Shown: piece after piece, positions 1 to 64,000 of the stretch
Position numbering within the stretch: the first letter of the stretch is position 1
Layout of the letters: the number at the start of each line of letters is the position of its first letter
Origin: Nitrospinia bacterium
GTDB lineage: Bacteria > Nitrospinota > Nitrospinia > JACRGO01
DNA length: 64,000 bases
Assembly: GCA_029261755.1 (NCBI GenBank)
Contig: JAJDAS010000247.1
Span: 1,616-65,615, forward strand
Direction of reading: 5' to 3'
Translations under genes and position numbers: made by a program
The notes under the pieces: model-generated
Database searches by the model: none
What the model was told of the DNA's origin: nothing
Seen by the model: only the letters and a program-made list of their open reading frames with translations

Positions 1-26
1 TTTCAGCATGGAATTTAAAAAAACAT

Positions 27-64
27 TTTAACCGCGAATGGTCGCGAATTTGCGCGAATAAAAC
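27..64. repeat. Solo arm of the CGAAT-word periodic element (same word set as the inverted pair at 7004-7123)
   Basis: The sequence is TTTAACCGCGAATGGTCGCGAATTTGCGCGAATAAAA. CGAAT recurs at 35, 45 and 55, an exact 10-nt period. It is near-identical to the left arm at 7004-7039. No complementary arm is seen in the next ~150 nt. Confidence 0.7.
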
Positions 65-437
65 CATAGAACCAATAAGCACTAAATGGATTATTTTTTC
101 AGTTTTCTTTCACGTAAAAACATAATATTTTAAGCGAATAATATTTTATACGGAGCCCTTGAGCGGAATGATTTCCGCAAAGTATAAGTTTAGGAGCTTA
201 CACGTCACCTTCGCCAAGGTGTAGCCTGCTCAATTTAGGCATAAGAAACTATAATTTTAGGTGTTCAAGGCTTGGTTGCGGTTTTGCACCATGGTTTTCT
301 TTGAACTTGCGTCCCTCGTCCCTTCGTCCCTCGTCTCCCATCCTTCTGCCTTTGGTTCCTCTCTTATACCATTTTCCCGCCAATTATTTTAATATGGTAT
401 GGAATCGTTTAAAAGACTTCTCCAGTGAAAGGAACAT

Positions 438-3266
438 ATGCAGCTCAATGAAATCATCATCAAAGGGGCCAAGGAGCACAATCTGAAGAACATCAGTCTC
501 AGGCTCCCAAGAAATAAACTCATCGTTATTACCGGCCTTAGCGGTTCCGGTAAGTCTTCCCTGGCCTTCGATACCATCTACGCAGAAGGACAACGAAGGT
601 ATGTGGAATCGCTCTCCGCCTACGCCAGGCAGTTCCTGGAGCAGATGGGAAAACCGGATGTGGAACAAATCGACGGCCTTTCCCCCGCCATCTCCATCGA
701 ACAAAAAACCACCAGCAAGAATCCCAGGTCCACAGTGGGAACCATCACGGAAGTCTACGACTACCTCCGACTCCTATACGCCCGTGCAGGCCGGGTGCAT
801 TGCTACCAATGCGGCAAGGAAATCTCCTCCCAAACCGTGCAGCAGATTGTAGACCAGGTGGACTCCCTTTCAGCGGGTGCAAAAATCCAAATCCTCTCTC
901 CCGTCGTCCGTGGCAGAAAAGGCGAATACAAAAAGGTTTTGGATAGTTTTCGGCAAAAGGGGTTTGTGCGGGTCCGGGTGAACGGCACAATCCATGATCT
1001 TTCGGAACCCATAGAACTGGACAAAAACAAAAAGCACAACATTGAACTGGTGGTGGACCGTCTCGTCGTGAAAGAGGGGATCAAGAAAAGGATGAGCGAC
1101 TCGGTGGAGTTGGCGTTGAAACATTCCGAAGGTTTGGTGTCCATTCTCATGGAGGACGGTTCGGAAAATGTTTTTAGTGAAAAATTCGCGTGTATCGACT
1201 GCGGGGTGAGCTATCCCGAGCTGGCACCACGAATGTTCTCTTTCAATAGTCCCCATGGCGCCTGCCAGGAATGCGCCGGACTGGCTACAAAAAAAATTGT
1301 AGACCCGGGACTAGTGATTCCCGATGACTTTCTATCTTTAGAGGAAGGGGCCATCGCACCGTGGCGGCGAAAAACTTCGGTCTATTACCAGCAGGTGTTG
1401 GAGGGGCTCTCCCACCATTTCAAATTCGAATTAAAAACTCCCTTCAAAGACCTTAGCAAAAAGGTTCAAAAAACCATACTTTACGGCTCTGGGCAGGAAA
1501 CCATTCAGTTTTTTTATTTAAGGGACGGGAAACGCTATGAGTACCTTCGCAGCTTCGAGGGAGTTATTCCCAATTTGAAAAGAAAGCATCGTGAATCCGA
1601 TTCTCATTATGTCCGGGAAGAGATAGAGGAATTCATGAATATTCAGCCCTGCCAGGCGTGTAATGGGGCTCGGTTAAGAAAGGAGAGCCTCTCGGTAAAG
1701 ATCGGCGGAGAAAATATAATCGAGGTTACCCGCCTTTCAGTAAAACACGCCATGGCTTTTTTTCAAGGCATAAAGTTTTCCGTCCAGGAACAAAAAATTG
1801 TTTCTCGCATATTGAAAGAGATTGAAGAGCGCCTGGGTTTTTTGATAGATGTAGGGCTGGACTATCTGACGCTGGATCGGGCCTCCGGTACCTTGTCCGG
1901 CGGTGAAGGGCAAAGAATCCGCCTGGCCACACAGATCGGTTCCGCCCTGGTGGGGGTCCTTTATATTCTGGACGAGCCGAGTATAGGCCTGCACCAGAGA
2001 GATAACCAGAGGCTCCTGGCTACTTTGATTCGCCTTCGGGATCTTGGAAACACCGTCATTGTGGTGGAACACGATGCCGAAACCATTCTGGCGGCGGATC
2101 ACGTGGTGGATCTTGGTCCTGCTGCAGGGGTCCATGGAGGAACCGTGGTAGCGGAAGGCTCACCCAAAAAATTGCTGAAGCACCCCCATTCCATTACCGG
2201 GAAATATCTTTCCGGTCGATTACAAATCGAAACTCCCAAGGAAAGAAGGAAGGGAAACGACCTGTTTATCAAAATCAAGGAAGCCACCCAGAACAATTTG
2301 AAGGGAATCGATGCCAAGATACCCTTGGGCACCTTCACCTGCGTCACCGGGGTATCGGGTTCCGGGAAAAGCACCCTAGTGGTGGACATCCTCTATAAAG
2401 CCCTTTTTCAAAAGATTTGGAAGAGCAGGGAGAAACCCGGCTCCCATCTTGGAATTGCCGGGGTGGAATATTTGGACAAGGTCATCGATATCGACCAGTC
2501 ACCCATCGGCAGAACTCCCAGGTCCAATCCCGCCACCTATACGGGGCTGTTCACCACCGTGCGGGATATTTTCGCCCAGGTTCCCGAGGCCAGAAAGAGA
2601 GGTTATAAGGTGGGCCGATTCAGTTTCAATGTAAAAGGGGGACGCTGTGAAGCTTGTGCGGGTGACGGCACCATCAAGATTGAAATGCACTTTCTCCCCG
2701 ATGTTTATGTCACTTGCGAAATCTGCAAAGGGAAAAGGTTCAACAGGGAAACCCTGGATGTTCATTATAAAGGGAAAAACATCGCGGAGGTCCTGGATAT
2801 GACCGCCGAGGAGGCGGTCCTCTTCTTCGCCAACATTCCGGCGATCAAAGATAAGTTGAGCATTATCAATGATGTGGGGTTGTCCTATATCAGGCTGGGA
2901 CAATCCGCCACCACCCTGTCAGGCGGAGAAGCCCAGCGGGTAAAGCTGGCCAAGGAGCTGAGTAAACGGAGCACGGGAAGGACCCTCTATATCCTGGATG
3001 AACCCACCACCGGATTGCACTTCGCCGATATTGCCCATCTTTTGGAGGTGCTGAATCGGCTTACGGACGCAGGAAATACCATTGTGGTTATCGAGCATAA
3101 TCTAGATATTATCAAATCGGCGGACTACATCATCGATCTCGGACCGGAGGGCGGAGACAGCGGTGGAAATATAGTGGCGGAAGGGACCCCGGAAGAGGTT
3201 GCCGCTAATAAATCTTCTTATACCGGACAGTTTTTGAAGAAGGCATTAAAGGATAGTGACAAGTGA
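438..3266 (+). CDS. uvrA: Excinuclease ABC subunit A (UvrA)
   Basis: 942-aa ORF with two ABC ATPase modules: Walker [24 protein letters not shown] and a second GVSGSGKST, plus two LSGGE signatures. Cys clusters of the UvrA zinc modules are present (CIDCG..., CEACAGDG...CEICKGKR). Length is typical of UvrA. Confidence 0.97.
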
Positions 3267-3307
3267 CGAGTAACGAGTGACAAGAAAAACCTGGTGGAAG
3301 GGAGATT

Positions 3308-3347
3308 CAAGTTTCACTTTTGCTCTAACATTGAAAAGTGAAACTTG
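3308..3347 (+). terminator. Perfect 14-bp-stem hairpin downstream of uvrA (possible terminator, no U-tract)
   Basis: CAAGTTTCACTTTT - 11-nt loop - (G)AAAAGTGAAACTTG lies 42 nt after the uvrA stop. It is followed by GATTCACT rather than a T-run, so intrinsic termination is uncertain. Confidence 0.35.
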
Positions 3348-3366
3348 GATTCACTGCCTATTGCTT

Positions 3367-3520
3367 CTCAAAAAACACCAAAAGTGAGCGACAACTGCAT
3401 TTGTGCTGAATCTATTAAAGTCTATCGCATTTGTTGCTCAAAAAACACCAAAAGTGAGTGACAACCGCATTTGTGCTGAATCTATTAAGGTCTATCGCAT
3501 TTGTTGCTCAAAAAAACAAA
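3367..3520. repeat. Tandem direct repeat, 70-bp unit, about 2.2 copies, upstream of the fic gene
   Basis: The unit CTCAAAAAACACCAAAAGTGAG(C/T)GACAAC(T/C)GCATTTGTGCTGAATCTATTAA(A/G)GTCTATCGCATTTGTTG starts at 3367 and again at 3437, with 3 mismatches in 70. A partial third copy starts at 3507. Each unit contains two GCATTTGT(T)GCT boxes. Confidence 0.85.
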
Positions 3521-3592
3521 TATATTGATCCCTAAATCTTTTGATGTTAAGATATTGCATAATATTAACACCTAACTGCCAAGGAATATACT

Positions 3593-4714
3593 ATGGAGCT
3601 CAATTTAGAAAATGCTGTCAACTATCATTACGATAAATTTCCACCAGGTAGTCTTGATTATGGGCGATTTGTTGGGCCTTTAGTAAAAGCAACTGATGCA
3701 GTGGCACGTTACGACCAAATGTTAAAAAATATGCACAACAGCGAAATACTGTTGGCTCCTCTGCGTAACCAGGAAGCTGTTGTATCCTCAAGGATGGAAG
3801 GTACGGTTAGTACCATGGATGAAATTCTTAAGTATGAGGCAGATCATGATGCTGAAGCGGGAAACGCTACAAACGTAAGATCAGATGTTATCGAAACTAT
3901 CCTTTATCAGAGGGCATTGAAAGCCACGCAACGAGCGATGGAAGAAGGTTATCCATTGTCTCAATCGCTGATTAAAGGAATCCACCAGCGGTTGCTGTCT
4001 TTTGGGCGTGGCGCTTCAAAATCGCCAGGTAAGTATAAAAATGAACAAAACTACCTAGCTGATAAGTTGAGAAATAATATATTATTCATTCCAGTTAGTC
4101 CTGAAAAACTACAGGAAGGATTGGACAAGCTCTTTCAATATATAGAACAAAGCACACACCCAACGTTGATTAAAATAGGTATCACCCATATTGAGTTTGA
4201 AGCATTGCACCCATTTAAAGATGGTAATGGGCGTATTGGGCGTATGTTAATTACATTGATGCTATGGGCTTCAGGAGCTATATCTGCGCCTCATTTCTAC
4301 ATAAGCGGGTACTTGGAAGAGAATAAAGATCTTTATATAAACACAATGAGAAATGTGTCCGAGCATGGTGATTGGGAAAGTTGGTGCATTTTTTTTCTGA
4401 AAGCTATTGAGCAGCAGGCTATTAGAAATCTTACTATTGCAGAGAATATAAGTAACCTATATGAAGAGATGAAAATAGTGTTTTCAGATACTCTATCTTC
4501 TAAGTGGAGTGTTAACGCATTGGATTTTGTGTTCACAAATCCAGTGTTTAGAAACAACAAATTTACAACAAAAAGTGGTATACCTACGGCGAGTGCTGCA
4601 AGATTTACAAGGGTGCTCCTGGAGAAAAATCTGATCGCTACATTGGAAGAAGCATCGGGCAGAAGACCGGCATTATATTCTTTTGAGCCATTAATGGAAC
4701 TTGTTAGAGTTTAG
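3593..4714 (+). CDS. Fic family protein (AMPylase-type), class II with an N-terminal inhibitory helix
   Basis: 373-aa ORF with the canonical Fic motif HPFKDGNGRIGR (nt 4208-4243). An upstream S-x3-E-G inhibitory motif is present (SSRMEG, nt 3785-3802). RBS AAGGAA lies about 7 nt before the ATG. Composition is visibly AT-richer than the flanking genes. Confidence 0.9.
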   Translation: MELNLENAVNYHYDKFPPGSLDYGRFVGPLVKATDAVARYDQMLKNMHNSEILLAPLRNQEAVVSSRMEGTVSTMDEILKYEADHDAEAGNATNVRSDVIETILYQRALKATQRAMEEGYPLSQSLIKGIHQRLLSFGRGASKSPGKYKNEQNYLADKLRNNILFIPVSPEKLQEGLDKLFQYIEQSTHPTLIKIGITHIEFEALHPFKDGNGRIGRMLITLMLWASGAISAPHFYISGYLEENKDLYINTMRNVSEHGDWESWCIFFLKAIEQQAIRNLTIAENISNLYEEMKIVFSDTLSSKWSVNALDFVFTNPVFRNNKFTTKSGIPTASAARFTRVLLEKNLIATLEEASGRRPALYSFEPLMELVRV

Positions 4715-4876
4715 GCACTCTTACGGTCCACATGGACAAAAAATTAAAGGAAAGATTTCTTTAGCCACTAAGTACACTAAGTTTCGCTAAGTCTATTTCT
4801 TAGTGTTTCTTCGAGAATCTTTGCGGCCAAAATAAAAATCGAATGGTTGGAGGACCGTGAAGAGCAGAAGGGAAGG

Positions 4877-5203
4877 CTAACAGATGTTTTTGGCAAAGGA
4901 GGCGTTTTTTTCCATAATATCCCTCAAGACCTCCGTCATGATATCAAAGGCTTCCAGGATTTTATGGTTTGCTATGGAATAATATACAGAGGTGCCTTCC
5001 TTGCGGGTCTTGAGTATTTCCTTTTGGCGAAGATGGGCCAGATGTTGAGAAAGATTCGCCTGAGAAATCTGGATCTCTTCCAGGAGTTCATTTACGCACA
5101 TCTCCTTATTTCTCAGAAGATCAAGGATCTCCAGCCGCACGGGGTGGGTCAGGAATCTGCAAAGGTCGGAATGCAAAGTGTAAAACTCTTTTTTCATAGC
5201 CAT
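4877..5203 (-). CDS. ArsR/SmtB-family transcriptional regulator
   Basis: 108-aa ORF with a winged-HTH core (CVNELLEEIQISQANLSQHLAHLRQKEIL) typical of ArsR/SmtB. It is divergent from the radical SAM gene. Confidence 0.85.
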   Translation of the reverse strand: MAMKKEFYTLHSDLCRFLTHPVRLEILDLLRNKEMCVNELLEEIQISQANLSQHLAHLRQKEILKTRKEGTSVYYSIANHKILEAFDIMTEVLRDIMEKNASFAKNIC

Positions 5204-5258
5204 GGTTCACCTGTTCACATATAATATTATAATAATGTAATATAATACCTTGTAGGCT
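5204..5258. promoter_or_regulatory. Divergent promoter/operator region between the ArsR-family gene and the radical SAM gene
   Basis: The 55-nt spacer contains a direct GTTCAC-CT-GTTCAC and an AT-rich imperfect palindrome, ACATATAATATTATAATAATGT (5217-5238). ArsR/SmtB repressors bind imperfect inverted repeats overlapping their own promoters. There is no experimental support. Confidence 0.3.
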
Positions 5259-6938
5259 GTGGGTCAAGCTTTTTTGCAGCGTCAAAATATTTTGAAAAAG
5301 AAAAAACTGCTACTATTGCAACCTCCCATCCAGGATTTTTATCAAACCCCTATTCGCTTGCAGCCCGTTGGGCTTGGCTATCTGAAGGCCGCTATTCACA
5401 AGTACATGCCGGATGAAATGGAGGTGGTGGTCAAAGACTATCACCAAGGAGGAGGACGCAAAACCATCCCCTTACCCAAAGAGCTTTCTTATCTAAAAGA
5501 TTTTTACGCCTGGCCAGACCAAAGTCCCTTTTCCTCTTTTTACCACTATTACCATTATGGTGTTCCCTTTGACCTTCTGGCCGAGGATGTGGTCAAAGAA
5601 AAGCCGGATATTGTGGGGATTTCATCGCTTTTTTCTCCCTATTATCGCGAAGTTCTTCGATCGGCCGAGGAAATAAAAAAGCGTTTGAAAATTCCCATCA
5701 TTGTGGGAGGCAGCCACGTCTCCGCTATGCCCCTTTTCATGCTCCAGCAACCTGGTATCGATTTCATTATCCAGGCTGAAGGGGAAAGGCCCATGGTGGA
5801 GTTTTTGAGGGAATGGAAAAATGGCGGAAACTATGCCAAGGTACCCAACCTGGGCTACGAGGAAAACGGGAGGCACATTCTAAATAAGGTGGAAGACAAT
5901 TTCCCCATTGAGGAGCTTCCCTTTCCCGACCTTTCCGACCTCGCCCGGGACCGGTATCATCTGAAAAACCGTCCCCTTCATTTTTTAGTATCTTCCCGTG
6001 GATGTCCCCATCAATGTTCTTTTTGCTCTGTACATCTCACCTTCGGGACCGGTTACAGGAAGCGTTCCACTAGCAATGTGCTCCAGGAGATCAAAAAAAG
6101 ATATGAAGAAGGAGTTCGCGTCTTCGACTTTGAAGATGACGACTTTACTTGCAATGGGGAGGAGATCAAAGAGCTTTGCAAAAAGCTCATGGAGGCATTT
6201 CCAAAGGATGACATCGAACTCACCGCCATGAACGGGATCTCCTACTTCAGCCTGGATTCGGAGCTGTTAACGCTTATGAAAAAAGCCGGATTTCGGCACT
6301 TGAACCTGTCTCTGGTGAGTGTGGATGGCGACCTCCAGCAGAGGACCAAGCGTCCTCACTCCATTGATAAATACCTGGAAGTGGTGCGGGAAGCATGTGA
6401 ACTGAGATTCCAAGTGGTTTCCTATCAGATTTTGGGGCTCCCTCATGAACAGATTGATTCCATGATTCAGACCCTTGCTCTAAACTCCACACTTCCGGTC
6501 CTTTTGGGGGCCTCCATTTTTTATTTAACGCCAAACTCCCCAATAGCAAGGGATTTTCCCGAACCCAGTGAAGGAGAGGTTTTCAGAGCGCGACTCACAG
6601 CCATCTCCGTGGAGACGGAACATTTCAATAGGGAAGACCTCTATACTCTTTTTGTTACAGCCAGGATCATCAATTTTTTGAAAGGTTTGAAGTTTGAAGA
6701 AGATGAATTGCCATTCCGGGAGGTTCTGGACAGAACCCTTCGTGGGAAGGGAAGAATGGTGGTAGGTGCTGAGCTTTTAGAAAATTTTTTTGCAGAGCAA
6801 ACCCTTTATGCCTCCACCAAGAGTGGCTTTAAGGTTCTTCCCAGATTCAAAGCGGAACTCTTTTTTCGCGTCTGGACCCAACTGGACTTCATAAAAACTC
6901 AGGAAAATAAAAATATTGTCCTGGACAAAAGCTGGTGA
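5259..6938 (+). CDS. B12-binding-domain radical SAM protein
   Basis: 559-aa ORF with the radical SAM cluster motif CPHQCSFCSV (CxxxCxxC). The N-terminal region resembles a cobalamin-binding domain (LLLLQPP...GLGYLKA...IVGISS...IIVGGSH). The start codon is uncertain: GTG at 5259 or TTG at 5292. Confidence 0.85.
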   Translation: MGQAFLQRQNILKKKKLLLLQPPIQDFYQTPIRLQPVGLGYLKAAIHKYMPDEMEVVVKDYHQGGGRKTIPLPKELSYLKDFYAWPDQSPFSSFYHYYHYGVPFDLLAEDVVKEKPDIVGISSLFSPYYREVLRSAEEIKKRLKIPIIVGGSHVSAMPLFMLQQPGIDFIIQAEGERPMVEFLREWKNGGNYAKVPNLGYEENGRHILNKVEDNFPIEELPFPDLSDLARDRYHLKNRPLHFLVSSRGCPHQCSFCSVHLTFGTGYRKRSTSNVLQEIKKRYEEGVRVFDFEDDDFTCNGEEIKELCKKLMEAFPKDDIELTAMNGISYFSLDSELLTLMKKAGFRHLNLSLVSVDGDLQQRTKRPHSIDKYLEVVREACELRFQVVSYQILGLPHEQIDSMIQTLALNSTLPVLLGASIFYLTPNSPIARDFPEPSEGEVFRARLTAISVETEHFNREDLYTLFVTARIINFLKGLKFEEDELPFREVLDRTLRGKGRMVVGAELLENFFAEQTLYASTKSGFKVLPRFKAELFFRVWTQLDFIKTQENKNIVLDKSW

Positions 6939-7003
6939 AAAATAAGATAGTAGGATGGGCAGGCCGGGGAGGGGAAGGAGAGAAAGCTTTGCGATCAAAG
7001 ACA

Positions 7004-7123
7004 TTTAACCGCGAATGGCCACGAATGAACGCGAATAAAGAAAAAACAAGAAAAATAATCTATCTTGTACCTTTTGGTTCTCTGGTTTTATTCGCGTAAA
7101 TTCGCGGCCATTCGCGGTTAAAA
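7004..7123. repeat. Long inverted repeat built from CGAAT words at a 10-nt period (REP-like, terminator-like position)
   Basis: The left arm is TTTAACCGCGAATGGCCACGAATGAACGCGAATAAA (7004-7039). The right arm is TTTATTCGCGTAAATTCGCGGCCATTCGCGGTTAAA (7087-7123). They are separated by an A-rich spacer of about 47 nt. The element lies between the radical SAM stop and the murJ start. Confidence 0.85.
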
Positions 7124-7161
7124 AGTTTTATTAATTTCAAATATCTTTGGCTATATTTCAG

Positions 7162-8733
7162 ATGGCAAACTCGGAAGACAAAAAAATCATCAAAGCCGCC
7201 AGCACCATAGCGGGCGCCACGTTATTGAGCCGTGTGCTTGGATTTATCCGTGACATGATTATGGCCCGTTTTTTTGGCGCCACCGCTGCCGCCGATGCTT
7301 TTTACGTGGCTTACCGTATTCCCAATCTCTTCAGAGAACTTTTAGCCGAGGGCACCATGTCCGCCGCCTTTGTCCCCGTTTTCACCGAATACCTGGCCAC
7401 CAAGGAGAGGGAAGAGGCTAGGAAACTGGCCTCCGGCGTTTTTACCGCACTCCTCACTATTGCAACTTTATTTGTGGTCATCGGCATCTTCACAGCACCC
7501 TATTTGGTCCTGACCATCGCGTATGGTTTTAAATTTGATCCGGAAAAATTTAATACCACCGTCTACCTGACTCGTTTGATGTTCCCATTTCTGCTTTTTA
7601 TCTCCCTGTCAGCCTTGACCATGGGGATGCTGAACTCTTTGAGGCTATTTTTTGTCCCCGCCCTGGGTCCGGCCATTTTGAATGTATTCATCATTTCCAC
7701 CATCCTGATTTTGACTCCCGTGGTGGACCCTCCTGTATCTGCGGCGGCCTACGGGGTGCTCTTCGGAGGGGTATTCCCATTGTTGCTACAGGTCTATTTT
7801 TTGAAGCGGGAGGGAATGCTGTTTCGATTCAGTGCTTTTTGGACTCATCCCGGCGTGAAAAAAATCTTTAAATTGATGGGGCCGGTGGTGGCTGGTCTTT
7901 CGGTAACCCAGGTAAACTTGCTGATAAACACCATCCTGGCCTCCTTTCTGGCGGTGGGTAGCGTGAGCTTTCTTTATTACGGGATGCGTCTCATCCATTT
8001 TCCCCTGGGAATCCTGGGAGTTGCCATTTCCACGGCCATTCTTCCTTCCTTTGCTACCCTGGCGGCTAAAAAGGATTTCAAAGGTCTTAACGAGACCCTT
8101 TCTTTTGGATTGCGGATGGTCTTATTCATTACCATCCCGGCCATGATAGGGCTTATTTTTTTCAGGATTCCCATTGTAAATTTACTCTTCCAGCATGGGG
8201 AGTTTGATTATAACGCCACCCTTGGCACTTCGGGGGCGATCTTGTATTACGCGGTGGGGATATGGTCCTTCGCCTCCGTGCGAATCATTACCCAGGTCTT
8301 TTATTCCTTGCAGGATACCAAAACTCCCATGAAGACGGCGGCCCTCTCGGTGGCCTGCGGAACGGCGGCCAGCCTGGTGCTGATCCAGTTCATGGCCCAC
8401 AAAGGGCTAGCCCTTGCCACATCTTTAGCCTCCATGCTGAATCTTTCCATCTTGCTCTACCGGTACAATCAGCGAAATGGGATCAGTCTTAATGAGATTT
8501 TTAAGACGGCATTCTACTCCCTAGCGGCGGCTGTACCAATTGCTTTGGCAGGGATTTTTGTTTCCAGCCACTTTCCCTGGAATGATGACACCCAAGTATT
8601 ACTTAAAGCGGGGATCATTGCCTGTTCCGTCATCGGTTCTGTGGCCATTTATTTTTCCATTCATCATTTCATGAAAAGCCCGGAGCTGGAATTTTTTATG
8701 GAGCAGGTGAGGAAGAGGAAATCCACAGGATAG
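7162..8733 (+). CDS. murJ: Lipid II flippase MurJ (MviN)
   Basis: The N-terminus has the MurJ signature STIAGATLLSRVLGFIRDMIMARFFGAT..ADAFYVAYRIPNLFRELLAEGTMSAAFVPVF. There are about 14 hydrophobic segments. I prefer ATG 7162 over the track start 7147 (TTG). Confidence 0.92.
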   Translation: MANSEDKKIIKAASTIAGATLLSRVLGFIRDMIMARFFGATAAADAFYVAYRIPNLFRELLAEGTMSAAFVPVFTEYLATKEREEARKLASGVFTALLTIATLFVVIGIFTAPYLVLTIAYGFKFDPEKFNTTVYLTRLMFPFLLFISLSALTMGMLNSLRLFFVPALGPAILNVFIISTILILTPVVDPPVSAAAYGVLFGGVFPLLLQVYFLKREGMLFRFSAFWTHPGVKKIFKLMGPVVAGLSVTQVNLLINTILASFLAVGSVSFLYYGMRLIHFPLGILGVAISTAILPSFATLAAKKDFKGLNETLSFGLRMVLFITIPAMIGLIFFRIPIVNLLFQHGEFDYNATLGTSGAILYYAVGIWSFASVRIITQVFYSLQDTKTPMKTAALSVACGTAASLVLIQFMAHKGLALATSLASMLNLSILLYRYNQRNGISLNEIFKTAFYSLAAAVPIALAGIFVSSHFPWNDDTQVLLKAGIIACSVIGSVAIYFSIHHFMKSPELEFFMEQVRKRKSTG

Positions 8734-8784
8734 CTTCTTTTGAACATAAAAAGGGTAACTTCTCAATAAGTTGAGAGAGCTACC

Positions 8785-8845
8785 AAAAACTCATTTTTCT
8801 GAAGAACCTACCACTAATTTCCCCTTTGTTAAGGGGGTTAAAGGA
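8785..8845. repeat. REP-like element copy 1 (CCCCTT-loop-AAGGGG core), related to 62567-62645
   Basis: AAAAACTCATTTT...AACCTACCACTAATTTCCCCTTTGTTAAGGGGGTTA aligns with the copy at 62567-62645 (AAAAACTCACTTT...AACCTACCGCTAATTCCCCCTTAGTAAAGGGGGTTA). The outer closing arm is not conserved in this copy. Confidence 0.55.
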
Positions 8846-8874
8846 AAAACTTTGAAATCCTGCGGTTCCTCAAC

Positions 8875-9486
8875 TTAACAGCAACGGGAAGCGATATCTT
8901 CCCAACTTCTTGTTTTCGAAAACCCGGCCTGGTTTAATAAATCGATGAGAAGACAAAGAGGCAAACCCACCACATTGTTGAAACATCCCTTTACCGATTT
9001 GATAAGGAATCTCCCCTCTCCCTGAATAGCGTAGGCTCCGGCTTTGTCCAACGGTTCTCCTCCTTTCACGTATTCCTCCATTTGTTTTTCGGAGACATCA
9101 TGAAATTCCACTTCAGTGGTTTTGTGACCAGCCTGCGGCCCATTTTGATTGGGGCTTATAACCGCCACAGCGGTAATCACCTGGTGTTTCTTCCCATTTA
9201 AAAGCCGGAGCATCTCCATGGCCCGGTCCTTCGATTCCGGTTTTCCCAATATCTGCCCATGGGATACCACGATAGTGTCCGCTCCGATGATGGTGTGATT
9301 TTTGGTTTCTCTCTCAATGGCCTTTGCTTTCAAAGCTGCCATTTTTTGAGCAAAAAAGATGGGATCGGAAATTGCCCCAATGGTCTCATCAATATTGGCA
9401 GGCCTCCTTTCGAAGGGAAGGTCCAACCCGGCGAAAAGCTGCAACCTTCGCGGGGATTCCGAAGCAAGGATGACTTTAGGTTCCAT
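8875..9486 (-). CDS. maf: Maf-family nucleoside-triphosphate pyrophosphatase (septum formation inhibitor-like)
   Basis: 203-aa ORF with ILASESPRRLQLF near the N-terminus and a DKAGAYAIQG motif. Length is typical. Confidence 0.9.
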   Translation of the reverse strand: MEPKVILASESPRRLQLFAGLDLPFERRPANIDETIGAISDPIFFAQKMAALKAKAIERETKNHTIIGADTIVVSHGQILGKPESKDRAMEMLRLLNGKKHQVITAVAVISPNQNGPQAGHKTTEVEFHDVSEKQMEEYVKGGEPLDKAGAYAIQGEGRFLIKSVKGCFNNVVGLPLCLLIDLLNQAGFSKTRSWEDIASRCC

Positions 9487-9653
9487 GGTTTTCCTTAGTT
9501 TAGCCGTATGGGTTTCCAGGGAGCCCAGAGCCCCTGGGAAGCAGATGTGCTTTGGATATGAAAAAAAATTATAACGTCGGAATAGAGTATGCCGGAAAAT
9601 ATGGAGGGTTGATAGACAGCGGAAGAATGTGCGAGAAAAAAGGAAGGAAAGAT

Positions 9654-10628
9654 TTAAGGCATGTGTTCATATTTATCTTTTACATCCCCCTCCAGCCTCA
9701 TGAACCTGGGATCATCAGAGCTTACCACCATCCTTCTATCTATGGTTTTCGCTAAGCCGGCCTTATCAAGGATCCCCAACTTATTCCCGACCATGGTGTT
9801 GATCACTAATGCAGACTTTCGGACAGTGCTTTTGGGTACATCCCATGGCGCCATTCCGGCCAAAATATGACTTGCCATCTCTCCAGTCTGTTTGCCCATA
9901 TCCAGTTCGTCTATGCTCATAGTGATGAACGCACCGGAATTCATAAACCTCTCAGCAAAAGTAATGATGGGTATTCGGTTTTCCATGGAGAAGAGCATAA
10001 TCGACTCACCGGTTGTGCGGTTCACTACGGAAATATCCGGCAGCATCCAAAAGGCTTCGATGTTTCCACGCATTTTTTGTAGTTCATTGTATACATCCTT
10101 GGTTCTCGTAACCTCATGGACAACCATCTGTGCCCCCAGTTTTTTGGCGGCGGCCAGGATATCCCTTACCATATCGCCCGAATTTGCCGGATTATAAAGC
10201 AGGCCGACCCGTCTGGTTTTTGGAGAAATGGCCAGGAATTCCCGAAGCACTTCGCCGGGGGGGATGTTTACATCCACGCCTATGATATTTTTCTCGCCAG
10301 ACAGGGCATCGTGAGGTTTTAGCACACTGGAATAAACAATGGGTATGTCATTAATCTCCTTGAGAATAGTAAGTGCACGGCCTCCCACGGCCAGCAACAG
10401 GGGGGGACTGATCTCCCGAACCTTCTCCAAGAAGACCTTGGATTCGTCTATTTCCGTAAGCGCAAATTCTTTTACAGTACACTGGCAGGTACTTTTAAAA
10501 CCTTTCAGCGCCAAATTGTAGGGTTCGATGTCGAAGGTTTTCAGGGCTACGATCTCCACCGCCGCCGCAGTTGAAGACCAAAGATGGACTGAGAAAAAAC
10601 ATAAGGAAAGGATCCTCACTATTTGCAT
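9654..10628 (-). CDS. Periplasmic ABC-type substrate-binding protein (ABC_sub_bind-like), orphan
   Basis: 324-aa ORF with a signal peptide (MQIVRILSLCFFSVHLWSSTAAA). The core LLYNPANSG...AFWMLPD...IPIITF resembles the PF04392-type binding-protein family. No permease or ATPase gene is adjacent. Confidence 0.75.
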   Translation of the reverse strand: MQIVRILSLCFFSVHLWSSTAAAVEIVALKTFDIEPYNLALKGFKSTCQCTVKEFALTEIDESKVFLEKVREISPPLLLAVGGRALTILKEINDIPIVYSSVLKPHDALSGEKNIIGVDVNIPPGEVLREFLAISPKTRRVGLLYNPANSGDMVRDILAAAKKLGAQMVVHEVTRTKDVYNELQKMRGNIEAFWMLPDISVVNRTTGESIMLFSMENRIPIITFAERFMNSGAFITMSIDELDMGKQTGEMASHILAGMAPWDVPKSTVRKSALVINTMVGNKLGILDKAGLAKTIDRRMVVSSDDPRFMRLEGDVKDKYEHMP

Positions 10629-10894
10629 GTTACTCTCCTGCTTAACAAAAAATTTTCAGAAAAATGAAGATTTTACAGGCTCACGGTTTTCTGGCCGATT
10701 TCCCACTCAAAACAGCAAGCCAAAAGCTATGCCAAAAACAGGGGGTATCGAGGGAGAATGTTTCAATGGTGTTACTGAAATAAAATTCAATGTGCTTGCT
10801 TGTGGTAGCATTCTAGAAGCGGAACGGGAATGAACAGCAAAGAGCAAGTGGGGCAATAGCTCATTCCCCTTGCCGGAAAGGCCTGCCTACTTCA

Positions 10895-11446
10895 TTATGG
10901 GCAGGAAGCAAAGCTTCCGAAGAGCTTCGGTTTTGATGAGCTAATCCAATTCCCAAAATAGACACCTTTCTCCCAACCTGCCTTCAAATTAACTTTGTTT
11001 TGTGCGGGCATGGGGGTTTGAAACAGAACGGTCTGCCCCGACTTCGCTTTTTTCACAGCCCACGGCTGGGGTGGGGCCGTTCTGTTTGCAATTTTCGCAA
11101 CATTGGCGGCACCAGCACCTTGGGCGGACATGGGAACGGCCTCTATTTGCAGCCAGTTGCCGCATTTGGCGTCCGTTCCGGTGACTATTCTATAGGCAAA
11201 ATTGCTTGACAGGAAAAAACCTTCGTAACCCAATGCGGCGGAAATCATGGGTTCATCATTGATAACCCCTCCGGAGAGGGGATAGAAAGCACCGTGGGCG
11301 GTTTGATGAAGTTCTTGTATCTCCTTCAATTCCCTGAAAAAAGGAACCGCGCCCCTGGCCCTCATCAGCTCCCCCCTGTGCATCTGGGTGAAAATAGTAT
11401 AAGCTACCGCTATAGCGACTAAGATGAGGGCAATTGCTTTGTTCAT
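10895..11446 (-). CDS. Hypothetical membrane-anchored or secreted protein
   Basis: 183-aa ORF with one N-terminal hydrophobic helix (AIALILVAIAVAYTIF) and two Cys residues, one at the extreme C-terminus. No motif is recognised. Confidence 0.5.
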   Translation of the reverse strand: MNKAIALILVAIAVAYTIFTQMHRGELMRARGAVPFFRELKEIQELHQTAHGAFYPLSGGVINDEPMISAALGYEGFFLSSNFAYRIVTGTDAKCGNWLQIEAVPMSAQGAGAANVAKIANRTAPPQPWAVKKAKSGQTVLFQTPMPAQNKVNLKAGWEKGVYFGNWISSSKPKLFGSFASCP

Positions 11447-11631
11447 GGTTTAGAGTTCCACTAAAAAAGTACTGAAAAAATTTAACATCATCATCGAAAA
11501 AGGTAGTTTTTAAAAAAAAGATGTTGGAGCATCTTAGAAAGTAACGTTCCCTTCAAACCAACAAAATGAACCCTTTCTTCTTTCATGTTCAGTCTTTGAT
11601 ATTCGACATTCAATCTTTAACCTGCCTCGCC

Positions 11632-13173
11632 TTACTCCCATTCAATGGTGGCGGGAGGTTTGGAGCTGATATCGTACACCACCCGGTTGACGCCTTTCAC
11701 TTCGTTGATGATTCTGTTGGAAAGAATTCCCAGGATTTCATAGGGCAGGTGTACCCAGTCCGCCGTCATTCCGTCGCGACTGTGAACAGCTCGCAGGCCG
11801 ATGACGTTTTCATAGGTACGCTCATCGCCCATGACGCCCACGGTCTTCACGGGTAAAAGGACGGCAAAACTCTGCCAGATTTTTTTGTACCATCCGGTTT
11901 TTTTGGTCTCCTCCAGGAGAATGGCGTCTGCTTCCCTTAGTATGCTCAATCTCTCTTCAGTGATGGTTCCCAGAATTCGCACAGCGAGTCCTGGACCTGG
12001 AAAAGGCTGCCGCATGAGGATCTCTTCCGGGATACCTAGTTCCCGACCCAGTTCGCGGACTTCGTCCTTGAACAGTTCCCTCAAAGGCTCCACCAGTTTT
12101 AGCTTCATGTTTTCCGGCAAGCCGCCCACATTGTGGTGGGTCTTAATGGTGGCTGAGGGTCCCTTCAATGAAACACTTTCGATGACATCCGGATAAAGGG
12201 TTCCCTGGGCCAGAAATTCAATATCGCCGATGATCTCGGCCTCCCGGTCAAAGACCTCAATGAATTCGTGGCCGATGATCTTCCTCTTTTTCTCCGGGTC
12301 TTCCACCCCTTTTAGTTTATCAAGGATCTGTTTGGAGGCGTCCACATGCCTCAGGTTCAAATTCATCTGTCCCCCGAAAACACTCACCACCTTCTCCGCT
12401 TCCCCTTTGCGTAGCAGTCCGTTATCCACAAAGACCGAGGTGAGCTGATCTCCCACGGCTCTGGACACCAAGACCGCTGCTACGGAAGAGTCAACGCCCC
12501 CGCTCAGGCCGCAGATCACCTTCTTATGGCCGATCTTCTCCTTCAATCCCTTGATGGTTTTATCAGCAAAGGAGCCAAGAGTCCAGTCTCCCTTGCAGTC
12601 GCAAATGTTGAAGAGAAAGTTACGGAGGATCTGCACCCCTTGCTCGGAATGGGTAACTTCGGGATGAAACTGAAGGCCGTAATATCCCCTTTCACGGTTT
12701 TCGATTACCGCCATTGGGGAGTTGCCGGTATGGGCGATGGTATGAAATCCGGGGGGTAGTTCATCGATCCGGTCGCCATGGCTCATCCAGACCACTTTTC
12801 CGTCTTGGACCCCTTGCGTGAGTTGGGAGGGCTGGTCGAGGAATAGCTCCGCCCGCCCGTATTCCTTTTTGGTGGACCGAGAAACTTTGCCGTCCAGGAG
12901 GAAGGCCATGAGCTGCATTCCGTAACAGATACCCAGTATGGGTATTTTGGAGTCAAATATTTTTTTGGAAACGATGGGCGCGCCTTCTTCGTAAACGCTG
13001 GAGGGTCCACCGGAAAGAATAATGCCTTTGATATTTTCGGATTCGACGGGTGGTTCGTTATAGGGCACAATCCGGCTGTACACCTTGTTTTCCCTGATCT
13101 TTCGGGCGATGAGCTGGGTGTATTGAGAGCCAAAATCCAAGATTACGATTTCTTCACGTGATGCAATTTCCAT
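11632..13173 (-). CDS. guaA: GMP synthase (glutamine-hydrolysing)
   Basis: It has a GATase domain ([25 protein letters not shown]) and an ATP-PPase motif ([10 protein letters not shown]), and ends in the conserved TIEWE. The likely start is the internal Met at 13173 ([15 protein letters not shown]) rather than 13209. Confidence 0.95.
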
Positions 13174-13548
13174 GAATGGAAAAATAACAAATAAATGGAG
13201 GAAAGACAAGTGAGGGGGGTTCTGGGTTTAGAGAAACCGGTATTCACGCTTATTTCCAACTCAGCCCTGAACCTTTGAACCGGGAATCTTGAACTCTCCT
13301 TTAAATTTCCATTTTTTAAATTTTTTCCTGTTATTCTGAGAAAATGGATTATATTAATGTAAAAGGCTTCAACAAGACTGTCTTTGATTGCAATAGTGGC
13401 AAATACTTAAATTTATTTATGGCCTTTCGAGGCTTGAGAAAATAAGAAAATTATTTCCTTTTTTATTTCTTTTCAAATTGTTACAATTTAACCTACTTGA
13501 GAATTATTTATTTATGAGACTGCCGCGCTTTCTTTACAAAGGAATTTC

Positions 13549-15720
13549 ATGGCTGAGAAAAAACAGGGACAATTTAAAAATCCGTCAGCAGAAGTCCGGG
13601 ACAAAGGGTTGGAAATCCTGAAGGAGCTTTTGGCTGACCTGGCGGAAAAGGACACGGACTCTCTGGATAAGGCCTTCGTTGCTAAGGCCATGCTCAGCTT
13701 TGAAAATCTAAAGGACAGCCTTTCCGGGGAAACCGACGAAGAGGTTGTAAACCTTGTGGCCATGTCGGCCAAGGTCTTTGAAGACCTCATGATGGACAAC
13801 CTTACCCCCTCCGATGAGCTGCTAGATCTCTCCAGGGCCTGCACGGGGTGGTTAAAGGATTTTCTGGAGGGTGGGTCCGGCGAAGGGTTTGAGAGCATTG
13901 AAAGCGGCTTGAAATCCCTTTGGGGTGAGGAGGAAGCTTCTCCCGTCCAGGAAGAAAAGGCCGAATCCGCGCCGAAACCGGCTCCTGAAAAAAAAACGGA
14001 GCCGGAAGAAGATCTTTCGGGCAGCTATCCCTTACCCATCCATTCAGAAGATGACGCCGTCATCTATGTGGAATTCATTTCGGAGACAACGGAGCATATC
14101 GACAACATTGAAAGCGGCATTTTGGAACTGGAGAAAAATCCCGAGAACATGGATCTCCTGAATTCCATCTTCCGCCACTTCCACAGCGTCAAGGGCGCCG
14201 CAGGATTCCTGGGCATCCTGGATGTGAGTAAGGTGAGCCACGAGACGGAAAACCTCCTGGATCTGGCCAGAAAAGGGATGCTTTATGTGGATCACCCTAT
14301 TGTGAACCTCCTGTTGAAATCCACCGACTGCCAGGTGAGGCTTCTGAGGCACATCGATTCCCGCATCCAACACCTGCTGGGCAAAATCCCGGAAAAAGAT
14401 ATTGAACCCTCCTACGACATTGTGGAATTGGTGGGTCAACTCCGAGGGGTTATCGCGGAGGCCAAGGCAAGGCCCGCTGCTCCCCGGGTAGAAAAACCTC
14501 CCACCGCGCCGGGAATAGCGCCCCCGGAAGAGAGAATAGAGCCGGGCGCCAGAAAGATCACCGCTGTGGCGGATGTGAAAGTCTCTACTGATAAGCTGGA
14601 CCTGCTGATGGAGATGGTGGGTGAGTTGGTGATCTCCCAGGCACTGGTGAGCCAGGATTCCAGCCTCCAGAATGAGCACAACGTCAACATACAGAAAAAC
14701 CTTGCCATCATGGGCAAGATTACTAAGAACCTCCAGGAGCAGGTCCTGGCCGTAAGGATGGTTCCCCTCCGCATGCTTTTTCAAAAGATGGCGCGGCTGG
14801 TGCGCGATCTGGGCGCAAAACAGAACAAAAAGATCAAATTTGAAATTTCCGGCGAGGATACGGAGATCGACAAAACGGTTATCGACGGAATCAACGATCC
14901 GCTTGTGCATCTCCTTCGGAACAGTGCGGACCATGGAATCGAATCTCAGGAAGAAAGAAAGGAAATGGGAAAGTCGGAAACGGCCCGGGTTTCACTAAAA
15001 GCATACAACCAAAGCGGCAATGTGGTGATCGAGGTGGTGGACGACGGCAAAGGGCTGGACCGGGATAAAATCAGGAAAAAGGCCATTGATAGGGGGTTGG
15101 TGAAAGAGGACAAACAGGTGACGGACCGGGAAATCTATGAGTTCATTCTCCAGGCCGGTTTTTCCACCGCAGACCGTATCACCGATGTGTCCGGCCGAGG
15201 TGTGGGCATGGACGTGGTGGTGCGAAATATCCAAAAGCTGAACGGGAAGCTGGAAATTGACAGCGAGAAGGGGAAGGGATCCACCTTTACCATTCGACTT
15301 CCCTTGACCATGGCCATCATCGACGGAATGGTGGTGCAAGTGGGTCAGCAGAGATATATCATCCCCATCGTTTCCATCAAGGAGTCGGTCCAGCCAACCC
15401 AAAAAGATATTACCAGCGTCACCGAGGGTGGCGAGGTGGTGGATGTGAGGGGCAAACTGATTCCCCTTATCCGTCTCAATAAACTCTTTCAGATACCGGA
15501 CAGTAAAACCGATCCCTGTGAAGCTTTATTCATGATAGTGGAATCCAACGGTAAAGAGAGAGGTTTGATGGTGGATAATTTGATCGGCCAGCATCAAGTG
15601 GTGATCAAAAATCTAGGGCCCCGGCTTCAAGGGGTGAAAGGAGTTTCCGGTGGAGCTATTTTAGGAGACGGAAGAGTTGGTTTGATTTTGGACGTGGAAG
15701 GGATTATCGAGAGCATCTAA
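13549..15720 (+). CDS. cheA: Chemotaxis histidine kinase CheA (with a ~170-aa acidic N-terminal extension)
   Basis: The Hpt motif [11 protein letters not shown] is followed by a dimerisation region, HATPase boxes (NSADHGIE; DDGKGLD; GRGVGMDVV) and a C-terminal CheW-like domain. No P2 domain is evident. Confidence 0.93.
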   Translation: MAEKKQGQFKNPSAEVRDKGLEILKELLADLAEKDTDSLDKAFVAKAMLSFENLKDSLSGETDEEVVNLVAMSAKVFEDLMMDNLTPSDELLDLSRACTGWLKDFLEGGSGEGFESIESGLKSLWGEEEASPVQEEKAESAPKPAPEKKTEPEEDLSGSYPLPIHSEDDAVIYVEFISETTEHIDNIESGILELEKNPENMDLLNSIFRHFHSVKGAAGFLGILDVSKVSHETENLLDLARKGMLYVDHPIVNLLLKSTDCQVRLLRHIDSRIQHLLGKIPEKDIEPSYDIVELVGQLRGVIAEAKARPAAPRVEKPPTAPGIAPPEERIEPGARKITAVADVKVSTDKLDLLMEMVGELVISQALVSQDSSLQNEHNVNIQKNLAIMGKITKNLQEQVLAVRMVPLRMLFQKMARLVRDLGAKQNKKIKFEISGEDTEIDKTVIDGINDPLVHLLRNSADHGIESQEERKEMGKSETARVSLKAYNQSGNVVIEVVDDGKGLDRDKIRKKAIDRGLVKEDKQVTDREIYEFILQAGFSTADRITDVSGRGVGMDVVVRNIQKLNGKLEIDSEKGKGSTFTIRLPLTMAIIDGMVVQVGQQRYIIPIVSIKESVQPTQKDITSVTEGGEVVDVRGKLIPLIRLNKLFQIPDSKTDPCEALFMIVESNGKERGLMVDNLIGQHQVVIKNLGPRLQGVKGVSGGAILGDGRVGLILDVEGIIESI

Positions 15721-15736
15721 TGTGGAGGAAAAAGAG

Positions 15737-16153
15737 ATGAACGATAAAATAATAGTTGTTGACGATGAGGTGGAAATCCTTAATTCCTTGAAAATTTATT
15801 TGGAATATAATGGATATGTGGTGGAAGTTGCCGCCAGCGCCAAGGAAGCCCTTGCCATTATGGATCAAACTAAATTCAACATCGCTCTTCTGGACATCAA
15901 TATGCCGGAGATGGACGGCATTGAACTTTTGCAGGAGATGAAAAGTAGAGATTTTTCCATTCAGGTTATTATGATGACAGCCTACACAACCTTCGACAAA
16001 ACCCTCAAGTCTCTTCAAAGCGGTGCAATTGACTATGTGCTGAAACCAATAGAGGACCTTAACGACCTTTTGGATTTAGTAAAGGAATCTACCAGGAGGG
16101 TCGCACGTTGGAAAAAAGTACTGAAAGATTCGGTGGGCAAAAAGAAAATTTAA
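15737..16153 (+). CDS. Single-domain response regulator (CheY-like receiver)
   Basis: Receiver residues are present: VVDDE, LLDINMPEMDG, MMTA and LKP. RBS GGAGG lies 8 nt upstream of ATG 15737. The track start 15722 is a GTG directly after the cheA stop. Confidence 0.85.
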   Translation: MNDKIIVVDDEVEILNSLKIYLEYNGYVVEVAASAKEALAIMDQTKFNIALLDINMPEMDGIELLQEMKSRDFSIQVIMMTAYTTFDKTLKSLQSGAIDYVLKPIEDLNDLLDLVKESTRRVARWKKVLKDSVGKKKI

Positions 16154-16422
16154 TTTAAAAAAAAGTAATGGCTTAGATTGCCGGTTCATGTGCAAAAGAG
16201 TTAAGTGTTGAACCGTTTAGAAAATAATGAAGAACACAATACACCCATCGTTGCCCCACCCTGAACCTGTGGTAACTTAATAAGTTTCAAATGGATCATT
16301 TTTTTTGTAAAATATGCATTCCTGTATATCTCCAACCTAAGAAAAAAATGGGCTGGATTTTGAGCAGCCTGCTTCCACACTGTCCCCAAGTTAAGCCGTG
16401 AAAAACATTTTTTTCTTCTGTA

Positions 16423-16452
16423 TTGACTTCATACTAATTATAATATAATATG
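16423..16452 (+). promoter_or_regulatory. Putative sigma-70-type promoter for cheD-cheB
   Basis: TTGACT (16423-16428) is followed by a 17-nt spacer and TAATAT, within the 367-nt gap between the REC gene and cheD. This is a pattern match only. Confidence 0.3.
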
Positions 16453-16520
16453 CATGTGATTTGTTTTTTTTAGCAGTCAAGAAAAGTTCCATTTCCATTT
16501 TCATTTCGCGAGACGGAGAC

Positions 16521-18069
<1,549 letters not shown>

Positions 18070-18253
18070 AAACATTTAAAGCTTTAAATATATTTGCTTA
18101 GGTTTTTCAAATAAATAAACAATCCTGCCTTTTCTATGTTCAGAGTTTAATGTTCGATGTTAAATCTTTACTCTGTTCAACTGCTCCACAAGGGGCATGT
18201 CCCTCGTTCTTTTCTAACTTTCCCCGTTTCCCTCCCTCGGATTTCCCAAACCC

Positions 18254-19192
18254 ATGATCAATGTTCGCCCCAAGGTAAAAAGGCCTGAACTAAACGATCA
18301 TGACCTTCAAGCCATCGATAATTTAGAAGAACCTCTTAAGCAGCATGTAATGGTTTTGGCCGATGAAATAGGGGAGAGGAATCTTTTTCTGCCGAAAAAG
18401 CTGGATGCAGCCGCCCAGGTTATCCGCCTGTTCTGGGAAGAAATGGGCCACCATCCCAAGGTTCAGGAGTACAAGGCCCAAGACGTCACTTGCCGAAATT
18501 TGACCATTGAAATCAAGGGTAACCGGAAGCCTGGCGAAATTCTTATCATCGGAGCCCATTACGATTCTATCCAGGGATCCCCTGGCGCAAACGATAACGG
18601 TTCCGGGGTGGCCGCTCTTCTGGAGATCAGCCGAATGTTCGGGACAAAACCCCGGAATCGCACGCTCCGCTTTGTGGCTTTTGCCAATGAAGAACCTCCC
18701 TTTTTTCAGGAACCGGACATGGGAAGCCTGGTCTACGCGAAGCAATGCCGGGAAGATGGGGACAATATCGTGGGGATGGTTTGCCTGGAAACCATTGGTT
18801 ATTTCAACGACAAGCCTGGCTCCCAGGAATATCCGCCTCCATTGGGCTTTTTTTATCCGGATAGGGGAAATTTTATCGCTGTGGTGGGCAATACCGCTTC
18901 CAGGAAACTGGTTCGGACCTTTACGGAGCACTTCATGGGTTCCGTGGACTTTCCGGTGGAATGTATTGCGACCTTTGAGTCCATTCCGGGAATTGACTGG
19001 TCGGACCACGGTTCCTTCTGGCGTTATGGCTATCCGGCCATCATGTTGACCGACACGGCGCCGTTTCGTTATCCGCATTACCATTTAGCCGGGGATACAC
19101 CGGATCAAATCCACTACCCTTCCCTGGCAAAGGTGGTTTACGGAACCTACGGAGCGCTATCTAAAATGGTGGACTCGTCGATGGATTTGTAA
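18254..19192 (+). CDS. M28-family metallopeptidase (aminopeptidase-like)
   Basis: 312-aa ORF containing IIGAHYDS...GANDNGSGVAALLEISR, the M28 zinc-ligand signature. Confidence 0.85.
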   Translation: MINVRPKVKRPELNDHDLQAIDNLEEPLKQHVMVLADEIGERNLFLPKKLDAAAQVIRLFWEEMGHHPKVQEYKAQDVTCRNLTIEIKGNRKPGEILIIGAHYDSIQGSPGANDNGSGVAALLEISRMFGTKPRNRTLRFVAFANEEPPFFQEPDMGSLVYAKQCREDGDNIVGMVCLETIGYFNDKPGSQEYPPPLGFFYPDRGNFIAVVGNTASRKLVRTFTEHFMGSVDFPVECIATFESIPGIDWSDHGSFWRYGYPAIMLTDTAPFRYPHYHLAGDTPDQIHYPSLAKVVYGTYGALSKMVDSSMDL

Positions 19193-19263
19193 GGCAAAAA
19201 ATGTTTTTTATCTTCTTTTTTGGTATACTTACGCCTATTTTGCAAATTATTTGAGGACTTTCC

Positions 19264-20172
19264 ATGGAAAAGAATTTTATTTGGATGGATGGGCGGTTCG
19301 TCCCTTGGGCAGATGCTAAGGTTCACGTTATGACCCATACTCTCCATTACGGGTTTGGTGTATTTGAGGGAATTCGCTGTTATTCAACACCCAAGGGCGG
19401 CGCCGTTTTTCGTCTTCAGGAACATACCACCCGGCTTTTTGATTCCGCCCACATCTTGGGTATCGAAATCCCTTATAAGCCGGAGGAGATCAATGAAGCC
19501 ATCTTGGAGACCATCCGGAAAAATGAACTCAGGGAATGCTATATCCGCCCCCTTGCTTATCTCGGCAATAACAAGCTGGGTTTAAACTACAAGGGCGCTT
19601 CCTGCCACGTTTCCATTGCCGCCTGGAGTTGGGGAGCTTACCTGGGAGAAGACGGGCTGAAAAATGGTATAAGAGTAAAGATTTCCTCCTTTTCCCGCCA
19701 TCACATTAACGTAACCATGACCAATGCCAAAGTCTGCGGTGCTTATATCAACTCCATCCTGGCCAAATCCGAAGCCATTAAGGACGGTTACGACGAGGCA
19801 ATTCTGCTGGACGTTAACGGAAATGTGGCTGAAGGATCGGGAGAAAATATCTTCATCGTCAAAAATAACGTTTTGAAGACCCCCCCGCTGGTGTCGGTAT
19901 TGGAGGGGATCACTCGAAGCACGGTGCTTCATTTCGCTAAGGAAAAGGGGATGGTGGTGAAGGAGGAGCACTTTGCGCGGGACGAACTCTATACTGCCGA
20001 TGAAGCATTCTTCACCGGAACGGCGGCGGAAATTACCCCCATCCGGGAAGTAGATAACAGGAAAATTGGAGATGGCAAACCTGGACCTGTGGTCAAAATG
20101 ATGCAAGAAGCCTTTTTCGCTACCGTCCAGGGTGAAAACGATTCCCTAAAAAACTGGTTGACATATATATAG
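19264..20172 (+). CDS. ilvE: Branched-chain amino acid aminotransferase
   Basis: 302-aa ORF with WMDGRFVPWADAKVHVMTHTLHYGFGVFEGIRCY and the class IV aminotransferase pattern throughout. Confidence 0.92.
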   Translation: MEKNFIWMDGRFVPWADAKVHVMTHTLHYGFGVFEGIRCYSTPKGGAVFRLQEHTTRLFDSAHILGIEIPYKPEEINEAILETIRKNELRECYIRPLAYLGNNKLGLNYKGASCHVSIAAWSWGAYLGEDGLKNGIRVKISSFSRHHINVTMTNAKVCGAYINSILAKSEAIKDGYDEAILLDVNGNVAEGSGENIFIVKNNVLKTPPLVSVLEGITRSTVLHFAKEKGMVVKEEHFARDELYTADEAFFTGTAAEITPIREVDNRKIGDGKPGPVVKMMQEAFFATVQGENDSLKNWLTYI

Positions 20173-20233
20173 GCGCATCTTATAAAATGGTACGAGCTGA
20201 AAAATAAAATTTTACAACAGGAGGTTATTTACC

Positions 20234-20530
20234 ATGCCCATTTATGAGTACCAATGTGAAAAATGCGGATCTGAACTTGAAATGATGCAAAAAATCACCG
20301 AATCGCCTCTGGTGATGCATGCCGATTGTGGTGGAAACCTTAAGCGGTTGATCTCCAACACCGCCTTCCATTTGAAGGGGACCGGATGGTACGCAACGGA
20401 TTACGCTTCCGGTGCAAAAAACGGCGAGGCGGCAGCAGCGGAAAAAAGTTCTTCCGCCCCTGCAGGAAGTTCCGCCACCCCGGCGCCATCCGCTCCGGCA
20501 GCGCCTGCGGGAGCCGAAAAGATCATATAA
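20234..20530 (+). CDS. FmdB-family zinc-ribbon protein
   Basis: [12 protein letters not shown]...CGG is the CxxC..C zinc ribbon typical of the FmdB family. The C-terminal tail is Ala/Pro/Ser-rich. A strong RBS, AGGAGG, lies upstream. Confidence 0.8.
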
Positions 20531-20587
20531 ACTCCAGCCCGCACCGGGTCTGGAGTTTAAGCTCCCTCCCTTTACTATGGATCTTCC

Positions 20588-21688
20588 TTGAAAGGAACCC
20601 CGCCAAACTTCAAGCCGGACCTACCATTTTATGAGAACCTCCTGTCTTCACTTTCCGATGGGATCATGGTTCTTAATGAAGAAAAACGGATTATTTACGT
20701 CAACCCTGCATGGGAACAGCTTTGCAGGGTTTCTTTTGCCTCCATCCGGGAACTGCCCTTCCACGATTTTGCTCTCCGCAACCCTCACCTGGAATCTCTT
20801 GTGGAAAAAACCATGGAGACGGGCGCCAGCCACCACGAAATGGATTACTCCTACCGGACCCCCGACGGCGGCGATGTTCCGGTCTTCATTACCACTTCCC
20901 TCATCGCCGGAATTGCCGGTACCACGGCGGGACTGGCACTGACCTTCCAAGATATCAGTTACTTCAAGGAAATAGAAACAAACACCAAACAAGCCCACCG
21001 ACTTCATCTTTTAGGCAAGCTTGCTGCCACTATGGCCCACGAAATCAAGAACCCACTGGGAGGGATCCGGGGAAGTGCGCAGCTCCTCGATATGGAGACC
21101 AGGGACCAAGACCAGAAAGTTCTTCTCCAGGCCATCATAAAGGAAGTGGACCGCATTAACCGGATCGTGGAGACCGCTCTGGATTTAAAAAGAAGCCGCG
21201 AACTCCGAACCTCTCCGGTCAATATTCATAAAACCCTGAATGAAATCCTGCTGTTGGAAAAGAGGAACGAAAAGTCCTCCGGGATAAACTTTAAAGTGGA
21301 GTTCGACCCCAGCATCCCCCATATTCCAGCGGATGAGGCCCAACTTACCCAGCTCTTTCTGAATCTTATCCGAAACGGCGTGGAGGCCATGGACGGTGAA
21401 GGAGAAATGGCCATCTCCACCCGAGTATCATCGGAGTACCAAGTCCAGCAGGATGCCCAAAAGCCTCCATCCCGCATGTTGCTGGTGGAGGTGCGTGACA
21501 AGGGCAAGGGAATCCCTCCGGAGGTCAGGGAAAATCTGTTCACACCCTTCTTTACAACCAAGAAGGCGGGGTCCGGCCTTGGCCTGATTGTCTGCCAGCA
21601 GGTTGCGGAAAAACACAAGGGTTGGATCAAACTGGGACAGAATCCCGAAGGAGGGACTTCTGTGAAGGTTTGGCTGCCGTTAAAATAA
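20588..21688 (+). CDS. PAS-domain sensor histidine kinase (NtrB/AtoS-like), orphan
   Basis: It has a PAS region (LSDGIMVLNEEKRIIYVNPAW), the H-box MAHEIKNPLGGIRG, and HATPase N/G boxes (NLIRNGVEAM, DKGKGIP, GSGLGL). It is soluble, with no TM segment. The TTG start is uncertain. No cognate regulator is adjacent. Confidence 0.85.
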   Translation: MKGTPPNFKPDLPFYENLLSSLSDGIMVLNEEKRIIYVNPAWEQLCRVSFASIRELPFHDFALRNPHLESLVEKTMETGASHHEMDYSYRTPDGGDVPVFITTSLIAGIAGTTAGLALTFQDISYFKEIETNTKQAHRLHLLGKLAATMAHEIKNPLGGIRGSAQLLDMETRDQDQKVLLQAIIKEVDRINRIVETALDLKRSRELRTSPVNIHKTLNEILLLEKRNEKSSGINFKVEFDPSIPHIPADEAQLTQLFLNLIRNGVEAMDGEGEMAISTRVSSEYQVQQDAQKPPSRMLLVEVRDKGKGIPPEVRENLFTPFFTTKKAGSGLGLIVCQQVAEKHKGWIKLGQNPEGGTSVKVWLPLK

Positions 21689-21866
21689 ACCACCTTTTTT
21701 ATTCCTCAATTTCACAACACATGGTTCTTACCTTTGTGTAATAACACCGGGAAGCCTAAGCGCGGGTCAACAAGACTATTGATTATTATTGGTCATTGTG
21801 CTATGTTTTCGTTGTGGATAAACAAGCTCCAGTAGTAACTCTTGCAAACCCTTTCCCAATAAAACC

Positions 21867-22589
21867 ATGAACATGATGAGAAAAGTTAAAGATGGAGGCG
21901 GCGCCTTAGGTACCCTTCTGGAAGGGAAGTCAGCCAGGCTGCAACGGGATAAAGGAGATGTTGCCTCTTCCCAGGCGCCAAAACAGAAACAGGATAAAGC
22001 GGTTTTTTCGCCTCCCGGCGGGGTCGCAGCCGCAGCAGGAGCCAAGGTAAAGAGCGAACTCGGGCTTTGTTACAGGTTGGAGGATTTGGTTTTTGGGATA
22101 GGCTTTACCTTGAAAAAGGTCAAGGAACCTCTCAACTATTACGCTGTGCTTTTAGAAAATGGATCGGTGCAGGTGGAATACGCAACACTGGCGGGAAAAC
22201 CCTCCGGGATGAATAAAATGTCTTTCCCCAGGGAAAAATTTGAGTCCGAGTTTACCTTCAAAGAGAGTGATCAAGCCAAGGAAATGATGGAACAGCTTAA
22301 GGAAAAGTGCGAAGAAACTTCCAGCGGCACTACTGGGGAGGAAACCAGCAAGAAACCGGATGAGCCCGGCAATGCCAATGAAGGGCTTTGTTTCAAGGGC
22401 ATGGATTTGAAAGTTGGAACGGGAGGAACCTCCAACCAGACCCACACAGAAATAAAGTTCTACTACGCTATTTCGGACGATGGCCAGGTGGAAGTGGTGG
22501 AAGCTACGCCCAGGGGGAAACCCTGGCCGGGAATGAAGCCCAGGATCTTATCAAAGGAAGATTTTGAAGAGCAATATACGACTTTGTAA
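21867..22589 (+). CDS. Hypothetical protein with an internally duplicated ~65-aa domain
   Basis: Residues 67-131 and 174-239 align: LC[YF]...DL..G.G.T.........[YF]YA....G.V.V..AT..GKP..GM.......E.FE..[FY]T. The duplication argues that this is a real gene. The RBS is weak and the N-terminus is low-complexity. Confidence 0.55.
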   Translation: MNMMRKVKDGGGALGTLLEGKSARLQRDKGDVASSQAPKQKQDKAVFSPPGGVAAAAGAKVKSELGLCYRLEDLVFGIGFTLKKVKEPLNYYAVLLENGSVQVEYATLAGKPSGMNKMSFPREKFESEFTFKESDQAKEMMEQLKEKCEETSSGTTGEETSKKPDEPGNANEGLCFKGMDLKVGTGGTSNQTHTEIKFYYAISDDGQVEVVEATPRGKPWPGMKPRILSKEDFEEQYTTL

Positions 22590-22747
22590 ATGAATTCGCC
22601 TTGCAGGACATATCAGGCAGCATGGATAAACAAGTTTGTCCATGCCACCCTCCTCTACCAACCCCTCTCAACCAAAAAAAACTCACTCAGAAAACTACTT
22701 ACAACCGTTTTTATCAGTTCTTACAAGTAGTTCTCGTTCAGCACTAC

Positions 22748-23716
22748 TTACTTTCCCTTCAAGATCTGCTGCCTTGGGTGCGCCTTACAAATTACTTCTT
22801 TCAATCCGGAATCGGAGGCCTGGGTATAAATCTGAGTGGTGGCAATGCTGGAGTGGCCTAATAATCTTTGCACCTGCCGTATGTCCAGCCCGGCTTCCAG
22901 GAGATGCGTGGCTGTTGCATGTCGGAGCATGTGTGGAGTGATCCGGTTTTTCAGTCCAGCTTCGTCCCCGGCCATGCGGATAAGCTTCCTAATGAATTGA
23001 GTAGAGGCTGGCTGGTTCCTGGAGTTGATAAAAAGACTATCCGTGTCCGGCTTTCTAAGGTTTCGTCTTTTGATATAGGATTTCAGAAGAAGTTTAATTT
23101 CCTCATCGGGAATATAGACTTTTCTTTCCCTCACCCCTGTCCCTGCAATGAAGATGGAGCTCTCCTTCATGTTTATTTCCCGCATAGTAAGATCCACCAG
23201 TTCACCCACCCGGATGCCCGTGCTGAATAGAAGCTCCAAGACAACCAATGTGGTATGAACATTGAGATGGCCGGTATCCTCATGTCGGTTCCAAGTCCCT
23301 TGTCCATAGGCCGTATTTTGGGATTCTCCCATTCTTTTCCTGGTGTTCTGAATGAGGGCTCGAATTTCCTTTTTTGTAAGCCCTATCGGAACTTGTTGGG
23401 GAAGTGTAACTCTGGTATCCAGCCTATGGAAAGGATTCACTGCAATTATGTCACCCAGTTCCATCCATCGATAAAAAACCTTTAAGCTTGCCAATCGACG
23501 TTTCACACTTGTTTCCTTCAAATCACAGACATCGAAAAGATGCGCCAAATACTTCTGGAGGAGAGTCTTGTCGCACTTCTTGATGCTTACGTTCTTTCCC
23601 GCGAATAGCCGGAATTTTTGCAAATCGATGGAATATGCCTTGAGGCTGTGCCTCGAAAGGTTTTTGCCGTGTTGACAATGAGAAATAAACTGGGTAATTG
23701 CGTCTTGAAGTTTCAT
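22748..23716 (-). CDS. Tyrosine site-specific recombinase (XerC/XerD-integrase family)
   Basis: 322-aa ORF. The N-terminus has a core-binding domain (SLKAYSIDLQKF). The C-terminal catalytic boxes are TGIRVGEL and HMLRHATATHLLEAGLDIRQVQRLLGHSSIATTQIYTQ, giving the R..HxxR..H..Y pattern. Confidence 0.88.
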   Translation of the reverse strand: MKLQDAITQFISHCQHGKNLSRHSLKAYSIDLQKFRLFAGKNVSIKKCDKTLLQKYLAHLFDVCDLKETSVKRRLASLKVFYRWMELGDIIAVNPFHRLDTRVTLPQQVPIGLTKKEIRALIQNTRKRMGESQNTAYGQGTWNRHEDTGHLNVHTTLVVLELLFSTGIRVGELVDLTMREINMKESSIFIAGTGVRERKVYIPDEEIKLLLKSYIKRRNLRKPDTDSLFINSRNQPASTQFIRKLIRMAGDEAGLKNRITPHMLRHATATHLLEAGLDIRQVQRLLGHSSIATTQIYTQASDSGLKEVICKAHPRQQILKGK

Positions 23717-24203
23717 AATTTTACATCCATAAAATAGGTTGATGAAGCAAAAATAGAAATTAAAAAAAGATTTTGTAAATACTAACAGATTTTAACTATA
23801 ACTAACAATCTATTGAAGCTGAATTTTTGTTTTTTTTGATTATTTTTTTTAGCTATTCACAGTTTTCTTTAAACTTCAGCCGTTCAGAATTATCTGAAAA
23901 ACTAGATCGCCGAGGAAGCTTAGGCTCTCTATCAATAAGAAGCTATAAGATTTGATCATTATATACGTTAGCATATTCCTATAGTGGCTCTCCTTTGCCA
24001 TTACGAGGAACGCTGGGAACCCTGGAATGGGAAAGTGGCCCTGCCAGAATGAAACCCAAAAAAGATTTCTTTGTAGCATGACTGAAGGCAAGAGAGCGAG
24101 CAATTCATTGAAAACAAATGAAATTGAAAATAATTGGGCGAATGATGGAAGAGCGAGGGTAAAGCGGTGATATCCGGGCATGGAAAGAAGGAGAGCTGCA
24201 ATT

Positions 24204-25127
24204 TTACAGCGAGGCTTTCTTCCCTGTGATTTTTTCGAATGCCTCTATATATTTTTCACGGGTGTTATTGATAACTTCTTCAGGCAGTTCAGGTCCTGGT
24301 GGAGTTTTGTCCCAATCCAGAGTGGCAAGGTAATCCCGCACGTATTGCTTGTCGAAACTTGCTTGCCCCCGGCCCGGTTCGTAATCCTCCATGGGCCAAA
24401 AGCGGGATGAATCCGGAGTGAGGATCTCATCAATTAGAATAGCCTTCCCATTCAGGACTCCGAATTCGAATTTGGTGTCGGCCATGATAATACCCTTCTT
24501 CCTGACGTTTTCCGCAGCCATGGAGTAAAGTCGGATGGATTTTTCCTTTAGGTTTGACGCCAACTCCTTGCCTATGAAGTTTTCCGCTTCCTGGTAAGTG
24601 ATATTGACGTCGTGGCCTTCGTGACTTTTCGTGGAGGGTGTAAAAATGGGTTCGGGTAGTTGTTGCGACTCCCTTAGCCCTTTGGGCAGGGAAATCCCAG
24701 AAACGGCGCCGTCTCGAAGATATTCTTTCCATCCGGAGCCGGTGATGTAACCTCGCACTATGCACTCTATTTCCACCGGCTGAGTTTTTTTAACCAGCAT
24801 TGAGCGTCCTGCTAGCTGATCGGCATAGGAAGAAAGTTCGGCAGGATATTGGCTGAAATCCGTAGCGACAATATGGTTCTCCATGGAATCGCTGGAGAGA
24901 TTAAACCAGTAAGTTGCCATCTGGGTGAGGATTTTACCCTTGTCCGGGATTCCGTTGGGCAGGACCACGTCAAAGGCGGATATCCGGTCGGTGGCAACAA
25001 TGAGGAGACGGTCCCCCAAGTCATAAACGTCACGAACCTTCCCTTTGCGGAAGAGCGGTATATCTTTCAAGTTGGTTTCAAGTAAGGCAGACACAGGAAA
25101 CATTGAATCATTGAGAGATTGAGGCAT
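24204..25127 (-). CDS. purC: Phosphoribosylaminoimidazole-succinocarboxamide (SAICAR) synthase
   Basis: 307-aa long-form PurC with RKGKVRDVYDLGDRLLIVATDRISAFD and ADTKFEFG. Confidence 0.95.
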   Translation of the reverse strand: MPQSLNDSMFPVSALLETNLKDIPLFRKGKVRDVYDLGDRLLIVATDRISAFDVVLPNGIPDKGKILTQMATYWFNLSSDSMENHIVATDFSQYPAELSSYADQLAGRSMLVKKTQPVEIECIVRGYITGSGWKEYLRDGAVSGISLPKGLRESQQLPEPIFTPSTKSHEGHDVNITYQEAENFIGKELASNLKEKSIRLYSMAAENVRKKGIIMADTKFEFGVLNGKAILIDEILTPDSSRFWPMEDYEPGRGQASFDKQYVRDYLATLDWDKTPPGPELPEEVINNTREKYIEAFEKITGKKASL

Positions 25128-25156
25128 TGAACCATTGATTTAATGCTTCAATGGGT

Positions 25157-25519
25157 TTACGTTTGCAGAAATTTGTCAACCTTGTTTTCAGGGTTGATTA
25201 GAGCGATCTTCGGGGTCCATGTCTCCAGCTCTTTTTCATCCAACTGGACAAAGGCGGCGATGATAATGAGGTCTCCTTTGTTTACCAGCTTGGCTGCGGC
25301 GCCGTTAACGCAGATTTCGCCGGACCCGGCTTTTTCCTTGATAGCATAGGTAATGAATCGGTTCCCGTTGGTGATGTCCCACACATGAACCTGCTCGAAG
25401 GGGATAATCCCCACGGCCTCCAACAATTCCGAATCGATGGCGATGCTGCCCATGTAGTCTATATCCGCCATGGTTACGGTGGCGCGGTGGAGCTTGGATT
25501 TTAAGACGTTTGTAAGCAT
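25157..25519 (-). CDS. panD: Aspartate 1-decarboxylase
   Basis: 120-aa ORF containing KSKLHRATVTMADIDYMGSIAID, which includes the G-S self-processing site context. Confidence 0.95.
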   Translation of the reverse strand: MLTNVLKSKLHRATVTMADIDYMGSIAIDSELLEAVGIIPFEQVHVWDITNGNRFITYAIKEKAGSGEICVNGAAAKLVNKGDLIIIAAFVQLDEKELETWTPKIALINPENKVDKFLQT

Positions 25520-25523
25520 ATTC

Positions 25524-26669
25524 TTATTCTACCAAATTAAGTCTGACTTTTACATCTTGCACCTCATCCAAAGGGATGAGATCGTTTTTGATTTTCCGTG
25601 CAATCTCTTTTCCCTCTTTGATACTCATCTCGGAGGGCAATTCCACGTAAACTTCCAGGAAAGCCTTTCCTGAAAGGTAGTGGATCTGTAAATCAAAATG
25701 TTGGCCCAGGGGTTGGGATTTTTCAATGGTTTCCCTTACTTTGGCCTCCAACTGTCGACGGGTGAAATCGTAATGGATGCCAGGGCCGTCGTCTTCCGCG
25801 TCGATATGGACCATGGTTTGCCCCACATTTTTTACCTTGGACTGAAGCCCTTTTCTCACACTCTCGGCAATATTATGCCCTTCCGAGACGCTGATATAAG
25901 GCTGGACCTGGATATGGACATCCACCAGTATGTCTTTTCCGATTTTTCTTGTTTTCAGATCATGGAAGCTTACCACCTCATCCGAATTTAGAATTGTCTC
26001 CTCGATTTCTCTCCGAATATCTTTGGAGACTGAAGCGTCCATCAACTCCTGTACGCTTTCCCATGCCACATCAAAACCAACCTTGATGATAAAAAGAGCA
26101 ACGAGGGTTGCGGCAATAGGATCACAAATGCTGTAACCCGCCATGGCGGCTGCGATACCGAAAAGCGCCACAATGGAGGAGAGAGCATCGGTCCGATGGT
26201 GATATGCGTTGGCGATGATCACTTGGCTCTCTATGGCCTGACCCACGTTAGCAGTATAACGATAAAGAGCTTCCTTGATTCCAATGGAGATCAGGGCGCC
26301 TCCAATAGCCAGGTTGTTGGGGGTCTGCGCTGTGCCTTCCCGGATGATTTGTATGGCCTCGTTGATGAACTCGAATCCCACGCCGATCAAGATGATCCCG
26401 ATTACTGTTGCGCCGATGGCCTCTGCCCTACCGTGCCCGTAAGGATGGCATTCGTCGCTGGGTTTGTTGGAGATCTTGAGGCTAACCAGGGCCACCAGAT
26501 CGGTGATCAGGTCGGAAAGCGAATGCACGGCATCCGCTATCATGGCGGAACTTTTGCCAAGATAACCGGCTGCAAATTTGCAGATGGTAAGCAGGATATT
26601 CCCAGCTGCTCCTACCAAGGTAACCCTTACACCTGTCTTGTATGAAAAATCCGGCTGGGATATATCCAT
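25524..26669 (-). CDS. Cation diffusion facilitator (CDF) family metal efflux transporter with an extended C-terminus
   Basis: It has six hydrophobic segments and the metal-site motifs HSLSDLITD and HHRTDALSS. Two consecutive segments resembling the cytoplasmic dimerisation domain follow. Confidence 0.88.
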   Translation of the reverse strand: MDISQPDFSYKTGVRVTLVGAAGNILLTICKFAAGYLGKSSAMIADAVHSLSDLITDLVALVSLKISNKPSDECHPYGHGRAEAIGATVIGIILIGVGFEFINEAIQIIREGTAQTPNNLAIGGALISIGIKEALYRYTANVGQAIESQVIIANAYHHRTDALSSIVALFGIAAAMAGYSICDPIAATLVALFIIKVGFDVAWESVQELMDASVSKDIRREIEETILNSDEVVSFHDLKTRKIGKDILVDVHIQVQPYISVSEGHNIAESVRKGLQSKVKNVGQTMVHIDAEDDGPGIHYDFTRRQLEAKVRETIEKSQPLGQHFDLQIHYLSGKAFLEVYVELPSEMSIKEGKEIARKIKNDLIPLDEVQDVKVRLNLVE

Positions 26670-26699
26670 TGGAGATTAAACGAAAAAAAACGATGGAAG

Positions 26700-27116
26700 C
26701 TAAGGATGAATTTCCAGGGCGTTAAAAAAGTAGGAAATTTCGAATTTGGCTGTTTCGGGGGCATCGGAGCCGTGCGTAGCGTTTTTCTCAATGTTTGTGC
26801 CGTAAAGTTTACGAATGGTCCCTTCCGCTGCCTCTTCGGGATTGGTAGCCCCCATCAAATCCCGCCATTTTTTGATGGCGTTTTCTCTTTCCAGAACCAA
26901 GGAAATTACTGGTCCCGAGGTCATGTAAGCCACCAAGTCGGGGAAAAAAGGCCGTTCTGCGTGAACATGGTAAAATCCTTCTGCCTCATTTTTTGACAAA
27001 AATATTTTCTTTATTCCGATAATCTTGAATCCTTCCTCCTCGATCCTGGCCAATATTTTGCCTGCAAGATTTCTTTCCACCGCATCCGGTTTGATTATAG
27101 CAAATGTTTTTTCCAT
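26700..27116 (-). CDS. ndk: Nucleoside diphosphate kinase
   Basis: [13 protein letters not shown]...NATHGSD contains the active-site His. The likely start is Met at 27116, not the upstream 27164. Confidence 0.95.
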
Positions 27117-27416
27117 GATATTTTGTTCCTTAATTGAAAAAGGTTGTTGGAGTAAGAGGCGCAAGTTGCTAAAACTATTTATAATACCAAAAAAGAGTTC
27201 TCAATCAAAGGAAACTTGAAACACCATCCGATTCAGACCTTCCCTATGCTTCGACGCTTGAAAATCCAACCTTGAAAAATAAAAAAGGCACTTGAAAAAA
27301 CGTATTCATGTGGATTAAACTCAATGGGCACAGGCTTAGGCCAAGGATTGCGCTAACGGGAAAAATATCTTTATGAAAAGCTCCGAAGCCTTTGAATAAA
27401 TTGGGAAAATTTATCC

Positions 27417-28382
27417 ATGAGTATTCTGATTGTTGACGATTCACTTAGCTTAAGGTTTTTGCTGGCCACTCTTTTAAAAAAAGCCGGCTACAAAGATTTA
27501 CTCCAGGCGGAGTCAGCGCCGGCGGCCTTTAAAATCCTTGGCATGGAGAACAACTCCTCAGCCTCTCCAGATATCGACCTCATCCTGCTGGATATCATGA
27601 TGCCCGAAATAAACGGCATCGAAGCATGTAAGCGAATTAAGGCCGTGGAGTCCTTGCAGGATATTCCCATTATTATGGTGACGGGCAAAGCGGACAACGA
27701 AAACCTGGAACTCTCCTTTGAAGCCGGTGCCATTGATTATGTGGTTAAGCCTTTCAATAAAACTGAACTTTTGGTACGAATGAGTTCGGTCCTGAAACTG
27801 AAACAGGAGATGGACCGTCGTAAAGAGGTCACGAAGCAGCTGGAGGTGGCGAATCGCAAACTGAAGCTCCTTTCTTCCATGGATGGTTTGACCGGTATTG
27901 CCAACCGCCGCCATTTTGACGAGACACTGGAAAAGGAATGGAGGCGCGCCCTTCGTGCTGAAAGTAAATTTTCATTGATCCTAATGGATGTGGATTCCTT
28001 CAAACCGTACAACGACCACTACGGCCATCAGGCCGGAGATGATTGCCTGAAGAAAGTGGCCCAGGCACTACAAGCCGAGGTCAAGCGTCCTGCAGATCTG
28101 GTCGCCCGCTATGGGGGGGAAGAATTCGTGGTTGTTTTGCCGGAGACAGACTCTATGCATGCGGGAATATTGGCGGAAAAACTGCGCGAACAAATTGAAT
28201 CCTTACAAATACCCCATGAAAAGTCCCAAACCGTGCCGGTAGTTACCTGCAGTCTGGGGGTCGCCACGTTGAAACCAACCCAGGATTTACAATCCAAATC
28301 CCTGGTTGAAGAGGCGGACAAGGCGCTTTATTTGGCCAAACGAGGGGGCCGCAATAGAGTTGTATCGGAGGGAGAGAAATAA
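27417..28382 (+). CDS. Response regulator-diguanylate cyclase (REC-GGDEF)
   Basis: The receiver (ILIVDDS, LLDIMMPEINGIE, VKPF) is followed by a coiled linker and a GGDEF domain with the active-site GGEEF (YGGEEFVVVLP). An RxxD-type context lies upstream. Confidence 0.92.
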   Translation: MSILIVDDSLSLRFLLATLLKKAGYKDLLQAESAPAAFKILGMENNSSASPDIDLILLDIMMPEINGIEACKRIKAVESLQDIPIIMVTGKADNENLELSFEAGAIDYVVKPFNKTELLVRMSSVLKLKQEMDRRKEVTKQLEVANRKLKLLSSMDGLTGIANRRHFDETLEKEWRRALRAESKFSLILMDVDSFKPYNDHYGHQAGDDCLKKVAQALQAEVKRPADLVARYGGEEFVVVLPETDSMHAGILAEKLREQIESLQIPHEKSQTVPVVTCSLGVATLKPTQDLQSKSLVEEADKALYLAKRGGRNRVVSEGEK

Positions 28383-28486
28383 GCATGAATGTCCGGGCGG
28401 GCCTGCCAGGATCTTTTTTTTGAAAAAACTTTGTCTGGAACTTTGATGAACCAAACCTTACTTCAACTGATCGGGAGTATAACATT

Positions 28487-28813
28487 ATGAGCCAATTGGG
28501 CGATTCCAATCCAAAAGGAAAAATCATTGTTTCTGTGGACCCTGATCTCGAAGAATTGATCCCTGAGTTCTTGGAAATGAGGCAAGAAGATATTCAATCC
28601 ATGCTGGGTTCCCTGGAAAAAGGCGACTACAAAAATATTGAGTTGCTTGGCCATAGCATGAAGGGATCGGGTGGAGGATATGGGTTTGACGGCATAACCG
28701 ATATAGGCAGATCCATTGAAGTAGCGGCCAAGGAAGCGAATAGCGAAGAGATTAAAAAATGGATCAACGAGCTTACCGATTACCTTGAGCGCGTTGAGAT
28801 CATTTATGAATGA
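28487..28813 (+). CDS. Single-domain histidine phosphotransfer (Hpt) protein
   Basis: 108-aa ORF with the Hpt signature GHSMKGSGGGYGF. It overlaps the pyrB start by 8 nt. Confidence 0.8.
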   Translation: MSQLGDSNPKGKIIVSVDPDLEELIPEFLEMRQEDIQSMLGSLEKGDYKNIELLGHSMKGSGGGYGFDGITDIGRSIEVAAKEANSEEIKKWINELTDYLERVEIIYE

Positions 28814-29720
28814 TATTATCAGTTCCAGGCAATTTGCCCGCGATGATCTCGAACGTATTTTCGAGGTTGCCACCGGAATGGAACCCATCTCTCGTGGGGA
28901 AGAAGAGTCTCAGCTTCTGAGAAATAAATACCTGGCCACCCTTTTTTTCGAGGCAAGCACAAGGACTCGCTTCAGTTTTGAAATTGCCATGTTGCGCCTG
29001 GGAGGCCAGGTGATCAATACCACCAATGTGGCTTTTTCCTCCATCACCAAAGGGGAATCGGTGCATGACACCGTCAAGGTGGTGGGGAATTTTGTAGATA
29101 TCATTGCCATTCGGCATCCCCAGGTTGGGTCTGCCCTGATTGCATCCAAGGCAACTAACAAACCAGTAATCAACGCCGGTGACGGACATGGCGAACATCC
29201 CACTCAAGCCCTGCTGGACCTTTTTACCATCCTCAAAGAGAAAAATGGAATTAACGGACTGAAAATCGCCTTGGTTGGTGATCTCAGGTTCGGAAGGACC
29301 ATCCACTCTCTCGCCCAGCTATTAACCCATTATGATGTGGAGATCTTTTTTGTGTCTCCCGAAATTCTAAGGGCGCCCGAAAGTCTCCTGGCGTATTTGA
29401 AAGAGAAGGGAGTCTCCTACCACGAAACGGAAGATCTCGAAGAAGTGATTGGGCAGATCGATGTCTTGTATGACACCAGGATCCAGGAAGAGCGGTTTGC
29501 CGACCCCAAGGAGTACGAAAAGGTCAAGAACTGCTATACCATCGACAAAGAGATGGTAGGGAAAGGAAAGGAGGATATCTCCATCATGCACCCGTTACCG
29601 AGACTTGAAGAGATCTGTGAGGAGGTAGACGAACTGCCCAATGCCGCCTATTTTCGCCAATCTTTCTATGGCGTTCCCATCCGAATGGCCCTGTTGGCCA
29701 TTCTTTTAGGCAAGGCGTAG
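28806..29720 (+). CDS. pyrB: Aspartate carbamoyltransferase catalytic subunit
   Basis: Motifs present are STRTRFSFE, HPTQALLD and HPLPR. The likely start is ATG 28806 (MNDIISSRQF), which overlaps the Hpt stop. Confidence 0.95.
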   Translation: MNDIISSRQFARDDLERIFEVATGMEPISRGEEESQLLRNKYLATLFFEASTRTRFSFEIAMLRLGGQVINTTNVAFSSITKGESVHDTVKVVGNFVDIIAIRHPQVGSALIASKATNKPVINAGDGHGEHPTQALLDLFTILKEKNGINGLKIALVGDLRFGRTIHSLAQLLTHYDVEIFFVSPEILRAPESLLAYLKEKGVSYHETEDLEEVIGQIDVLYDTRIQEERFADPKEYEKVKNCYTIDKEMVGKGKEDISIMHPLPRLEEICEEVDELPNAAYFRQSFYGVPIRMALLAILLGKA

Positions 29721-29724
29721 GGAC

Positions 29725-29812
29725 ATTTTAGATTTGTGATTTTAGATTTTTGATTGGTGGTAGGTTTTTTTAATGAAAATTCCTTCAATCTAAAATCAGC
29801 AATCTAAAATTT
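29725..29812. repeat. Inverted repeat built from GATT words at a 7-nt period
   Basis: The left arm is ATTTTAGATTTGTGATTTTAGATTTTTGATTG, with GATT at 29731, 29738, 29745 and 29752. The right arm is CAATCTAAAATCAGCAATCTAAAAT (29786-29810). About 22 of 24 positions are complementary. It lies directly after the pyrB stop. Confidence 0.75.
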
Positions 29813-29833
29813 AAAACCTCTTTCGCCAGGATC

Positions 29834-31342
29834 ATGGCAAATCAAGAGAACAACAGCTGGAAGTGCGTAGTATGCGGCTATATTCACCAGGGGCCTCATG
29901 CGCCGGATACCTGCCCCATCTGTGGAGCCCCCCAAAGCGATTTCGAGCCTCATACCACACCTGACAAACCGACAGTTTCCCAAGTCTCTCCCGGTAGTTG
30001 GAAATGCTTCGTCTGCGGGTATATCCACAGAGGCGGGGAACCGCCCGAATCATGCCCGATTTGCCAGGCCAAAGCAGATTGTTTTGAAGCCATGCAGCAT
30101 AAAGAGGCCATGGCAAAGAAAAGCGCCGGAATTGGCAAGGTTGTTATTGTCGGCGCGGGAATTGCCGGACTTTCGGCAGCCGAAGCTGTACGTTCCATCG
30201 ATCCTTCCTGCAAAATTATTCTTATCAATAAAGAATCTGCCTTACCCTATTACAGATTGAACCTGACTCGATACCTGGCTGGGGAAATCAGTGATGAAGA
30301 CCTCCCCATCCATTCGCAGTCCTGGTATGAAGAAAAGAATATTCAACTGATAGGTGGTGAGGAAGCTGCCTCAATCGACCTTCAAGGCAAGGCCATTCAT
30401 TTATCCGGCAATGAAAAAGAATCTTTTGATCGATTAATATTGACGGCCGGCGCCCATCCTTTTGTTCCTCCCTTACCTGGAACACAACGAAATGGAGTTG
30501 TAACCTTACGGACAGTGGACGATGCACGCTTAATTCTGGAGAAGGTAAAAACAGTCTCCAGGTGTATTTGCATTGGTGGAGGAATTTTGGGGTTGGAAAC
30601 GGCTGGAGCCATAGCTCGTCGGGGTATTGATGTCTCCGTTATTGAAGGCGTATCATGGCTCATGCCTCGGCAGTTGAATGAAAGAGGAGGAGAAATTCTT
30701 GCGCGTCGCGTGGAAGCCCTTGGTATTAAACTGTATCTAAATTCGCGAATATCCGAAATTGTGGGAGATGAAAGTGTTCGAGGCGTTGCTTTGCAAGATG
30801 GCAAAGTCTTGGACGCCGAATTGGTAATTATAACCACCGGTGTTCGACCCAATAGCTATCTGGCGCGTTTAGCAGGCCTGGATGTGAACCAGGGTGTTGT
30901 GGTGGACAATCATTTGAGGACCTCCAATCCCAACGTTTTTGCAGCAGGGGACATTGCCGAACACCTGGGGGTAGTTTATGGCATTTGGCCGGCATCTCAA
31001 TACCAGGGAACCATTGCCGGTATGAATGCCGCTGGACAAAACACCGAATTCGCTGGTATCCCAAGGTCAAATACCCTGAAGGTTCTTGGCATTGATGTGA
31101 TGAGTATCGGTAAAGTGGAGCCGGAAGATGCCAGTTACCAGGTTTTTGAACAAGAAGTTGACGGTGGGTATGTACGCTCCATGTTTCGTGATAACCACCT
31201 GGTGGGCGCCATTTTGGTTGGGGATACTTCTTTAACGGCGAAAGCTAGAGACGCCATTGAAAAAAAGGTGGATTTTTCCAGCATTTTGAGCAAGAAACCC
31301 ACCCCATCTCAAATAGCCGAAGATCTGGCTGCGAAAGCATGA
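29834..31342 (+). CDS. Tandem rubredoxin-like domains fused to an FAD/NAD(P)-dependent oxidoreductase (rubredoxin-reductase-like)
   Basis: Two Cys4 modules are present: WKCVVCGYIH...CPICG and WKCFVCGYIH...CPICQ. They are followed by dinucleotide folds (VVIVGAGIAGLSAA, CIGGGILGLE) and GD(I)A, as in pyridine-nucleotide-disulfide-family reductases. Confidence 0.85.
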   Translation: MANQENNSWKCVVCGYIHQGPHAPDTCPICGAPQSDFEPHTTPDKPTVSQVSPGSWKCFVCGYIHRGGEPPESCPICQAKADCFEAMQHKEAMAKKSAGIGKVVIVGAGIAGLSAAEAVRSIDPSCKIILINKESALPYYRLNLTRYLAGEISDEDLPIHSQSWYEEKNIQLIGGEEAASIDLQGKAIHLSGNEKESFDRLILTAGAHPFVPPLPGTQRNGVVTLRTVDDARLILEKVKTVSRCICIGGGILGLETAGAIARRGIDVSVIEGVSWLMPRQLNERGGEILARRVEALGIKLYLNSRISEIVGDESVRGVALQDGKVLDAELVIITTGVRPNSYLARLAGLDVNQGVVVDNHLRTSNPNVFAAGDIAEHLGVVYGIWPASQYQGTIAGMNAAGQNTEFAGIPRSNTLKVLGIDVMSIGKVEPEDASYQVFEQEVDGGYVRSMFRDNHLVGAILVGDTSLTAKARDAIEKKVDFSSILSKKPTPSQIAEDLAAKA

Positions 31343-31435
31343 TCAATGATTTGAGATTTATAGGCTTATTTCTAAAATTAGTTTGCTTTTAATATCAAGT
31401 TTCTGGAAGGGTTTTTTAGCAATTGTTTACTCCAT

Positions 31436-31990
31436 CTATTCCTGCTCGGGCAAGGTTATTGTAAAAACCGTTCCCTTACCCAACTCCGACTCCACGGTTA
31501 TTTCGCCTTCATGAGCATCGATAATATCCTTACAATACGGCAAACCCAACCCGGTGCCGGTTTCTCCCTTGGAACCAAGGGTTGTGGCTTTAATATGCTG
31601 CATAAAAAGATCTGGCATTATATCCGGGGCAATTCCGGGTCCGGTATCCTTTACTGATATTTCCGCCCGTCCATCCCTTGCTCCGTCAATGGTAATGATA
31701 TCCCCATCTCCGCAGAATTTGATTGCGTTGGATATCAAGTTCTGTAAAACCTGTGCCAACAATGACATATCCGCAGTCACACGAAACTCCTTCGGCGTAT
31801 TATTATGAATTTCAATTCCCTTGTTGCTCGCCAATTGATGGAGTGGAGACTTATAAAATGAGACAAGTGAATGTACATTGACATTCATTTTATTGGGTTT
31901 GATTTTTCCGATTTTTAACTTGCTGAGATCTAGTAAATCATCAATAAACTTGACCTGCGAACTCATATTCCGGGATATTTTGTCCATCAT
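31436..31990 (-). CDS. 5'-truncated histidine kinase module (second DHp helix plus HATPase_c, no phospho-acceptor His box); possible gene remnant
   Basis: The 184-aa ORF aligns with the transmitter regions of the kinases at 54170-57277 and 60134-62023, starting just after their H-box (FIDDLLDLSKLKIGKI.. versus TIDGLLDLSRLKAGHI..). N, G1 and G2 boxes are intact (NLISNAIKFC, DTGPGI, GTGLGL). No H-box coding is seen upstream. Confidence 0.6.
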   Translation of the reverse strand: MMDKISRNMSSQVKFIDDLLDLSKLKIGKIKPNKMNVNVHSLVSFYKSPLHQLASNKGIEIHNNTPKEFRVTADMSLLAQVLQNLISNAIKFCGDGDIITIDGARDGRAEISVKDTGPGIAPDIMPDLFMQHIKATTLGSKGETGTGLGLPYCKDIIDAHEGEITVESELGKGTVFTITLPEQE

Positions 31991-32306
31991 TGCGCATTTC
32001 TTTTCCTCGCTGAATCCACACTAATAAAATTTTAAAAATTAGTGAGGATCAGGGAAGATTAGTGGTTAATAAAAAAAAATCAAATATCTTTTGCCTGAAT
32101 AATTACAAAAGAGCCATTATACTCCATGAAAAAACATGTATGCCAATTCCGGTTAGCAAAATTACGTTCGCATCGCCCATCGGAAAGAAGTCTATTAATT
32201 AGTTACCATTAGTGGCTAAAATTTTGCTTTTCCGATTTTTCCATGGCTCCCTGCATTCCTAAGCGCAATTATTGTTTTTAACACGAGATTACACACCTAT
32301 CAAATC

Positions 32307-32336
32307 TTGACATAGCTCCGTATTTTCGGCGATAAT
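32307..32336 (+). promoter_or_regulatory. Putative sigma-70 promoter giving a (near-)leaderless AAA-ATPase mRNA
   Basis: TTGACA (32307-32312) is followed by an 18-nt spacer and GATAAT (32331-32336). The ATG is at 32344, only 7 nt after the -10 box. A 10-bp perfect hairpin, GCTCCGTATT-N9-AATACGGAGC (32315-32343), overlaps the spacer and -10. Confidence 0.4.
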
Positions 32337-32343
32337 ACGGAGC

Positions 32344-33534
32344 ATGGTCCCTAATGCGATAATTACAAGATTGCTATCCAAACCGCTGAAACATCACTTA
32401 AAGCGCGGCAAAAGTATTTTGCTTCTAGGCCCCCGTCAAGTTGGTAAAACTACATTACTCAGGAATATTAAGTCAGATCTCCTGATAACTCTTTTACGTC
32501 CAACCATTAGGATCAGCTACGAAAAGGATCCCGAAAAACTTTTGCGGGAAATTAAAGGATTAGGCATAAAAAAGCCTCTGGTGATCGTTGATGAGATTCA
32601 AAAAGTTCCGGCCTTGCTGGATATTATTCAAGAGATTATCGATGAAAAAGAAGCCCAGTTTGTTTTAACAGGCTCTTCCGCCCGAAAACTAAAGAGGCAA
32701 AAAAGCGTTAATTTGCTGCCGGGAAGGGTTGTATCGTTGCGTTTGGATTCGCTTATTCTTGAAGAAATGAAAAAACCGGATTTGAACACATTGTTGTTTT
32801 ACGGTTCTTTGCCGGAAGTATTTCTTACTCAATCAAATAACGACAAAGAGATTGATCTTAAGACGTATGTGGAAACATACCTTGAAGAAGAGGTCCGTAT
32901 TGAGTCTTTAGTGAGAGAGCTTGCTCCCTTTGCAAGATTCATTGAGCTGGCTGGAATCGAATCCGGCAAAACGATTAACTATTTATCTATTTCTCAAGAG
33001 ATTGGCGTTGACGCCAAAACCATAACAAACTATTTTGAAATATTGTTTGACTGCTTAATCGCTGAAAGGGTGGACCCTTTAACCCATAGTCTCACAAGAA
33101 AAAAACTCATAAAGTCTAGCCGGTATCTTTTTTTCGATTTAGGAGTTCGCCGTTTGGCTGCTGAAGAAGGAACAAGAGTCACCCCTGAAAGAACGGGGGA
33201 GTTATTTGAACAATTTGTCGGGATTGAACTAATCAGGCTGCTTCGATTGCACAAATCGAGCGGAAAGCTTAAATTCTGGCGAGATCCGGATGGAGTAGAA
33301 ATTGATTGGGTTATAGATTATAAAAAAATATACGTTCCCATAGAGGTAAAATACTCAAACAAACCATCCCGAAAACATATAAAAAACCTAAAGACATTTA
33401 TGGCGGAGTATGAAAATGCCGGGGAAGGATTTATCGTTTGCCGATGTGAAAGAAAACAAAAGTTAGCGGATAATATAACGGCAATACCCTGGGATAAGTT
33501 ACATTTGATTTTGGATGTGTTAAAAGACGAGTAA
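32344..33534 (+). CDS. AAA+ ATPase with a DUF4143-type C-terminal domain
   Basis: 396-aa ORF with Walker A (LLGPRQVGKTTL) and Walker B (LVIVDEIQ), and a C-terminal region typical of the AAA_14/DUF4143 family. It is AT-richer than the housekeeping neighbours. Confidence 0.85.
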   Translation: MVPNAIITRLLSKPLKHHLKRGKSILLLGPRQVGKTTLLRNIKSDLLITLLRPTIRISYEKDPEKLLREIKGLGIKKPLVIVDEIQKVPALLDIIQEIIDEKEAQFVLTGSSARKLKRQKSVNLLPGRVVSLRLDSLILEEMKKPDLNTLLFYGSLPEVFLTQSNNDKEIDLKTYVETYLEEEVRIESLVRELAPFARFIELAGIESGKTINYLSISQEIGVDAKTITNYFEILFDCLIAERVDPLTHSLTRKKLIKSSRYLFFDLGVRRLAAEEGTRVTPERTGELFEQFVGIELIRLLRLHKSSGKLKFWRDPDGVEIDWVIDYKKIYVPIEVKYSNKPSRKHIKNLKTFMAEYENAGEGFIVCRCERKQKLADNITAIPWDKLHLILDVLKDE

Positions 33535-33951
33535 GGGATTAAGAAATCTACAAGAAATGGGACAGGCTTCCACTTCTTTTTTTTTCCTTCCGCTGCCGCG
33601 ATGCGGGATTTCCACAGGTCCACCTCCGCGCAATGCAGGCCGTATTTCATTTCTTCCGTCTTTTCCACTGCCACTTTCGCAAAATGGGGTCTCGATATTG
33701 AAAAGATTAAGCTTGGGGAAAAAGGAGAATGAAACTAAAAACGGAAAAAATGGCGAGAAAAAGCCAATCATGTTGATGGAGATTACACCTTATTAGAGAA
33801 TAAAGAGGAGGGAAAAAGATCAGGAAAGCCTTGTTGAAATATATCTGGTTAGATACTTTCGCAATAGAAAAAATTGTTCAATGAAAAACTGTGAGGGTTT
33901 GAGCCGTGAAAATACTTGTAAGCCATTGTATTTAAAGGGAAATATCAAAAA

Positions 33952-34038
33952 TGGTGCCGATGGGGAGAGTCGAACTCCCACAGGGTTGCCCCCACAGGAT
34001 TCTGAGTCCTGCGTGTCTACCAGTTCCACCACATCGGC
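33952..34038 (-). tRNA. tRNA-Leu (anticodon CAG)
   Basis: The reverse complement is GCCGATGTGGTGGAACTGGTAGACACGCAGGACTCAGAATCCTGTGGGGGCAACCCTGTGGGAGTTCGACTCTCCCCATCGGCACCA. The acceptor stem is GCCGATG/CATCGGC and the anticodon stem-loop is CAGGA-CTCAGAA-TCCTG. It has a long variable arm, the T-arm GGGAG-TTCGACT-CTCCC, and an encoded CCA. Confidence 0.95.
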
Positions 34039-34087
34039 TACACATCCATTTTAGAAACGAATAAGCCAACCTATTCGTATAAAGATC

Positions 34088-34435
34088 TTACCCTTCTTCT
34101 TTTTGATTCTGACACGCAACGCAGTATCTGGTATACGGGACGGCCTCCAGCCTTCCTTTAGGAATCTTCTCCTCGCAAGCATCGCAAATGCCGTATGTTT
34201 CTTCGGAAATCTTTGCCAACGCCAACTCAACAAGCTTTAACTCTTCTCTTTCTTTTTCTCCAAGGTTCAGGATTACTTGCCGTGTATAGGTTCTGGAAGC
34301 TTCATCGCTAATATCCGGTACGCCACCCTTGACTTCGTCTTTGCTATCCCGCCTGGCCTTTTCCACCCCGCCCACCAACCTGTCTCTGATGGCCGTTAGT
34401 TTTTGTTCAAACTTTTCCATCTTATCTTTTTCCAT
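34088..34435 (-). CDS. DksA/TraR-family C4 zinc-finger protein
   Basis: 115-aa ORF with a coiled-coil N-terminus and CDACEEKIPKGRLEAVPYTRYCVACQ (CxxC-N17-CxxC). Confidence 0.85.
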   Translation of the reverse strand: MEKDKMEKFEQKLTAIRDRLVGGVEKARRDSKDEVKGGVPDISDEASRTYTRQVILNLGEKEREELKLVELALAKISEETYGICDACEEKIPKGRLEAVPYTRYCVACQNQKEEG

Positions 34436-34806
34436 TAGTCATCCTCCGATATTTTTGCGCCGTTAAATTCCACTTTGGGAACATCTTCCCACAAGCGCTC
34501 TATTTCATAATATTTCCGTGCATCCAAATGAAAAATATGAACTACAATATCACAGTAGTCAAGCAGAATCCATTTTGCAACATCATAGCCTTCGATCCCG
34601 GTTGGCCTCACCCCAACCTCTTTTAACTTTGCAACTACTTCGTCGGCAATGGCCTTGACTTGCCGTGTGGAGTCACCACTACAAATCATGAAAAAGTCGG
34701 CTGCTGAGGAAACGCCACGAATATCTAATGTTAAAACATCCGATGCTTTTTTATTTTGAGCGGCATGGAAACCTATCTCCGCTTTTTTCAATAAGGTAAT
34801 ATCCAT
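34435..34806 (-). CDS. rsfS: Ribosome silencing factor RsfS
   Basis: 123-aa ORF with FFMICSGDSTRQVKAIAD and WILLDYCDIVVHIFH..R.YYEIERLW, characteristic of the RsfS/IojAP family. Confidence 0.9.
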   Translation of the reverse strand: MDITLLKKAEIGFHAAQNKKASDVLTLDIRGVSSAADFFMICSGDSTRQVKAIADEVVAKLKEVGVRPTGIEGYDVAKWILLDYCDIVVHIFHLDARKYYEIERLWEDVPKVEFNGAKISEDD

Positions 34807-34817
34807 AAAATGAGAGT

Positions 34818-35488
34818 TTAGTTCTTATAAACTGCGTGATCAATTATATATTTTTCCACTGCCTGGGGTAAATGATGGGAAATATCTTGCCCCTTTTGAG
34901 CTTTGCCCCTGATTTCCGTCGCTGAAATAGGGACGGGGGTGGTTTCAAAAATAAACACAGAAAATGGTGACCTTTCCGCCTTAATGGAACGGCACTTATA
35001 CTCTTCTCCACCATCGGTTTCGACAAAATGTATATTTTTAAAAACCGGATTTTGGAAAACATGTTCCGCGTTTTCCATCAAAAAACCAGGTCTGGTAGTT
35101 ACTATCAAATTGGTGGTAAAAAAAATTTCTCCAGCCTCTCTCCAAGTGGGTATTTCAAAAAAGGAATCTACCCCCATGACAAAAAAAAATCCTGCCCTTG
35201 CCGAGCTTCTTGTTTCAATTGCCTCAAAGTATCAATGGTGTATGAGGTTCCTTTCCGGTAAATTTCGGTGGAACTCAAAACGAACCGTCTGTCAACGCGA
35301 ATCCCCAACTCCGTCATGTGGAGACGGTGCTCTGCGGGAGCGACTTCACTTTCTTCCTTGTGCGGAGGGATATAAGCGGGAATGAATAATACCTTCTCCA
35401 GTGCAAACCGGTCAGCTACTTCCGATGCGGAACGTAAATGGCCGTAATGGATCGGATTGAACGTTCCTCCCATGATTCCGATGGACAT
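34818..35488 (-). pseudogene. nadD: Nicotinate-nucleotide adenylyltransferase (nadD) split by a -1 frameshift in a homopolymer
   Basis: The N-terminal ORF 35168-35488 (GIMGGTFNPIHYGHL...) and the C-terminal ORF 34818-35177 (MGVDSFFEIPTWREAGEI...ISATEIR) are consecutive NadD segments. The run at 35181-35189 (A9 on +, T9 on the coding strand) interrupts them. One extra T would restore ...QDFFFVMGVDSFFEIPTW... Confidence 0.85.
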
Positions 35489-35510
35489 AAAGATACACCT
35501 TGGATTAGTT

Positions 35511-35530
35511 TAAAAATCCGCCAAGCGGAC
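35511..35530 (-). terminator. Possible small intrinsic terminator (minus strand)
   Basis: On the minus strand, TCCGC-TTG-GCGGA is followed by TTTTTA. The stem is short (5 bp), and the site lies about 175 nt downstream of the DUF1566 gene stop. Confidence 0.3.
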
Positions 35531-35703
35531 GTTTGAAATTATTAAACCGGAAGAAGAAAATTTAGCCAAAAAGTGTTTAATTATCAATGATTTACCATTG
35601 TTATGTCAATAGCCGCCAGCCTCGTTGAGTTCCCTGGGAAACAGTTTTTTCTGCTTTGAAATTTTAAATGGTGATTTTTAAGCGAACCAAAAAAGAGAAT
35701 GAA

Positions 35704-36204
35704 TTACTCTAGATCCCGCACCGGCCAAATAAATCCCACCGTATCTTTTTGCATGGGGACTGCAATACCCTCAATGGGGAAAACCATCCAATAAGAGCGC
35801 CCGACCTTTATTGGGGAGGATGTCCAATACATCGATAATATACTCCCAAAAGGGTTATTCATTTGTTGCTGAGCAATGCGAATCAGCAAATCAGCTTCTT
35901 CCCTGGTTGGAAGTCTCCAATCGCTATGACCGGCAAAGGAAAAGACTTTGAGAGTTACTTCCGCTATCTTCCAAGTGGCAAGAGGCAAATCCTTCTTTGG
36001 AAAAAAATTGCAAGCAAGTTCTTCCTTTTTTTGTTTGCAAAGGTCCCCAAAAAAGTTTGGTTTTTTTATCCACATCAGCTTGCTTTTGGCATCGATAATG
36101 GTACCATCGCCATTATCTTTAAACCTTTCTCTTTCTTCAGATGCGGAAACAGTTTGAGACCCTACAAGTATCAATAAGCATAGAAAAATAAATATTTTTT
36201 GCAT
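35704..36204 (-). CDS. Secreted DUF1566 (Lcl C-terminal-like) domain protein
   Basis: It has a signal peptide (MQKIFIFLCLLILVGSQTVSA). The motifs DGTIIDAKSKLMWIKK, HSDWRLPTREEADLL, YWTSS and VRDL match the DUF1566 pattern. Confidence 0.75.
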   Translation of the reverse strand: MQKIFIFLCLLILVGSQTVSASEERERFKDNGDGTIIDAKSKLMWIKKPNFFGDLCKQKKEELACNFFPKKDLPLATWKIAEVTLKVFSFAGHSDWRLPTREEADLLIRIAQQQMNNPFGSILSMYWTSSPIKVGRSYWMVFPIEGIAVPMQKDTVGFIWPVRDLE

Positions 36205-36832
36205 CTTTTTTGCCTTTCAGTAACAATTTTGCCATTCATTCCATACATTACTTTGTTTAACTTCTTAAAAGACTCTATCATTGGAAGAAAACATTATATC
36301 TTTCTACACTTTGGAATATCAATTATGTTGGAATCAAAAAATTCATGCCCCACGGTTCCAGAGACTTCTTCATCCGCTTCCGGTTGAGGGCACCATGCCC
36401 GATGTTGAGTCTTACTTTCAGGATTCACCCCGTTAGCAATAGGGAAAAGGCGTACAATATCTTCCAGATTTTAGCGTTTTCCTGTATCTCGTTTTCATGA
36501 TTCCTAACGGATTAAAAATCTTGAAAAGGGCGCCGGTAGAAATGTGCCTTGACAAAGGAAGGTTTTTGACTTTAATACGCTACTCTGCTAATCTTTTGCC
36601 AAATTTGGAGCCAAAAATAAAACACTCTAATTTCTTTCCATTTTCATCCTGTCATTGTGGCAAAGATTCGTGAAATTTCTCCTATAGGCTGAAAATATAG
36701 CAAAAGATATTTGGAATTTTTTACCGTTCCTAAGAATGTCTGCAAATAAAACCTCTTCACACAGGTTCCCGCAAATCTTTCTACATTCAAGTTTCTAAAT
36801 TTTTTTAGACAGTGTAAATTTGTCATAAGCAA

Positions 36833-38713
36833 GTGGCTATAAAAGAGAAAAAGAACATTTTGTCCAGGGACTACCTGGAAAATATTATCCACTTCATGAG
36901 TGAAACATTGTTTGTCATATCTCCGCAGGGAGCTATAACCATGGCAAACCAGGCCCTTTGTGATCTCTTGGGTTATGAGAAAGAAGAATTGGTCGGCGAA
37001 CCCGCAAGTAAAATCATGGAATGGGATGAATCTCTAGAAGGAAAAAACATTGACGGATTTTTTCATCCGGGGTTGAGCCGAAATATAGAAGTTAGCTATC
37101 ACTCAAAAGCCGGATTGAAGATTCCCGTCCTTTTTTCCACCTCTGAAATGCGAGACGGCCATGGCAATAACCAGGGACTGGTATGTGTGGCGCGGGAGAT
37201 ATCGGAACGCAAACAGGCGGAAGAGAGGCTTAAAGAAAGTGAAGAGCGTTTTCGTCAGATTGCCGAAAACATCCGGGAAGTTTTTTACGTTCTTTCATTA
37301 AATGAAAATAAGATTCTCTACATCAGTTCGGGTTATGAAGAAATTTGGGGGTGTTCCTGCGAAAGCCTTTATAAAGACCCTCATTCCTGGGCCAATTCCA
37401 TTCACCTAGATGACCAAGAGAGGATCAAAACTTCCTACGATAAAATGGCGGTTGGAGGTTTCAACGAAGAATATCGCATCCTTCAGCCCGATGGAACCTT
37501 ACGGTGGATCAGAGACCGCAGTTTTCCTGTTTTCGACCAATCAGGCAGGATATACCGGCATGTGGGAATCGCGGAAGACATAACGGAAATCAAGAGGGCG
37601 GATCAAGCTTTGAGACAAAGTGAAGAGCAGCTTCGTCTCATAACGGATTCTCTCCCGACCCTTATTGCCTACGTAGATTCGGGTGAGCGTTACCGATTTA
37701 ACAATAAGGCGTATGAGGACTGGTTTCAACATTCACGCGATGAAATTTTCGGAAAGTCCATTAGAGAAGTTCTGGGTAAGGGGGCTTATGAGCTGATTAA
37801 AAAACATGCCAGGAATGCCTTATCAGGAAAGAAAGTATCTTTTGACACATTATTACCTTATCAAAAAGGCGGGACTCGTTTTGTTCATGCCACTTATGTT
37901 CCATACTTTGAAGGAGAGGGAAAGACCAAAGGTTTTTTTGTTCTGGTTGAGGATCTTACGCACAAAAAAAGGGCCGAAAAGGAAAAAGAAGAAATCCAGG
38001 CTCAGCTCCTCCAGGCCCAAAAGCTGGAGGCCATAGGGAGTTTGGCGGCAGGCGTGGCGCATGAGATCAACAATCCTATCAACTCTATTATCAACTACGC
38101 GCAGTTATTAAAGGATGATTATAAAGAGGGAACCGAGGGTGAAAATATTTCCGGCCGAATTGTTAAGGAAGGTGAACGAATTGAAAACATCGTTTCAAGC
38201 CTCCTTTCTTTCGCCAGGGTCGATAAGGAGAAAAGCCTTCCTGTCCGCCTTCATGAGATAATCTCCGGCTCTCTGGCTCTTGCCAAGACACAAATCCGAA
38301 AAGACAGTATTATCCTTAAAGTGGACGTCCCTTCGGATTTGCCCAAAATATTAGCAAGCCCAAATAATATTCAACAGGTCTTTTTGAACATCATCAATAA
38401 CGCGCAATATGCCTTGAATAGTAAATACGCGGGATCGAATGAAGGGAAAATCCTTAAAATCATGGGTGAAGAAGTGGCAATCAATAACCGTTCCCACGCT
38501 CGGATTACCTTTTATGATCAAGGGACCGGAATTCCCTCGGATATACTGGAAAAGATAACGGACCCGTTTTTTTCCACTAAACCCAAGAGTAAAGGTTCCG
38601 GTTTAGGGTTGAGCATCAGCCATGGCATTATTACTAACCATGGAGGCAGGATTACTTTTGAGAGTTCCGAAGGGGAGTTTACTAAGGTAATGATAGATCT
38701 TCCGGTAACTTAA
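36833..38713 (+). CDS. Multi-PAS sensor histidine kinase (soluble)
   Basis: 626-aa ORF with three PAS-like segments (the signature WIRDRSFPVFD, among others), the H-box GVAHEINNPINSI and HATPase boxes (NIINNAQYAL, DQGTGIP, GSGLGLSIS). The GTG start is uncertain. Confidence 0.88.
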   Translation: MAIKEKKNILSRDYLENIIHFMSETLFVISPQGAITMANQALCDLLGYEKEELVGEPASKIMEWDESLEGKNIDGFFHPGLSRNIEVSYHSKAGLKIPVLFSTSEMRDGHGNNQGLVCVAREISERKQAEERLKESEERFRQIAENIREVFYVLSLNENKILYISSGYEEIWGCSCESLYKDPHSWANSIHLDDQERIKTSYDKMAVGGFNEEYRILQPDGTLRWIRDRSFPVFDQSGRIYRHVGIAEDITEIKRADQALRQSEEQLRLITDSLPTLIAYVDSGERYRFNNKAYEDWFQHSRDEIFGKSIREVLGKGAYELIKKHARNALSGKKVSFDTLLPYQKGGTRFVHATYVPYFEGEGKTKGFFVLVEDLTHKKRAEKEKEEIQAQLLQAQKLEAIGSLAAGVAHEINNPINSIINYAQLLKDDYKEGTEGENISGRIVKEGERIENIVSSLLSFARVDKEKSLPVRLHEIISGSLALAKTQIRKDSIILKVDVPSDLPKILASPNNIQQVFLNIINNAQYALNSKYAGSNEGKILKIMGEEVAINNRSHARITFYDQGTGIPSDILEKITDPFFSTKPKSKGSGLGLSISHGIITNHGGRITFESSEGEFTKVMIDLPVT

Positions 38714-38743
38714 AATTTCAGATTGCACGAGAAAATATTGAAA

Positions 38744-40504
38744 ATGACCAAACCCAGCATTCTAATTATAGACGACGAGGAAGGTATCAGGTTTACCTTT
38801 CAGAAATTTCTTACCAAAGAGGGATATTCCGTATTTACTGCCGGGAATTTCCAGGAAGCCGAGTCATGGCTTAAGAAAAGGTCTTTTGATTTAGTATTCG
38901 CGGATATTATCTTGGGAGATAAATCAGGGATGGATGTTCTGCGAATGATAAAGACAATGAATCTCTCATGCCTGGTGATTATCTTTACCGGAATTCCTTC
39001 CATCGACACCGCGTCCGAGGCCATTAGGCTCGGCGCCTTCGACTATCTTATCAAGCCCGTTAATCAGGCCAAGCTTCTGAGCGAGGCGAATATGGCGCTC
39101 CGCCATAAGGCCGTTGTGGATGAAAAGGAAAAATACCGCTCCAACCTTGAGGCCATATTCAAGAGTGTTCAGGATGGAATCATCACCGTGGATGAGGAAT
39201 TAACAGGGATCGAAATAAACAATGCGGCGGAAAATTTGTTCGGATTATCCCGGAGGCATTTTATCGGAAAGAAATTGAATCACATACAAAACTGGAGAGG
39301 GAGTAAATGTCTGGAGATCCTTGTTGAAACCCTGGAGAAAAGGCGGCCTTTAAAGGCTTATCGCGTACAATGCCAACATGAAAAGGGGAACGAGCGCCTG
39401 ATGACTCTTAGCACCTATCCTCTTTTGAACGGGCAGGATCAGTTCGTAGGCGCTGTGATGACGGCCAAAGATGAAACCTATGTTGCCCACCTTGAAGAGG
39501 AGCTAGGTGAACATCGCCAATTTCACAACCTCGTTGGGAATAACAAAAAAATGCGGGAAATCTATTACCTCATAGAGAAATTAGCTGACGTTCCCACAAC
39601 GGTTCTGATCCAGGGAGAGAGTGGAACCGGGAAAGAACTAGCGGCGGATGCGATTCATCACCTGGGAAACAGAAAAGACAAACCGTTTGTTAAAGTCAAT
39701 TGTTCCGCCTTAACGGAGAGCCTGCTGGAAAGCGAACTTTTCGGACACGTTAAGGGAGCCTTTACCGGCGCAATTAAAGATAAAGTGGGAAGATTTCAAA
39801 AGGCTGATGGCGGGTCTATTTTGCTGGATGAAATCGGGGATATATCGCCGAGAATGCAGCTGCGCTTGCTGAAGGTTCTTCAAAACAAGGAATTTGAAAG
39901 AGTGGGCGAATCCACCTCCAGCAAGGTAGACATTCGTATTTTGGCGGCCACCAACCAGGACCTTTCCAAAAAGGTGCGGGAGGGCTCTTTTCGGGAGGAC
40001 CTTTACTACCGCCTGAACGTGGTAAAAATAACATTGCCTTCATTGAGGGAAAGACGGGAAGACATTCCTCTCCTGCTGGAACACTTCATAAAGAAGCTAA
40101 ATAAAAAACTGGGAAAGGAGATTGCGGGTGTTTCGGAAGAGGTAAAAAGAGGGTTCATGAATTACTCCTGGCCGGGTAATGTGAGAGAACTGGAGCATTG
40201 CCTGGAGCACTCCTTTGTTATTTGCAGCCGGCCAGTAGTTTCCTTTGAGGATTTGCCCTCTGATTTTCCCGGGTACAAAGATTCGGAAGATACGGATGGT
40301 CCTCAACGAATTCTTAAAGCCCTGGAAAATGCCTCCTGGAACAAAGCCAAAGCAGCACGCTTTCTGGGAATGAGCAGAAAAACGCTTTACAAAAAGATCA
40401 AAGGTTACAGTATTGTAACCCCTGAAGAACAAGGGATTCGTAATGAGTTTAACCCGGAACCCTTGAAATTGAAGACCTTAACCCGTAACTTGCACAGCCG
40501 ATAG
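38744..40504 (+). CDS. Sigma-54-dependent response regulator (REC-PAS-AAA+-Fis HTH), NtrC family
   Basis: It has a receiver (ILIIDDEE, FADIILGDKSG, IKP), a PAS region, and AAA+ sigma-54 interaction motifs (GESGTGKE, ESELFGHVKGAFTGA, ILLDEIGD). The C-terminal HTH is KAARFLGMSRKTLYKKIK. The start is placed at ATG 38744. Confidence 0.93.
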   Translation: MTKPSILIIDDEEGIRFTFQKFLTKEGYSVFTAGNFQEAESWLKKRSFDLVFADIILGDKSGMDVLRMIKTMNLSCLVIIFTGIPSIDTASEAIRLGAFDYLIKPVNQAKLLSEANMALRHKAVVDEKEKYRSNLEAIFKSVQDGIITVDEELTGIEINNAAENLFGLSRRHFIGKKLNHIQNWRGSKCLEILVETLEKRRPLKAYRVQCQHEKGNERLMTLSTYPLLNGQDQFVGAVMTAKDETYVAHLEEELGEHRQFHNLVGNNKKMREIYYLIEKLADVPTTVLIQGESGTGKELAADAIHHLGNRKDKPFVKVNCSALTESLLESELFGHVKGAFTGAIKDKVGRFQKADGGSILLDEIGDISPRMQLRLLKVLQNKEFERVGESTSSKVDIRILAATNQDLSKKVREGSFREDLYYRLNVVKITLPSLRERREDIPLLLEHFIKKLNKKLGKEIAGVSEEVKRGFMNYSWPGNVRELEHCLEHSFVICSRPVVSFEDLPSDFPGYKDSEDTDGPQRILKALENASWNKAKAARFLGMSRKTLYKKIKGYSIVTPEEQGIRNEFNPEPLKLKTLTRNLHSR

Positions 40505-40563
40505 ACCGTCCTCCGACCTCCGCCACCCGTCACTCGCAACCCGTTTACCCTCCACAGCATCCT

Positions 40564-40588
40564 GGTTACACATTTGTAACCGGTTACA
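40564..40588. promoter_or_regulatory. Candidate enhancer (UAS) for the adjacent sigma-54 activator: three GGTTACA/TGTAACC half-sites
   Basis: The sequence is GGTTACA-CATT-TGTAACCGGTTACA. It contains the perfect 14-bp palindrome TGTAACCGGTTACA (40575-40588). It lies about 120 nt upstream of the -24/-12 candidate, and an AT-rich tract (40638-40690) separates them. Confidence 0.45.
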
Positions 40589-40702
40589 CTTTCCCCCTTT
40601 TTTTTGTTTTTTTGCCTCTTATACTGCCACCTCCCACATTATAATTATATTATGGTTATTATTTTATAATTATATCATTATAATTTCTCCTTCATTGAGC
40701 TA

Positions 40703-40718
40703 CGGCATGAATTTCGCA
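40703..40718 (+). promoter_or_regulatory. Candidate sigma-54 (-24/-12) promoter of the chemosensory operon
   Basis: CGGCATGAATTTCGCA compares with the consensus TGGCACG-N4-TTGCA. The GG-N10-GC spacing is exact, with GG at 40704-5 and GC at 40716-7. It lies about 145 nt upstream of ATG 40861 and immediately downstream of an NtrC-family gene. Confidence 0.45.
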
Positions 40719-40860
40719 ATACAAGAAGGGGTTAAGACCTTGGCAGCCAGATCAGTGAAACGCAAAGGAGAAGATAGTTAGTCAAGCCTGAAAATTGAGA
40801 GAATTTCTGCGTCTTTTCACCCAAAACTCGTAACCCGCAACTTGTAGAAGGAATGGTGAA

Positions 40861-41418
40861 ATGAAGAGAAAACTTAGAACAAAACCTGAATATAAAACAT
40901 GCCCGTTTATTGAGAATTCCTTGGCAGACTGTTACTGCTCGGACATGAAAAGCCAAAACATTAAACTTGCCCTGAATTTCTGCGGTGGAGATTATAAAAA
41001 ATGTCCCATTTATGTAAAGGCATCAAGAGAAGGGAAAAGAATACTTGTGGCGGAGGATGATGACATTATGAGCTCCGCCCTAAAGGCCATGCTGGAATTA
41101 GCGGGCCATAAAGTCATCACCGCTTCCAATGGCAGAATGGCCCTTGATATTATCCTGAAAAACGAAGGCCCTTCAAATCCGATTTCTCTCCTTATCACAG
41201 ACCTCGAAATGCCTTTGACTGATGGCATAGAACTCATTGAAAAAATAGGCGAACTGAAACAACATATTCCGATTGTGGTAATTACTGGCTACCTGGACGA
41301 ACAAAAGGAAAAAAAATTACTGGAAAACCGGGTGGAGGAAATCATTCTAAAGCCTTTTGTGATGAAAGCTGCCGTGGAAACAGCTAATAGGATTTTGGCC
41401 AAAGAATTGGAAGGTTAA
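40861..41418 (+). CDS. Response-regulator receiver with a Cys-rich N-terminal extension
   Basis: 185-aa ORF. Residues 1-55 carry five Cys (CPFIENSLADCYCSDMK...NFCGGDYKKCPIY). A canonical receiver follows (LVAEDDD, ITDLEMPLTDG, ITG, LKPF). RBS AGGAA is present. Confidence 0.8.
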   Translation: MKRKLRTKPEYKTCPFIENSLADCYCSDMKSQNIKLALNFCGGDYKKCPIYVKASREGKRILVAEDDDIMSSALKAMLELAGHKVITASNGRMALDIILKNEGPSNPISLLITDLEMPLTDGIELIEKIGELKQHIPIVVITGYLDEQKEKKLLENRVEEIILKPFVMKAAVETANRILAKELEG

Positions 41419-41434
41419 TAACAATATTTAAAAT

Positions 41435-43534
41435 ATGAAAAAAGTTCTTTTGATTGAGGATGAAATGATAGTCATTAAAACCCTTCGATTAGCCTTGGAG
41501 GAAGAAGGGTATAAAGTGATTTTCTCCGAATGCGGGGAAAAAGGACTTGCCAAGGCCCGTTCGGAAAGGCCGGATCTTATCCTTCTCGATATTATGCTTC
41601 CCAAAATGGATGGGTTCAAGGTTTGTGAGGCCCTGAAATCGGAAGATGAGTATAAAGCGATTCCCATTATCATGCTGACTGGTTTGGGAGACACGGAAAA
41701 TATAGTGAAAGGATTTTCCGCTGGAGCCAATGATTATGTTTCCAAACCCTTCCATTTAGTTGAACTCCTTGCACGGGTGAAAACCCACATTAGAATAAAA
41801 GAAACCCATGATATTTTAATGGAAAAAGAACGGGAAAAGTCCGCCCTTCTCGATGTCTCCCAGTCACTCTCCTCGGCAGAAGACCCTTGTGAAACTCTAT
41901 TTATGATTGTCTCCTCGGTTACCGGTGTCATTGAGTCCAAACGTTGTTCCATAGTTTATGCCCACACTACAGGCACTACGGGTTGGGTGATGGCGTCCAG
42001 CGATTCGAAGGAAGTCACGCAACTTGAGATAAATTGTAACAAATATCCTGAAATCCAAAAGGTCTTGGAAACAAGGGAACCCTTGGTGATAAATAATATT
42101 TTCCAAGAGCCGCTAATGGCGCCAGCCCTGGGGGTCTTGAAAATTTCAGGCGTCAAATCAATGATGGTTTTTCCCATAATGTTAAAAGATAGGGCCATCG
42201 GCGTCCTTATCCTCAAATCCCCGAAGAAAGAAGTTATGTTCTGTGGCCGCGAGATCAGGTTTTGCCTGGTAACGTCCAACTTGGCGGCCGGCCCGCTGAA
42301 CAATGCGTATCTGGTTGAAAAATTTCACCAGGAAAAGGAACGGGAAAAGGAAACCCGCAAAGCGGCAGAGGAACAACTCCGAAAATTATCCTTGGCCATA
42401 GAACAGAGCCCTAATATAGTGGTTATGACAGACACCAACGGGAATATTAAATATGTTAATCAAAAATTTACCGAAATAACCGGCTATACCTCTAAAGAAA
42501 TACTTGGCCAAAACCCGAGACTGTTAAAGTCAGGCAAAACACCCCCTAAGGAATATGGAAGAATGTGGAATACCATTAACTCGGGCAAGGAATGGAGGGG
42601 AGAATTCTATAACAAGAAAAAGAATGGAGGTTTTTTTTGGGAATCAGCATATATAGCGCCCATTAAGAACCCGGAAGGAAAAATCACCCATTTTGTTTCA
42701 GTCAAGGAGGATATTACCGAAAAAAAACTCGCCAAGGAAAGAGAAAAGCATCAAAAGGAACTTCTTGCCCATGCAAACAGATTAACCTCCATTGGGACCC
42801 TGACGGCCGGAATTTGCCACGAGATCAACAACCCCAATCACCTTGTCATGTTATGCGCCTCAATCATTGAAAACGAATGGATGCAAATTGACGAGTTCTT
42901 TAATTCGAGAAACGACGAAGAAAGTGGCTCATTACCCCAACCCGTTGTCAGGGCATTGACAAATTTTCCAAAGCTCACCAGGGATATTCAGACCGGGGCG
43001 GAAAGGATAGAAAGAATTGTTGCGGGCATGCGTGACTTTTCCCGGTTAGACCCAACCGCCAGTGGCCAAGAAATACAAGTCAAAGACTTAATTTTTTCCG
43101 CAAAAGACCTTCTTTGGAGTCTTATTAAAGAAAGCACCGATCATTTTAAAATTGATATTCCGGACCTGCCCGCCATAAAGGGGGATTCCCAAAAACTGGA
43201 ACAGGTTTTTGTCAATTTGATCACCAATGCCTGCCATTCCCTTACGGATGCAAAAAAGGCCATTGAAATAACCGGCGCCCATGATAAATCCCGAGGTGTG
43301 ATTATTCTCCAGTTCAGGGACGAGGGAAAGGGCATGGACTCCGAGACTTTGCGGAGAGTGATGGAACCCTTCTTTACCACTAAAACAGATTCCGGCGGAA
43401 CAGGGCTGGGTGTATCGATTTCTTTCGGTATTATTAAAGATCATGGAGGTTTAATGGAGTATCAGTCGGAACCGAGAAAAGGTACCGTAGTTATTATCAC
43501 CCTCCCCGTAAACTGTGCCAAATTGAGAAGTTAA
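41435..43534 (+). CDS. Hybrid REC-GAF-PAS histidine kinase
   Basis: It has an N-terminal receiver (LLIEDE, LLDIMLPKMDG, SKPF), a GAF-like region and a PAS domain (NIVVMTDTNGNIKYVNQKFTEITGY). The H-box is ICHEINNPNH and the HATPase boxes are NLITNACHS, DEGKGMD and GTGLGVSIS. Confidence 0.9.
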   Translation: MKKVLLIEDEMIVIKTLRLALEEEGYKVIFSECGEKGLAKARSERPDLILLDIMLPKMDGFKVCEALKSEDEYKAIPIIMLTGLGDTENIVKGFSAGANDYVSKPFHLVELLARVKTHIRIKETHDILMEKEREKSALLDVSQSLSSAEDPCETLFMIVSSVTGVIESKRCSIVYAHTTGTTGWVMASSDSKEVTQLEINCNKYPEIQKVLETREPLVINNIFQEPLMAPALGVLKISGVKSMMVFPIMLKDRAIGVLILKSPKKEVMFCGREIRFCLVTSNLAAGPLNNAYLVEKFHQEKEREKETRKAAEEQLRKLSLAIEQSPNIVVMTDTNGNIKYVNQKFTEITGYTSKEILGQNPRLLKSGKTPPKEYGRMWNTINSGKEWRGEFYNKKKNGGFFWESAYIAPIKNPEGKITHFVSVKEDITEKKLAKEREKHQKELLAHANRLTSIGTLTAGICHEINNPNHLVMLCASIIENEWMQIDEFFNSRNDEESGSLPQPVVRALTNFPKLTRDIQTGAERIERIVAGMRDFSRLDPTASGQEIQVKDLIFSAKDLLWSLIKESTDHFKIDIPDLPAIKGDSQKLEQVFVNLITNACHSLTDAKKAIEITGAHDKSRGVIILQFRDEGKGMDSETLRRVMEPFFTTKTDSGGTGLGVSISFGIIKDHGGLMEYQSEPRKGTVVIITLPVNCAKLRS

Positions 43535-43565
43535 AAAACTAAAAACAATAGGAGTGAGGAAGTAC

Positions 43566-44333
43566 ATGAGGAATTTATTGATCATTAACGAGAACCGTTC
43601 CATACAAATGCTTTTAAATAAAATGGTTTTATCAGAACTAGGCGATTTTTGCGTTACCGAGGCATCCTCCAGTGAAGAAGCTCTTGAAAAACTTCAAAAG
43701 CAAAAATTCAATGTTGTTATTTCCGCTAATGAAACCGGAAGTGTGGATGGGGCGAGCATCTTTAAATTAACGCGTGAATTACCCGAAAACAAAGACACCC
43801 CTTTCATTTTAATGACTTCATCCCAAAAAAATGAAACTTTAGCAAAACTGAAAAATGAAGGCATTGAGCATTATCTTGTAACTCCCTTCGATAAAAAACA
43901 ACTCTCCACCAAGATCAACCTGGCCTGTAACCCAATAAAACTACGGACCAGCGACCGGATCAACATACCGGGCGTCATAGCTAAGGTGCATATGGGAGAC
44001 CACTATGCGAAAGCCAAGGCCGTGAATATGAGTTCCGGAGGGATTCTTTGTGATTTAGATTATTCGCATGGATTCGGAACAAACCTTCTTAAAGAAACAG
44101 GTATTGCGGTGGCATTTCCCAAGGAATATTCCGATATCCGGACAAGGGACATATCGAGCAAGTTTTTGCGCTTAGAAGTTTTGCCCTGCAATAACCATCA
44201 TTCCAATAAACAGGTCCGCGCGAGTTGGCGGTTTGTAGATGTTTCCAATGCGACAAAGAAAATTTTCGAGTTTGTCTTTCAAAAGGCCAGGAAGGATTTC
44301 GATCTATTCCCTATAAAAGAAGACCAAGAGTGA
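43566..44333 (+). CDS. Pseudo-receiver-PilZ domain protein (putative c-di-GMP effector)
   Basis: The N-terminal receiver-like fold lacks the phospho-acceptor Asp (VVISANETG where D-x-x-M-P is expected) and the conserved Lys (TPF instead of KPF). The C-terminal PilZ motifs are RTSDR (RxxxR) and NMSSGG ([DN]hSxxG), at nt 43944-44042. RBS AGGAG lies 12 nt before ATG 43566. Confidence 0.8.
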   Translation: MRNLLIINENRSIQMLLNKMVLSELGDFCVTEASSSEEALEKLQKQKFNVVISANETGSVDGASIFKLTRELPENKDTPFILMTSSQKNETLAKLKNEGIEHYLVTPFDKKQLSTKINLACNPIKLRTSDRINIPGVIAKVHMGDHYAKAKAVNMSSGGILCDLDYSHGFGTNLLKETGIAVAFPKEYSDIRTRDISSKFLRLEVLPCNNHHSNKQVRASWRFVDVSNATKKIFEFVFQKARKDFDLFPIKEDQE

Positions 44334-44413
44334 ACGTACCAATTTAAGTTTTTGAAAAATTAAAATTTTCATTCCTTTTGTACCTGCTTTCTCTCTAAAC
44401 TTCATAAATGTAA

Positions 44414-44495
44414 TGTTGGAATACTGGAATACTGGAATAGTTGGGGAAATTCCATTATCAACATTCCAATTTTCCATCATTCCGGTATTCCAATG
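44414..44495. repeat. Inverted repeat built from GGAAT words at an 8-nt period
   Basis: The left arm is TGTTGGAATACTGGAATACTGGAATAGTTGG, with GGAAT at 44418, 44426 and 44434. The right arm is AACATTCCAATTTTCCATCATTCCGGTATTCCAATG. It lies between the PilZ gene and the first MCP gene. Confidence 0.7.
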
Positions 44496-44547
44496 TCTGA
44501 ATTAAGATGGCAAATAACCCATTTTTTTTAATTAGGAGAACAAGCCC

Positions 44548-46446
44548 ATGAATAAAATGCATTCAATAAAAGTAAGGACATACACACCCTATTTTATGCT
44601 CTTGTTTTTTCTCCTGCTACAATGCGCCATTTTTTACTTCCTGGTAACGGATATGAGCAAGAAATACGCCCAGGTGGATATGGCCGGGGCCTTGCGAAAG
44701 AGGGCAGTGGAGATTGTGGACATCCTGAACCGCCACATCATGAACGACATTGAAGAGCTTGAGAAAGTATTTCAGAAAAAGAGGGCGGAATATCCCGAGG
44801 TTATTAAATCTCTCAGAAGCGGTTCCCATAAGGTTGCCGCCATTACCGATCCGGCGGTCCTGGGAAAACTTGCCAAATTGAAAGAGCAATGGAACGTCAT
44901 GCAAAAAGAGCTGGATCATGCCATGGAGCAAGGCGATGTATTGGTGGCCAATAAAAAAGAGGTGGAGAAAGGCACCTTTCCCATGGTCGGCCTCTTTAAT
45001 GAGATGGTAAAAGACTTCGAAAAGTTGAACCGCGAGGGTAACGGGTACGAAAGGAACATCAACCTGGCGGGAAAGCAAAGGGCTCTTACTTTAAAGATGT
45101 CCTACCTCATGGAGCGGTATTTCACCTCTTACGAGGAAAAAGACACGATCAGGAATGAACTCATGGGAACTGTAACAGAGTTTGAAAAGGCCCTGGAAGG
45201 TCTACAATCCGGCTCCCGAGAACTTAACCTCAAGAAAGCAAGCGGACCGGTGGTGGCCAAACTGAATCTTGCGGAAAAAGAATGGAAGAAAAGGAAGGGT
45301 TTCCTGATTCCGGCTATAAATGCAAAAGACAACTTTTACAAGGGGATTGACGTCCTTATGAATGTTCGAGCCCCAGAGATTGTGGCCTTTGCTGATGACC
45401 TGACTAAAGCGGTAGCCAACGGCGCCAGGGAAGACGCCAAACGGGCTTTGGCGATGATGGCCTGCCTAATATTCTTATCCGTTGCCATCATAATAATTTC
45501 CATGTGGCTTCTCAATATCCATCTCCTCAAACCCCTCTTTCGGATCAGAGAGGTGATCGGAAATATGGCCAAGGGCGACCTGAGCCAAAAGACAGGGATC
45601 AAAATCTTCTTTTTGGGTGTGGACCTGAAAGACGAAGTGGAAGGCCTTGCGGATAGCGTGGATGATATGGGAAGGAACCTTGGTAATCTGATCCGCGATA
45701 TCACGGAATCAACGGACAGAATTGCTTCCACTTCCACCGAACTGGCCGCTTCTTCCGAACAAATGTCCGTTAACGCCGATAGCCAGGCATCCCATGCCTC
45801 CACGCTGACCACCTCCAGCGATGAAATGTCCAGTACCATCATGGACGTGGCAAAAAATTCAACCACAGCGGCCTCCGCCTCCAGGACCGCAAAGGAAAAG
45901 TCCCACGAAGGGAAGGATGTTATCGGGCAATCCCAGCGCGTTATCGCCACGCTAGCGCAGAATTCCAACAAAATAGGAGAAGTGATACACCTCATAGCTG
46001 ATATTGCCAACAAGACTGACCTCCTTGCCATTAACGCGGCCATTGAGGCGGCTAACGCGGGAGAGCAAGGAAAAGGTTTCGCCGTGGTGGCGGATGAGGT
46101 GCGCAAACTGGCGGAAAGGACCACCAAGGCCACCAACGAGATAACCGAAGTCATTACCGTAATTCAGGAAAACACCAAAGGAGCCATCGATTCCATGGAC
46201 CATGCGGGGACCTCTATGGAAATCATAACCAAACAAGTGGACGACGCCACCGGAATGATTGAACAGATCGCCACGGCCACCGAGGAACAATCTGCAACCA
46301 TAATAACCTTTTCCGAAAACATCCGCGTTATAACCGATTCAAGCCGGGAGGTTACCGGCGCCTCTTCGGAAACAGCCAGGGCGGCGGAGGATCTGAGCAG
46401 GCTTTCCTCGGAATTAAAGCAGATGATGGAAAGGTTTAAATTGTAG
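44548..46446 (+). CDS. Methyl-accepting chemotaxis protein with a PilJ/NarX-type periplasmic sensor
   Basis: It has two TM segments. The periplasmic region contains two P-box-like motifs ([12 protein letters not shown] and [17 protein letters not shown]). HAMP and the conserved MCP signalling hairpin follow ([43 protein letters not shown]). Confidence 0.93.
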
Positions 46447-46453
46447 GAGCTTT

Positions 46454-46915
46454 ATGGAAATTACTAAAGAAAACACACACAGCAACGAAACCGGCAAATT
46501 CGTGACCTTTAGCATTGAGGATGAATCCTTTGCCGTGAATATCCTGAATGTTCAGGAAATTAACCAGATGAATGAAATTACCATTACCAGGGTTCCCAAA
46601 TCCCCGAATTTTCTAAAAGGTGTCTTGAACCTCCGAGGGAAAATTGTTCCGGTAATTAACTTCAGGGTCCGCCTTGGTCTCCATGAACGGGAATGTGGCC
46701 ATGCTGCCAGAGTGATTATAGCAAAGCTGAAGGGAAACCTTTACGGCCTAATGGTGGACTCTATCTCGTCAGTTGTGGAGTTGGCCCAAAGCAATATTGA
46801 TCCACCGCCTTCTTCCTTGGAAGGAATTGACGCTGAATACATTGAGGGAATATCCAAAGAGGGTGGGAACCTTATGACGATTTTGAATCTTGGGAAAATA
46901 CTCTCTTTTACTTAA
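46454..46915 (+). CDS. cheW: Chemotaxis coupling protein CheW
   Basis: 153-aa single CheW-like domain (FVTFSIEDESFAVNILNVQEI...GVLNLRGKIVPVINFR). It starts 7 nt after the MCP stop. Confidence 0.92.
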   Translation: MEITKENTHSNETGKFVTFSIEDESFAVNILNVQEINQMNEITITRVPKSPNFLKGVLNLRGKIVPVINFRVRLGLHERECGHAARVIIAKLKGNLYGLMVDSISSVVELAQSNIDPPPSSLEGIDAEYIEGISKEGGNLMTILNLGKILSFT

Positions 46916-46939
46916 AAAGTTTACATAAAGACGCAAACC

Positions 46940-49750
46940 ATGGCTAAAAAAAGAAATAAAAAGACGAAACCCGCAATCGGCTCCGACCCTTTCAGCGGCC
47001 ACGAGGATATCATTGAGGGCTTTTTTTCTCCTTCTAGTCAACCGGAAATGGGAGAAGAGACCTCACAGCCCGCCGAGTCCGAGCCAGAGGTAAAGCCCAT
47101 ATCCACACAACCTGAACCCATGAAAAAGCCTGCCACGGAAAAAAAAGCTGAACAAAAAGAGGCAGACGCGGCTCCCGCCGTTATATATCCACAGGAGATC
47201 ATTGATGACTTCATCCAGGAATCTCAGGAAGGCCTGGACCAGCTCGATACGGACCTGGTTGCCTTGGAAGATAATCCCGGTGAGATGGACCTTTTAAACA
47301 AGGTCTTTAGAACCATGCATACCTTGAAAGGAGCGGCGGGATTCCTGGGCTTCAATTCCATTCAATCCACGGCCCACAAATCAGAAGACGTCCTGAATAG
47401 AATCAGGACCGGAGATATGGAGTCAAGCCCTGAAATTGTGGACGTTCTCCTGGAAGCCCTGGATGTGATCAAGCACCTGATGTCGGATCTGGCTAATTCC
47501 GGAAAAGAGTCAACAGATATTTTCCACGTTATGAATCGCTTAGAGAAGTTATTAAATGGCGCGGAGGGGAAATCATCAAAGCAGGAAATTCTTCTGATTG
47601 AAAAAGAAGATCAAGCGAGTTCGGTAGAACCGGAAAAGACGGGAAAAAAAGAATTGCCCGTGGCATCGCCCGCAGGTAAGTCCGCCTCCCTCATAAGACA
47701 GAACATCAGCACGATCCGAGTGGACGTAGAGCGTCTCGACAGCCTTATGAACCTGGCGGGTGAGTTGGTTCTCGCCAGGAACAGACAAGTCCAGCTTATC
47801 AAGGAGGTGGAACCCGGTTTTTCAGGAGAAGAGGAAAAATACACGGAATTGAACACAGCTGCCCACCAGCTGGATTTCATCACCACGGAGCTACAATTCG
47901 CTGTCATGAAGACCCGCATGCTCCCTGTATCCACTGTATTCAGCAAGTTTACCAGGGTAGTGCGGGATTTGAGCCGCTCCCTGGGAAAAGAAGTGGAATT
48001 GGTTATAGAAGGGGAAACAACGGAGTTGGACAAAAACGTTATAGAGGAAATTGGAGACCCCATGGTTCATCTTATTAGAAACGCCGTGGACCATGGAATA
48101 GAAAAACCGGAAGACCGCAAACAAAAGGGAAAAAATCCAAAGGGCACGGTGAAACTCTCCGCCTATTACGAGGGCAGCTATGTGATCATCGAGATCAAAG
48201 ATGACGGCAAGGGAATGGACCCGGAAAAACTGAAGGAAAAAGCCGTGGAAAAAGGGATGTTCACCGCCGAAGAGGTCTATTCCATGAGCCGGAACGAGGC
48301 ATTCAATCTTGTTTTCGCGGCGGGCTTTAGTACTGCTGAAGAGGTGAGCGACGTATCCGGCCGAGGTGTGGGAATGGATGTGGTGTGCTCCAATATTGAA
48401 AAGCTCAAGGGGATTATCGAGCTGGATTCATCGCCCGGACATGGCAGCTTGGTCAAGATCAAAATCCCCCTTACCCTGGCCATCCTCCAAACCCTTTTAT
48501 GTAAAGTCGGTGGCGAACGTTACGCCATTCCCCTGGATGCGGTTAAAGAAACGGTTCGTGTGCCGGCCTCCGAACTCCGGGCAGTAAGGGGGAAAAAGGT
48601 GATAAAGCTTCGAGATGAAATCCTTCCCCTCGTCTTTTTGCATGAAGTGTTGGATCTGGAAGCAGAAGACAGCGACGAAATTTGCGTGGTTGTGGTGCAG
48701 CATGGAATGCAGAGACTGGGCTGCGTGGTGCAAGAAACCATTGGACAAGAGGAGGTTGTCATTAAGTCTCTGGATGTTCTGAAAGATATGTGCGCAGGGA
48801 AATTTTTCTCAGGCGCAGCCATCCTTGGGGATGGAATCATTACCCTGATCCTTGACGTCTCTGAATTGATGCGTTTTGGCCACACGGCCGGACTTCAGGG
48901 GGAAGGGGAACTGGAAAAAGAAGAGGAACAAAGGAAAGAAGATGTCCTGAGTGTATTGCTGGTGGATGACGGTGCTCCGGAACAGTACGCCCTTCCGATA
49001 AAATCCATTAACAACATAGAAAATATAGCATCAAACGACATCGAATCCGTAGGCGGAAGAAAAGTGGTCAGGTACGAAGGAGAGGTGCTCCCCATCATCC
49101 ATTTATACGATATTACCAGCTTCCCCCCCGCCAGGCAGGAACCCGACATTTACCTGGTCATTTCAAAAGTGAACGGGGACACGGCAGGGCTGGCCGTTAA
49201 CAAGCTAAGGGGTATGAAGGAAATCAACAGGAGCGAGATGGATGACTGTTTTAGCGCCTCCGGTGTGGCCTACAGCGCGGTACTGGACAACCGGGTTACC
49301 CTCATCCTCAAAGAGGACGCGGTAATCAAACGAACCCTGGACGAAAGCCCGGTGCATCAGGGCACTCCTGCCCTACCAACAAAACACGGCAGGATATTGG
49401 TAGTGGACGATTCACCGGTGGCCAGGGAAACCATAAAAAAACAACTGCTTGAGGATGGTTTTGACGTTATTTTGGCAGTGGACGGAAAGGACGCCATGGA
49501 TAAATTGTCAGATATCGACATGGTTATAACCGATCTGGAAATGCCGGGGATGAACGGTTACGAACTTACTCGCGCCATTAAAGCCGGCTACCACGATCTC
49601 CCTGTCCTCATGGTTACCAGTAGGGACGGAGAAGAGGATCGACTGGAGGGACTTAAGGCAGGCGTCGACGACTATCAGGCAAAGCTGGACAGCCACAGGT
49701 TGCTCAGTTCAGTTAGACGGCATATTAAGAAATCTACTGTATGGCTCTAA
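46940..49750 (+). CDS. cheA: Hybrid CheA kinase: Hpt-dimerisation-HATPase-CheW-CheW-REC
   Basis: It has the Hpt motif [12 protein letters not shown] and HATPase boxes ([24 protein letters not shown]). Two successive CheW-like domains follow ([14 protein letters not shown]...; [15 protein letters not shown]...). The C-terminal receiver has [19 protein letters not shown] and VTS. The N-terminal ~90 aa is low-complexity. Confidence 0.93.
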
Positions 49751-49793
49751 TTCTTTAATCATTAATATCTTTAAACGATTTATAAGGAAAAAA

Positions 49794-51365
49794 ATGAAAC
49801 TTACCATTGTAAAAAAACTATTTCTGGGGTTTGGCATTATAATTGCCTTGTCTTTTGCCGGCAGTCTATTAAACATAACTTCCTTCAAAGGCATCCAGGG
49901 AAAAGCGCATTTAACCGTCACCGAGTCGGCCCCTTTTGCCCTGGACGCCATGGAGATGAAAATGTGCGTTATACAGATACAGCAATGGATGACGGATATT
50001 TCCGCTACTCGCGGGGCAGAGGGTTTTGATGACGGTTTCGATGAAGCGAAAAAATATGCCGCCAGGTTCAAGGAGCTTTTGAACAAATTCAGGGAAATGT
50101 TTGAAAGAGAAAAATATCAAGCCGGATTGGACGAATTGACAAGTTTGGAAAAGGATTTTCAGGACTATTACAACATGGGCAAAAAAATGGCCGATATCTA
50201 CATCCAATACGGTCCTGTGGAAGGGAATAAGATGATGCAGGAATTCGATCCCTTTGCGGAAAAAATGTCGAAAAGCATCGAAACCTTTGTTGACGAGCAA
50301 ATGAATGAACTTAACCAATCGATGAATGATATCCTCGACTCTTCCACATCAGGCATTTCCACCGCTACCCTCATATTGATCCTTTCCCTGCTTGCGGGAA
50401 TCCTGTTCGCCGCCACCCTTGGACGTTCCATTGCAAAGGCGATAAAAACGGTTGTGGAAACCGTCAAGGATATCTCCGAAGGGGAAGGGGACTTGACAAA
50501 AAAAATGGATGATTCGGAGAAGGATGAATTCGGGGAATTGGCGGGCCACATGAACAAGTTGATGGCTAACCTGGCGGAGATGGTATGCGATGTAATGGAT
50601 CGAGTGGAACTGGTTTCCGCCGCCGCCTCGGAACTGGCGGCCTCATCGGAACAGATGTCCGCCACGGCCGAGGAGCAATCGGCCCAGAGTGATGAACTTA
50701 CCGCATCGACAAAGGAGATAGAAAATAAAATCAATGAAGTGAACGAAAACACAAATACCGCGTCCCAAGCGTCCCATTCCACCCTGGAGGCCACCATGGC
50801 TGGGAAATCCGTGATAGAAGAAGCGAGTCATTCCATTGTCTCACTGGGGAAAGAGTCCCAGAGGATAGGAGAAATGGTGAATGCCATTGCCGATATCGCC
50901 GGGAAAACGGACCTTCTAGCCATTAATGCCGCTATCGAGGCCGCTAACGCCGGTGAACATGGAAAAGGTTTCGCGGTGGTTGCTGATGAAGTAAGAAAGC
51001 TGGCGGAAAGTACGGCGAAGGCCACTAACGAAATTACAACGATAATCTCAACCATAAGGACCAGCTCCAGTGAGGCCGTGCAAGCTATGGAAAATGCCGG
51101 AAACTCCATGGTTTCTATAACCCAGAATGCCGAAACCACGGCACACGTGGTGGAGCAGGCCTCATCTGCCGCTGAGAGCCAGGCAACGGACATTAAAAAT
51201 ATTGCTGATATCATCAACGTCATTTCCGCTTCCAGCTCCCAATTCGCCGCCGGTATCACCGAGGGCGCTAAAACCGCAGAAGAATTAAGTATGAGTGCTG
51301 AAGACCTGCGGATGTTGATGGGAAAATTTAAGGTGGGCAAGTGGAATACGGATGACGGGATGTAG
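49794..51365 (+). CDS. Methyl-accepting chemotaxis protein (four-helix-bundle-type periplasmic domain)
   Basis: It has two TM segments flanking a helical region of about 160 aa, then HAMP and the MCP signalling hairpin ([43 protein letters not shown]). Confidence 0.93.
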
Positions 51366-51418
51366 GGTGAGAATAACGAGGGATGATGTTTTAAGTATTC
51401 AACTTAATAAAGGAATCT

Positions 51419-53119
51419 ATGCCCATGAGGAAATGGAAAGACCTGAAAATTAGCTACAAATTGATCATCCTGGTTGGGTTCACAGTGTTTGTTTTAAACA
51501 TCCTGGGGGCGGTTTTGATGATTTCCAACAAGGAAAAAGCTCTTGTAAAGGCATATCACGACGCGGCCTTTACAACCACGCAGCTCCAGCGAAATATGGT
51601 TGTGGAAGTGATGAAGGTACGTCTTGATGATCCCGAAGACCTTGGCGTAAGCATACTGGATAACTGGCTAGGGAAAATGAGCGAAGCTACCCATGGGATT
51701 TCCTGGGTAGCATGGCACCATAAAGTTATCAAAGACCAAAGGGAGAGTGGGTCGGATGTCATGGAAGAGCCGAAGGATGAAATTGACAAAAAGGTAATTG
51801 GCACAGGAGAAGCTGTTTTTGAAATGGTCAATCTCCGGTCTGATCTCTTTCCGGAAAACGGTTTTCGAAAAGGAGATACCGTCTATCGGGCAACGATCCC
51901 GGTAATTCTGGATGGAGACCCGGATACCAGTGTGGAATCCTGCCACACTTGCCACGAGGATGGTATGGGACAAAAGAGCGGGGAAGTTATAGGCGTTATA
52001 AGTATTGGCCTTCCTATGAGTGAAGATATCATGGAGTTAGGCTCTTTCAAAACCAGGGCAACCATTGGTGCCCTGTTAATTTCTCTTCTGGTGGCTTCCC
52101 TCATCTTTGTTTTGGTCAGGAACCTGATCACTAAGCCATTTGATAAGTTCAGAGAGGTCCTTGTGGACATTGCCCGGGGAGAAGGAGATTTAACCAGTAG
52201 ATTGGAAATTAACTCAAAAGACGAGATCGGAGAAGTTTCTGAAGTATTCAACCAGTTCATCAGCAAAATAAGGGAAATAGTAATTCAAATTAAAGATATT
52301 GTTTTGAAGGTAGCCACGGCCTCTAATGAAATGGCCTCATTTGCTGAAGATGGGGCGAGGGTTGCAAAAAAACAGGCGGCCACATCCGAGGAAGCCGCAA
52401 GTGCCGTTGAAGAAATGTCCGCAACCAGCGTCGAAATGGCCCAGAGTTCCTTAAAAGCAGACCAGTCTGCGTCCTCCACATCCCAAATGGCCGACAAAGG
52501 GGCTGAGATGGTTTCTCGAACAACGGAAGAGATGAAAAAAATAAAAACCGCCGTGGAAGAAGCTGAAATGGAAGTGGGTGAATTGGGAAAAAGATCGCAA
52601 GAAATCGGTGAAATTATTGGGGTCATAGATGACATTGCAGACCAAACCAACCTCCTTGCCTTGAACGCGGCCATTGAAGCTGCCAGGGCTGGCGAACATG
52701 GAAGAGGTTTTTCCGTAGTTGCCGATGAAGTGAAAAAATTGGCGGAGAAGACCCAAAACGCTACCGGGGAGATTTCCAATATGATACGGAACATGCAAAA
52801 GGAAACCGGCGAGGTAATAAACGCTATGAAAACAGGAAATTCTCAGGTTGATTTAGGGGTTACCATTGCGGGAGAGACGCAAAAGGCGTTTCAAGGAATC
52901 GTGGAGTTGGTAGCAAATGTCAACGACCTGATTAGCCAGATTGCCTCCGCTGCCGAACAACAGTCCGCCGCGTCTTCGGAGATTGCCAATAATGTGGCGA
53001 CAATATCGGATGTCTCCAAGGAAGCCACATCGGGCGCTGATAATTTAATGGACTCCGCGACTAAGATGAAAAAACTAGGTGAGGATTTAAATACCATAGT
53101 TAATCAATTCAAGGCTTAA
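51419..53119 (+). CDS. Methyl-accepting chemotaxis protein with a c-type-heme (CxxCH) periplasmic sensor domain
   Basis: It has two TM segments. The periplasmic region ends in ...[45 protein letters not shown], with CHTCH at nt 51941-51955. That pattern is typical of DUF3365/Tll0287-like heme-c PAS-like sensors. HAMP and the MCP hairpin follow ([40 protein letters not shown]). Confidence 0.9.
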
Positions 53120-53187
53120 TGGGGTTGCCGCTAAGAACATAACCAAGACGGTCCTCATGAACCATACAAATAGTAAAAACAATAGTT

Positions 53188-53432
53188 GCCCTGTAGGGGC
53201 TATATACTTCAGCCCAGGGTTAAAATACTCCGCTTTTTGAGTATTGCAACCCTGGGTTCCTTTTCATCATTTTTTTACCCTGCAGGGGTAACATAAAAGC
53301 GAGCAACCTTAGGGGTTTGTTTTATGCAACCCCTTCAGGGTTGAAATTTTGTTGTTTTTTAATCCCAGGGTTGCGGCATGTAACAAACACATGCCTTAAC
53401 CCTGGGCTAGCGTATGGTACCCCTTCAGGGTA
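53188..53432. repeat. Two inverted copies of a ~115-nt three-hairpin element (possible structured RNA or BIME-like cluster)
   Basis: Copy 1 consists of short hairpin GCCC-TGTAG-GGGC (53188-53200), long hairpin 53213-53256 and short hairpin TACCC-TGCAG-GGGTA (53276-53290). Copy 2 consists of CAACCC-CTTCA-GGGTTG (53327-53343), long hairpin 53364-53406 and TACCC-CTTCA-GGGTA (53418-53432). Both long hairpins share the outer stem CCCAGGGTT/AACCCTGGG. Their 7-bp inner stems differ but are each fully paired. Confidence 0.65.
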
Positions 53433-53516
53433 AAATTGAATGGTTTTTTTATTAAAACTTGCTGAACGGTTATAAATTAAAAAGAAAAAGCAATAAAAAA
53501 AAGGAGAAGTTTTAGC

Positions 53517-53921
53517 ATGGCAAAAATATTAATAGCGGAAGACGACACAATTATTCAAAAACTGGTTTCATTGAACGTGGAGAAAATGGGGCATATCGCT
53601 TTTATAAGCCCCAACGGAAAACATGCTTATGAGGCTTTGAAGGCAAATCCGGAGTTCGAAATCCTCATTACAGATATCATGATGCCGGAAATGAATGGAG
53701 AGGATCTTATTAAAACTTTACGGGGGAATTCGGCCTTTCAGGGCCTGCCCATAATCATTATGTCCGCTATTGTGGGATATAAAGATATCAAAAACCTTTT
53801 GGAGCTTGGAGCAACCCGCTTCCAGCCCAAACCTATAAATATGCCTCAGTTGAAGAAAAATATTGAGGAGTGCATGCTCGAAAAAAAACTGAGTGCGAAA
53901 AAAGAAGCCAAGGGCAAATAA
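53517..53921 (+). CDS. Single-domain response regulator (CheY-like)
   Basis: 134-aa ORF with ILIAEDD, ITDIMMPEMNGED, IMSA and PKP. A strong RBS, AAGGAG, lies upstream. Confidence 0.88.
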   Translation: MAKILIAEDDTIIQKLVSLNVEKMGHIAFISPNGKHAYEALKANPEFEILITDIMMPEMNGEDLIKTLRGNSAFQGLPIIIMSAIVGYKDIKNLLELGATRFQPKPINMPQLKKNIEECMLEKKLSAKKEAKGK

Positions 53922-53985
53922 TCCCTATTTGAAGTGGCTAAGGCGTTCTAAAGCCTGAGTAGTTACCAAATATTGTCACTACTCG

Positions 53986-54135
53986 GGTTAACCGGTTCAA
54001 GGTTCCCGGTTGAAAGCCTTGCTCTCTGACAGCTGGCTCCATAGTGGCGAAGCCCTGTGGAGCCATGGTGTACGTTGGCTTCAAATCTTTTTTAACCTTG
54101 AACCGTGAACCTGGAACGTTGAACCTTAGCAGTTA
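53986..54135. repeat. Inverted repeat built from GGTT/AACC words at a 7-nt period
   Basis: The left arm is GGTTAACCGGTTCAAGGTTCCCGGTTGAAAGCC, with GGTT at 53986, 53994, 54001 and 54008. The right arm is TTTAACCTTGAACCGTGAACCTGGAACGTTGAACCTT, with AAC at 54104, 54111, 54118, 54125 and 54132. An inner 7-bp hairpin, GGCTCCA...TGGAGCC, lies at 54036-54064. Confidence 0.65.
54034..54048 (+). promoter_or_regulatory. Weaker sigma-54-like -24/-12 candidate upstream of the hybrid kinase gene
   Basis: TGGCTCCATAGTGGC has correct GG-N10-GC spacing, but the -12 box reads TGGC rather than TTGC. It lies about 120 nt upstream of ATG 54170. Confidence 0.25.
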
Positions 54136-54169
54136 GCAAATACTTTATATAAACAATGGAATTTCTTTC

Positions 54170-57100
54170 ATGAAAATTATCCAAAAATTCTACCTCATTT
54201 TCTCATTGATTTTTCTTTTAATCCTTTCCGGTGGCTACTTGTCCATTAAAACAAGTGAAAGGATACTGGAAAAATCCATCGAAGAACATTCTCTGCTCTT
54301 TGCTTCCGAGGTTCATGAAAAAATTGATAGAAATATCCAGCGCAGAATCGAAATCTTCCAGGAGTATTCCCATGACCTCATCTTACGAGAAGGAATTATT
54401 CAATCAAACAAGGAGTTCGAGAAACTAGAGAACATACGGGAATACATCGATGAAAAAGACCGGGAATGGACGTTCGCTGCAAAGGAAACCATCACCCCCT
54501 TTATGCGTACTATGATGAATAATCGGTTGGCCGGCGAATTGAGCGAAAAGTACACATACTATAATAAGAAATATGCTTACCCCATTTTCGGGGAAATCAT
54601 TGTTACCAATAAATTCGGGGCCAACGTGGCTATTACTGGAAAGACCACTGATTACCGGCAGGATGACGAGGAATGGTGGCAGGTGGCAAAAAGGGACGAT
54701 GTGTATGTAAAGGATGTGGAGTTTGATGATAGCGCTGGTGTTTATTCAATCGATATAGGCATTGGCATCAAAGATGGAGAAGGAAATTTCATCGGCGTGT
54801 TCAAAATTATTTATAACATCCAGGATGTCATCAATGAATTAAAAAATATGAGCAAGAGTGAATTATTTAAAAAACATAAAAGCGCTAAATACACACTGGT
54901 AACCCGGGATGTGAATGTCATCTTTTCCACTGAGAATTATAAACTGCTCCAGGGCCTTACTTTAGTAGAGCCTCACAGCCATGTTACAGATGAACTGTCT
55001 TTGGTGGAAAAAAGAAAGCTTAGTCATGGCAACCGCCTTATGATTCATTCTCATTCCAAGGGGTATAAAGACTTTAAAAGTTTAGGATGGATCTCCATTG
55101 TTGAGTTCGACACGGATGAAATTTATTTGCCGATAGAGCAGCTGAAAAAATCCGCTGGGTTAATAACCGTCCTCGTGGCACTTCTAGCGGCGATAATAGG
55201 AATATTTATCTCAAGAAACATCAGAAAGCCCATTGTTAAGCTGAGCAATGCTGTGAAAAAGATCGGGGCTGGGAAAAGAGACGTACAGCTGGAGCTAAAA
55301 ACTAATGATGAAATTGGAGAACTGGCGGAGTCTTTTAAAAAAATGATGGAAAATCTGGTCACAACCACGGCATCCCGAGATGAATTATTGGAGGAAATCA
55401 AAAGACGAGAAAAAACTGAAAGAGAACTTCGAGAGAGCCGCGCGAGCCTTGCGGAGGCTCAGCGTGTTGCCCACCTGGGGTTTTGGGATTGGGATATAAA
55501 GCGGAATATCCTTCATTGGTCGGATGAAACCTATCGCATTTTTGGCATAACCAAGGAGACGTTCGAGGCCACTCATGAGGCGTTTATGAACTCCGTCCAC
55601 CCCAATGATCAAGAGCTTGTAACAAAATCGGTGGATGCAGCCCTGTATAAGCGAAGCCCGTATGATATAGAACACCGAATCGTCTTGCCGGACGGGCAAA
55701 AGCGCGTGGTTCACGGAAAAGCCATGGTTACATACAGTGAAGAAGGTTTACCGATTCGAATGCTCGGAACGGTCCTGAATATCACCGAACAAAAACTAGC
55801 CGAGCAGAAATTGCGGTTAACACAATTTGCCATCGATCGTGCCGTAAGCTGTGCCTTTTGGATGGGGCCGGACGCAAAATTCATCTACGTAAATAATGTG
55901 GCCTGTAAAAAACTCGGTTATACCAGGGAGGAATTGCTCTCCATGTCTGTTCATGATATTGGTCCCGATTTTCCGGCGGAAAGATGGCCGGAACATTGGG
56001 TCGATCTCAAAGAAAACACCACCCTTACCTTTGAATCCCGCCACCAAAGAAAGGATGGGACCGTATTCCCCGTGGAAATTATGGCCAACTTCCTGGAGTT
56101 TGAAGGGAAGGAATACAACTGTGCCTTTGCCCGCGATATTACCGAACGCAAGATAGCCGAGGAGAAGTTAAAAGATTTTGCGGAAGAACTGGAATGGAAA
56201 AATTTGACCCTGGAGCAGGCCAAGGATGAAGCGGAAAAGGCGACGGAACTTAAAGATAAATTCGTATCACTGGTGGTCCATGATCTTAAGTCGCCACTCA
56301 CATCTATTACCGGTTTTTTACAACTAATACGTGATGAGGCGGACCCCTCAAACACGGAACAAAAGGCCATGTTTGATATTATTTTAGACAGCTCCAACAA
56401 GATGATCGAAACCATTGACGGATTGTTGGACTTAAGTCGTCTCAAGGCCGGCCATATAATACCCAATAAGGAATTTATCGAAGCCCGTTCCCTCGTAAAG
56501 GCTGTTATAAATCGTCTGGCTCACCTTGCCTCTGAAAAGGGAATAGAGCTGATCAATGACATTCCCCAGGAGACCCGCCTGAATGCCGACTATGAACTCT
56601 TCTTCGGAGTTATCCAAAACCTCCTTTCCAACGCCATAAAGTTTTGCAAAAGAGGAGACCAAATCACCATATTTCTACCCCTGGATTCAAAAAGCGCCGT
56701 GGCGGTGAAAGATACCGGCGTTGGGATTCAAGAAGAGCTTCTACCGGACCTTTTTAAGCATCATGTAAAAACATCCACCCATGGGACCGCTGCGGAAAAA
56801 GGCACCGGAATGGGACTCCCCTTTGCCCATGAAATTATGAAGGCTCATGGCGGAATACTAACCGTACAGTCGGAAGCAGGAAAAGGGAGTGTCTTTTGCG
56901 CGGAGCTTCCCTATGTAAGACCGCGAATTTTAATCGTTGAAGATGATAAGGAAACGCGCGCCCTATTCAAAATCAAGCTGAAAAAAATAGATGTGATTAC
57001 TATAGAAGCGGAAAACGGAAAAGAAGCCTTGGCCGCAATGGAGGAGAACGATTTTGACTTAATCCTTGCCGATATTCAAATGCCGGCAATGGGTGGTTTT

Positions 57101-57277
57101 GAAATGCTTGAACACATCAGAAAAAACCCAAAGACCGAAATCATTCCCGTGATTTTGGTTACGGGTAAGGATCTGAAATCCCGTGAAAAGGCGTTTCGCT
57201 TAGGAGCCAATGATTTCATCACCAAGCCGCTGGACTCGGAGAAATTTATAAAAAAAATCAGGAATGTTGTCAGGTAG
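54170..57277 (+). CDS. Hybrid sensor kinase: TM-Cache-like periplasmic domain-TM-HAMP-PAS-PAS-HisKA-HATPase-REC
   Basis: 1035-aa ORF. It has a Cache-type signature (TTDYRQDDEEWWQVAKRDDVYVKDVEFDDSAGVYSIDIGIGIKDGEGNFIGVFK), HAMP and two PAS domains. The H-box is VVHDLKSPL and the HATPase boxes are NLLSNAIKFC, DTGVGI and GTGMGL. The C-terminal receiver has ILIVEDD and LADIQMPAMGG. Confidence 0.92.
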   Translation: MKIIQKFYLIFSLIFLLILSGGYLSIKTSERILEKSIEEHSLLFASEVHEKIDRNIQRRIEIFQEYSHDLILREGIIQSNKEFEKLENIREYIDEKDREWTFAAKETITPFMRTMMNNRLAGELSEKYTYYNKKYAYPIFGEIIVTNKFGANVAITGKTTDYRQDDEEWWQVAKRDDVYVKDVEFDDSAGVYSIDIGIGIKDGEGNFIGVFKIIYNIQDVINELKNMSKSELFKKHKSAKYTLVTRDVNVIFSTENYKLLQGLTLVEPHSHVTDELSLVEKRKLSHGNRLMIHSHSKGYKDFKSLGWISIVEFDTDEIYLPIEQLKKSAGLITVLVALLAAIIGIFISRNIRKPIVKLSNAVKKIGAGKRDVQLELKTNDEIGELAESFKKMMENLVTTTASRDELLEEIKRREKTERELRESRASLAEAQRVAHLGFWDWDIKRNILHWSDETYRIFGITKETFEATHEAFMNSVHPNDQELVTKSVDAALYKRSPYDIEHRIVLPDGQKRVVHGKAMVTYSEEGLPIRMLGTVLNITEQKLAEQKLRLTQFAIDRAVSCAFWMGPDAKFIYVNNVACKKLGYTREELLSMSVHDIGPDFPAERWPEHWVDLKENTTLTFESRHQRKDGTVFPVEIMANFLEFEGKEYNCAFARDITERKIAEEKLKDFAEELEWKNLTLEQAKDEAEKATELKDKFVSLVVHDLKSPLTSITGFLQLIRDEADPSNTEQKAMFDIILDSSNKMIETIDGLLDLSRLKAGHIIPNKEFIEARSLVKAVINRLAHLASEKGIELINDIPQETRLNADYELFFGVIQNLLSNAIKFCKRGDQITIFLPLDSKSAVAVKDTGVGIQEELLPDLFKHHVKTSTHGTAAEKGTGMGLPFAHEIMKAHGGILTVQSEAGKGSVFCAELPYVRPRILIVEDDKETRALFKIKLKKIDVITIEAENGKEALAAMEENDFDLILADIQMPAMGGFEMLEHIRKNPKTEIIPVILVTGKDLKSREKAFRLGANDFITKPLDSEKFIKKIRNVVR

Positions 57278-57288
57278 CTTTAACAACC

Positions 57289-64000: not shown

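Follow-up and report, generated by a model that had tools for sequence, protein, structure and literature searches.

Positions 7004-7122 of the window, by which we mean the whole 64,000-nucleotide stretch of Nitrospinia DNA that was analysed, are occupied by a gene-less palindrome of the CGCGAAT family, with three words per arm at a period of 10 nt (palindromes and arrays are unstranded here unless a strand is given). Its arms, at 7004-7039 and 7087-7122, are 36 nt each and 92% complementary, and the 47-nt loop between them is a sequence conserved across the family, with a consensus derived from 28 copies. Folded as RNA, the element is predicted to reach -60 kcal/mol (z -10.9). The sequence AATTTCAAATATCTTTGG at 7133-7150 (+ strand) is a copy of a dispersed backbone module, the R module, which is found 3' of many palindromes with 9-10-nt words. 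At 27-64 (+ strand) the same family is represented by a solo arm whose partner has decayed; it matches 67 places in the genome.

Three further gene-less palindromes share this architecture. The element at 29725-29810 belongs to the TTTAGAT family, has 24-nt arms (29725-29748 and 29787-29810, 92%) with a period of 7, and starts 5 nt past the stop codon of a gene of the aspartate/ornithine carbamoyltransferase family. At 44416-44493 there is a near-unique palindrome of GGAAT words with a period of 8, whose 22-nt arms (44416-44437 and 44472-44493, 86%) contain 2.9 copies of TGGAATAC at 100% identity. The fourth, at 53986-54135, is of the GGTTCA family, with 4.9 copies of GGTTCNN at a period of 7. 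Just outside it, at about 53959-53972, lies the motif GTAACTACTCAGG, the outer end of the family, and nested in its loop is a small hairpin, GGCTCCATAGTGGCGAAGCCCTGTGGAGCC (54035-54064), which forms an inner stem and is also found inserted into the loop of an AACATCG element elsewhere in the genome (C23:3993-4227). The loops of the window elements measure 34-90 nt. The description in the earlier note, of inverted arms made of 3-5 tandem words of 7-10 nt, thus holds at all four loci.

The window also carries lesser features of this type. A short palindrome of CACTAAG/CGCTAAG words at 4753-4822 (period 9-10) matches 4 genome places, and its words, compared by eye, appear to resemble the arms of a gene-bearing cassette at C499:3302, of the GxxExxY kind described below. 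A solo right-arm remnant of the AACATCG family, ending in GTTCGATGTTAAATC, lies at 18138-18170 and matches 17 places. A decayed period-7 array at 11588-11628 and a weak array of GAAC words at 13267-13296 match only themselves in the genome, and the latter possibly reflects chance or complete decay.

The periodicity is a property of the genome as a whole. In a census of the 5.6-Mb genome, 188 out of 741 inverted repeats were periodic (arm periodicity of at least 0.7), against 6.0 expected from shuffled arms; at a threshold of 0.8 the numbers were 88 and 0.4. The commonest periods are 7 (89 repeats) and 8 (48), followed by 9 (39) and 10 (11). Strongly periodic 24-nt windows in intergenic DNA number 29 at lag 7 and 31 at lag 8, while shuffled sequence gave none and an equal length of coding DNA one or two. 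Although the genome is 83% coding, 165 of the 188 periodic inverted repeats lie outside ORFs. The idea that most of them sit just after stop codons stands in part: 56 of 147 are within 20 nt of a stop, and the elements are nearer to stops than to starts (medians of 40 and 74 nt), yet a median of 40 nt to the adjacent stop is not immediate proximity. Divergent spacers are poor in elements (11% against 24% of spacer length), the orientation of elements relative to neighbouring genes is near-random, and nested insertions of elements into one another occur. The predicted stems are very stable, from -25 to -60 kcal/mol (z -3.9 to -10.9). Only two tRNAs in the window reach the Rfam gathering score, and two related composite-element loci, one in this genome and one in a congener, gave only sub-threshold miRNA-hairpin look-alikes.

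It is worth pointing out that the words are dispersed and, for the most part, not specific to their loci. The elements at 7004, 29725 and 53986 match 94, 96 and 88 places in the genome, respectively, at 84-93% identity over nearly their full length, loops and flanks included. The locus-specific word of the earlier note therefore does not apply to the CGCGAAT, TTTAGAT and GGTTCA elements and nearly applies to the GGAAT element only, since the element at 44414 (4 places) is near-unique, as are the arrays at 13267 and 11588 (1 place each). The sequence TTAACCGCGAAT occurs 48 times where 0.8 occurrences are expected, and CGCGAAT-N3-CGCGAAT is found 150 times in the genome. On clustering, 166 of the 188 periodic inverted repeats group with others, and a consensus spanning loop and flanks could be derived for 8 families. 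Dozens of word families are present in the genus and in related families. The view that this is not a simple REP family was right in that a single architecture is shared by dozens of word families, and wrong in that each word marks a dispersed family of its own.

Because the loop and flanks are conserved within the dispersed family that each word marks, the elements have spread as units and were not built locally. The proposal of slippage followed by inversion in place thus fails as an account of origin, but slippage does act on the arrays: there are runs of 3-5 identical units (identical 8-mers), and the number of words differs between copies and between arms. Covariation between the two arms of an element does not exceed that of shuffled partners in five of six families; an arm is no more similar to its own partner than to the arms of other copies, and compensatory evolution per locus is absent. 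The R module, for its part, has 222 copies in the genome at up to 3 mismatches; at up to 1 mismatch there are 124 here, 75 in the congener and at most 7 in relatives of the class. A reading of this module (AAATTTCAAATATCTTTGG) as a host promoter was considered because genes often begin 10-60 nt away, and was rejected for a genus-specific dispersed module set in nearly random orientation to its neighbour genes (59 same, 49 opposite).

The same kind of inverted array is found around genes of two small protein families. The first is PF05635, annotated as an Avd-like four-helix bundle or "23S rRNA IVS protein". The genome has 13 such genes, and direct reading places 11-12 of them between or next to inverted word arrays; each has a word of its own, and word lengths are 6-8 nt. 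Under an automated criterion, flanking periodic inverted repeats were found at 8 of 11 testable PF05635 genes and at 7 of 990 control genes of 90-170 aa (Fisher 4e-14), and several of the seven control positives are themselves members of the second family. Beyond this genome, in three other families of the class, 22 PF05635 genes were sampled, and 17 of them carry inverted word arrays as well. The association is a strong one. We know of no catalytic activity for PF05635. The protein queried matches the structures 2GSC, the Xanthomonas campestris protein XCC0516, and 2RLD in the PDB, each with five chains, and the family resembles the Avd protein of diversity-generating retroelements, or DGRs (PMC10053308).

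The AACATCG family allows gene-bearing and gene-less copies to be compared directly. Over the stretch that runs from one arm to the other, two AACATCG cassettes separated by 8.8 kb show about 95% identity; outside it their sequences are unrelated, so that homology ends at the arms themselves. One of the two is a decay intermediate, with an 87-nt in-frame deletion between GCGGA(G/A)TCGC repeats. The loop of the gene-less AACATCG form matches the ribosome-binding region and the 3' tail of the gene-bearing copy. Three of the window elements have possible ties to PF05635 genes, by a loop, by an outer repeat and by arrays. The loop of the TTTAGAT element, GGTGGTAGGTTTTTTT..ATTCC, is common to the GATTGAT family, which has one PF05635-bearing copy (G000:C378:9513). 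The GGTTCA family has its outer repeat, GTAACTACTCAGG, in common with the C416 cassette, where the same outer inverted repeat, GTAACTACTCAGGTG, brackets a PF05635 gene (C416:413). The words of the GGAAT element are a variant of those in the abundant TGGAGTA arrays, which enclose a PF05635 gene at C126:331; GGAAT arrays occur at 35 genome places and are often contiguous with GGAGT arrays. A BLAST comparison of the window elements with the cargo flanks gave short matches only. Across 35 PF05635 genes, protein identity and shared flank 7-mers were uncorrelated overall because of a noisy background, and only pairs with at least 70% identity clearly share words.

The second family is GxxExxY (TIGR04256/PF13366, assigned at E 6.6e-45), with 9 of its 10 genes in the genome beside inverted word arrays, again a strong association. 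The words at these genes are CGCAGAG, CACGGAT, CACGAAA, ACAGGAT, CGCGAAG or CAGGAAG, and the word length is 8-10 nt. Among five sequences, the G..E..Y motif, D67 and (E/D)xK79 are invariant. A search of the PDB by sequence found no match for the GxxExxY protein; its structure model (pLDDT 92.9) has PD-(D/E)xK nucleases as its best structural matches, all of them weak. The same word accompanies the same cargo in unrelated metagenome contigs. Three CGCGAAT words at the 10-nt phase occur in at least 120 metagenome contigs, with a GC content of 0.34-0.71 among the 80 loci examined. In 418 kb of metagenome loci, all three GxxExxY genes are at CGCGAAT arrays and two of the three are between inverted arms: one locus (L221) has arms at 4037 and 4563 and the ORF at 4083-4532, and another (L223) has arms at 2859 and 3363 and the ORF at 2864-3310. 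The arms of both keep the same 10-nt phase as the window element at 7004-7122. A repeat-reading protein, which the earlier note had named as one possible reason for such hairpins, is borne out only in the form of these two small protein families encoded between such arms.

The phyletic pattern follows PF05635. Periodic inverted repeats reach 34 per Mb in this genome and 56 per Mb in the congener. PF05635-positive genomes of three families of the class (f2, f4 and f6) have 16 in 312 kb, and four PF05635-negative genomes of two others (f5 and f7) have none in 400 kb, figures to be read with the sampling of relatives biased towards contigs with cargo genes, and with related genomes not independent of one another. 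One of the four negative genomes (G030) has two GxxExxY genes, and the co-occurrence across related genomes therefore holds for PF05635 only. In family f2, low-copy relatives of the elements lie between a stop codon and the next start. A search for related loci based on MurJ found only distant relatives, at about 41% identity, with no useful synteny.

In the reading that we consider likely, small selfish hairpin cassettes of two kinds have given rise to the periodic palindromes as non-coding, MITE-like derivatives. When complete, such a cassette would have its small gene between two inverted arrays of 2-6 tandem short words; the gene would be either a PF05635 gene with 6-8-nt words or a GxxExxY gene with words of 8-10 nt. 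If the ORF were lost, for instance through a deletion between two short direct repeats, a palindrome would be left with a loop formed at the junction of the 5' and 3' untranslated parts of the gene; such gene-less forms, many times commoner than copies with the gene, would occupy the spacers between genes in both orientations. Replication slippage would then alter the number of words and homogenise word variants, and related backbones would therefore come to carry different words. This reading is favoured because the AACATCG homology stops exactly at the arms and because one copy has suffered an in-frame deletion. The direction of derivation would be from gene-bearing to gene-less, the four window elements probably descend from such cassettes, and the encoded proteins may well act on the arms.

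Gene-bearing copies number 23, and the gene-less ones, at several hundred, exceed them more than tenfold. The assembly is fragmented (653 contigs) and yielded no copy with a gene for the CGCGAAT, CACGAATT or TTTAGAT families; the cargo link of these families comes from two to three metagenome contigs, from sister families that share loops and from word similarity. Neither a target-site duplication nor a pair of empty and filled sites was established; TTAA-like ends are ambiguous as a duplication because they belong to the palindrome itself. No transposase was found in the cassettes. A further reading, possible but decidedly tentative, takes the PF05635 and GxxExxY cassettes jointly as distinct, transposase-less bacterial mobile elements. 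An Avd-like pentamer or a minimal PD-(D/E)xK nuclease would read the tandem words of its own arms and bring about copying or homing by way of an intermediate with a hairpin or cruciform shape. The type of protein would set the word period, 6-8 nt or 8-10 nt, and the STRR-type, GGGAATC-type and Geobacter 'class 1-3' repeats of many phyla would be gene-less progeny.

The order of events could also be the reverse, with the gene-less palindromes primary and the PF05635 and GxxExxY genes as separate selfish genes that insert in or beside them; the nuclease would then be a homing endonuclease, and the gene-less copies empty sites rather than deletion derivatives. Several GxxExxY genes (C382, C164 and C372) do have a complete palindrome on one side and, on the other, either a second complete palindrome or a solo arm, an arrangement outside the prediction of a simple loop model. 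The weak fold matches of the GxxExxY model include a PD-(D/E)xK homing endonuclease and the R2 endonuclease domain, and the large excess of gene-less copies would fit as well. We nevertheless think this unlikely: the in-frame internal deletion is ORF decay within a cassette, PF05635 is not a nuclease, and the spread of the gene-less palindromes themselves is left without an explanation. The collinearity of the gene-less AACATCG loop with the untranslated ends of the gene-bearing copy also speaks against it, though it is compatible with both directions.

That the hairpins arose in place, as terminators, mRNA stabilisers or processing sites whose architecture comes from selection and not from descent, appears improbable. 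It would account for the stability of the stems, the closer proximity to stops than to starts, the depletion in divergent spacers, and the position of the low-copy relatives in f2. Depletion in divergent spacers is, however, typical of tolerated selfish repeats. The loops and flanks are conserved within families, and the copies therefore share descent; the arms within elements do not covary, and the spacer of the congener orthologous to that of the 29725-29810 element carries other elements. As for the terminator suggested in the earlier note, 7004-7122 is no canonical intrinsic terminator: its loop is 47 nt long, a T-run is lacking, and a scan of the locus found no terminator-like site in 6900-7200. 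A secondary role is a different matter. Since the predicted stems would be very stable once transcribed, it is plausible that the elements serve as RNase III or processing sites or as stabilisers of transcript ends.

We give very little credence to the proposal that the arrays are binding sites for a regulator or an IHF/HU-like nucleoid protein, as was suggested for the 7-9-nt repeats of Geobacter metallireducens (PMC2700814), where tandem repeats are likewise paired across the two strands. Periods of 9-10 nt are close to one helical turn, but the commonest periods here are 7 and 8 nt. Dozens of words would call for dozens of regulators, and entire elements are copied, loops too. Neither orientation nor gene neighbourhood shows a regulon-like pattern, and the nearest encoded partners are the proteins borne by the cassettes. 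Least credible of all is that the palindromes are REP doublets moved by a REP-associated tyrosine transposase (REPIN/RAYT): REPINs are likewise inverted doublets of about 100 nt and the genome has Y1-transposase genes (14 PF01797 matches), yet its three intact short Y1 genes (C249, C442 and C610) are flanked by non-periodic CCCCGGAGGGG / CCCAGGGT..ACCCTGGG palindromes and have no RAYT-style periodic flanks, with two isolated arrays 0.5-0.9 kb downstream of two Y1 genes, and the arms here, unlike REPs, are not palindromic in themselves. This non-periodic family, of the type found beside Y1 genes, is present in the window at 53186-53433. Two other candidates were discarded. Between long-range arm pairs there are only ordinary neighbouring genes and no repeated class of transposase-like ORF that could represent a transposase-bearing autonomous element, and two of three IS110-like genes lie some hundred bases from CAGGAA-word palindromes with no fixed junction.

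Intergenic hairpins of short tandem words have been reported repeatedly since 1990, from cyanobacteria, Xanthomonas and Geobacter, and have been given putative functions unrelated to each other: G-quadruplexes, regulator sites, phase variation. The STRR of heterocystous cyanobacteria, attributed to Mazel et al. in 1990 and Vioque in 1997, are reportedly families of tandem heptamers dispersed in intergenic DNA, with a function left unexplained, and STRR heptanucleotides are said to lengthen a helix of the RNase P RNA gene. Dispersed tandem heptanucleotides occur here as well, in 89 period-7 inverted arrays, although words and host differ; the elements here also have periods of 8-10 nt, systematic inverted pairing and a link to cargo genes. 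Among other repeat classes, MITEs share with these elements their terminal inverted repeats, small size, non-coding nature and high copy number, but a MITE would also have a target-site duplication and an autonomous transposase partner with the same ends. Like BIMEs, the elements combine with other modules into mosaics, and like MITEs, REPs and REPINs they outnumber their coding relatives. They differ from all of these in that the coding relative has no recognised transposase and the arms are made of tandem sub-repeats. For arms of that kind, the nearest analogue would be the foldback transposons of eukaryotes.

The 23S rRNA intervening sequences with an S23p/PF05635 ORF have the same protein family and the same layout, with an ORF in the loop of a long stem. 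The cassettes here lie between protein-coding genes and not in rRNA, and tandem-word stems are not part of the published description of the intervening sequences in the literature searched. Unlike the Avd of DGRs, the PF05635 genes here have no reverse transcriptase that we noticed in the cassette flanks read. At the class 1-3 sites of Geobacter metallireducens (Aklujkar et al. 2009, PMC2700814), which are intergenic and present in many copies, two sets of 3-5 tandem 7-9-nt repeats are paired on opposite strands. One genome holds several such classes, related by evolution, and a sister species has none of them. The sites were read as 'putative global regulator binding sites' (IHF/HU or a regulator) and no cargo gene was reported, whereas the elements here are linked to PF05635 and GxxExxY. 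In Xanthomonas campestris and X. citri (Rehm et al. 2015, PMC4692102), arrays of the heptamer GGGAATC form 70-75 inverted pairs. Most are intergenic; convergent genes flank 16% and divergent genes 7-8%, a placement much like that of the elements here. That work was a G-quadruplex study of one G-rich word; dozens of words occur here, mostly not G-rich. The TAACTGA repeats of marine Beggiatoaceae, cyanobacteria and Bacteroidetes are intergenic heptamer arrays whose patchy occurrence among lineages suggests horizontal spread (MacGregor 2015, PMC4679880). One word is repeated there directly, immediately before start codons, and a single case is inverted, in contrast to the inverted pairs, the many words and the lack of preference for start codons seen here.

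Gene-bearing and gene-less forms with two types of cargo are found side by side in one genome, and this suggests one testable origin for the STRR-like hairpins of several bacteria, as decay products of Avd-like or minimal-nuclease cassettes. If true, it would provide a biological context for two very large families of unknown function, PF05635/TIGR02436 and TIGR04256, and would explain the patchy, fast-changing nature of such repeats. It would also warn annotators off reading them as regulons or terminators. On a more practical note, much of the fragmentation of the present assembly is attributable to these elements.

Four inverted repeats in spacers of the window share one periodic architecture, as the earlier note had described, and the sequence bears this description out. 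The element at 7004-7122 has two 36-nt arms (7004-7039 and 7087-7122; 92% complementary, 47-nt gap), each holding three copies of CGCGAAT at a period of 10. The palindrome at 29725-29810 has a period of 7, while those at 44416-44493 and 53986-54135 are built from the words TGGAATAC (period 8) and GGTTCNN (period 7). Genes on both sides of all four are co-directional. If transcribed, the four elements are predicted to fold at -25 to -60 kcal/mol (z -3.9 to -10.9); a terminator scan of the 7004 element found no terminator-like stem plus T-run, and an Rfam search matched no family. Elsewhere in the window, the spacer between uvrA and the next gene (3367-3515) has 2.1 copies of a 70-nt unit (96% identity), and a 27-nt inverted repeat, TTAAGAGCATTTCTAAAAACTCACTTT, lies 3' of tRNA-Asn (62553-62659). 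To the eye, the latter looks like the arms (for example GGGCACTTCCAAAAACTCCCTTT) of an abundant cluster of 82 inverted repeats, most of them non-periodic.

The whole 5.6-Mb assembly, fragmented into 653 contigs, was scanned for inverted repeats with arms of at least 18 nt, at least 80% complementarity and a span of at most 220 nt. Among the 741 found, arm periodicity reached 0.7 in 188, against 6.0 expected from shuffled arms, and 0.8 in 88, against 0.4; the periods of the 188 were 7 (n = 89), 8 (48), 9 (39) and 10 (11). Intergenic DNA holds 29 strongly periodic 24-nt stretches at lag 7 and another 31 at lag 8, compared with none in shuffled sequence and 1-2 in coding DNA of equal length. Given this enrichment, the architecture is real and far above chance. 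In a genome that is 83% coding, 165 of the 188 periodic repeats lie outside ORFs. Co-directional spacers hold 101 elements, convergent spacers 23 and divergent spacers 15, the last being 11% of elements in 24% of spacer length; the median gap is 40 nt to the adjacent stop codon and 74 nt to the called start.

Contrary to the earlier claim, the words themselves are not locus-specific: the 7004, 29725 and 53986 elements match 94, 96 and 88 places in the genome by BLAST, near full length and at 84-93% identity, and the solo CGCGAAT arm at 27-64 matches 67. The motif CGCGAAT-N3-CGCGAAT occurs 150 times in the genome, once in the only congener and never across 29 further genomes from the class, with zero occurrences of the reversed control, and the consensus of its copies covers the 47-nt loop plus roughly 30 nt of flanking sequence at either end. 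Similarly, the genome has 48 occurrences of TTAACCGCGAAT where 0.8 are expected. Only the 44414 element is near-unique as a whole (four places), with GGAAT-word arrays at 35 places, often contiguous with abundant GGAGT arrays; for the arrays at 13267 and 11588, BLAST found no relatives in the genome. Word families total dozens. The palindromes are many dispersed families built to one design, rather than a single ordinary REP family or a set with one word per locus.

In five of six families, pairing the two arms of an element gave no greater similarity than pairing arms from separate copies; per-locus compensatory evolution is absent. Arrays hold blocks of three to five identical units and their arms differ in length by whole units, which is the signature of replication slippage. 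Local unit duplication has a clear signature in the long arrays of contigs C67 (5084), C649 (4528) and C123 (13649), where each block has three to five identical 8-mers, for example ggaatgtt x4 followed by ggagtgtt x5, or ggaacatt, ggaataat and ggaatgat x3 each. Elements are also found nested inside the loops of others, and the spacer of the congener that is orthologous to the one after the carbamoyltransferase gene carries different elements. A small hairpin, GGCTCCATAGTGGCG..CTGTGGAGCC (window 54035-54064; contig C23, 3993-4227), sits in the loops of two word families; the T-runs at both edges of its C23 copy may be a target duplication. For the palindromes, neither a target-site duplication nor an empty/filled allele pair was established in the 653-contig assembly.

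The families with 9-10-nt words share one mosaic backbone, in which the slot between an L module (TAGATACTTAC..CTGAGAATT..TCTCTCACAATT; 111 copies) and an R module (AAATTTCAAATATCTTTGG; 222 copies, including window 7133-7150) is filled by differing palindromes and is empty in one copy. The R repeat is specific to the genus: this genome has 124 copies and the congener 75, against at most seven elsewhere. A promoter role for R was dropped, as it points the same way as its neighbouring genes in 59 cases and the opposite way in 49, which is near-random. In congener loci L039, L042 and L053, R lies between 35-nt inverted arms made of L, so that L there builds a palindromic element itself.

Arrays of this kind also enclose genes. 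Thirteen PF05635 genes in the genome score above cut-off, and direct reading of the flanks places 11-12 of them inside inverted pairs of word arrays, each having a word of its own, including GGCACAAA, AGTAGGS, TCAGCNN, GAAACTN, TGGAGTAN, CGGAATNN, CATTGARN, GATTGAT and AACATCG; the outer repeat GTAACTACTCAGG, which ends the GGTTCA family, also flanks one of these genes. By an automated criterion, a flanking periodic inverted repeat was found for 8 of 11 testable PF05635 genes and, among 990 other genes that encode 90-170 aa, for 7 (Fisher 4e-14). Several of these seven exceptions encode GxxExxY proteins (TIGR04256, E 6.6e-45; PF13366), and 9 of 10 GxxExxY genes adjoin arrays of 8-10-nt words (CGCAGAG, CACGGAT, CACGAAA, ACAGGAT, CGCGAAG, CAGGAAG); the words at PF05635 genes are 6-8 nt long. 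Three unrelated small genes (C324:557-970, C218:2271-2729 and C352:788-1216) are each surrounded by a non-periodic 30-nt inverted repeat, AAAAAGGGGTCAAATCCACTCTTGACTGCAT, and may represent another cassette or repeat type.

The PF05635 family is similar to Avd, an accessory protein of DGRs (PMC10053308), and the protein matches two PDB entries of five chains each, 2GSC (XCC0516 of Xanthomonas campestris) and 2RLD. XCC0516, its closest solved relative, comes from a species in which convergent arrays of the heptamer GGGAATC are known. In GxxExxY proteins the G..E..Y motif, one Asp and (E/D)xK are invariant in five of five sequences. Structurally, an AlphaFold model (pLDDT 92.9) comes closest to PD-(D/E)xK nucleases, though every match is weak (E at least 2.6e-3, TM about 0.47); they comprise the lambda-exonuclease type, Cas4, the R2 endonuclease domain and a homing endonuclease. 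PMC3424549 lists PF13366 among the PD-(D/E)xK families, as one of unknown function.

The congener, with a MurJ 69% identical, has 21 periodic inverted repeats in a 373-kb sample, with words partly the same and partly different (e.g., GTCATTG and GACTAAAGT). Low-copy CACGAATT-type arrays occur in two further families (MurJ about 45% identical), as AACCAC...GTGGTT palindromes located after a stop and before the following start, and no periodic inverted repeat was found in 400 kb from four complete genomes, which represent two other families in the class. Families with PF05635 yielded 16 periodic inverted repeats in 312 kb versus none in 400 kb of the PF05635-negative genomes sampled, a comparison in which the positive contigs were picked because they carry cargo genes and the genomes, being related, do not count as independent. 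In the sampled relatives, 17 of 22 PF05635 genes are likewise flanked. PF05635 proteins at least 70% identical have common words even across host families with only 45% MurJ identity, which suggests that the PF05635 cassette moves as a unit.

One contig carries two AACATCG cassettes at a distance of 8.8 kb; they share about 95% identity from inner left arm through ORF to right arm, and the sequences beyond the arms are unrelated. In one of them, 87 nt are missing in frame between GCGGA(G/A)TCGC direct repeats, and the loop of the gene-less AACATCG family is collinear with the ribosome-binding region and 3' tail of the gene-bearing copy. The series would run from intact through partly deleted to gene-less; we infer both this direction of derivation, from gene-bearing to gene-less, and the mechanism of mobility. 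No gene-bearing CGCGAAT cassette was found in this fragmented assembly. Three CGCGAAT copies at 10-nt phase occur on at least 120 metagenome contigs, with a GC of 0.34-0.71 among the 80 loci examined. All three GxxExxY genes in 418 kb of these loci are located at CGCGAAT arrays, two of them between inverted arms (L221, 4037-4563; L223, 2806-3363), and gene-less CGCGAAT palindromes are present in 13 loci. From the placement of these genes, the 7004-7122 element is best read as a putative gene-less GxxExxY-type cassette. Overall, the periodic palindromes are best read as a lineage-expanded set of gene-less hairpin cassettes with two cargo types.

The reverse order, in which small genes home into pre-existing palindromes, would account for GxxExxY genes placed between two complete palindromes, as some are, and is the less probable reading. 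Regulator-site arrays, as proposed for Geobacter metallireducens (PMC2700814), are unlikely, since the words number dozens, the loops are copied too and a regulon-like pattern is missing. RAYT/REPIN was rejected because the Y1 transposase genes are flanked by other, non-periodic palindromes, and a search for an autonomous transposase-bearing partner of the periodic ones found none. The non-periodic type, seen at window 53186-53433 (CCCAGGGT..ACCCTGGG, CCCTGTAGGGG), also flanks short Y1-transposase (RAYT/IS200-like) genes at C249:1831, C442:4324 and C610:2082, and looks like a separate REP/REPIN-RAYT system of this genome.

Comparable arrays have been reported as paired tandem 7-9-nt repeats in G. 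metallireducens (PMC2700814), convergent GGGAATC arrays in Xanthomonas (PMC4692102) and TAACTGA repeats in Beggiatoaceae (PMC4679880), and STRR repeats are known in cyanobacteria (work cited in PMC2858038). A literature search on PF05635 and on GxxExxY/TIGR04256/PF13366 found, in the library covered, no paper tying these genes to tandem-word arms. Of the three IS110-family genes, two (C135:17830-18330 and C425:1605-2340) have CAGGAA-word palindromes a few hundred bases away, which recalls ISGme8/9 of G. metallireducens at a fixed distance from class 1 sites.

Follow-up and report, generated by a model that had tools for sequence, protein, structure and literature searches.

In the window, by which we mean the whole 64-kb stretch of DNA analysed here, the interval from 40861 to 53921 contains nine ORFs that all run in the same direction, termed g1 to g9 (Table 1). 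No additional ORF of at least 50 aa was found in the gaps of this region, and the gene count is nine rather than the ten given in an earlier note. The spacers from g1 to g9 measure 16, 31, 214, 7, 24, 43, 53 and 397 nt, all matching the lengths reported before. Pfam likewise bears out nearly every domain call made earlier for these genes, except that a 4HB domain in g7 is unconfirmed, the PilZ match of g3 is sub-threshold and the heme-c assignment of g8 amounts to one CXXCH motif. Co-directional kinases and receivers extend past g9 to position 62023.

Table 1. Coordinates of the genes and candidate elements in the window
Feature	Coordinates	Strand	Evidence or detail
Second, partial che cluster, different CheA type	13549..18069	+	Pfam, tree
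Second-cluster cheA	13549-15720	+	Pfam
Second-cluster cheY	15722-16153	+	Pfam
Second-cluster cheD	16461-17054	+	Pfam
Second-cluster cheB	17020-18069	+	Pfam
Soluble sensor kinase, PAS x3 + HisKA + HATPase	36833..38713	+	Pfam
NtrC-family sigma-54 activator, REC-PAS-AAA+-HTH_8	38723..40504	+	Pfam Sigma54_activat, E 2.6e-69
Palindrome GGTTACAGTATTGTAACC, candidate upstream activator site 1	40403..40420		Within 3' end of activator gene
Palindrome GGTTACACATTTGTAACC, candidate upstream activator site 2	40564..40581		Exact match, followed by extra GGTTACAC half-site
AT-rich tract with internal repeats (D4, I10-I11)	40636..40690		Between palindromes and promoter candidate
-24/-12 promoter candidate GGCATGAATTTCGCA	40704..40718	+	143 nt 5' of g1 ATG
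g1, single-domain receiver, phospho-acceptor residues intact	40861..41418	+	Pfam REC, residues 61-171
g2, REC-GAF-PAS-HisKA-HATPase, receiver-controlled soluble histidine kinase of CheS3 type	41435..43534	+	Pfam
g3, pseudo-receiver + probable PilZ	43566..44333	+	Pfam REC, motifs, model
Long imperfect hairpin, g3-g4 gap	44416..44493		Repeats I4 and I16; three GGAATACT units + inverted copies
g4, transmembrane MCP, PilJ-type periplasmic domain + HAMP + 36H signalling domain	44548..46446	+	Pfam
g5, CheW adaptor	46454..46915	+	Pfam CheW, E 6e-35
g6, hybrid CheA, Hpt-dimerisation-HATPase-CheW-CheW-REC	46940..49750	+	Pfam
g7, transmembrane 36H HAMP-MCP, periplasmic domain of ~155 aa	49794..51365	+	Pfam, alignment
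g8, transmembrane 40H HAMP-MCP, periplasmic CXXCH	51419..53119	+	Pfam, alignment
Nested hairpin cluster, g8-g9 gap	53186..53433		CCCAGGGTT...AACCCTGGG x2, ACCC-N-GGGT units, T-runs
g9, stand-alone receiver, phospho-acceptor residues intact	53517..53921	+	Pfam, blastp

The receiver of g1 is preceded by a 55-aa extension that has no match in Pfam and carries five Cys (C14, C24, C26, C41 and C48), all within the first 48 residues, and no full-length g1 homologue was found among 1.84 billion representatives. The g2 kinase has no transmembrane segment. In g3, the PilZ match covers profile positions 3-101 of 102 but scores 14 bits (E 0.06), below the Pfam cut-off of 22.5 bits; the c-di-GMP-binding motifs RTSDR and NMSSGG are present and both are kept in the sole homologue (P0126), and a structure model with a pLDDT of 67.5 consists of REC, then a six-strand barrel and then a C-terminal helix. 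In the g3 receiver, NE, A and T stand at the positions of DD, D57 and K109, and since it thus has no acidic pocket, phospho-Asp or Lys, its earlier description as a pseudo-receiver is correct. This state is also conserved in P0126, which stands alone in an unrelated gene context. Neither g1 nor g3 was found beside a CheA of the g6 clade in any relative. The gene order is lineage-specific, given that the Cys-rich receiver and the pseudo-REC-PilZ protein are near-orphans, and because neither is conserved with the clade CheA, their functional tie to the cluster is adjacency alone.

Among the receptors, g4 could be aligned gap-free with E. coli Tar and Tap. It has a clade-specific tip sequence, ending in (Q/H)GKGF, which it shares with g7 and the MCPs beside the related CheAs L001, L002, L003 and L006, all of them 36H. 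Homologues of the g7 sensor occur in the L006 MCP (E 1.6e-13) and the L001 MCP (E 4e-9); Pfam finds no 4HB domain in g7, and that call is therefore unverified. The third receptor, g8, aligns gap-free with a model of the 40H receptor CtpM (262 bits). Its only two Cys lie in CHTCH at residues 175-179, between two transmembrane segments; for its sensor neither a homologue nor a PDB match was found, and modelling gave no usable fold (pLDDT 34). Thus, what stands of the heme-c MCP proposed earlier is one periplasmic CXXCH and nothing beyond that motif. Receptors of unlike length class tend not to share one array (PMC11253619), and g8 probably belongs to a different array than g4 and g7. The proposal of a single pathway for the whole cluster is doubtful, as g8 is 40H whereas g4, g7 and the MCPs of relatives are 36H.

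The g6 CheA has an 85-aa low-complexity N-terminus, the Hpt motif HTLKG and no P2 domain. It has only seven full-length relatives, with one to three Hpt domains, and the eight proteins are monophyletic in 94/100 bootstraps; this CheA type is a small, uncharacterised and uncommon clade. The g6 kinase core shares 55-59% identity with flagellar-type, single-CheW F3-like CheA-REC kinases of Deferribacteres and Campylobacterota. F3- and F6-type flagellar CheAs are its nearest neighbours, so that a motility role is possible. Identity to the core of the two-CheW alphaproteobacterial CheA L061 is about 45%, and in the tree the g6 clade lies apart from both L061 and the two-CheW L014 of Bdellovibrio, which have CheW-CheY-CheB-CheR neighbours. 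CheR was present in none of seven clade neighbourhoods and CheB in one (beside L006), the closest relative (P0002, 67% identity) standing outside this count; absence of CheR and near-absence of CheB are traits of the whole CheA clade. A blastp panel scan of four related loci detected no CheZ, and a stand-alone receiver is absent in three related neighbourhoods. A 36H-MCP, CheW, CheA (Hpt-dimerisation-kinase-CheW-CheW-REC) and a further 36H-MCP make up the conserved core.

Cyclic-(di)nucleotide modules recur across these neighbourhoods. For example, L002 has a CheW-PilZ fusion with RAHER and DISRSG motifs along with GGDEF, PilZ and REC-GAF-HD-GYP genes, a GAF-GGDEF gene of L003 stops 2 nt 5' of CheW, the L006 neighbourhood has a REC-GGDEF gene, and L001, L090 and L091 have GAF and cNMP-binding genes next to an MCP. 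The coupling to c-di-GMP suggested earlier is hence upheld by the g3 motifs, the CheW-PilZ fusion and the GGDEF genes of relatives, although not by the Pfam PilZ score, and on these sequence features a c-di-GMP link of the cluster is credible.

CheR, CheB, CheZ, CheC and CheX domains were found neither in the nine genes (40.8-53.9 kb) nor in the remaining ORFs scanned from 34 to 62 kb, in agreement with the earlier view that the cluster itself encodes neither CheR nor CheB nor a phosphatase. The window also contains a cheA-cheY-cheD-cheB cluster that was missed in the earlier note and has no MCP, CheW or CheR within it; its CheB and CheD genes are 23 kb from the g6 cluster. This CheB is nearest to CheBs adjoining CheA-1-like kinases and groups with the other CheA type, not with that of g6.

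Pfam and a GAFTGA motif in the activator translation confirm that a PAS kinase and NtrC-family activator pair lies upstream of g1. The activator gene has an ATG at 38744, and its product matched no NCBIfam equivalog at cut-off. The kinase has no transmembrane segment, has an H-box of the g2 type (32% identity across the DHp-CA region) and is likely the partner of the adjoining activator. The 18-bp palindrome GGTTACA-N4-TGTAACC has exactly two exact matches in the 64 kb, 161 bp apart. The -24/-12 candidate is the sole intergenic match in the correct orientation and its GG/GC spacing is correct, but it departs from TGGCAC-N5-TTGCW at three positions. Three occurrences of the relaxed motif compare with 2.8 expected, i.e., no enrichment. 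Of the upstream activator sites and promoter proposed before g1, the former are two exact palindromes in the right place, but the promoter match is mediocre. The placing of the palindromes and the downstream element before g1 fits local operon control, the AT-rich tract may be a DNA-bending region, and sigma-54 control of the operon by these candidate sites is plausible. No rpoN was seen among the window ORFs scanned.

The earlier note did not recognise this gene order among the described Che, Wsp, Chp, Frz or Dif-type systems, but the Rhodospirillum centenum Che3 system (CheA3, CheS3, CheY3), in which a CheA-REC hybrid acts on a REC-PAS kinase in cyst formation, provides a precedent (PMC3868531). 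This system and Myxococcus xanthus Che3/CrdS/CrdA are the closest characterised analogues. In architecture, R. centenum Che3 and the present cluster share a hybrid CheA whose C-terminal domain is a receiver, another kinase of the cluster that is soluble and has a PAS domain and a receiver at its N-terminus, a single-domain receiver, an MCP, a CheW and a non-phosphorylatable receiver (REC2 of CheS3 there, g3 here) (PMC3868531). They differ in that R. centenum Che3 has CheB3, CheR3 and two CheW genes, whereas here CheB and CheR are absent and two CheW domains form part of the CheA; CheS3 belongs to the HWE kinases and contains two RECs, unlike the REC-GAF-PAS-HisKA of g2; and PilZ, the Cys-rich receiver, the PilJ-type MCP, the heme-motif MCP and the adjacent NtrC are all particular to the cluster described here (PMC3868531). 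M. xanthus Che3 has in common with it a hybrid CheA-REC, two MCPs, CheW and an NtrC-family sigma-54 activator encoded alongside a partner histidine kinase, and its output is non-motility, which we count as a likeness (PMC3147164). However, CheB and CheR are part of M. xanthus Che3 and a CheY-like receiver is not, the converse of the situation here. CrdA is an output rather than a gate, and CrdS is a HAMP kinase of the membrane, unlike the soluble kinase with three PAS domains in the present cluster (PMC3147164).

Other resemblances are partial. F5-class CheAs (Azospirillum Che1, R. centenum Che1, Caulobacter, Azorhizobium) have the domain order of g6 (PMC10782961), but, as noted above, g6 is nearer in its core to single-CheW F3-like kinases than to L061 and branches away from both L061 and L014 in the tree, and it has no CheY-CheB-CheR neighbours. 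Wsp of Pseudomonas and Esn of Geobacter couple a chemosensory kinase to c-di-GMP signalling, and the Esn gene order CheW-ATPase-CheA is that of relatives L003 and L006; there, however, c-di-GMP is the output of a REC-GGDEF protein, whereas here a PilZ receiver is present and no cyclase, and Wsp has CheR and CheB while the Esn receptors are 40H (PMC5585712, PMC11253619). PilZ-based c-di-GMP sensing is attached to chemosensory parts in the chemoreceptors Tlp1 and Aer of Azospirillum and Cbp1 of Azorhizobium, and PilZ is paired with a receiver in M. xanthus PixA (PMC6406031, PMC6454048, PMC8316039). In our case PilZ resides not on an MCP but on a separate dead-receiver protein (in a relative, on a CheW fusion), and the order in g3 is REC-PilZ with the receiver N-terminal, unlike the PilZ-REC of PixA. 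Similarly, DcrA of Desulfovibrio and GSU0582/GSU0935 of Geobacter are, like g8, two-transmembrane MCPs whose periplasmic domain, of 150-180 aa, carries one CXXCH close to its C-terminal end (PMC8396549). Sequence comparison detected no similarity between the g8 sensor and the solved Geobacter domains, and heme attachment in g8 is putative.

We favour, at roughly even chances, a non-canonical chemosensory phosphorelay in the style of the 'alternative cellular function' systems. By analogy with R. centenum Che3, g4 and g7 (36H) would control CheA autophosphorylation via CheW, and phosphorylated CheA would drain to its own C-terminal receiver as a sink and also phosphorylate the N-terminal receiver of g2, which in turn would set the phosphorylation of g1, g9 and possibly the NtrC-like activator. 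Judging from the g3 motifs and the CheW-PilZ fusion of a relative, c-di-GMP input would come via g3, with its PilZ domain binding the nucleotide and its non-phosphorylatable receiver docking on the kinase or array and modulating output. The PAS kinase/NtrC pair plausibly would drive the operon from a sigma-54 promoter through the two palindromes, and g8 plausibly would sense redox state or a gas and, although co-expressed with this cluster, assemble with a different kinase.

The two large gaps bear on how far these genes form one unit. Both are strongly structured, as claimed earlier (RNA fold z = -3.7 for the g3-g4 hairpin and -9.0 for the g8-g9 cluster), but other intergenic gaps in the window are equally so, and the structure is therefore not specific to the operon. 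Neither element matches an Rfam family. The g8-g9 hairpins are likely a terminator, attenuator or RNA-stability element; g9, lying beyond 397 nt of T-run hairpins, may be a separate transcript, and terminator-like hairpins in the structured gaps may split the 'operon'. It is rather unlikely, but conceivable, that no single system exists and that, within a 25-kb signalling island (36.8-62 kb), a conserved MCP-CheW-CheA-MCP module adjoins two-component genes that have no relation to it, with g1-g3, g4-g8 and g9 as transcription units. The strong hairpins in both gaps, some followed by T-runs, the run of kinases and receivers beyond g9, the different receptor class of g8, the near-orphan status of g1 and g3 and the solitary g3 homologue are all in line with such an island, whereas the very short spacers within g1-g3 (16 and 31 nt) and g4-g8 (7 to 53 nt) are not. 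Moreover, a REC-PAS kinase, hybrid CheA and single receiver make up a characterised circuit (PMC3868531), and with c-di-GMP modules recurring by relatives the position of PilZ is unlikely to be accidental.

Another reading, which we hold unlikely, takes the PAS kinase and NtrC-like activator as the output of the Che system instead of its gate, with targets elsewhere and the palindromes possibly autoregulatory. The pair directly precedes a hybrid CheA-REC cluster and runs in the same direction, no terminator-like site is reported from the activator stop codon to g1, the H-box likeness of g2 and the upstream kinase means that both could feed the activator, and in M. xanthus Che3 CheA3 and CrdS jointly set CrdA phosphorylation (PMC3147164). 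Stand-alone receivers are present here, unlike in M. xanthus Che3, and the only two such palindromes in the 64 kb lie between the activator gene (the first in its 3' end) and g1, upstream of the -24/-12-like element. The gate and output readings are compatible rather than exclusive. Ordinary flagellar chemotaxis, with CheB and CheD supplied from 13.5-18 kb, CheR from elsewhere, g9 as motor CheY and the other receiver and kinase genes unrelated, would suit the flagellar affinities of the g6 core, the two-CheW-plus-REC architecture predominant in F5 flagellar CheAs (PMC10782961), the methylation-type EE/EQ motifs retained in g4, g7 and g8, the motAB and flagellar genes adjoining the L002 cluster, the CheB by L006, and a second cluster without MCP, CheW or CheR and hence possibly complementary, but it is improbable given that CheB is missing from six of the seven related neighbourhoods and CheR from all, with no CheZ in the four scanned, that three have no stand-alone receiver, that the CheB in the window clusters with those accompanying the other CheA type, that g9 is just 25% identical to E. 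coli CheY (blastp), that L061 and L014 sit elsewhere in the tree and that the ORFs scanned within the 64 kb include no flagellar gene.

Thus, under the phosphorelay reading that we prefer, the cluster probably controls a process other than swimming, and it represents a variation within the known non-motility Che systems, not a new type of machine.

The run of co-directional genes encodes a chemosensory (Che) system, as the CheA domain set, the CheW and the at least one MCP by which such a system is recognized are all matched by Pfam above the gathering thresholds. Nine ORFs were counted instead of the ten reported in the earlier note, and a search of the gaps yielded no further ORF there; the spacers, measured at 16, 31, 214, 7, 24, 43, 53 and 397 nt, agree with those described before. 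In order, the genes encode a receiver preceded by a 55-residue stretch with five cysteines (g1), a REC-GAF-PAS-HisKA-HATPase kinase (g2), a pseudo-receiver joined to a putative PilZ domain (g3), a PilJ-HAMP-MCP receptor (g4), CheW (g5), a hybrid CheA with the domain order Hpt-dimerisation-HATPase-CheW-CheW-REC and the Hpt histidine motif HTLKG (g6), two HAMP-MCP receptors (g7 and g8) and a single receiver (g9). Most of the domain calls made earlier from the sequence were upheld by Pfam, those of PilZ in g3, 4HB in g7 and heme-c in g8 requiring qualification, and of the 4HB domain Pfam shows no sign in g7. Neither CheR nor CheB was found between 40.8 and 53.9 kb, as had been proposed. None of the proteins scores as high as the curated cut-off of any NCBIfam family. 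An exhaustive HMMER search of 1.84 billion representatives returned no full-length homologue of g1, a search in which receiver domains swamped the matches and which does not inform on the Cys-rich extension. By sequence comparison, g1, g3 and the sensor of g8 are lineage-specific accessory parts.

Positions of the features discussed (in the window, or in the locus named for loci of g6 relatives)
Feature	Position	Details
Fic protein gene	3593-4714	
Structured gap	6939-7146	own repeat unit
Second che cluster	13549-18069	cheA, cheY, cheD, cheB
cheA of second cluster (CheA-1)	13549-15720	
cheB of second cluster	17020-18069	
Tyrosine recombinase gene	22748-23716	
REC-GGDEF response regulator gene	27417-28382	13 kb upstream of the g1-g9 cluster
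DUF4143 AAA ATPase gene	32344-33534	beside tRNA gene
tRNA gene	33955-34038	
Upstream PAS kinase gene	36833-38713	+ strand
Upstream PAS kinase, region compared with g2	37970-38713	
Upstream activator gene	38723-40504	+ strand
Palindrome, first copy	40403-40420	GGTTACA-N4-TGTAACC
Palindrome, second copy	40564-40581	GGTTACA-N4-TGTAACC
-24/-12 candidate	40704-40718	GGCATGAATTTCGCA
g1-g9	40861-53921	nine co-directional genes
g2, region compared with upstream kinase	42740-43534	
Hairpin in 214-nt gap	44416-44493	78 nt, GGAATACT repeats, fold z = -3.7
g4	44548-46446	36H receptor
g7	49794-51365	36H receptor
g8	51419-53119	40H receptor
Nested hairpins in 397-nt gap	53186-53433	with T-runs, fold z = -9.0
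Structured gap after g9	53922-54169	fold z = -6.4
Signalling genes past g9	54170-62023	hybrid membrane HAMP-PAS-PAS kinase-REC; second membrane PAS kinase; single receiver; kinase with two receivers
Structured gap	62469-62996	own repeat unit
ParA/MinD-like ATPase gene	L003:4503-5240	between CheW and CheA
ParA/MinD-like ATPase gene	L006:7629-8369	between CheW and CheA
CheW-PilZ fusion gene	L002:5595-6362	RAHER and DISRSG motifs
Three-Hpt subclade	L001:6303-9236	
Three-Hpt subclade	L090:6158-9100	
Three-Hpt subclade	L091:6263-9205	

The hybrid CheA belongs to a small group of its own. Among 5.8 billion proteins, seven full-length relatives of g6 were found, with identities over full-length alignments of 67% (P0002), 45-47% (P0003, from a Deltaproteobacteria MAG, and P0004) and 41-43% (P0005-P0008). 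Two CheW domains and a receiver are common to all eight proteins, in which the number of Hpt domains ranges from one to three. A distance tree of the P3-P5 core unites the eight in one clade with a bootstrap support of 94 out of 100. In the tblastn scan of GTDB, the alignments ran from CheA on into an adjoining CheY or CheV, so that many apparently full-length matches were artefacts and the loci were re-annotated. Almost all two-CheW CheAs are reported to be of the F5 class (PMC10782961), and g6 has the duplicated CheW and C-terminal receiver of that architecture (Pfam). It does not group with F5-like kinases by its core, nor does it have the CheW-CheY-CheB-CheR neighbourhood of that class. 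In the neighbor-joining tree, the g6 clade is separate and next to F3- and F6-like kinases; in identity, the g6 core reaches 55-59% with the single-CheW CheA-REC kinases (F3-like) of Deferribacteres, Nautiliales and Helicobacter, about 50% with gammaproteobacterial kinases of the cheY-cheZ-cheA type, 43-45% with E. coli CheA and about 45% with a two-CheW CheA of the same architecture from an alphaproteobacterium (locus L061). The latter and a second comparison kinase (locus L014) have two CheW domains, a receiver and CheW-CheY-CheB-CheR neighbours, and are placed elsewhere in the tree; their F5 labels are our own assignment and were not read from MiST. In architecture, g6 looks F5-like, and in similarity it is set apart from the F5-like comparators.

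Seven neighbourhoods of the g6 clade were read for gene order, and their common part consists of MCP, CheW and CheA. CheR is present in none of the seven and CheB in a single one (locus L006). In two neighbourhoods, a gene for a ParA/MinD-like ATPase lies between CheW and CheA, the same order as in the Geobacter esnB-ATPase-esnC cluster (PMC5585712). Genes related to cyclic (di)nucleotides recur: in L002, a CheW-PilZ fusion with canonical PilZ motifs is directly upstream of the MCP and the g6-clade CheA, with GGDEF, PilZ and REC-GAF-HD-GYP genes nearby; in L003, a GAF-GGDEF gene stops 2 nt ahead of CheW; in L006, a REC-GGDEF gene is nearby; and the three-Hpt subclade, which has no CheY, CheB or CheR, keeps GAF and cNMP-binding proteins beside a divergently transcribed MCP. 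In one literature search, none of the best 25 of 102 papers mentions such a CheW-PilZ fusion in its title or abstract. Since CheR is absent throughout, CheB is found once and cyclic-(di)nucleotide genes recur, both the absence of methylation enzymes and the proximity of cyclic-(di)nucleotide modules are traits of the entire clade.

The receptors were compared in terms of their length class. Both g4 and g7 are 36H receptors, their alignments with Tar and Tap of E. coli being free of gaps, and g8 is a 40H receptor, showing symmetric 14-residue insertions in both arms, no gap against 40H receptors and a score of 262 bits to the CtpM model. Two receptor length classes thus occur in one operon-like run. 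The MCPs adjoining related CheAs at L001, L002, L003 and L006 are 36H and share with g4 and g7 a distinctive tip sequence with one Q/H-variable position; the sensor domain of g7, moreover, has homologues in the receptors of L006 and L001. Among the loci examined elsewhere, 36H is the sole receptor type to accompany related CheAs. Receptor length is known to set array sharing, 36H and 40H receptors tending not to mix (PMC11253619). Given this tendency and the 36H class common to the MCPs of related CheAs, g4 and g7 would be the cognate inputs of g6, and g8 probably works with another kinase.

As for what g8 may sense, the heme-c assignment made earlier holds in that one CHTCH motif (residues 175-179, containing the only two cysteines of the protein) lies between the transmembrane segments at residues 8-37 and 212-239, and is limited to that single motif. 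A CXXCH in a putatively exported sensor is the arrangement of receptors of the DcrA/GSU0582 type. The sensor region has no match in PDB sequences at E ≤10, those of solved heme sensor domains included, no Pfam family and no homologue in the search performed, and its model, made without an alignment, is too low in confidence (pLDDT 34) to inform on a PAS-like fold. A heme domain like that of Tll0287 (DUF3365) was also considered and rejected, as Pfam gave no match even at E ≤10.

The window contains a second, partial che cluster (Pfam) without MCP, CheW or CheR. The two gene sets are complementary, in that the g1-g9 run has MCPs and CheW and is devoid of CheB and CheD. CheA-1 and g6 fall in different parts of the tree. 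A cheR/cheB pair of the g6 class just outside the window had been named in the earlier note as evidence that would count against its reading, and the CheB of the window is not of this class, given that it is 51-52% identical to CheBs adjoining kinases of the CheA-1 type and that the L006 CheB, which lies beside a g6 relative, is absent among its 14 best matches. Components are possibly shared between the two clusters. From receptor length class only, this orphan cheA-cheY-cheD-cheB set is a candidate partner of g8; no heme-motif MCPs were found beside CheA-1-like kinases elsewhere, so the pairing gains no independent support. Past g9, co-directional signalling genes run on, and the cluster belongs to a signalling island about 25 kb long. 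Possible traces of mobile elements in the window are genes for a tyrosine recombinase, a Fic protein and, beside a tRNA gene, a DUF4143 AAA ATPase.

The protein encoded by g3 would provide an input for c-di-GMP. Its receiver is degenerate, as suggested before, with N-E in place of the acidic pair, A in that of the phospho-aspartate and T in that of the lysine, and such a dead receiver is plausibly a docking or decoy module. The PilZ call stands on motifs, RTSDR and NMSSGG conforming to RxxxR and (D/N)xSxxG, but falls short in Pfam, where the whole PF07238 profile is covered with a score of 14.1 bits (cut-off 22.5) and an E-value of 0.061. The sole detectable homologue (P0126; 41% identity) retains RTHDR and NISSGG and has a weak precomputed PilZ match, its gene standing alone in unrelated surroundings. 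The shallow AlphaFold model has a receiver followed by a six-strand barrel and a helix, both of the last at pLDDT 50-65. A fold search with this model retrieved receiver domains only, so that PilZ gains no independent confirmation from it; when the C-terminal half was compared with PDB sequences, just chance-level matches to cNMP domains appeared. A REC-GGDEF response regulator, likely a diguanylate cyclase, is encoded upstream of the cluster and may supply the c-di-GMP that g3 would read.

Directly ahead of the cluster lie genes for a soluble kinase with three PAS domains and for an NtrC-family activator with the domains REC-PAS-AAA+-HTH_8 and a GAFTGA motif (Pfam, sequence). A palindrome occurs in exactly two copies in the 64 kb, 161 bp apart, followed by an AT-rich tract and the -24/-12 candidate. 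In the latter, GG and GC are spaced correctly and three of the 11 specified bases mismatch TGGCAC-N5-TTGCW; the relaxed motif has three matches in the window against 2.8 expected by chance. The palindromes, as putative activator sites, are about 125 and 285 bp from the candidate and hence within the range of 80-300 bp upstream that goes with a GAFTGA activator. The layout resembles a textbook sigma-54, enhancer-dependent promoter, a reading for which the -24/-12 element by itself counts for little. Rather than gating the Che system, the kinase/activator pair may be its output, for which Che3/CrdS/CrdA of M. xanthus is a precedent (PMC3147164). This type shares with the window an NtrC-family activator, its kinase and a hybrid CheA; it lacks CheY, whereas the window has the stand-alone receivers g1 and g9 and is without CheB and CheR in the cluster. 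The kinase g2 and the upstream PAS kinase have the same H-box helix, LxxIGxLxAGxxHEINNP, with 32% identity over DHp-CA, and might address the same receiver. The gating role read from the promoter layout and the output role could coexist in a feedback loop.

Within the cluster, g1-g3 and g4-g8 are likely transcription units, judging by their short spacers. The two larger gaps hold hairpins, the gap after g9 is structured too, and similar structured gaps are present elsewhere in the window; they are therefore a habit of this genome and not a feature specific to the operon. Searches of Rfam with the structured gaps gave nothing near gathering scores, that is, no riboswitch or known RNA. Long imperfect hairpins are seen in all five gaps, with arms made of short tandem units (z about -4 to -9), and the unit differs from gap to gap (CGCGAAT, GGAATACT, CCCAGGGTT/ACCCCTTCAGGGT or GAACC). 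A REP-like repeat family was dismissed, as A/T runs are the sole k-mers common to the gaps and the units are gap-specific. As possible terminators or attenuators of transcription, the hairpins make a single transcript less likely, above all for g9.

The best-characterised analogue of the cluster is Che3 of R. centenum, where the receiver of the CheA-REC hybrid serves as a phosphate sink, the CheA passes phosphate to the receiver of CheS3, a second kinase (REC-pseudoREC-PAS-HK), and the single-domain CheY3 is phosphorylated by CheS3 alone (PMC3868531). The same three parts are found here, the CheA-REC hybrid as g6, the REC-PAS histidine kinase as g2 and the single-domain receiver as g9 or g1; unlike the window cluster, that of R. 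centenum has CheB and CheR. From this analogy, together with architecture and adjacency, we infer a chain in which the 36H receptors would control g6 through CheW, phosphorylated g6 would drain into its own receiver and also signal to that of g2, and g2 would set the state of the small receivers and perhaps also of the NtrC-like activator, whose partner kinase has the H-box type of g2. The CheW-PilZ fusion of L002 suggests, as a Rosetta-stone argument, that PilZ acts at the array in the g6 clade. From gene content only, in that motor genes are absent and a second kinase, PilZ and a neighbour of the NtrC type are present, we infer an output other than flagellar or pilus motility, which would place the system in the ACF (alternative cellular function) class in its functional sense.

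Several features of the cluster, the gene order of which was described before as unfamiliar, are not unprecedented. PilZ domains on chemoreceptors (PMC6406031, PMC6454048), a PilZ-receiver protein (PMC8316039), chemosensory control tied to c-di-GMP in Wsp and Geobacter Esn (PMC5585712) and heme-c MCPs such as DcrA, GSU0582 and GSU0935 (PMC8396549) are already known, and hybrid CheAs, second kinases and NtrC partners have precedents in Che systems without a motility role. What is new is this particular combination and a small uncharacterised clade of CheA and 36H MCPs without CheR. It would be bolder to propose, and we think it improbable, that the two-CheW, REC-fused CheA and its private 36H MCPs constitute an unclassified class without methylation adaptation, in which kinase output is gated directly at the array by c-di-GMP, read by the CheW-PilZ fusion or by a g3 decoy competing for the phosphotransfer site of CheA. 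Direct second-messenger gating of an array via PilZ adaptors is the most testable of the novel ideas.

Practical consequences are modest; the bacterium is uncultured, and the general principles have precedents. If the wiring proposed here is true, three signalling currencies would meet at one array, viz., ligand or redox sensing by MCPs, a two-kinase His-Asp phosphorelay and c-di-GMP. The CheW-PilZ fusion of L002 makes the tuning of an array directly by a second messenger a concrete and testable hypothesis. The small CheA clade is an unstudied branch of chemosensory diversity, and a single characterised member would add a data point to its classification.

Follow-up and report, generated by a model that had tools for sequence, protein, structure and literature searches.

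The window analysed here, meaning the whole 64-kb stretch of DNA, carries on its + strand a gene at 43566-44333 whose reading frame opens with an ATG at 43566, closes with a stop codon ending at 44333 and specifies a product of 255 amino acids. A ribosome-binding site can be read on the same strand 5' of the start, at 43550-43559 (AGGAG at 43550-43554 and GAGG at 43556-43559), an identical 255-aa sequence is present in the protein database (P0001), and the product has full-length homologues. Its N-terminal half is a CheY-like pseudo-receiver with a (βα)5 fold (aa 1-120, 43566-43925), in which the codon aligned with the phospho-acceptor of CheY (D57) specifies alanine (Ala54, 43725-43727). A linker follows (aa 121-137, 43926-43976), modelled by AlphaFold without regular secondary structure and holding an RxxxR motif (R127-R131, 43944-43958), and leads into a domain assigned to PilZ (aa 138-246, 43977-44303), modelled as a six-strand β-barrel with a C-terminal helix. 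The second motif of that domain, N154xS156xxG159 (44025-44042), occupies the β2-β3 turn of the modelled barrel.

All of the neighbouring genes considered below also lie on the + strand. Upstream, a gene for a canonical receiver with a Cys-rich N-terminal extension (40861-41418; Pfam and alignment) is followed by one for a REC-GAF-PAS-HisKA-HATPase kinase (41435-43534; Pfam), whose stop codon falls 31 bp 5' of the target ATG; because this gap is so short, kinase and target genes probably share a transcription unit. Downstream, an intergenic spacer of 214 bp (44334-44547), with direct and inverted TGGAATA(C) repeats at 44409-44494, precedes genes for a PilJ-type MCP (44548-46446; Pfam PilJ, HAMP and MCPsignal), for CheW (46454-46915; Pfam) and for a CheA-REC hybrid (46940-49750; Pfam). 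The last comprises an Hpt/P1 domain at about aa 82-182, a dimerisation domain, HATPase, two CheW domains and REC, and the domain search returned no P2 match in it. Further 3', beyond two more MCP genes, lies a canonical single-domain CheY-like receiver (53517-53921; Pfam and alignment), probably the true phospho-acceptor of the che cluster. The spacer holds no terminator-like site on the + strand, promoter and terminator scans stayed at background level, and a search for sigma-54 promoters did not exceed chance expectation and placed no match 5' of the target or MCP gene.

An earlier reading of this DNA, made from the letters alone (hereafter the sequence-only reading), had named a hybrid kinase and an MCP-CheW-CheA core as the flanking genes, as Pfam bears out. 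It had also placed the gene inside the che operon, a description that does not hold for a gene lying so close behind the kinase and about 214-215 bp 5' of the MCP gene. The REC-GGDEF diguanylate cyclase that it listed at 27417-28382 was recovered by domain search, complete with a GGEEF motif, an RxxD I-site and an intact receiver; at a distance of 15 kb it is a plausible source of c-di-GMP with no specific tie to the target gene.

Loss of the receiver active site

The identity of the N-terminal half as a receiver fold is clear: residues 1-120 match Pfam Response_reg at E=6e-13 (49.3 bits, cutoff 30.2), the best PDB sequence matches under HMMER are CheY, and the AlphaFold model of this half, with five strands and five helices, matches V. 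cholerae CheY4 in Foldseek (4h60; TM 0.91, rmsd 1.5 Å). Residues were mapped by aligning the protein to E. coli CheY together with five canonical receivers encoded in the window, and by HMMER against PDB CheY chains. N8/E9 fall on CheY D12/D13, A54 on D57 and T106 on K109, with T84 (CheY T87) and Y103 (CheY Y106) retained. The catalytic quintet of DD, D, T/S and K reads N8, E9, A54, T84 and T106, such that four of its five positions are altered and only E9 and T84 are compatible with it.

The sequence-only reading had noticed the N8-E9 pair in place of DD, alanine at the acceptor position in VVISANETG and T106-P-F in place of KPF, and had concluded that canonical phosphorylation is impossible. 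Alignment to CheY confirmed each substitution, and the conclusion gains further from the protein's relatives, none of which has the full quintet (0 of 138). No intact but shifted acceptor Asp emerged from the same alignment; the sole acidic residue in the vicinity, E56 (D+2), was rejected as a candidate, since P0002, the closest homologue, has Lys there. The evidence supports a true pseudo-receiver, a class to which the domain is assigned because its quintet is incomplete (N8, A54, T106), and in which phosphorylation of the canonical kind would be impossible; it fits the aspartate-less subtype defined in PMC12632262. Nor does the protein qualify as a CheY: it scores 41.3 bits on the NCBIfam CheY model (cutoff 189), and possesses neither the single-domain architecture nor the acceptor Asp of CheY.

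The PilZ half and its protein family

Recognition of the C-terminal half depends on the level at which it is sought. Pfam PilZ (PF07238) is unreported on the full protein, as this single sequence lies below the gathering cutoff; on the C-terminal half alone the profile aligns over positions 3-101 of 102 with E=0.068 and 14.0 bits (cutoff 22.5). Relatives fare better, 68 of 138 matching Pfam PilZ at E<=0.01 (best 1.7e-7), and P0002 carries a precomputed PilZ match. Both motifs, R127-TSD-R131 and N154-MSSG-G159, are intact in the 255-aa protein. The PilZ assignment that the sequence-only reading drew from RTSDR and NMSSGG thus fails as a profile match of one sequence, and is borne out by relatives, motif invariance, modelling and profile alignment.

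An AlphaFold model built on a two-sequence alignment, with pLDDT of 50-60 in the C-terminal half, was superseded by one built on a deep alignment (pLDDT 94.9, pTM 0.86). The latter comprises the (βα)5 receiver, the RxxxR linker and a barrel of six strands (138-143, 146-155, 159-165, 178-183, 196-206 and 216-225) followed by a helix (228-246), at pLDDT of about 85-98, with the N-x-S-x-x-G turn between strands 146-155 and 159-165. With the full model, the best 50 Foldseek matches are all receivers, and the barrel topology is that of the AlphaFold model. By hhalign, the C-terminal domain aligns with YcgR residues 112-235 with RxxxR and NxSxxG both in register. Searching PDB sequences with the C-terminal half returned only a spurious Epac match (E=0.089), and the family profile of this domain matched none of them. 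Taken together, family-level Pfam matches, motif invariance, modelled topology and the alignment to YcgR support a PilZ domain with both c-di-GMP motifs, and we infer that it binds c-di-GMP. The RxxxR half of the predicted site would sit in the linker that follows receiver helix α5.

A word-index search for homologues recovered only two to four relatives, and the family emerged with an exhaustive HMMER search: full-length matches fall into at least 150 clusters (50% identity) of proteins of about 250 aa, 120 of them at E<=1e-30. Named members belong to MAGs of Planctomycetota and Thermodesulfobacteriota, whereas the UvrA encoded in the window has its nearest counterpart in Nitrospinota. Among the 138 aligned members on which all conservation counts are based, R127 and R131 are each retained in 137, N154 in 136, S156 in 127 and G159 in 128, and both c-di-GMP motifs are intact together in 118. 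The acceptor position is occupied by G in 50, A in 30, S in 24 and D in only nine, and Lys at the K109 position is found in none. Judged on sequence, the pairing of a degenerate receiver with intact PilZ motifs is far beyond chance, because it recurs in at least 150 protein clusters. Conservation within the receiver peaks at the active-site loops and helix α1 (H8, S10, R14, Y20, E24, D27), helix α4 being poorly conserved. The active-site loop/α1 face is the surface by which receivers dock Hpt and DHp domains, and here it could instead be an intramolecular interface with PilZ. The 255-aa protein itself deviates from the family consensus at H8N, R14Q, D49N, R124I, W208C and P214N.

Members are currently annotated merely as 'response regulator' or 'CheY-like chemotaxis protein', with no reference to PilZ because that half usually escapes Pfam, and NCBIfam has no dedicated model for a pseudo-receiver-PilZ family. 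The plasmid collection yielded no relative, a profile scan of genome contigs using the two-sequence alignment gave no match, and a scan of metagenome contigs gave receiver-domain matches only; one candidate member, L027, was rejected as a 227-aa ORF. No paper in the searchable literature names a receiver-PilZ architecture, though censuses of PilZ proteins and response regulators (Galperin, Chou, Römling) could list it.

Comparison with known c-di-GMP receptors

The CheY-like Cle proteins of Caulobacter crescentus (CleA-E) need no phosphorylation for their activation, which comes from c-di-GMP bound to an Arg-rich extension at the C-terminus, and cleA sits in a che cluster next to canonical CheY paralogues (PMC5677366). 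The 255-aa protein resembles them in its CheY-like receiver, followed right after α5 by an Arg-rich element predicted to bind c-di-GMP, in its proposed activation by the nucleotide instead of phosphorylation, and in the presence of a canonical receiver in its surroundings (53517-53921). Whereas Cle proteins have a short Arg-rich peptide and no PilZ, the family described here has a full PilZ barrel; Cle proteins keep an acceptor Asp, albeit a dispensable one, whereas the family has lost Asp, Lys and acidic pair; and the target of Cle is FliM, whereas the sole clue to a partner here is an Hpt of CheA-P1 type. The Cle motif [Y/F]xGPx[R/K]R (quoted in PMC10333796) is absent from the 255-aa sequence, the C-terminal extension of which is a 135-aa PilZ, and the protein is a functional analogue of Cle and not a member.

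YcgR, PlzD (VCA0042) and PP4397 have the layout that is predicted for the 255-aa protein: a partner-binding domain at the N-terminus, then a linker with RxxxR, then a PilZ barrel at the C-terminus. In PilZ receptors of the YcgR/PlzD type c-di-GMP clamps the linker, and this is likely to be the switch of the 255-aa protein too. Their N-terminal domain is a PilZN (YcgR_N) β-barrel, in contrast to the α/β receiver fold found here, and the protein lies outside the YcgR/PlzD (PilZN-PilZ) family. PixA of Myxococcus xanthus is a response regulator that combines PilZ with a receiver (PMC8316039), set apart by its description: the order is reversed, with PilZ N-terminal, and the receiver keeps all phosphorylation residues (Asp180), genetics suggesting that it is phosphorylated (PMC8316039). 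In ShkA, the state of a pseudo-receiver is set by c-di-GMP, not phosphorylation, and acts on phosphotransfer (PMC12632262, PMC10333796), much as is proposed for the 255-aa protein; there, however, the nucleotide sits on the pseudo-receiver itself, inside a hybrid kinase, whereas here it is predicted on a separate PilZ domain of a stand-alone protein. Chemosensory pathways also receive information on c-di-GMP levels from PilZ proteins, among them MapZ, acting with CheR1 in P. aeruginosa (PMC6370697), and PlzC in V. cholerae (PMC12799141). Unlike the protein described here, neither has a receiver domain. MapZ and PlzC target CheR or other components, and are not known to act on CheA P1.

Mechanism, partners and competing explanations

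We put at roughly 0.6 the probability that the 255-aa product is a soluble two-domain c-di-GMP receptor, composed of a pseudo-receiver and a canonical PilZ domain, and consider it most likely to act as a c-di-GMP-switched pseudo-receiver adaptor. Under the proposed mechanism, the arginines of the linker and the NxSxxG turn would hold c-di-GMP between them; the linker would be fixed, and receiver and barrel would change their relative orientation, as happens in PlzD (VCA0042) and YcgR, PilZ proteins with two domains. Nucleotide binding would take over the switching role of phosphorylation, making a surface of the receiver available to protein partners or concealing it. The likeliest class of partner would be a phosphotransfer component normally met by receivers, with a CheA-type P1/Hpt domain as the best candidate (in the window, the P1 of the adjacent CheA-REC), and the protein would behave as a c-di-GMP-gated, non-phosphorylatable CheY mimic.

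Evidence on the partner comes from two relatives, P0075 and P0116, in which an Hpt domain is fused to the front of the pseudo-receiver-PilZ module; aligned end to end, the two share 37% identity. Their Hpt domains carry the CheA-P1 motif AHTLKGNA and match only CheA N-termini in NCBIfam, and the Hpt of P0075 shares 43% identity with the P1 domain of the window's CheA-REC (46940-49750; E=3e-28). They are two of about 150 representatives and probably reflect one fusion event. As domain arrangements go, they give independent support for docking on CheA P1, and make P1 the candidate dock of the 255-aa protein in preference to P2 or the MCP tips, because the fused Hpt is of CheA-P1 type and so similar to the adjacent P1. 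The proposal in the sequence-only reading of an adaptor that docks on the array or on CheA by mimicking CheY is strengthened by these fusions and weakened by genomic context: chemotaxis or flagellar genes occur in only three of the 11 family contexts examined, and linkage to che genes is not conserved. Most members with an examined context are orphans among housekeeping genes, and a che-specific role is therefore not general to the family. It is a tentative suggestion, well short of even odds, that the family consists of c-di-GMP-gated CheY decoys which dock, with or without c-di-GMP, on CheA P1 (Hpt), take no phosphate and block or sequester phosphotransfer. If that were true, a second messenger would control a chemosensory kinase directly at its phosphotransfer domain, and in the Hpt-pseudo-receiver-PilZ proteins the whole switch would be contained in a single chain.

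An unlikely alternative is a motor-binding effector of the Cle/YcgR type: c-di-GMP-bound protein would use its CheY-like domain to bind a flagellar switch protein or stator (FliM, FliG, MotA) or the ATPase of a type IV pilus, tuning motility directly and not by way of CheA. YcgR is one precedent for such an effector; Cle is another (PMC5677366). The receiver is closest to CheY proteins and retains the equivalents of T87 and Y106, but the Y106 position is variable across the 138 members (Y in 40, V in 24, F in 21 and I in 21), and helix α4 of the α4-β5-α5 face, with which CheY and Cle meet FliM, is poorly conserved in the family. Similarly, the neighbouring MCP is PilJ-type and the relative P0143 adjoins flgF/flgG/flgA/flgH, yet motility genes are absent from most contexts and no flagellar or pilus gene lies within the 64-kb window. 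It is decidedly improbable that the protein serves as an accessory subunit of the upstream pair, in which a decoy receiver on the DHp domain of the REC-GAF-PAS kinase would make kinase output c-di-GMP-dependent, the partner Cys-rich receiver belonging to the same unit and the che cluster being a mere neighbour. The gaps between receiver, kinase and target genes, 16 and 31 bp, are far shorter than the 214 bp to the MCP gene, although no + strand terminator-like site separates target from MCP gene; three kinase genes follow P0143 and the gene for P0004 lies 3' of a REC-HD-GYP phosphodiesterase gene, although a kinase is adjacent in only two of 11 contexts. The conserved α1/active-site face is also the DHp-docking face, and there is a precedent in ShkA, whose pseudo-receiver exerts c-di-GMP control over the kinase it belongs to (PMC12632262); against this, every fusion found joins the module to an Hpt of CheA-P1 type, with none to HisKA kinases.

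Least credible, and very improbable, is the idea of a response regulator in decay, with a PilZ-like tail that has lost c-di-GMP binding, leaving a constitutive scaffold or a functionless protein. Such decay would fit the sub-threshold Pfam PilZ score and the departures from several family-conserved positions, and PilZ-fold proteins without c-di-GMP binding do exist, for example PlpA (PMC8316039). However, the reading frame is unbroken and is preceded by a good ribosome-binding site, and both binding motifs, intact here, are nearly invariant in at least 138 diverged relatives, which argues for purifying selection on the ligand site specifically.

Read as c-di-GMP-switched adaptors, these proteins bear on how pseudo-receivers switch without phosphorylation, an acknowledged open question (PMC12632262) to which the family offers a testable answer in the form of a near-invariant, canonical predicted c-di-GMP site on a receiver whose active site is lost in 138 of 138 members. 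In this family the on/off signal is probably c-di-GMP, in the place of phosphorylation. It is widespread in environmental phyla, and censuses of c-di-GMP receptors probably undercount it because its PilZ half usually escapes Pfam. No description was found in the searchable literature of a path from c-di-GMP to chemosensory phosphotransfer by way of P1, and the CheA-P1-type Hpt fusions suggest just such a route for the second messenger.

Receiver and PilZ halves of the target protein

The gene at 43566-44333 on the forward strand is an intact open reading frame of 255 codons, with AGGAG/GAGG preceding its ATG start and a TGA stop; the identical 255-aa protein, from a 69-kb NCBI contig, is a singleton (P0001) in the protein collection. 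UvrA encoded in the window shares 79-80% identity with UvrA of Nitrospinae/Nitrospinota MAGs, which makes the source probably an uncultured bacterium in or related to that phylum. Pfam Response_reg matches residues 5-117 (E=6e-13; 49.3 bits against a cutoff of 30.2), and CheY proteins are the top solved relatives of this half by sequence (E about 1e-12). Alignment to E. coli CheY and to five canonical receivers that the window also encodes places N8/E9 at CheY D12/D13, A54 at D57, T84 at T87, Y103 at Y106 and T106 at K109. The acidic pair, Asp and Ser/Thr positions are canonical in all five comparison receivers, four of which carry KP at the Lys position; the fifth, the C-terminal receiver of CheA, has Lys followed by an alignment gap. 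The degeneracy proposed by the sequence-only reading (NE, A54 and T106 at the DD, Asp and Lys positions) is thus confirmed. A displaced but intact acceptor Asp was looked for in the alignment and is absent; E56, close by, is replaced by Lys in the closest homologue. Because the acidic pair, acceptor Asp and Lys are replaced and no displaced Asp is present, the domain classifies by sequence as a pseudo-receiver of the aspartate-less type (nomenclature of PMC12632262).

Recognition of PilZ in the C-terminal half, also proposed earlier, failed for the target alone and succeeded for its family. A Pfam search of the whole 255-aa protein returned no PilZ, and residues 121-255 searched alone gave PilZ as sole match, covering profile positions 3-101 of 102 at E=0.068 and 14 bits, under the cutoff of 22.5. 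As the single-sequence test had formally failed, the analysis was taken to family level: with the target and one homologue as query, HMMER was run exhaustively against 1.84 billion cluster representatives. At least 150 family representatives exist (the best 150 all match), 120 of them at E<=1e-30, and nearly all of the best 150 are about 245-260 aa long and aligned across both domains. Conservation was counted in an alignment of 138 of these 150, within which Pfam finds Response_reg in 131 and PilZ in 68 (E<=0.01; best 1.7e-7). The PilZ motifs, both present in the target as claimed (RxxxR at 127-131; N154/S156/G159), are the best-conserved columns: R127 and R131 each in 137/138, N154 in 136, S156 in 127 and G159 in 128, with both motifs intact in 118 members.

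An AlphaFold2 model of the target from the same 138-member alignment (pLDDT 94.9, pTM 0.86) comprises a (beta-alpha)5 receiver (residues 1-120), an unstructured linker holding RxxxR (121-137), six main strands (138-143, 146-155, 159-165, 178-183, 196-206 and 216-225) and a long C-terminal helix (228-246). N154 closes strand 2, S156 lies within the turn and G159 starts strand 3, which in the model is the canonical PilZ layout. By hhalign, the family's C-terminal profile aligns with E. coli YcgR at residues 112-235 with both motifs in register (E=0.0032, probability 10%, weak with a single-sequence target). The best Foldseek match to the model is a receiver, V. cholerae CheY4 (TM 0.91, rmsd 1.5 Å), and the PilZ identity of the C-terminal half rests on motifs, profiles and model topology. 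Family Pfam matches, motif conservation, model layout and YcgR alignment together make the PilZ assignment secure, and c-di-GMP binding is strongly predicted.

The receiver is degenerate throughout the family. H-E is the prevailing acidic pair (102/138 have H, 91/138 have E or D), the acceptor residue is G in 50, A in 30, S in 24 and D in only 9, and neither a Lys at the catalytic Lys position nor the full catalytic quintet occurs in any of the 138, while T or S is kept at the T87 position in 100. Polar residues conserved specifically in this family (H8, S10, R14, Y20, E24, D27) group on helix alpha1 and the loops of the active site; conservation of helix alpha4 is poor. The target is a divergent member by sequence, at most 42% identical to every other one and departing from the consensus at H8N, R14Q, D49N, R124I, W208C and P214N. 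Source annotations of members go no further than 'response regulator' or 'CheY-like chemotaxis protein', and NCBIfam lacks a model dedicated to them.

Gene neighbourhoods in the window and across the family

On the forward strand, genes for a PAS histidine kinase and a REC-PAS-sigma54 activator are followed, after 355 bp, by one for a Cys-rich REC protein, after 16 bp by a REC-GAF-PAS-HisKA-HATPase kinase gene and after 31 bp by the target; a 214-bp gap with TGGAATA repeats then precedes genes for a PilJ-type MCP, CheW, CheA, two more MCPs and a canonical single-domain receiver. This CheA has Hpt, dimerisation, HATPase, two CheW and REC domains with no P2 match, and the cluster holds no cheB or cheR. 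The target had been placed inside the che operon: MCP-CheW-CheA genes do lie directly downstream, with no terminator-like site found before the MCP gene, but gene order and gaps put it at the cluster boundary, spaced more tightly to the kinase gene than to the che genes. That it serves as an accessory of this upstream kinase is improbable.

Several neighbouring features merit record. The intergenic stretch 44409-44494, upstream of the MCP gene (44548), has three direct TGGAATA(C) copies at 8-nt spacing (44417-44439) and inverted TATTCCA/ATTCCA copies 25-55 nt further downstream, one arm pair being 22 nt and 86% complementary; it may bind a regulator or act as an operator for the che cluster. 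In the Cys-rich REC protein (40861-41418, +) a canonical receiver is preceded by about 55 residues that contain six Cys (CPF...C.C...C...C) and match nothing in Pfam; this N-terminal extension is possibly a module that senses metal or redox state. Before P1, the CheA-REC hybrid (46940-49750, +) has an N-terminus of about 80 aa that is of low complexity and rich in Lys, Pro and Glu; the protein contains two CheW-like domains, and a P2 domain is not detectable in it. Separate from this CheA-REC/PilJ-type cluster at 44.5-54 kb is a second, classical chemotaxis set at 13549-18069 (+), encoding CheA (13549-15720), CheD (16461-17054) and CheB (17020-18069). At 32-36 kb the G+C content drops to 0.41, compared with about 0.47 elsewhere; within this stretch or close to it are genes for a tyrosine recombinase (22748-23716, -), an AAA_14/DUF4143 ATPase (32344-33534, +) and tRNA-Leu (33952-34038, -), and an integrated element may be present here. 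A CDF cation transporter (25524-26669, -) has the magnetosome proteins MamB (E=2e-70) and MamM (E=2e-61) as best specific NCBIfam matches; since their scores (237 and 208 bits) fall under the cutoff of 350, it is probably a generic CDF.

Across eleven family contexts, the window included, a che-specific setting is not conserved, and che linkage is not a family property: chemotaxis or flagellar genes occur only in the window and beside P0004 and P0143, two relatives. P0004 offers the clearest c-di-GMP and chemotaxis setting found, with a REC-HD-GYP c-di-GMP phosphodiesterase gene 63 bp immediately upstream on the same strand and a divergent cheR beyond (L033, 1166-3694; NCBI GCA_054034195.1). 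At P0143, flgF/G/A/H run divergently and three kinase genes follow. The other eight have unrelated neighbours: TPR protein and aminopeptidase; TRAP transporter; GDP-mannose dehydratase-like fragment; Sua5 and RpiB (Planctomycetota MAG); purE and purC; ligA (Thermodesulfobacteriota MAG); PBP5 and MFS transporter; and, beside P0012, an isocitrate-lyase-like gene with RT-Cas1 further downstream. The last is a 918-aa Cas6/reverse transcriptase/Cas1 fusion gene followed by cas2, about 2 kb downstream of P0012 (L041, 10893-13994). One further relative, P0021, neighbours a divergently transcribed REC protein gene.

Hpt fusions and a candidate mode of action

Two relatives, P0075 (420 aa) and P0116 (418 aa), which share 37% identity over full length, carry an N-terminal Hpt and a Pro/Ala-rich tether before the same degenerate receiver-PilZ module, an Hpt thus being tethered to a receiver unable to accept phosphate. 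This Hpt has a CheA-P1 signature (VFRQAHTLKGNAGFLG) with phospho-His intact, its only NCBIfam matches are CheA N-termini, and it shares 43% identity (E=3e-28) with P1 of the CheA-REC whose gene lies 2.6 kb downstream from the target. Domain fusion is classic, not conclusive, evidence of interaction between separate homologues, and receivers dock Hpt and DHp domains through the alpha1/active-site face. The fusions and that conserved face point, independently, to the CheY mimic acting on CheA that the sequence-only reading had envisaged, with P1 as the indicated site; the fusions are only two, probably one event, and the conserved face might serve to contact PilZ instead. The specific P1-decoy model, which falls within the adaptor reading given below, is doubtful overall.

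PilZ fusions, pseudo-receivers and c-di-GMP-regulated CheY-like proteins are each already known. PixA, too, joins PilZ to a receiver, but its domains run in the opposite order and its Asp is retained (PMC8316039). The literature searched describes neither a pseudo-receiver-PilZ family nor Hpt-pseudo-receiver-PilZ fusions, though the bare architecture may appear in earlier censuses, and the family is absent from recent reviews of pseudo-receivers and c-di-GMP receptor classes (PMC12632262; PMC10333796).

In PlzD and YcgR, RxxxR lies in the interdomain linker. By analogy, c-di-GMP binding would clamp the linker of the target and reset receiver-barrel geometry, and this clamping would act as the switch for a binding surface of the pseudo-receiver, much as in the Cle proteins, in which an Arg-rich c-di-GMP site after alpha5 replaces phosphorylation (PMC5677366). 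A motor-binding effector of the Cle/YcgR kind is unlikely, if less so than the kinase accessory; a relic that no longer binds is very improbable beside motifs so widely retained. On balance, the target would be a c-di-GMP-switched pseudo-receiver adaptor, with a probability of about 0.6.

Follow-up and report, generated by a model that had tools for sequence, protein, structure and literature searches.

The window, a 64,000-nucleotide stretch of contig JAJDAS010000247.1 (GenBank assembly GCA_029261755.1, a Nitrospinia bacterium), contains a 397-nt gap between the stop of an MCP gene (53119) and the start of a REC gene (53517). A first-pass annotation, made from the letters alone, had described in this gap two three-hairpin modules arranged as mirror images, and every sequence statement in that description was verified by coordinates. 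The short hairpins share the core CCCC-T-N-CAGGG, as had been claimed (TACCCCTTCAGGGTA, once reverse-complemented, has a single mismatch to TACCCTGCAGGGGTA), and the long hairpins indeed combine the same outer stem and 2-nt internal loops with different, perfectly paired 7-bp inner stems. The repeated unit, however, extends beyond the interval 53188-53432 given there: an nhmmer search with a profile of eight copies matched window positions ~53128-53472 (contig 54743-55087), and the element begins 8 nt past the stop of the upstream MCP ORF. The features of the locus, in window coordinates, are as follows.

51419..53119, + strand: upstream neighbour, a 566-aa ORF (the MCP of the first-pass annotation), outside the element
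53127..53473, + strand: whole repeat copy, read as a composite non-autonomous element (nhmmer, blastn)
53127..53140, + strand: left IS66-type terminal inverted repeat, an eroded remnant, GCCGCTAAGAACAT (from alignment with copies C376, C138 and C201, which retain the repeat)
53188..53200, no strand: short hairpin 1, outer, left arm, GCCCTGTAGGGGC (kept in all copies)
53213..53256, no strand: long hairpin A, outer stem CCCAGGGTT/AACCCTGGG, inner stem AATACTC/GAGTATT (pattern match)
53276..53290, no strand: short hairpin 2, inner, left arm, TACCCTGCAGGGGTA
53291..53327, + strand: variable centre, where autonomous relatives carry their Y1 transposase gene (compared with C249 and C442; pairwise alignments)
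53328..53342, no strand: short hairpin 3, inner, right arm, AACCCCTTCAGGGTT, with a T-rich spacer after it
53364..53406, no strand: long hairpin B, outer stem as in A, inner stem GGCATGT/ACATGCC
53407..53417, + strand: conserved linker CTAGCGTATGG, starting CTA, between long hairpin B and short hairpin 4
53418..53432, no strand: short hairpin 4, outer, right arm, TACCCCTTCAGGGTA (conserved in copies)
53460..53473, + strand: right IS66-type terminal inverted repeat, degenerate, TGCTGAACGGTTAT (alignment with copies)
53517..53921, + strand: downstream neighbour, a 134-aa receiver-domain ORF, outside the element

The core of the element (53188-53432) is an inverted doublet of a ~105-nt module that consists of a short hairpin, a long hairpin, the CTA-linker and a second short hairpin. 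A repeat search of the window returned 38-nt inverted arms (53186-53223 and 53396-53433), and the pattern CCCAGGGTT-N20-40-AACCCTGGG matched twice in the window, 151 nt separating the two long hairpins, compared to no match in 100 shuffles. Both inner stems are perfect 7-bp helices, and the internal loop reads AA..GC in one long hairpin and its inverse, GC..TT, in the other. Folding confirmed that the predicted structure is far more stable than shuffled sequences on both strands (z about -11): as RNA, the + strand of 53180-53440 reached -126.5 kcal/mol (shuffles -72.0 ± 4.7, z = -11.5) and, as DNA, the - strand reached -66.8 kcal/mol (z = -10.4). We considered whether this copy could have been recruited to terminate or insulate transcription between the MCP and REC genes, since TTCCTTTTCATCATTTTTTT comes after long hairpin A on the + strand and GAAATTTTGTTGTTTTTT after short hairpin 3, the latter being the only + strand terminator-like site in a consensus scan (53327-53343), and REP elements affect termination and mRNA stability (PMC3733652). 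The T-tracts are interrupted, however, the two terminator-like sites compare with 1.0 ± 1.0 in shuffles, the repeat family to which the block belongs has no orientation bias, and co-option would in any case be a side effect of insertion that leaves the nature of the element unexplained. We therefore regard co-option as unlikely, and any effect on read-through from MCP to REC would probably be a by-product of the insertion.

A lack of further copies, together with a lack of significant covariation, had been named as grounds for rejecting the first-pass annotation; further copies do exist, and nhmmer located ~40 loci in the draft genome, comprising eight near-full copies (79-90% identity) and partial copies. 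By blastn the window copy is 79-90% identical to the copies on C376, C511, C448, C138, C84, C201 and C357. Every full copy has the doublet, each of the 19 copies checked lies between genes, and the genome contains 14 exact and 29 near-exact long hairpins. With respect to co-directional neighbouring genes, six copies lie in the same and four in the opposite orientation, that is, without bias. The element is thus a dispersed non-coding repeat and not a locus-specific regulatory structure. Among the functions that had been proposed, a BIME-like mosaic comes closest, as the repeat is a genome-wide doublet of the REP/REPIN type, whereas a role specific to this locus or operon does not hold. The same dispersal bears on the possibility that the block is an array of CCCWGGG operator sites for a chemosensory or phosphorelay regulator. 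Several CCCAGGG/CCCTGGG and CCCC-N3-GGGG palindromes are indeed clustered upstream of a gene here, but the same block stands beside unrelated genes at the ~40 loci and occurs in many phyla, and its stems covary, as a fixed protein-binding sequence under selection would not; we consider an operator array highly improbable.

The two unrelated inner stems had been taken as evidence of covariation, with structure kept and sequence not. However, in all eight near-full copies the A stem is always on the left and the B stem always on the right, which argues for a single ancestral event and not for repeated covariation, and the changes within each stem type are uncompensated decay. The A and B stems are therefore fixed left- and right-arm variants that arose in one ancestral event and were then copied. 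We also considered the two inner stems as independent mini-elements nested in the hairpin loop, which was ruled out because both are confined to the long hairpin; each of the 12 genomic occurrences of the type-A stem lies within one. The variable centre is the least conserved part among the copies, and in the window copy it retains ACATAAAAGCG (compare ATAAATAAAATGC at the start of the Y1 gene) and TTTTATGCA (compare TGATTTTATGTA past the Y1 stop).

IS66 elements have inverted repeats that start with GTAA and generate 8-bp direct repeats. Copies of the doublet in the congener G001 (L002, L007) are bounded by perfect repeats GTAACTATTCAGCGT/ACGCTGAATAGTTAC with 8-bp duplications (GAAGAAAC, AAAAATTC). 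Among 20 inverted-repeat pairs in the window's genome (G000), the flanking duplications agree at 8/8 positions in six and at 7/8 in four, the mode of the control being 2/8. The same repeat opens at least 10 contig ends, in which part of an IS66 transposase, either its start or its C-terminus, is encoded, and the family repeat GTAACTATTCAGCG forms the ends both of this contig-breaking IS and of complete 1.5-1.7-kb elements, which a protein-based scan recovered from metagenomes. All six of these complete copies with matching left and right flanks, found in six long contigs, have perfect 8-bp duplications. The 482-aa ORF of one of them (L195:1849-3294) is an IS66-family transposase (NF033517, 293 bits at a cut-off of 180; PF03050, 152 bits), and its N- and C-termini are matched by the peptides encoded at the G000 contig ends. 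In the window's genome the assembly lacks the interior of the IS66-type element, contigs breaking off 25-141 nt inside; an exact-pattern metagenome scan with the G000 right end gave no matches, and class-wide protein searches for the element found only terminal remnants, in G001, G004 and G021. A 9-mer, GCGGCATGT, is common to the left end of the IS and the B inner stem, which fits chance (~0.3 expected by our own estimate).

In the window copy these ends are weak. Its left repeat GCCGCTAAGAACAT agrees with GTATCTATTCAGCG of copy C376 at 5/14 bases and its right repeat TGCTGAACGGTTAT with CGCTGAATAGTTAC at 10/14, and a target duplication is not recognisable in its 8-nt flanks, ATGGGGTT and AAATTAAA, which differ. 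The window copy is therefore decaying, contrary to the earlier view that the pair is not a decaying duplicate. An empty orthologous site was not found in G001, in which the best match to the MCP (71% identity) precedes an unrelated 244-aa ORF, which we take to be kdsB-like, and not a REC gene.

Like bacterial MITEs, the repeat has no coding capacity, inverted repeats identical to those of an IS (GTAACTATTCAGC), 8-bp target duplications and matching IS ends in the same genome. The simplest account of these properties would be a plain IS66-family MITE, a deletion derivative of the IS in which the hairpins are incidental and the association with Y1 genes described below is irrelevant, and MITEs with the same inverted repeat and unrelated interiors do exist (C33, C84, C383, C162, C409). 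However, apart from the 14-nt repeat the interior shows no relation to the IS ends and instead matches an unrelated HUH Y1 element collinearly at either end, the same doublet architecture occurs without the IS66 repeat in other phyla and in a 36-nt frame in the same genome, and full-length IS66 elements with subterminal three-hairpin modules have been absent so far. A plain MITE therefore seems quite unlikely; with its interior from an HUH Y1 element and its ends from an IS66-type IS, the repeat is better described as a chimera of two transposition systems.

The link to Y1 transposases is as follows. Three Y1_Tnp proteins are encoded in the window's genome (C249:1819-2274, 151 aa; C442; C610), which score 79-81 bits against PF01797 and 59-60 bits against NF033573 (IS200, cut-off 55), and each of their genes has inverted modules on both sides. 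The right-end hairpin of the C249 element carries the type-A inner stem, and a gene-less doublet on C19 aligns with both ends of this element, on the left up to the ATG and on the right resuming 10 nt past the stop. A sequence-agnostic detector recorded outward-facing modules beside 21 of 25 Y1 genes, a set of homologues that protein searches had located in other genomes from several phyla, compared to 4 of 46 control windows. Conversely, all five module-bearing genomes tested encode Y1 homologues (1-5 each), and 11 of the >120 module loci have full-length Y1 homologues, seven of these within ~120 nt of a module. Y1 homologues occur in 3 of 120 genomes of the window's class, and two of those three (G000 and G012) also had modules in a DNA search of 41 relatives. 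A Y1 gene was not detected in G001 (90% complete), which has the repeats. The Y motif of the C249 protein is YINNQEEHH, and YI..Q..HH is conserved in 37 homologues together with a C-terminal extension (F.xE....L.K.....DERY.WD). The Y1 proteins fall short of the RAYT profile NF047646 (22.5 and 20.2 bits, cut-off 80), and their sequence matches in the PDB are to IS200/IS608-type TnpA only, the E. coli RAYT structure not being among them.

A pattern scan for the module alone identified >120 loci (~0.1 expected by chance) in Planctomycetota, Verrucomicrobiota, Acidobacteriota, Desulfobacterota-like MAGs, Lentisphaerae and others. Modules also form clusters and tandem arrays (L050, L161). IS66-like inverted repeats are absent beside the modules of other phyla, where the unit boundaries are the short hairpins, indicating that the IS66 frame is lineage-specific. 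Beside homologous Y1 genes the modules retain their architecture while the sequences of the stems are quite different, and among 148 distinct modules found by pattern the short hairpin is closed by A-T in 68, G-C in 46, T-A in 15 and C-G in 2. The idea that structure is kept while sequence is not therefore stands across the superfamily, though not for the A and B stems from which it was drawn. The base after GGGCT in the same 148 modules is A in 68, G in 52, T in 23 and C in 5, so that the foot of the long hairpin, read on the opposite strand, is N-T/C/A-AG (TAG 68/148, CAG 52/148, AAG 23/148; the fourth base varies). In other phyla, the apical inserts of the long hairpin pair only moderately better than shuffles (0.58 of positions compared to 0.45), as measured by minimum free energy folding; a symmetric pairing count was dropped since 1-nt bulges make it under-count. 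At the fourth pair of the short hairpin, C.A mismatches outnumber T.G (15 compared to 3) in one orientation, the opposite strand carrying G.T/U wobbles. This strand asymmetry fits any single-stranded form.

The module resembles a published motif. Acido-Lenti-1 (RF01687) was described by Weinberg et al. 2010 (PMC2864571), who marked it 'COV', and is filed in Rfam as an sRNA gene. It shares with our module an 8-9-bp hairpin, a 12-nt linker that starts with CUA and has a central UAU, and a 5-bp hairpin with a 3-nt loop, and this architecture is found in the window at 53398-53432 as AACCCTGGG-CTAGCGTATGG-TACCCC-TTC-AGGGTA, the linker at 53407..53417 being the counterpart of the CUA...UAU linker. 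The long hairpin of the window differs in its stem sequence (CCCAGGGTT) and in its 7-bp apical extension, and the Rfam model covers the long hairpin, the linker and the outer short hairpin and omits the inner short hairpin and the doublet. With a gathering score of 37 bits for RF01687, the window copy reached only 16.6 bits (E = 0.4) over 53400-53432 and the module of its left arm was unmatched; as the Rfam scan of 52900-53700 at E <= 1 otherwise returned chance-level matches only, the window copy fits no Rfam family. The window's genome nevertheless contains 86 matches to RF01687, mostly in inverted pairs ~152 nt apart, and 32 of the 86 are at or above the gathering score. One match (C77) is bounded by these IS66-type inverted repeats and carries a duplication of 8 bp, and Acido-Lenti-1-type doublets in this genome also lie inside a different, 36-nt inverted-repeat frame. 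Matches above the gathering score flank Y1 genes as well, with 55 bits on both sides at L164 and further cases at L161, L167 and L159. Judged by these sequences, Acido-Lenti-1 and its sub-threshold relatives appear to be end structures or gene-less doublets of IS200-like Y1 elements.

Alternatively, the block could be a structured non-coding RNA, either an sRNA or a cis-acting element that, for example, processes or stabilises the MCP-REC transcript. The covariation across the 148 modules (and the 'COV' label in PMC2864571) supports pairing, and the very stable fold and the strand asymmetry of the short-hairpin mismatches, the latter compatible with any single-stranded form, also count for this reading. 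Against this, copies lie in both orientations (six and four), inverted doublets and tandem arrays place any 'functional' orientation on both strands, in many phyla the units stand on either side of a transposase gene, in this genus they have inverted repeats with target duplications, changes within a stem type are uncompensated decay, and a motif scan of 52900-53700 did not find a promoter-like site. An RNA gene or element at this locus is consequently very unlikely.

Overall, we take the block in the window to be an old, gene-less copy of a composite mobile repeat, with a probability of roughly 0.8. According to this interpretation, the three-hairpin module would be the end structure of elements that carry a 150-aa, IS200-like Y1 (HUH) single-strand DNA transposase, and the doublet would be what remains after deletion of the gene between the two arms, making it a REPIN-like non-autonomous partner. 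By analogy with the TnpA of IS200/IS605 and with REP-associated RAYTs, the hairpins would act as single-stranded DNA, the enzyme probably recognising the long hairpin at its base and at its (N)YAG foot, and the apical part may need pairing only, which would account for A and B inner stems that are unrelated yet perfect. In this genus the doublet is bracketed by the terminal inverted repeats, 14 nt long, of an IS66-family IS with a single ORF. Its position inside such repeats, with 8-bp duplications, suggests that the IS66 DDE transposase, acting in trans as on a MITE, most likely drove the spread of this subfamily and brought in the window copy. For the window copy we infer this mode of arrival from the better-preserved copies, and which enzyme moved which copy would likewise be a probable assignment. 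The 397-nt gap would then hold a decayed mobile repeat, and the chemosensory or phosphorelay genes would have no regulatory RNA of their own there.

REP/REPIN-RAYT systems have reportedly also been treated by Nunvar 2010 and Ton-Hoang 2012. As in the REP, BIME and REPIN-RAYT systems, or REPtrons (Bertels & Rainey 2011, PMC3116915; Di Nocera 2013, PMC3733652), the repeats described here are extragenic and palindromic, occur as inverted doublets able to form one long hairpin as well as in clusters and tandem arrays, and enclose, in inverted orientation, a low-copy Y1 HUH transposase gene that is far outnumbered by gene-less doublets. The differences are that the protein is IS200-like and not RAYT-like (YINNQEEHH in place of the YIxxNP of RAYTs), that the unit is a ~105-nt three-hairpin module and not a single palindrome of 20-40 nt, that the 5' foot appears to be NYAG here in place of a fixed GTAG and that DDE-type inverted repeats with target duplications form an extra frame around the doublet in this genus. 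TIRtrons with their TIRYTs (Di Nocera et al. 2013, PMC3733652) are similar in having a gene between long, partly self-complementary, dispersed inverted repeats.

Within the published classification of TnpA-Y1 proteins (Quentin, Siguier, Chandler & Fichant 2018, PMC6006769), Y---Q--HH is the signature of subclass 1.2, with which our proteins share this Y motif, a low copy number and a character that is not IS-like. The subclass is also marked by a shorter core and a C-terminal domain of its own, to which the conserved C-terminal extension of our proteins may correspond. That subclass is described as generally without terminal secondary structures and as mostly from Cyanobacteria and Bacteroidetes (PMC6006769). 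In marked contrast, the proteins studied here are accompanied by elaborate, conserved hairpin modules and come from PVC phyla, Acidobacteriota and the Nitrospinota lineage of the window, so that the partner of the repeat is a little-studied Y1 with the signature of a subclass published as having no terminal structures. Class 3 TnpA-Y1 (Planctomycetes/Acidobacteria, high-copy structures; PMC6006769) was also considered and rejected, as it has NHVH, W[TA] and YV..EQ in place of the DHAHIL, WQNGYG and YINNQ found here.

A REPIN-like doublet that rides within IS66-type MITE ends also bears on how MITEs form. More tentatively, and with less than even confidence, the three-hairpin doublet may be the shared non-autonomous cargo of two unrelated transposition machineries, having originated as the end-pair of a Y1 element. 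Fold-back of the doublet on itself could bring flanking inverted repeats of any kind together, which may explain its repeated capture as the core of DDE-type MITEs. If so, the doublet would be a module for forming MITEs in general, linking the ecology of HUH and DDE transposons, and Acido-Lenti-1 would be the DNA-level partner sequence of a transposase and not an RNA gene. Acido-Lenti-1 is an abundant orphan family, its function still described as unknown in the literature searched, and it now has a testable identity; annotation pipelines would otherwise call such copies sRNA genes or leave them unannotated. Read along its + strand, the window copy runs in the sense in which the autonomous relatives encode the Y1 protein.

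The repeat lies in the 397-nt gap between the end of an MCP-like ORF (53119) and the start of a receiver ORF (53517). As the first-pass annotation had correctly described, this gap contains two long and four short hairpins, which make up two mutually inverted modules (each a short hairpin, a long hairpin, a linker and a second short hairpin; the inverted pair is henceforth referred to as a doublet):

53188-53200, short hairpin
53213-53256, long hairpin
53276-53290, short hairpin
53328-53342, short hairpin
53364-53406, long hairpin
53418-53432, short hairpin

In both long hairpins the outer stem is CCCAGGGTT/AACCCTGGG and the internal loops are 2 nt long, yet their 7-bp inner stems, although perfect, are unrelated (types A and B: AATACTC/GAGTATT and GGCATGT/ACATGCC). 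The long-hairpin pattern matched twice in the window and not once in 100 shuffles, and folding of both strands, which the annotation had proposed, revealed a 261-nt core far more stable than shuffles (z = -11.5 for the + strand as RNA and -10.4 for the - strand as DNA). In the minimum-energy fold arm pairs with arm and both differing inner stems protrude as local hairpins, and the doublet can thus fold either into six separate local hairpins or into a single long branched one. T-rich tails follow the hairpins on the + strand of the window copy and might attenuate read-through into the REC gene; a terminator consensus scan returned one weak site there, not above shuffles. A further small hairpin (AACC-TTAGG-GGTT, 53305-53317) in the variable centre of the window copy is probably fortuitous because it is not kept in other copies of the repeat.

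The window element is, in kind, ordinary mobile DNA. In the draft genome to which it belongs (G000; 653 contigs, 5.6 Mb, 44.8% G+C), the genome search for the long-hairpin pattern, likewise proposed beforehand, found 14 exact and 29 near-exact long hairpins, and blastn with the whole gap recovered eight near-full copies (79-90% identity) as well as copies of the left half only or the right half only. A profile search gave 77 matches at ~40 loci and placed the bounds of the window copy at ~53128-53472. All 19 copies examined were intergenic, and those between co-directional genes occurred in either orientation (six same, four opposite). The earlier interpretation holds in part: that of a BIME/REP-like mosaic with conserved structure stands, that of a locus-specific functional RNA does not. 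Nor did the proposed covariation of the inner stems survive within this genome: every near-full copy carries A on the left and B on the right, which indicates that the A/B difference arose once, in a master copy, and stems of one type vary by single changes that their partner bases do not compensate. When A, B and a third type (GGCGTGT/ACACGCC) are compared with one another, both bases differ at every one of the seven pairs, and A and B stems were found nowhere in G000 except inside the long hairpin.

The core of the repeat is the end-pair of a Y1 (small HUH, IS200-like) transposase element. Three ~150-aa genes were detected in G000 with Pfam Y1_Tnp, at C249:1819-2274 and in contigs C442 (where the gene has a premature stop) and C610, and inverted three-hairpin modules were present on both sides of all three. 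The gene-bearing element and the gene-less doublets align collinearly at both ends: the doublet in contig C19 matches the left end as far as the ATG and picks up again on the right 10 nt past the stop codon, and the window copy retains ...GGGGTAACATAAAAGCG and TTTTATGCAACCCC... at the places that match these junctions. The right arm in C249 carries a type-A inner stem where the C442 copy (92% identical) has a short apical loop, and the apical part of this hairpin is thus exchangeable. Beyond its hairpin arms, the C249 element has an outer inverted repeat of its own (CCTAAGGTTTATACAC / GTGTATAAACCATAGG; C249:1660-1700 and 2425-2450), for which the second copy of the element, in C442, has no clear right partner; TATTA is found on both flanks of the C249 element.

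NCBIfam places the Y1 protein in IS200/IS605 (59-60 bits; cut-off 55) and not among the REP-associated tyrosine transposases (22.5 bits; cut-off 80), and its sequence relatives in the PDB were IS200/IS608-type TnpA only. Conserved in 37 homologues are H.vFSTK.R, DHvH (the HUH motif), F.WQ.GY and YI..Q..HH, together with a C-terminal block (F..E....L.K.....DERY.WD). The homologues have the Y---Q--HH signature that Quentin et al. 2018 (PMC6006769) assign to subclass 1.2. Members of that subclass are characterised there as low in copy number, not IS-like and as a rule devoid of terminal secondary structures, the last point being unlike the Y1 genes here, which are accompanied by hairpin modules. 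Class 3 of the same study, with high-copy structures in Planctomycetes and Acidobacteria, was rejected on account of its different motifs. The closest published concept is that of TIRtrons, Y1 genes between long, sometimes dispersed inverted repeats (Di Nocera et al. 2013, PMC3733652).

A pattern comprising long hairpin, linker and short hairpin, applied to one-genome-per-species contigs, found >120 loci compared to ~0.1 expected by chance, in Planctomycetota, Verrucomicrobiota, Acidobacteriota, Lentisphaerae, Syntrophobacterales and Desulfococcaceae MAGs, Bacteroidota and Parachlamydiaceae. In most matches an upstream short hairpin, which the pattern did not include, precedes the long one by 21-27 nt. 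Full-length Y1 homologues (38-51% identity) are present at eleven pattern loci, and at seven of these the nearest module is no more than ~120 nt away; the module-bearing genomes of other phyla that were tested (5/5) have one to five homologues. Of 120 genomes from the window's class, only three encode the Y1 protein; in the two besides G000 (G012, G014), the modules flanking the Y1 genes share the architecture but differ in stem sequence (e.g. CAGGGGG/CCCCCTG; GCAGGGAC/GTCCCTGC). With an identity-blind detector (perfect 7-bp hairpin, CT, 10-15 nt, G+C-rich 4-bp hairpin), outward-facing modules adjoined 21 of 25 Y1 genes (12 on both sides) compared to 4 of 46 control windows. In Desulfococcaceae bacterium HSG8 (JAUCGG010000002.1; L059:7150-7560 and 4100-4470) modules lie within long tandem GTGATGC heptamer runs, and the two arms are also found with their relative order reversed (tail to tail), so that each arm is an independent unit. 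Head-to-tail arrays similar to BIME clusters were seen in a Planctomycetota MAG (L050:67-860; at least seven units, 75-nt period) and, on both sides of a Y1 gene, in HSG8 (L161:873-3389; ~35 RF01687 matches, ~70-nt period).

RF01687 is the Rfam family Acido-Lenti-1 (consensus CCUAGCgC-loop-GcGCUAGG, CUAauuUAUgcC, GUgCC-UUC-GGcAC), whose architecture is that of the module's long hairpin, linker and outer short hairpin. The window copy scored 16.6 bits, under the gathering score of 37, and CCCAGGG-type modules beside Y1 genes 24-29 bits; G000 contains 86 matches (32 at >=37 bits), mostly as inverted pairs ~152 nt apart. Elsewhere, one Y1 gene (L164) has inverted 55-bit matches on both sides, two loci (L161, L167) have arrays around Y1 genes with above-threshold matches, one gene (L159) has a single match (37.2 bits) and another (L168) sub-threshold matches on both sides (35.9 and 31.5 bits). 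Weinberg et al. 2010 (PMC2864571) gave no function for Acido-Lenti-1 and noted only its proximity to group II introns, and a 2026 preprint describes it as abundant and of unknown function; it is instructive that this orphan family gains an identity via an understudied Y1 transposase clade. Echoing the remark of Weinberg et al., a group II intron D1-D4 match (RF02005, 58 bits) in a Planctomycetota MAG (L015:3501-3696) has three modules and a Y1 gene no more than 1-2 kb away. Separately, ~40 Acido-Lenti-1-type doublets in G000, with hairpins GTCCC-N3-GGGAC and CCCAGCGAT..ATCGCTGGG, are framed by another inverted repeat of ~36 nt ((C)GTTCCCAGGCTCTGCCTCAATGGCATTAAGTTAAGG / CCTTAACTTAATGCCATTGAGGCAGAGCCTGGGAAC), for example:

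C409:8409-8606, framed doublet
C468:3690-3886, framed doublet
C68:20025-20222, framed doublet
C407:12608-12805, framed doublet
C417:334-531, framed doublet

Pairing was counted in 148 distinct pattern-found modules. The short-hairpin closing pair, which the pattern leaves free, was A-T in 68, G-C in 46, T-A in 15, C-G in 2 and other in 17. The fourth pair was C.A 15 times and T.G three times, meaning that G.T wobbles are five times commoner on the opposite strand, on which the long hairpin was also the stabler (60 cases versus 29). This wobble asymmetry and strand-biased stability indicate that the module functions as a single strand with polarity; they fit ssDNA and RNA alike. Apical inserts of the long hairpin folded better than their own shuffles in 101 of 120 cases, only moderately so.

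The outer frame of the repeat in this genus is an IS66-type MITE. The congener G001 carries the same repeat family with a shorter long hairpin, in ~135-nt monomer and ~270-nt doublet forms. Its copies are bounded by terminal inverted repeats (GTAACTATTCAGCGT/ACGCTGAATAGTTAC) and flanked by 8-bp target duplications, both perfect. For 20 pairs of such repeats in G000 (inverted, 100-450 nt apart), flanking 8-mers were identical at 8/8 positions in six and 7/8 in four, compared to a control mode of 2/8; the interior is the hairpin doublet in some and unrelated in others. At least ten G000 contigs stop 25-141 nt inside a repeat that opens with the 14-mer inverted repeat:

C336:1-138, left-end type
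C515:1-138, left-end type
C525:1-138, left-end type
C496:1-25, left-end type
C154:3224-3364, right-end type
C279:3017-3152, right-end type
C65:10020-10151, right-end type
C385:2-140, right-end type
C234:21532-21627, right-end type
C258:13476-13534, right-end type

One type carries an ATG (MAIENIKIEESIEYVRKL); in the other, the opposite strand codes for ...FRSMDGAKIFCRVRSYLSTARK...FAE*, whose stop codon falls within the inverted repeat. The interior of this IS is missing from the assembly, and since at least ten contigs break in one multi-copy IS66-family IS, it is a main cause of the fragmentation. A homologous remnant in G004, of the window's class, matches Pfam DDE_Tnp_IS66, and similar remnants are present in G001 and G021. 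Complete 1.5-1.7-kb elements with repeats GTAACTATTCAGC...GCTGAATAGTTAC were recovered by a protein-based metagenome scan, with perfect 8-bp duplications in 6/6 copies with matching flanks (L190, L192, L195, L219, L238, L258). In L195 the 482-aa ORF encodes an IS66-family transposase (NF033517, 293 bits; PF03050, 152 bits), the N-terminus of which is similar to the left-end peptide of G000. The window copy is an old insertion: its right repeat is recognisable (53460-53473, 10/14), its left repeat is nearly erased (53127-53140, 5/14) and the copy has no target duplication.

Alongside the repeat family with its architecture, Y1 flanking, inverted repeats, target duplications and cognate IS, all of which the data demonstrate, a mechanism may be proposed by analogy with the established systems IS608 TnpA and E. 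coli TnpA-REP. The modules would be ssDNA recognition structures of the Y1 enzyme, with specificity carried by the hairpin base and foot and the apex free to vary, and gene-less doublets would be REPIN-like partners. In this genus IS66 ends may have come to enclose a doublet, which would then have multiplied as a MITE; the window copy would have arrived in that form and decayed since. The element is also instructive as a chimera of an HUH-type doublet and DDE-type MITE ends.

A further G000 MITE family (C162:5608-5841, C409:28267-28456) has the same IS66-type inverted repeats and a G/C-rich interior (CCCCCTTAGAAAAGGGGG hairpins), with a 9-bp duplication in C162 (ACGATATTT) and an 8-bp duplication matching 7/8 in C409. 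A 794-aa ORF (C44:9784-10569; L009:1378-3762, - strand) combines RNase_H_2 (PF13482, 85 bits) with a C-terminal DDE_Tnp_IS66 (95 bits), an unusual architecture within the IS66 family; it has no relation to the inverted repeats described above. In C616:8665-10160 a diverged (79%) copy of the IS left end is followed by frame-shifted ORF fragments on the opposite strand, which by eye we take to resemble an IS256/mutator-type transposase.
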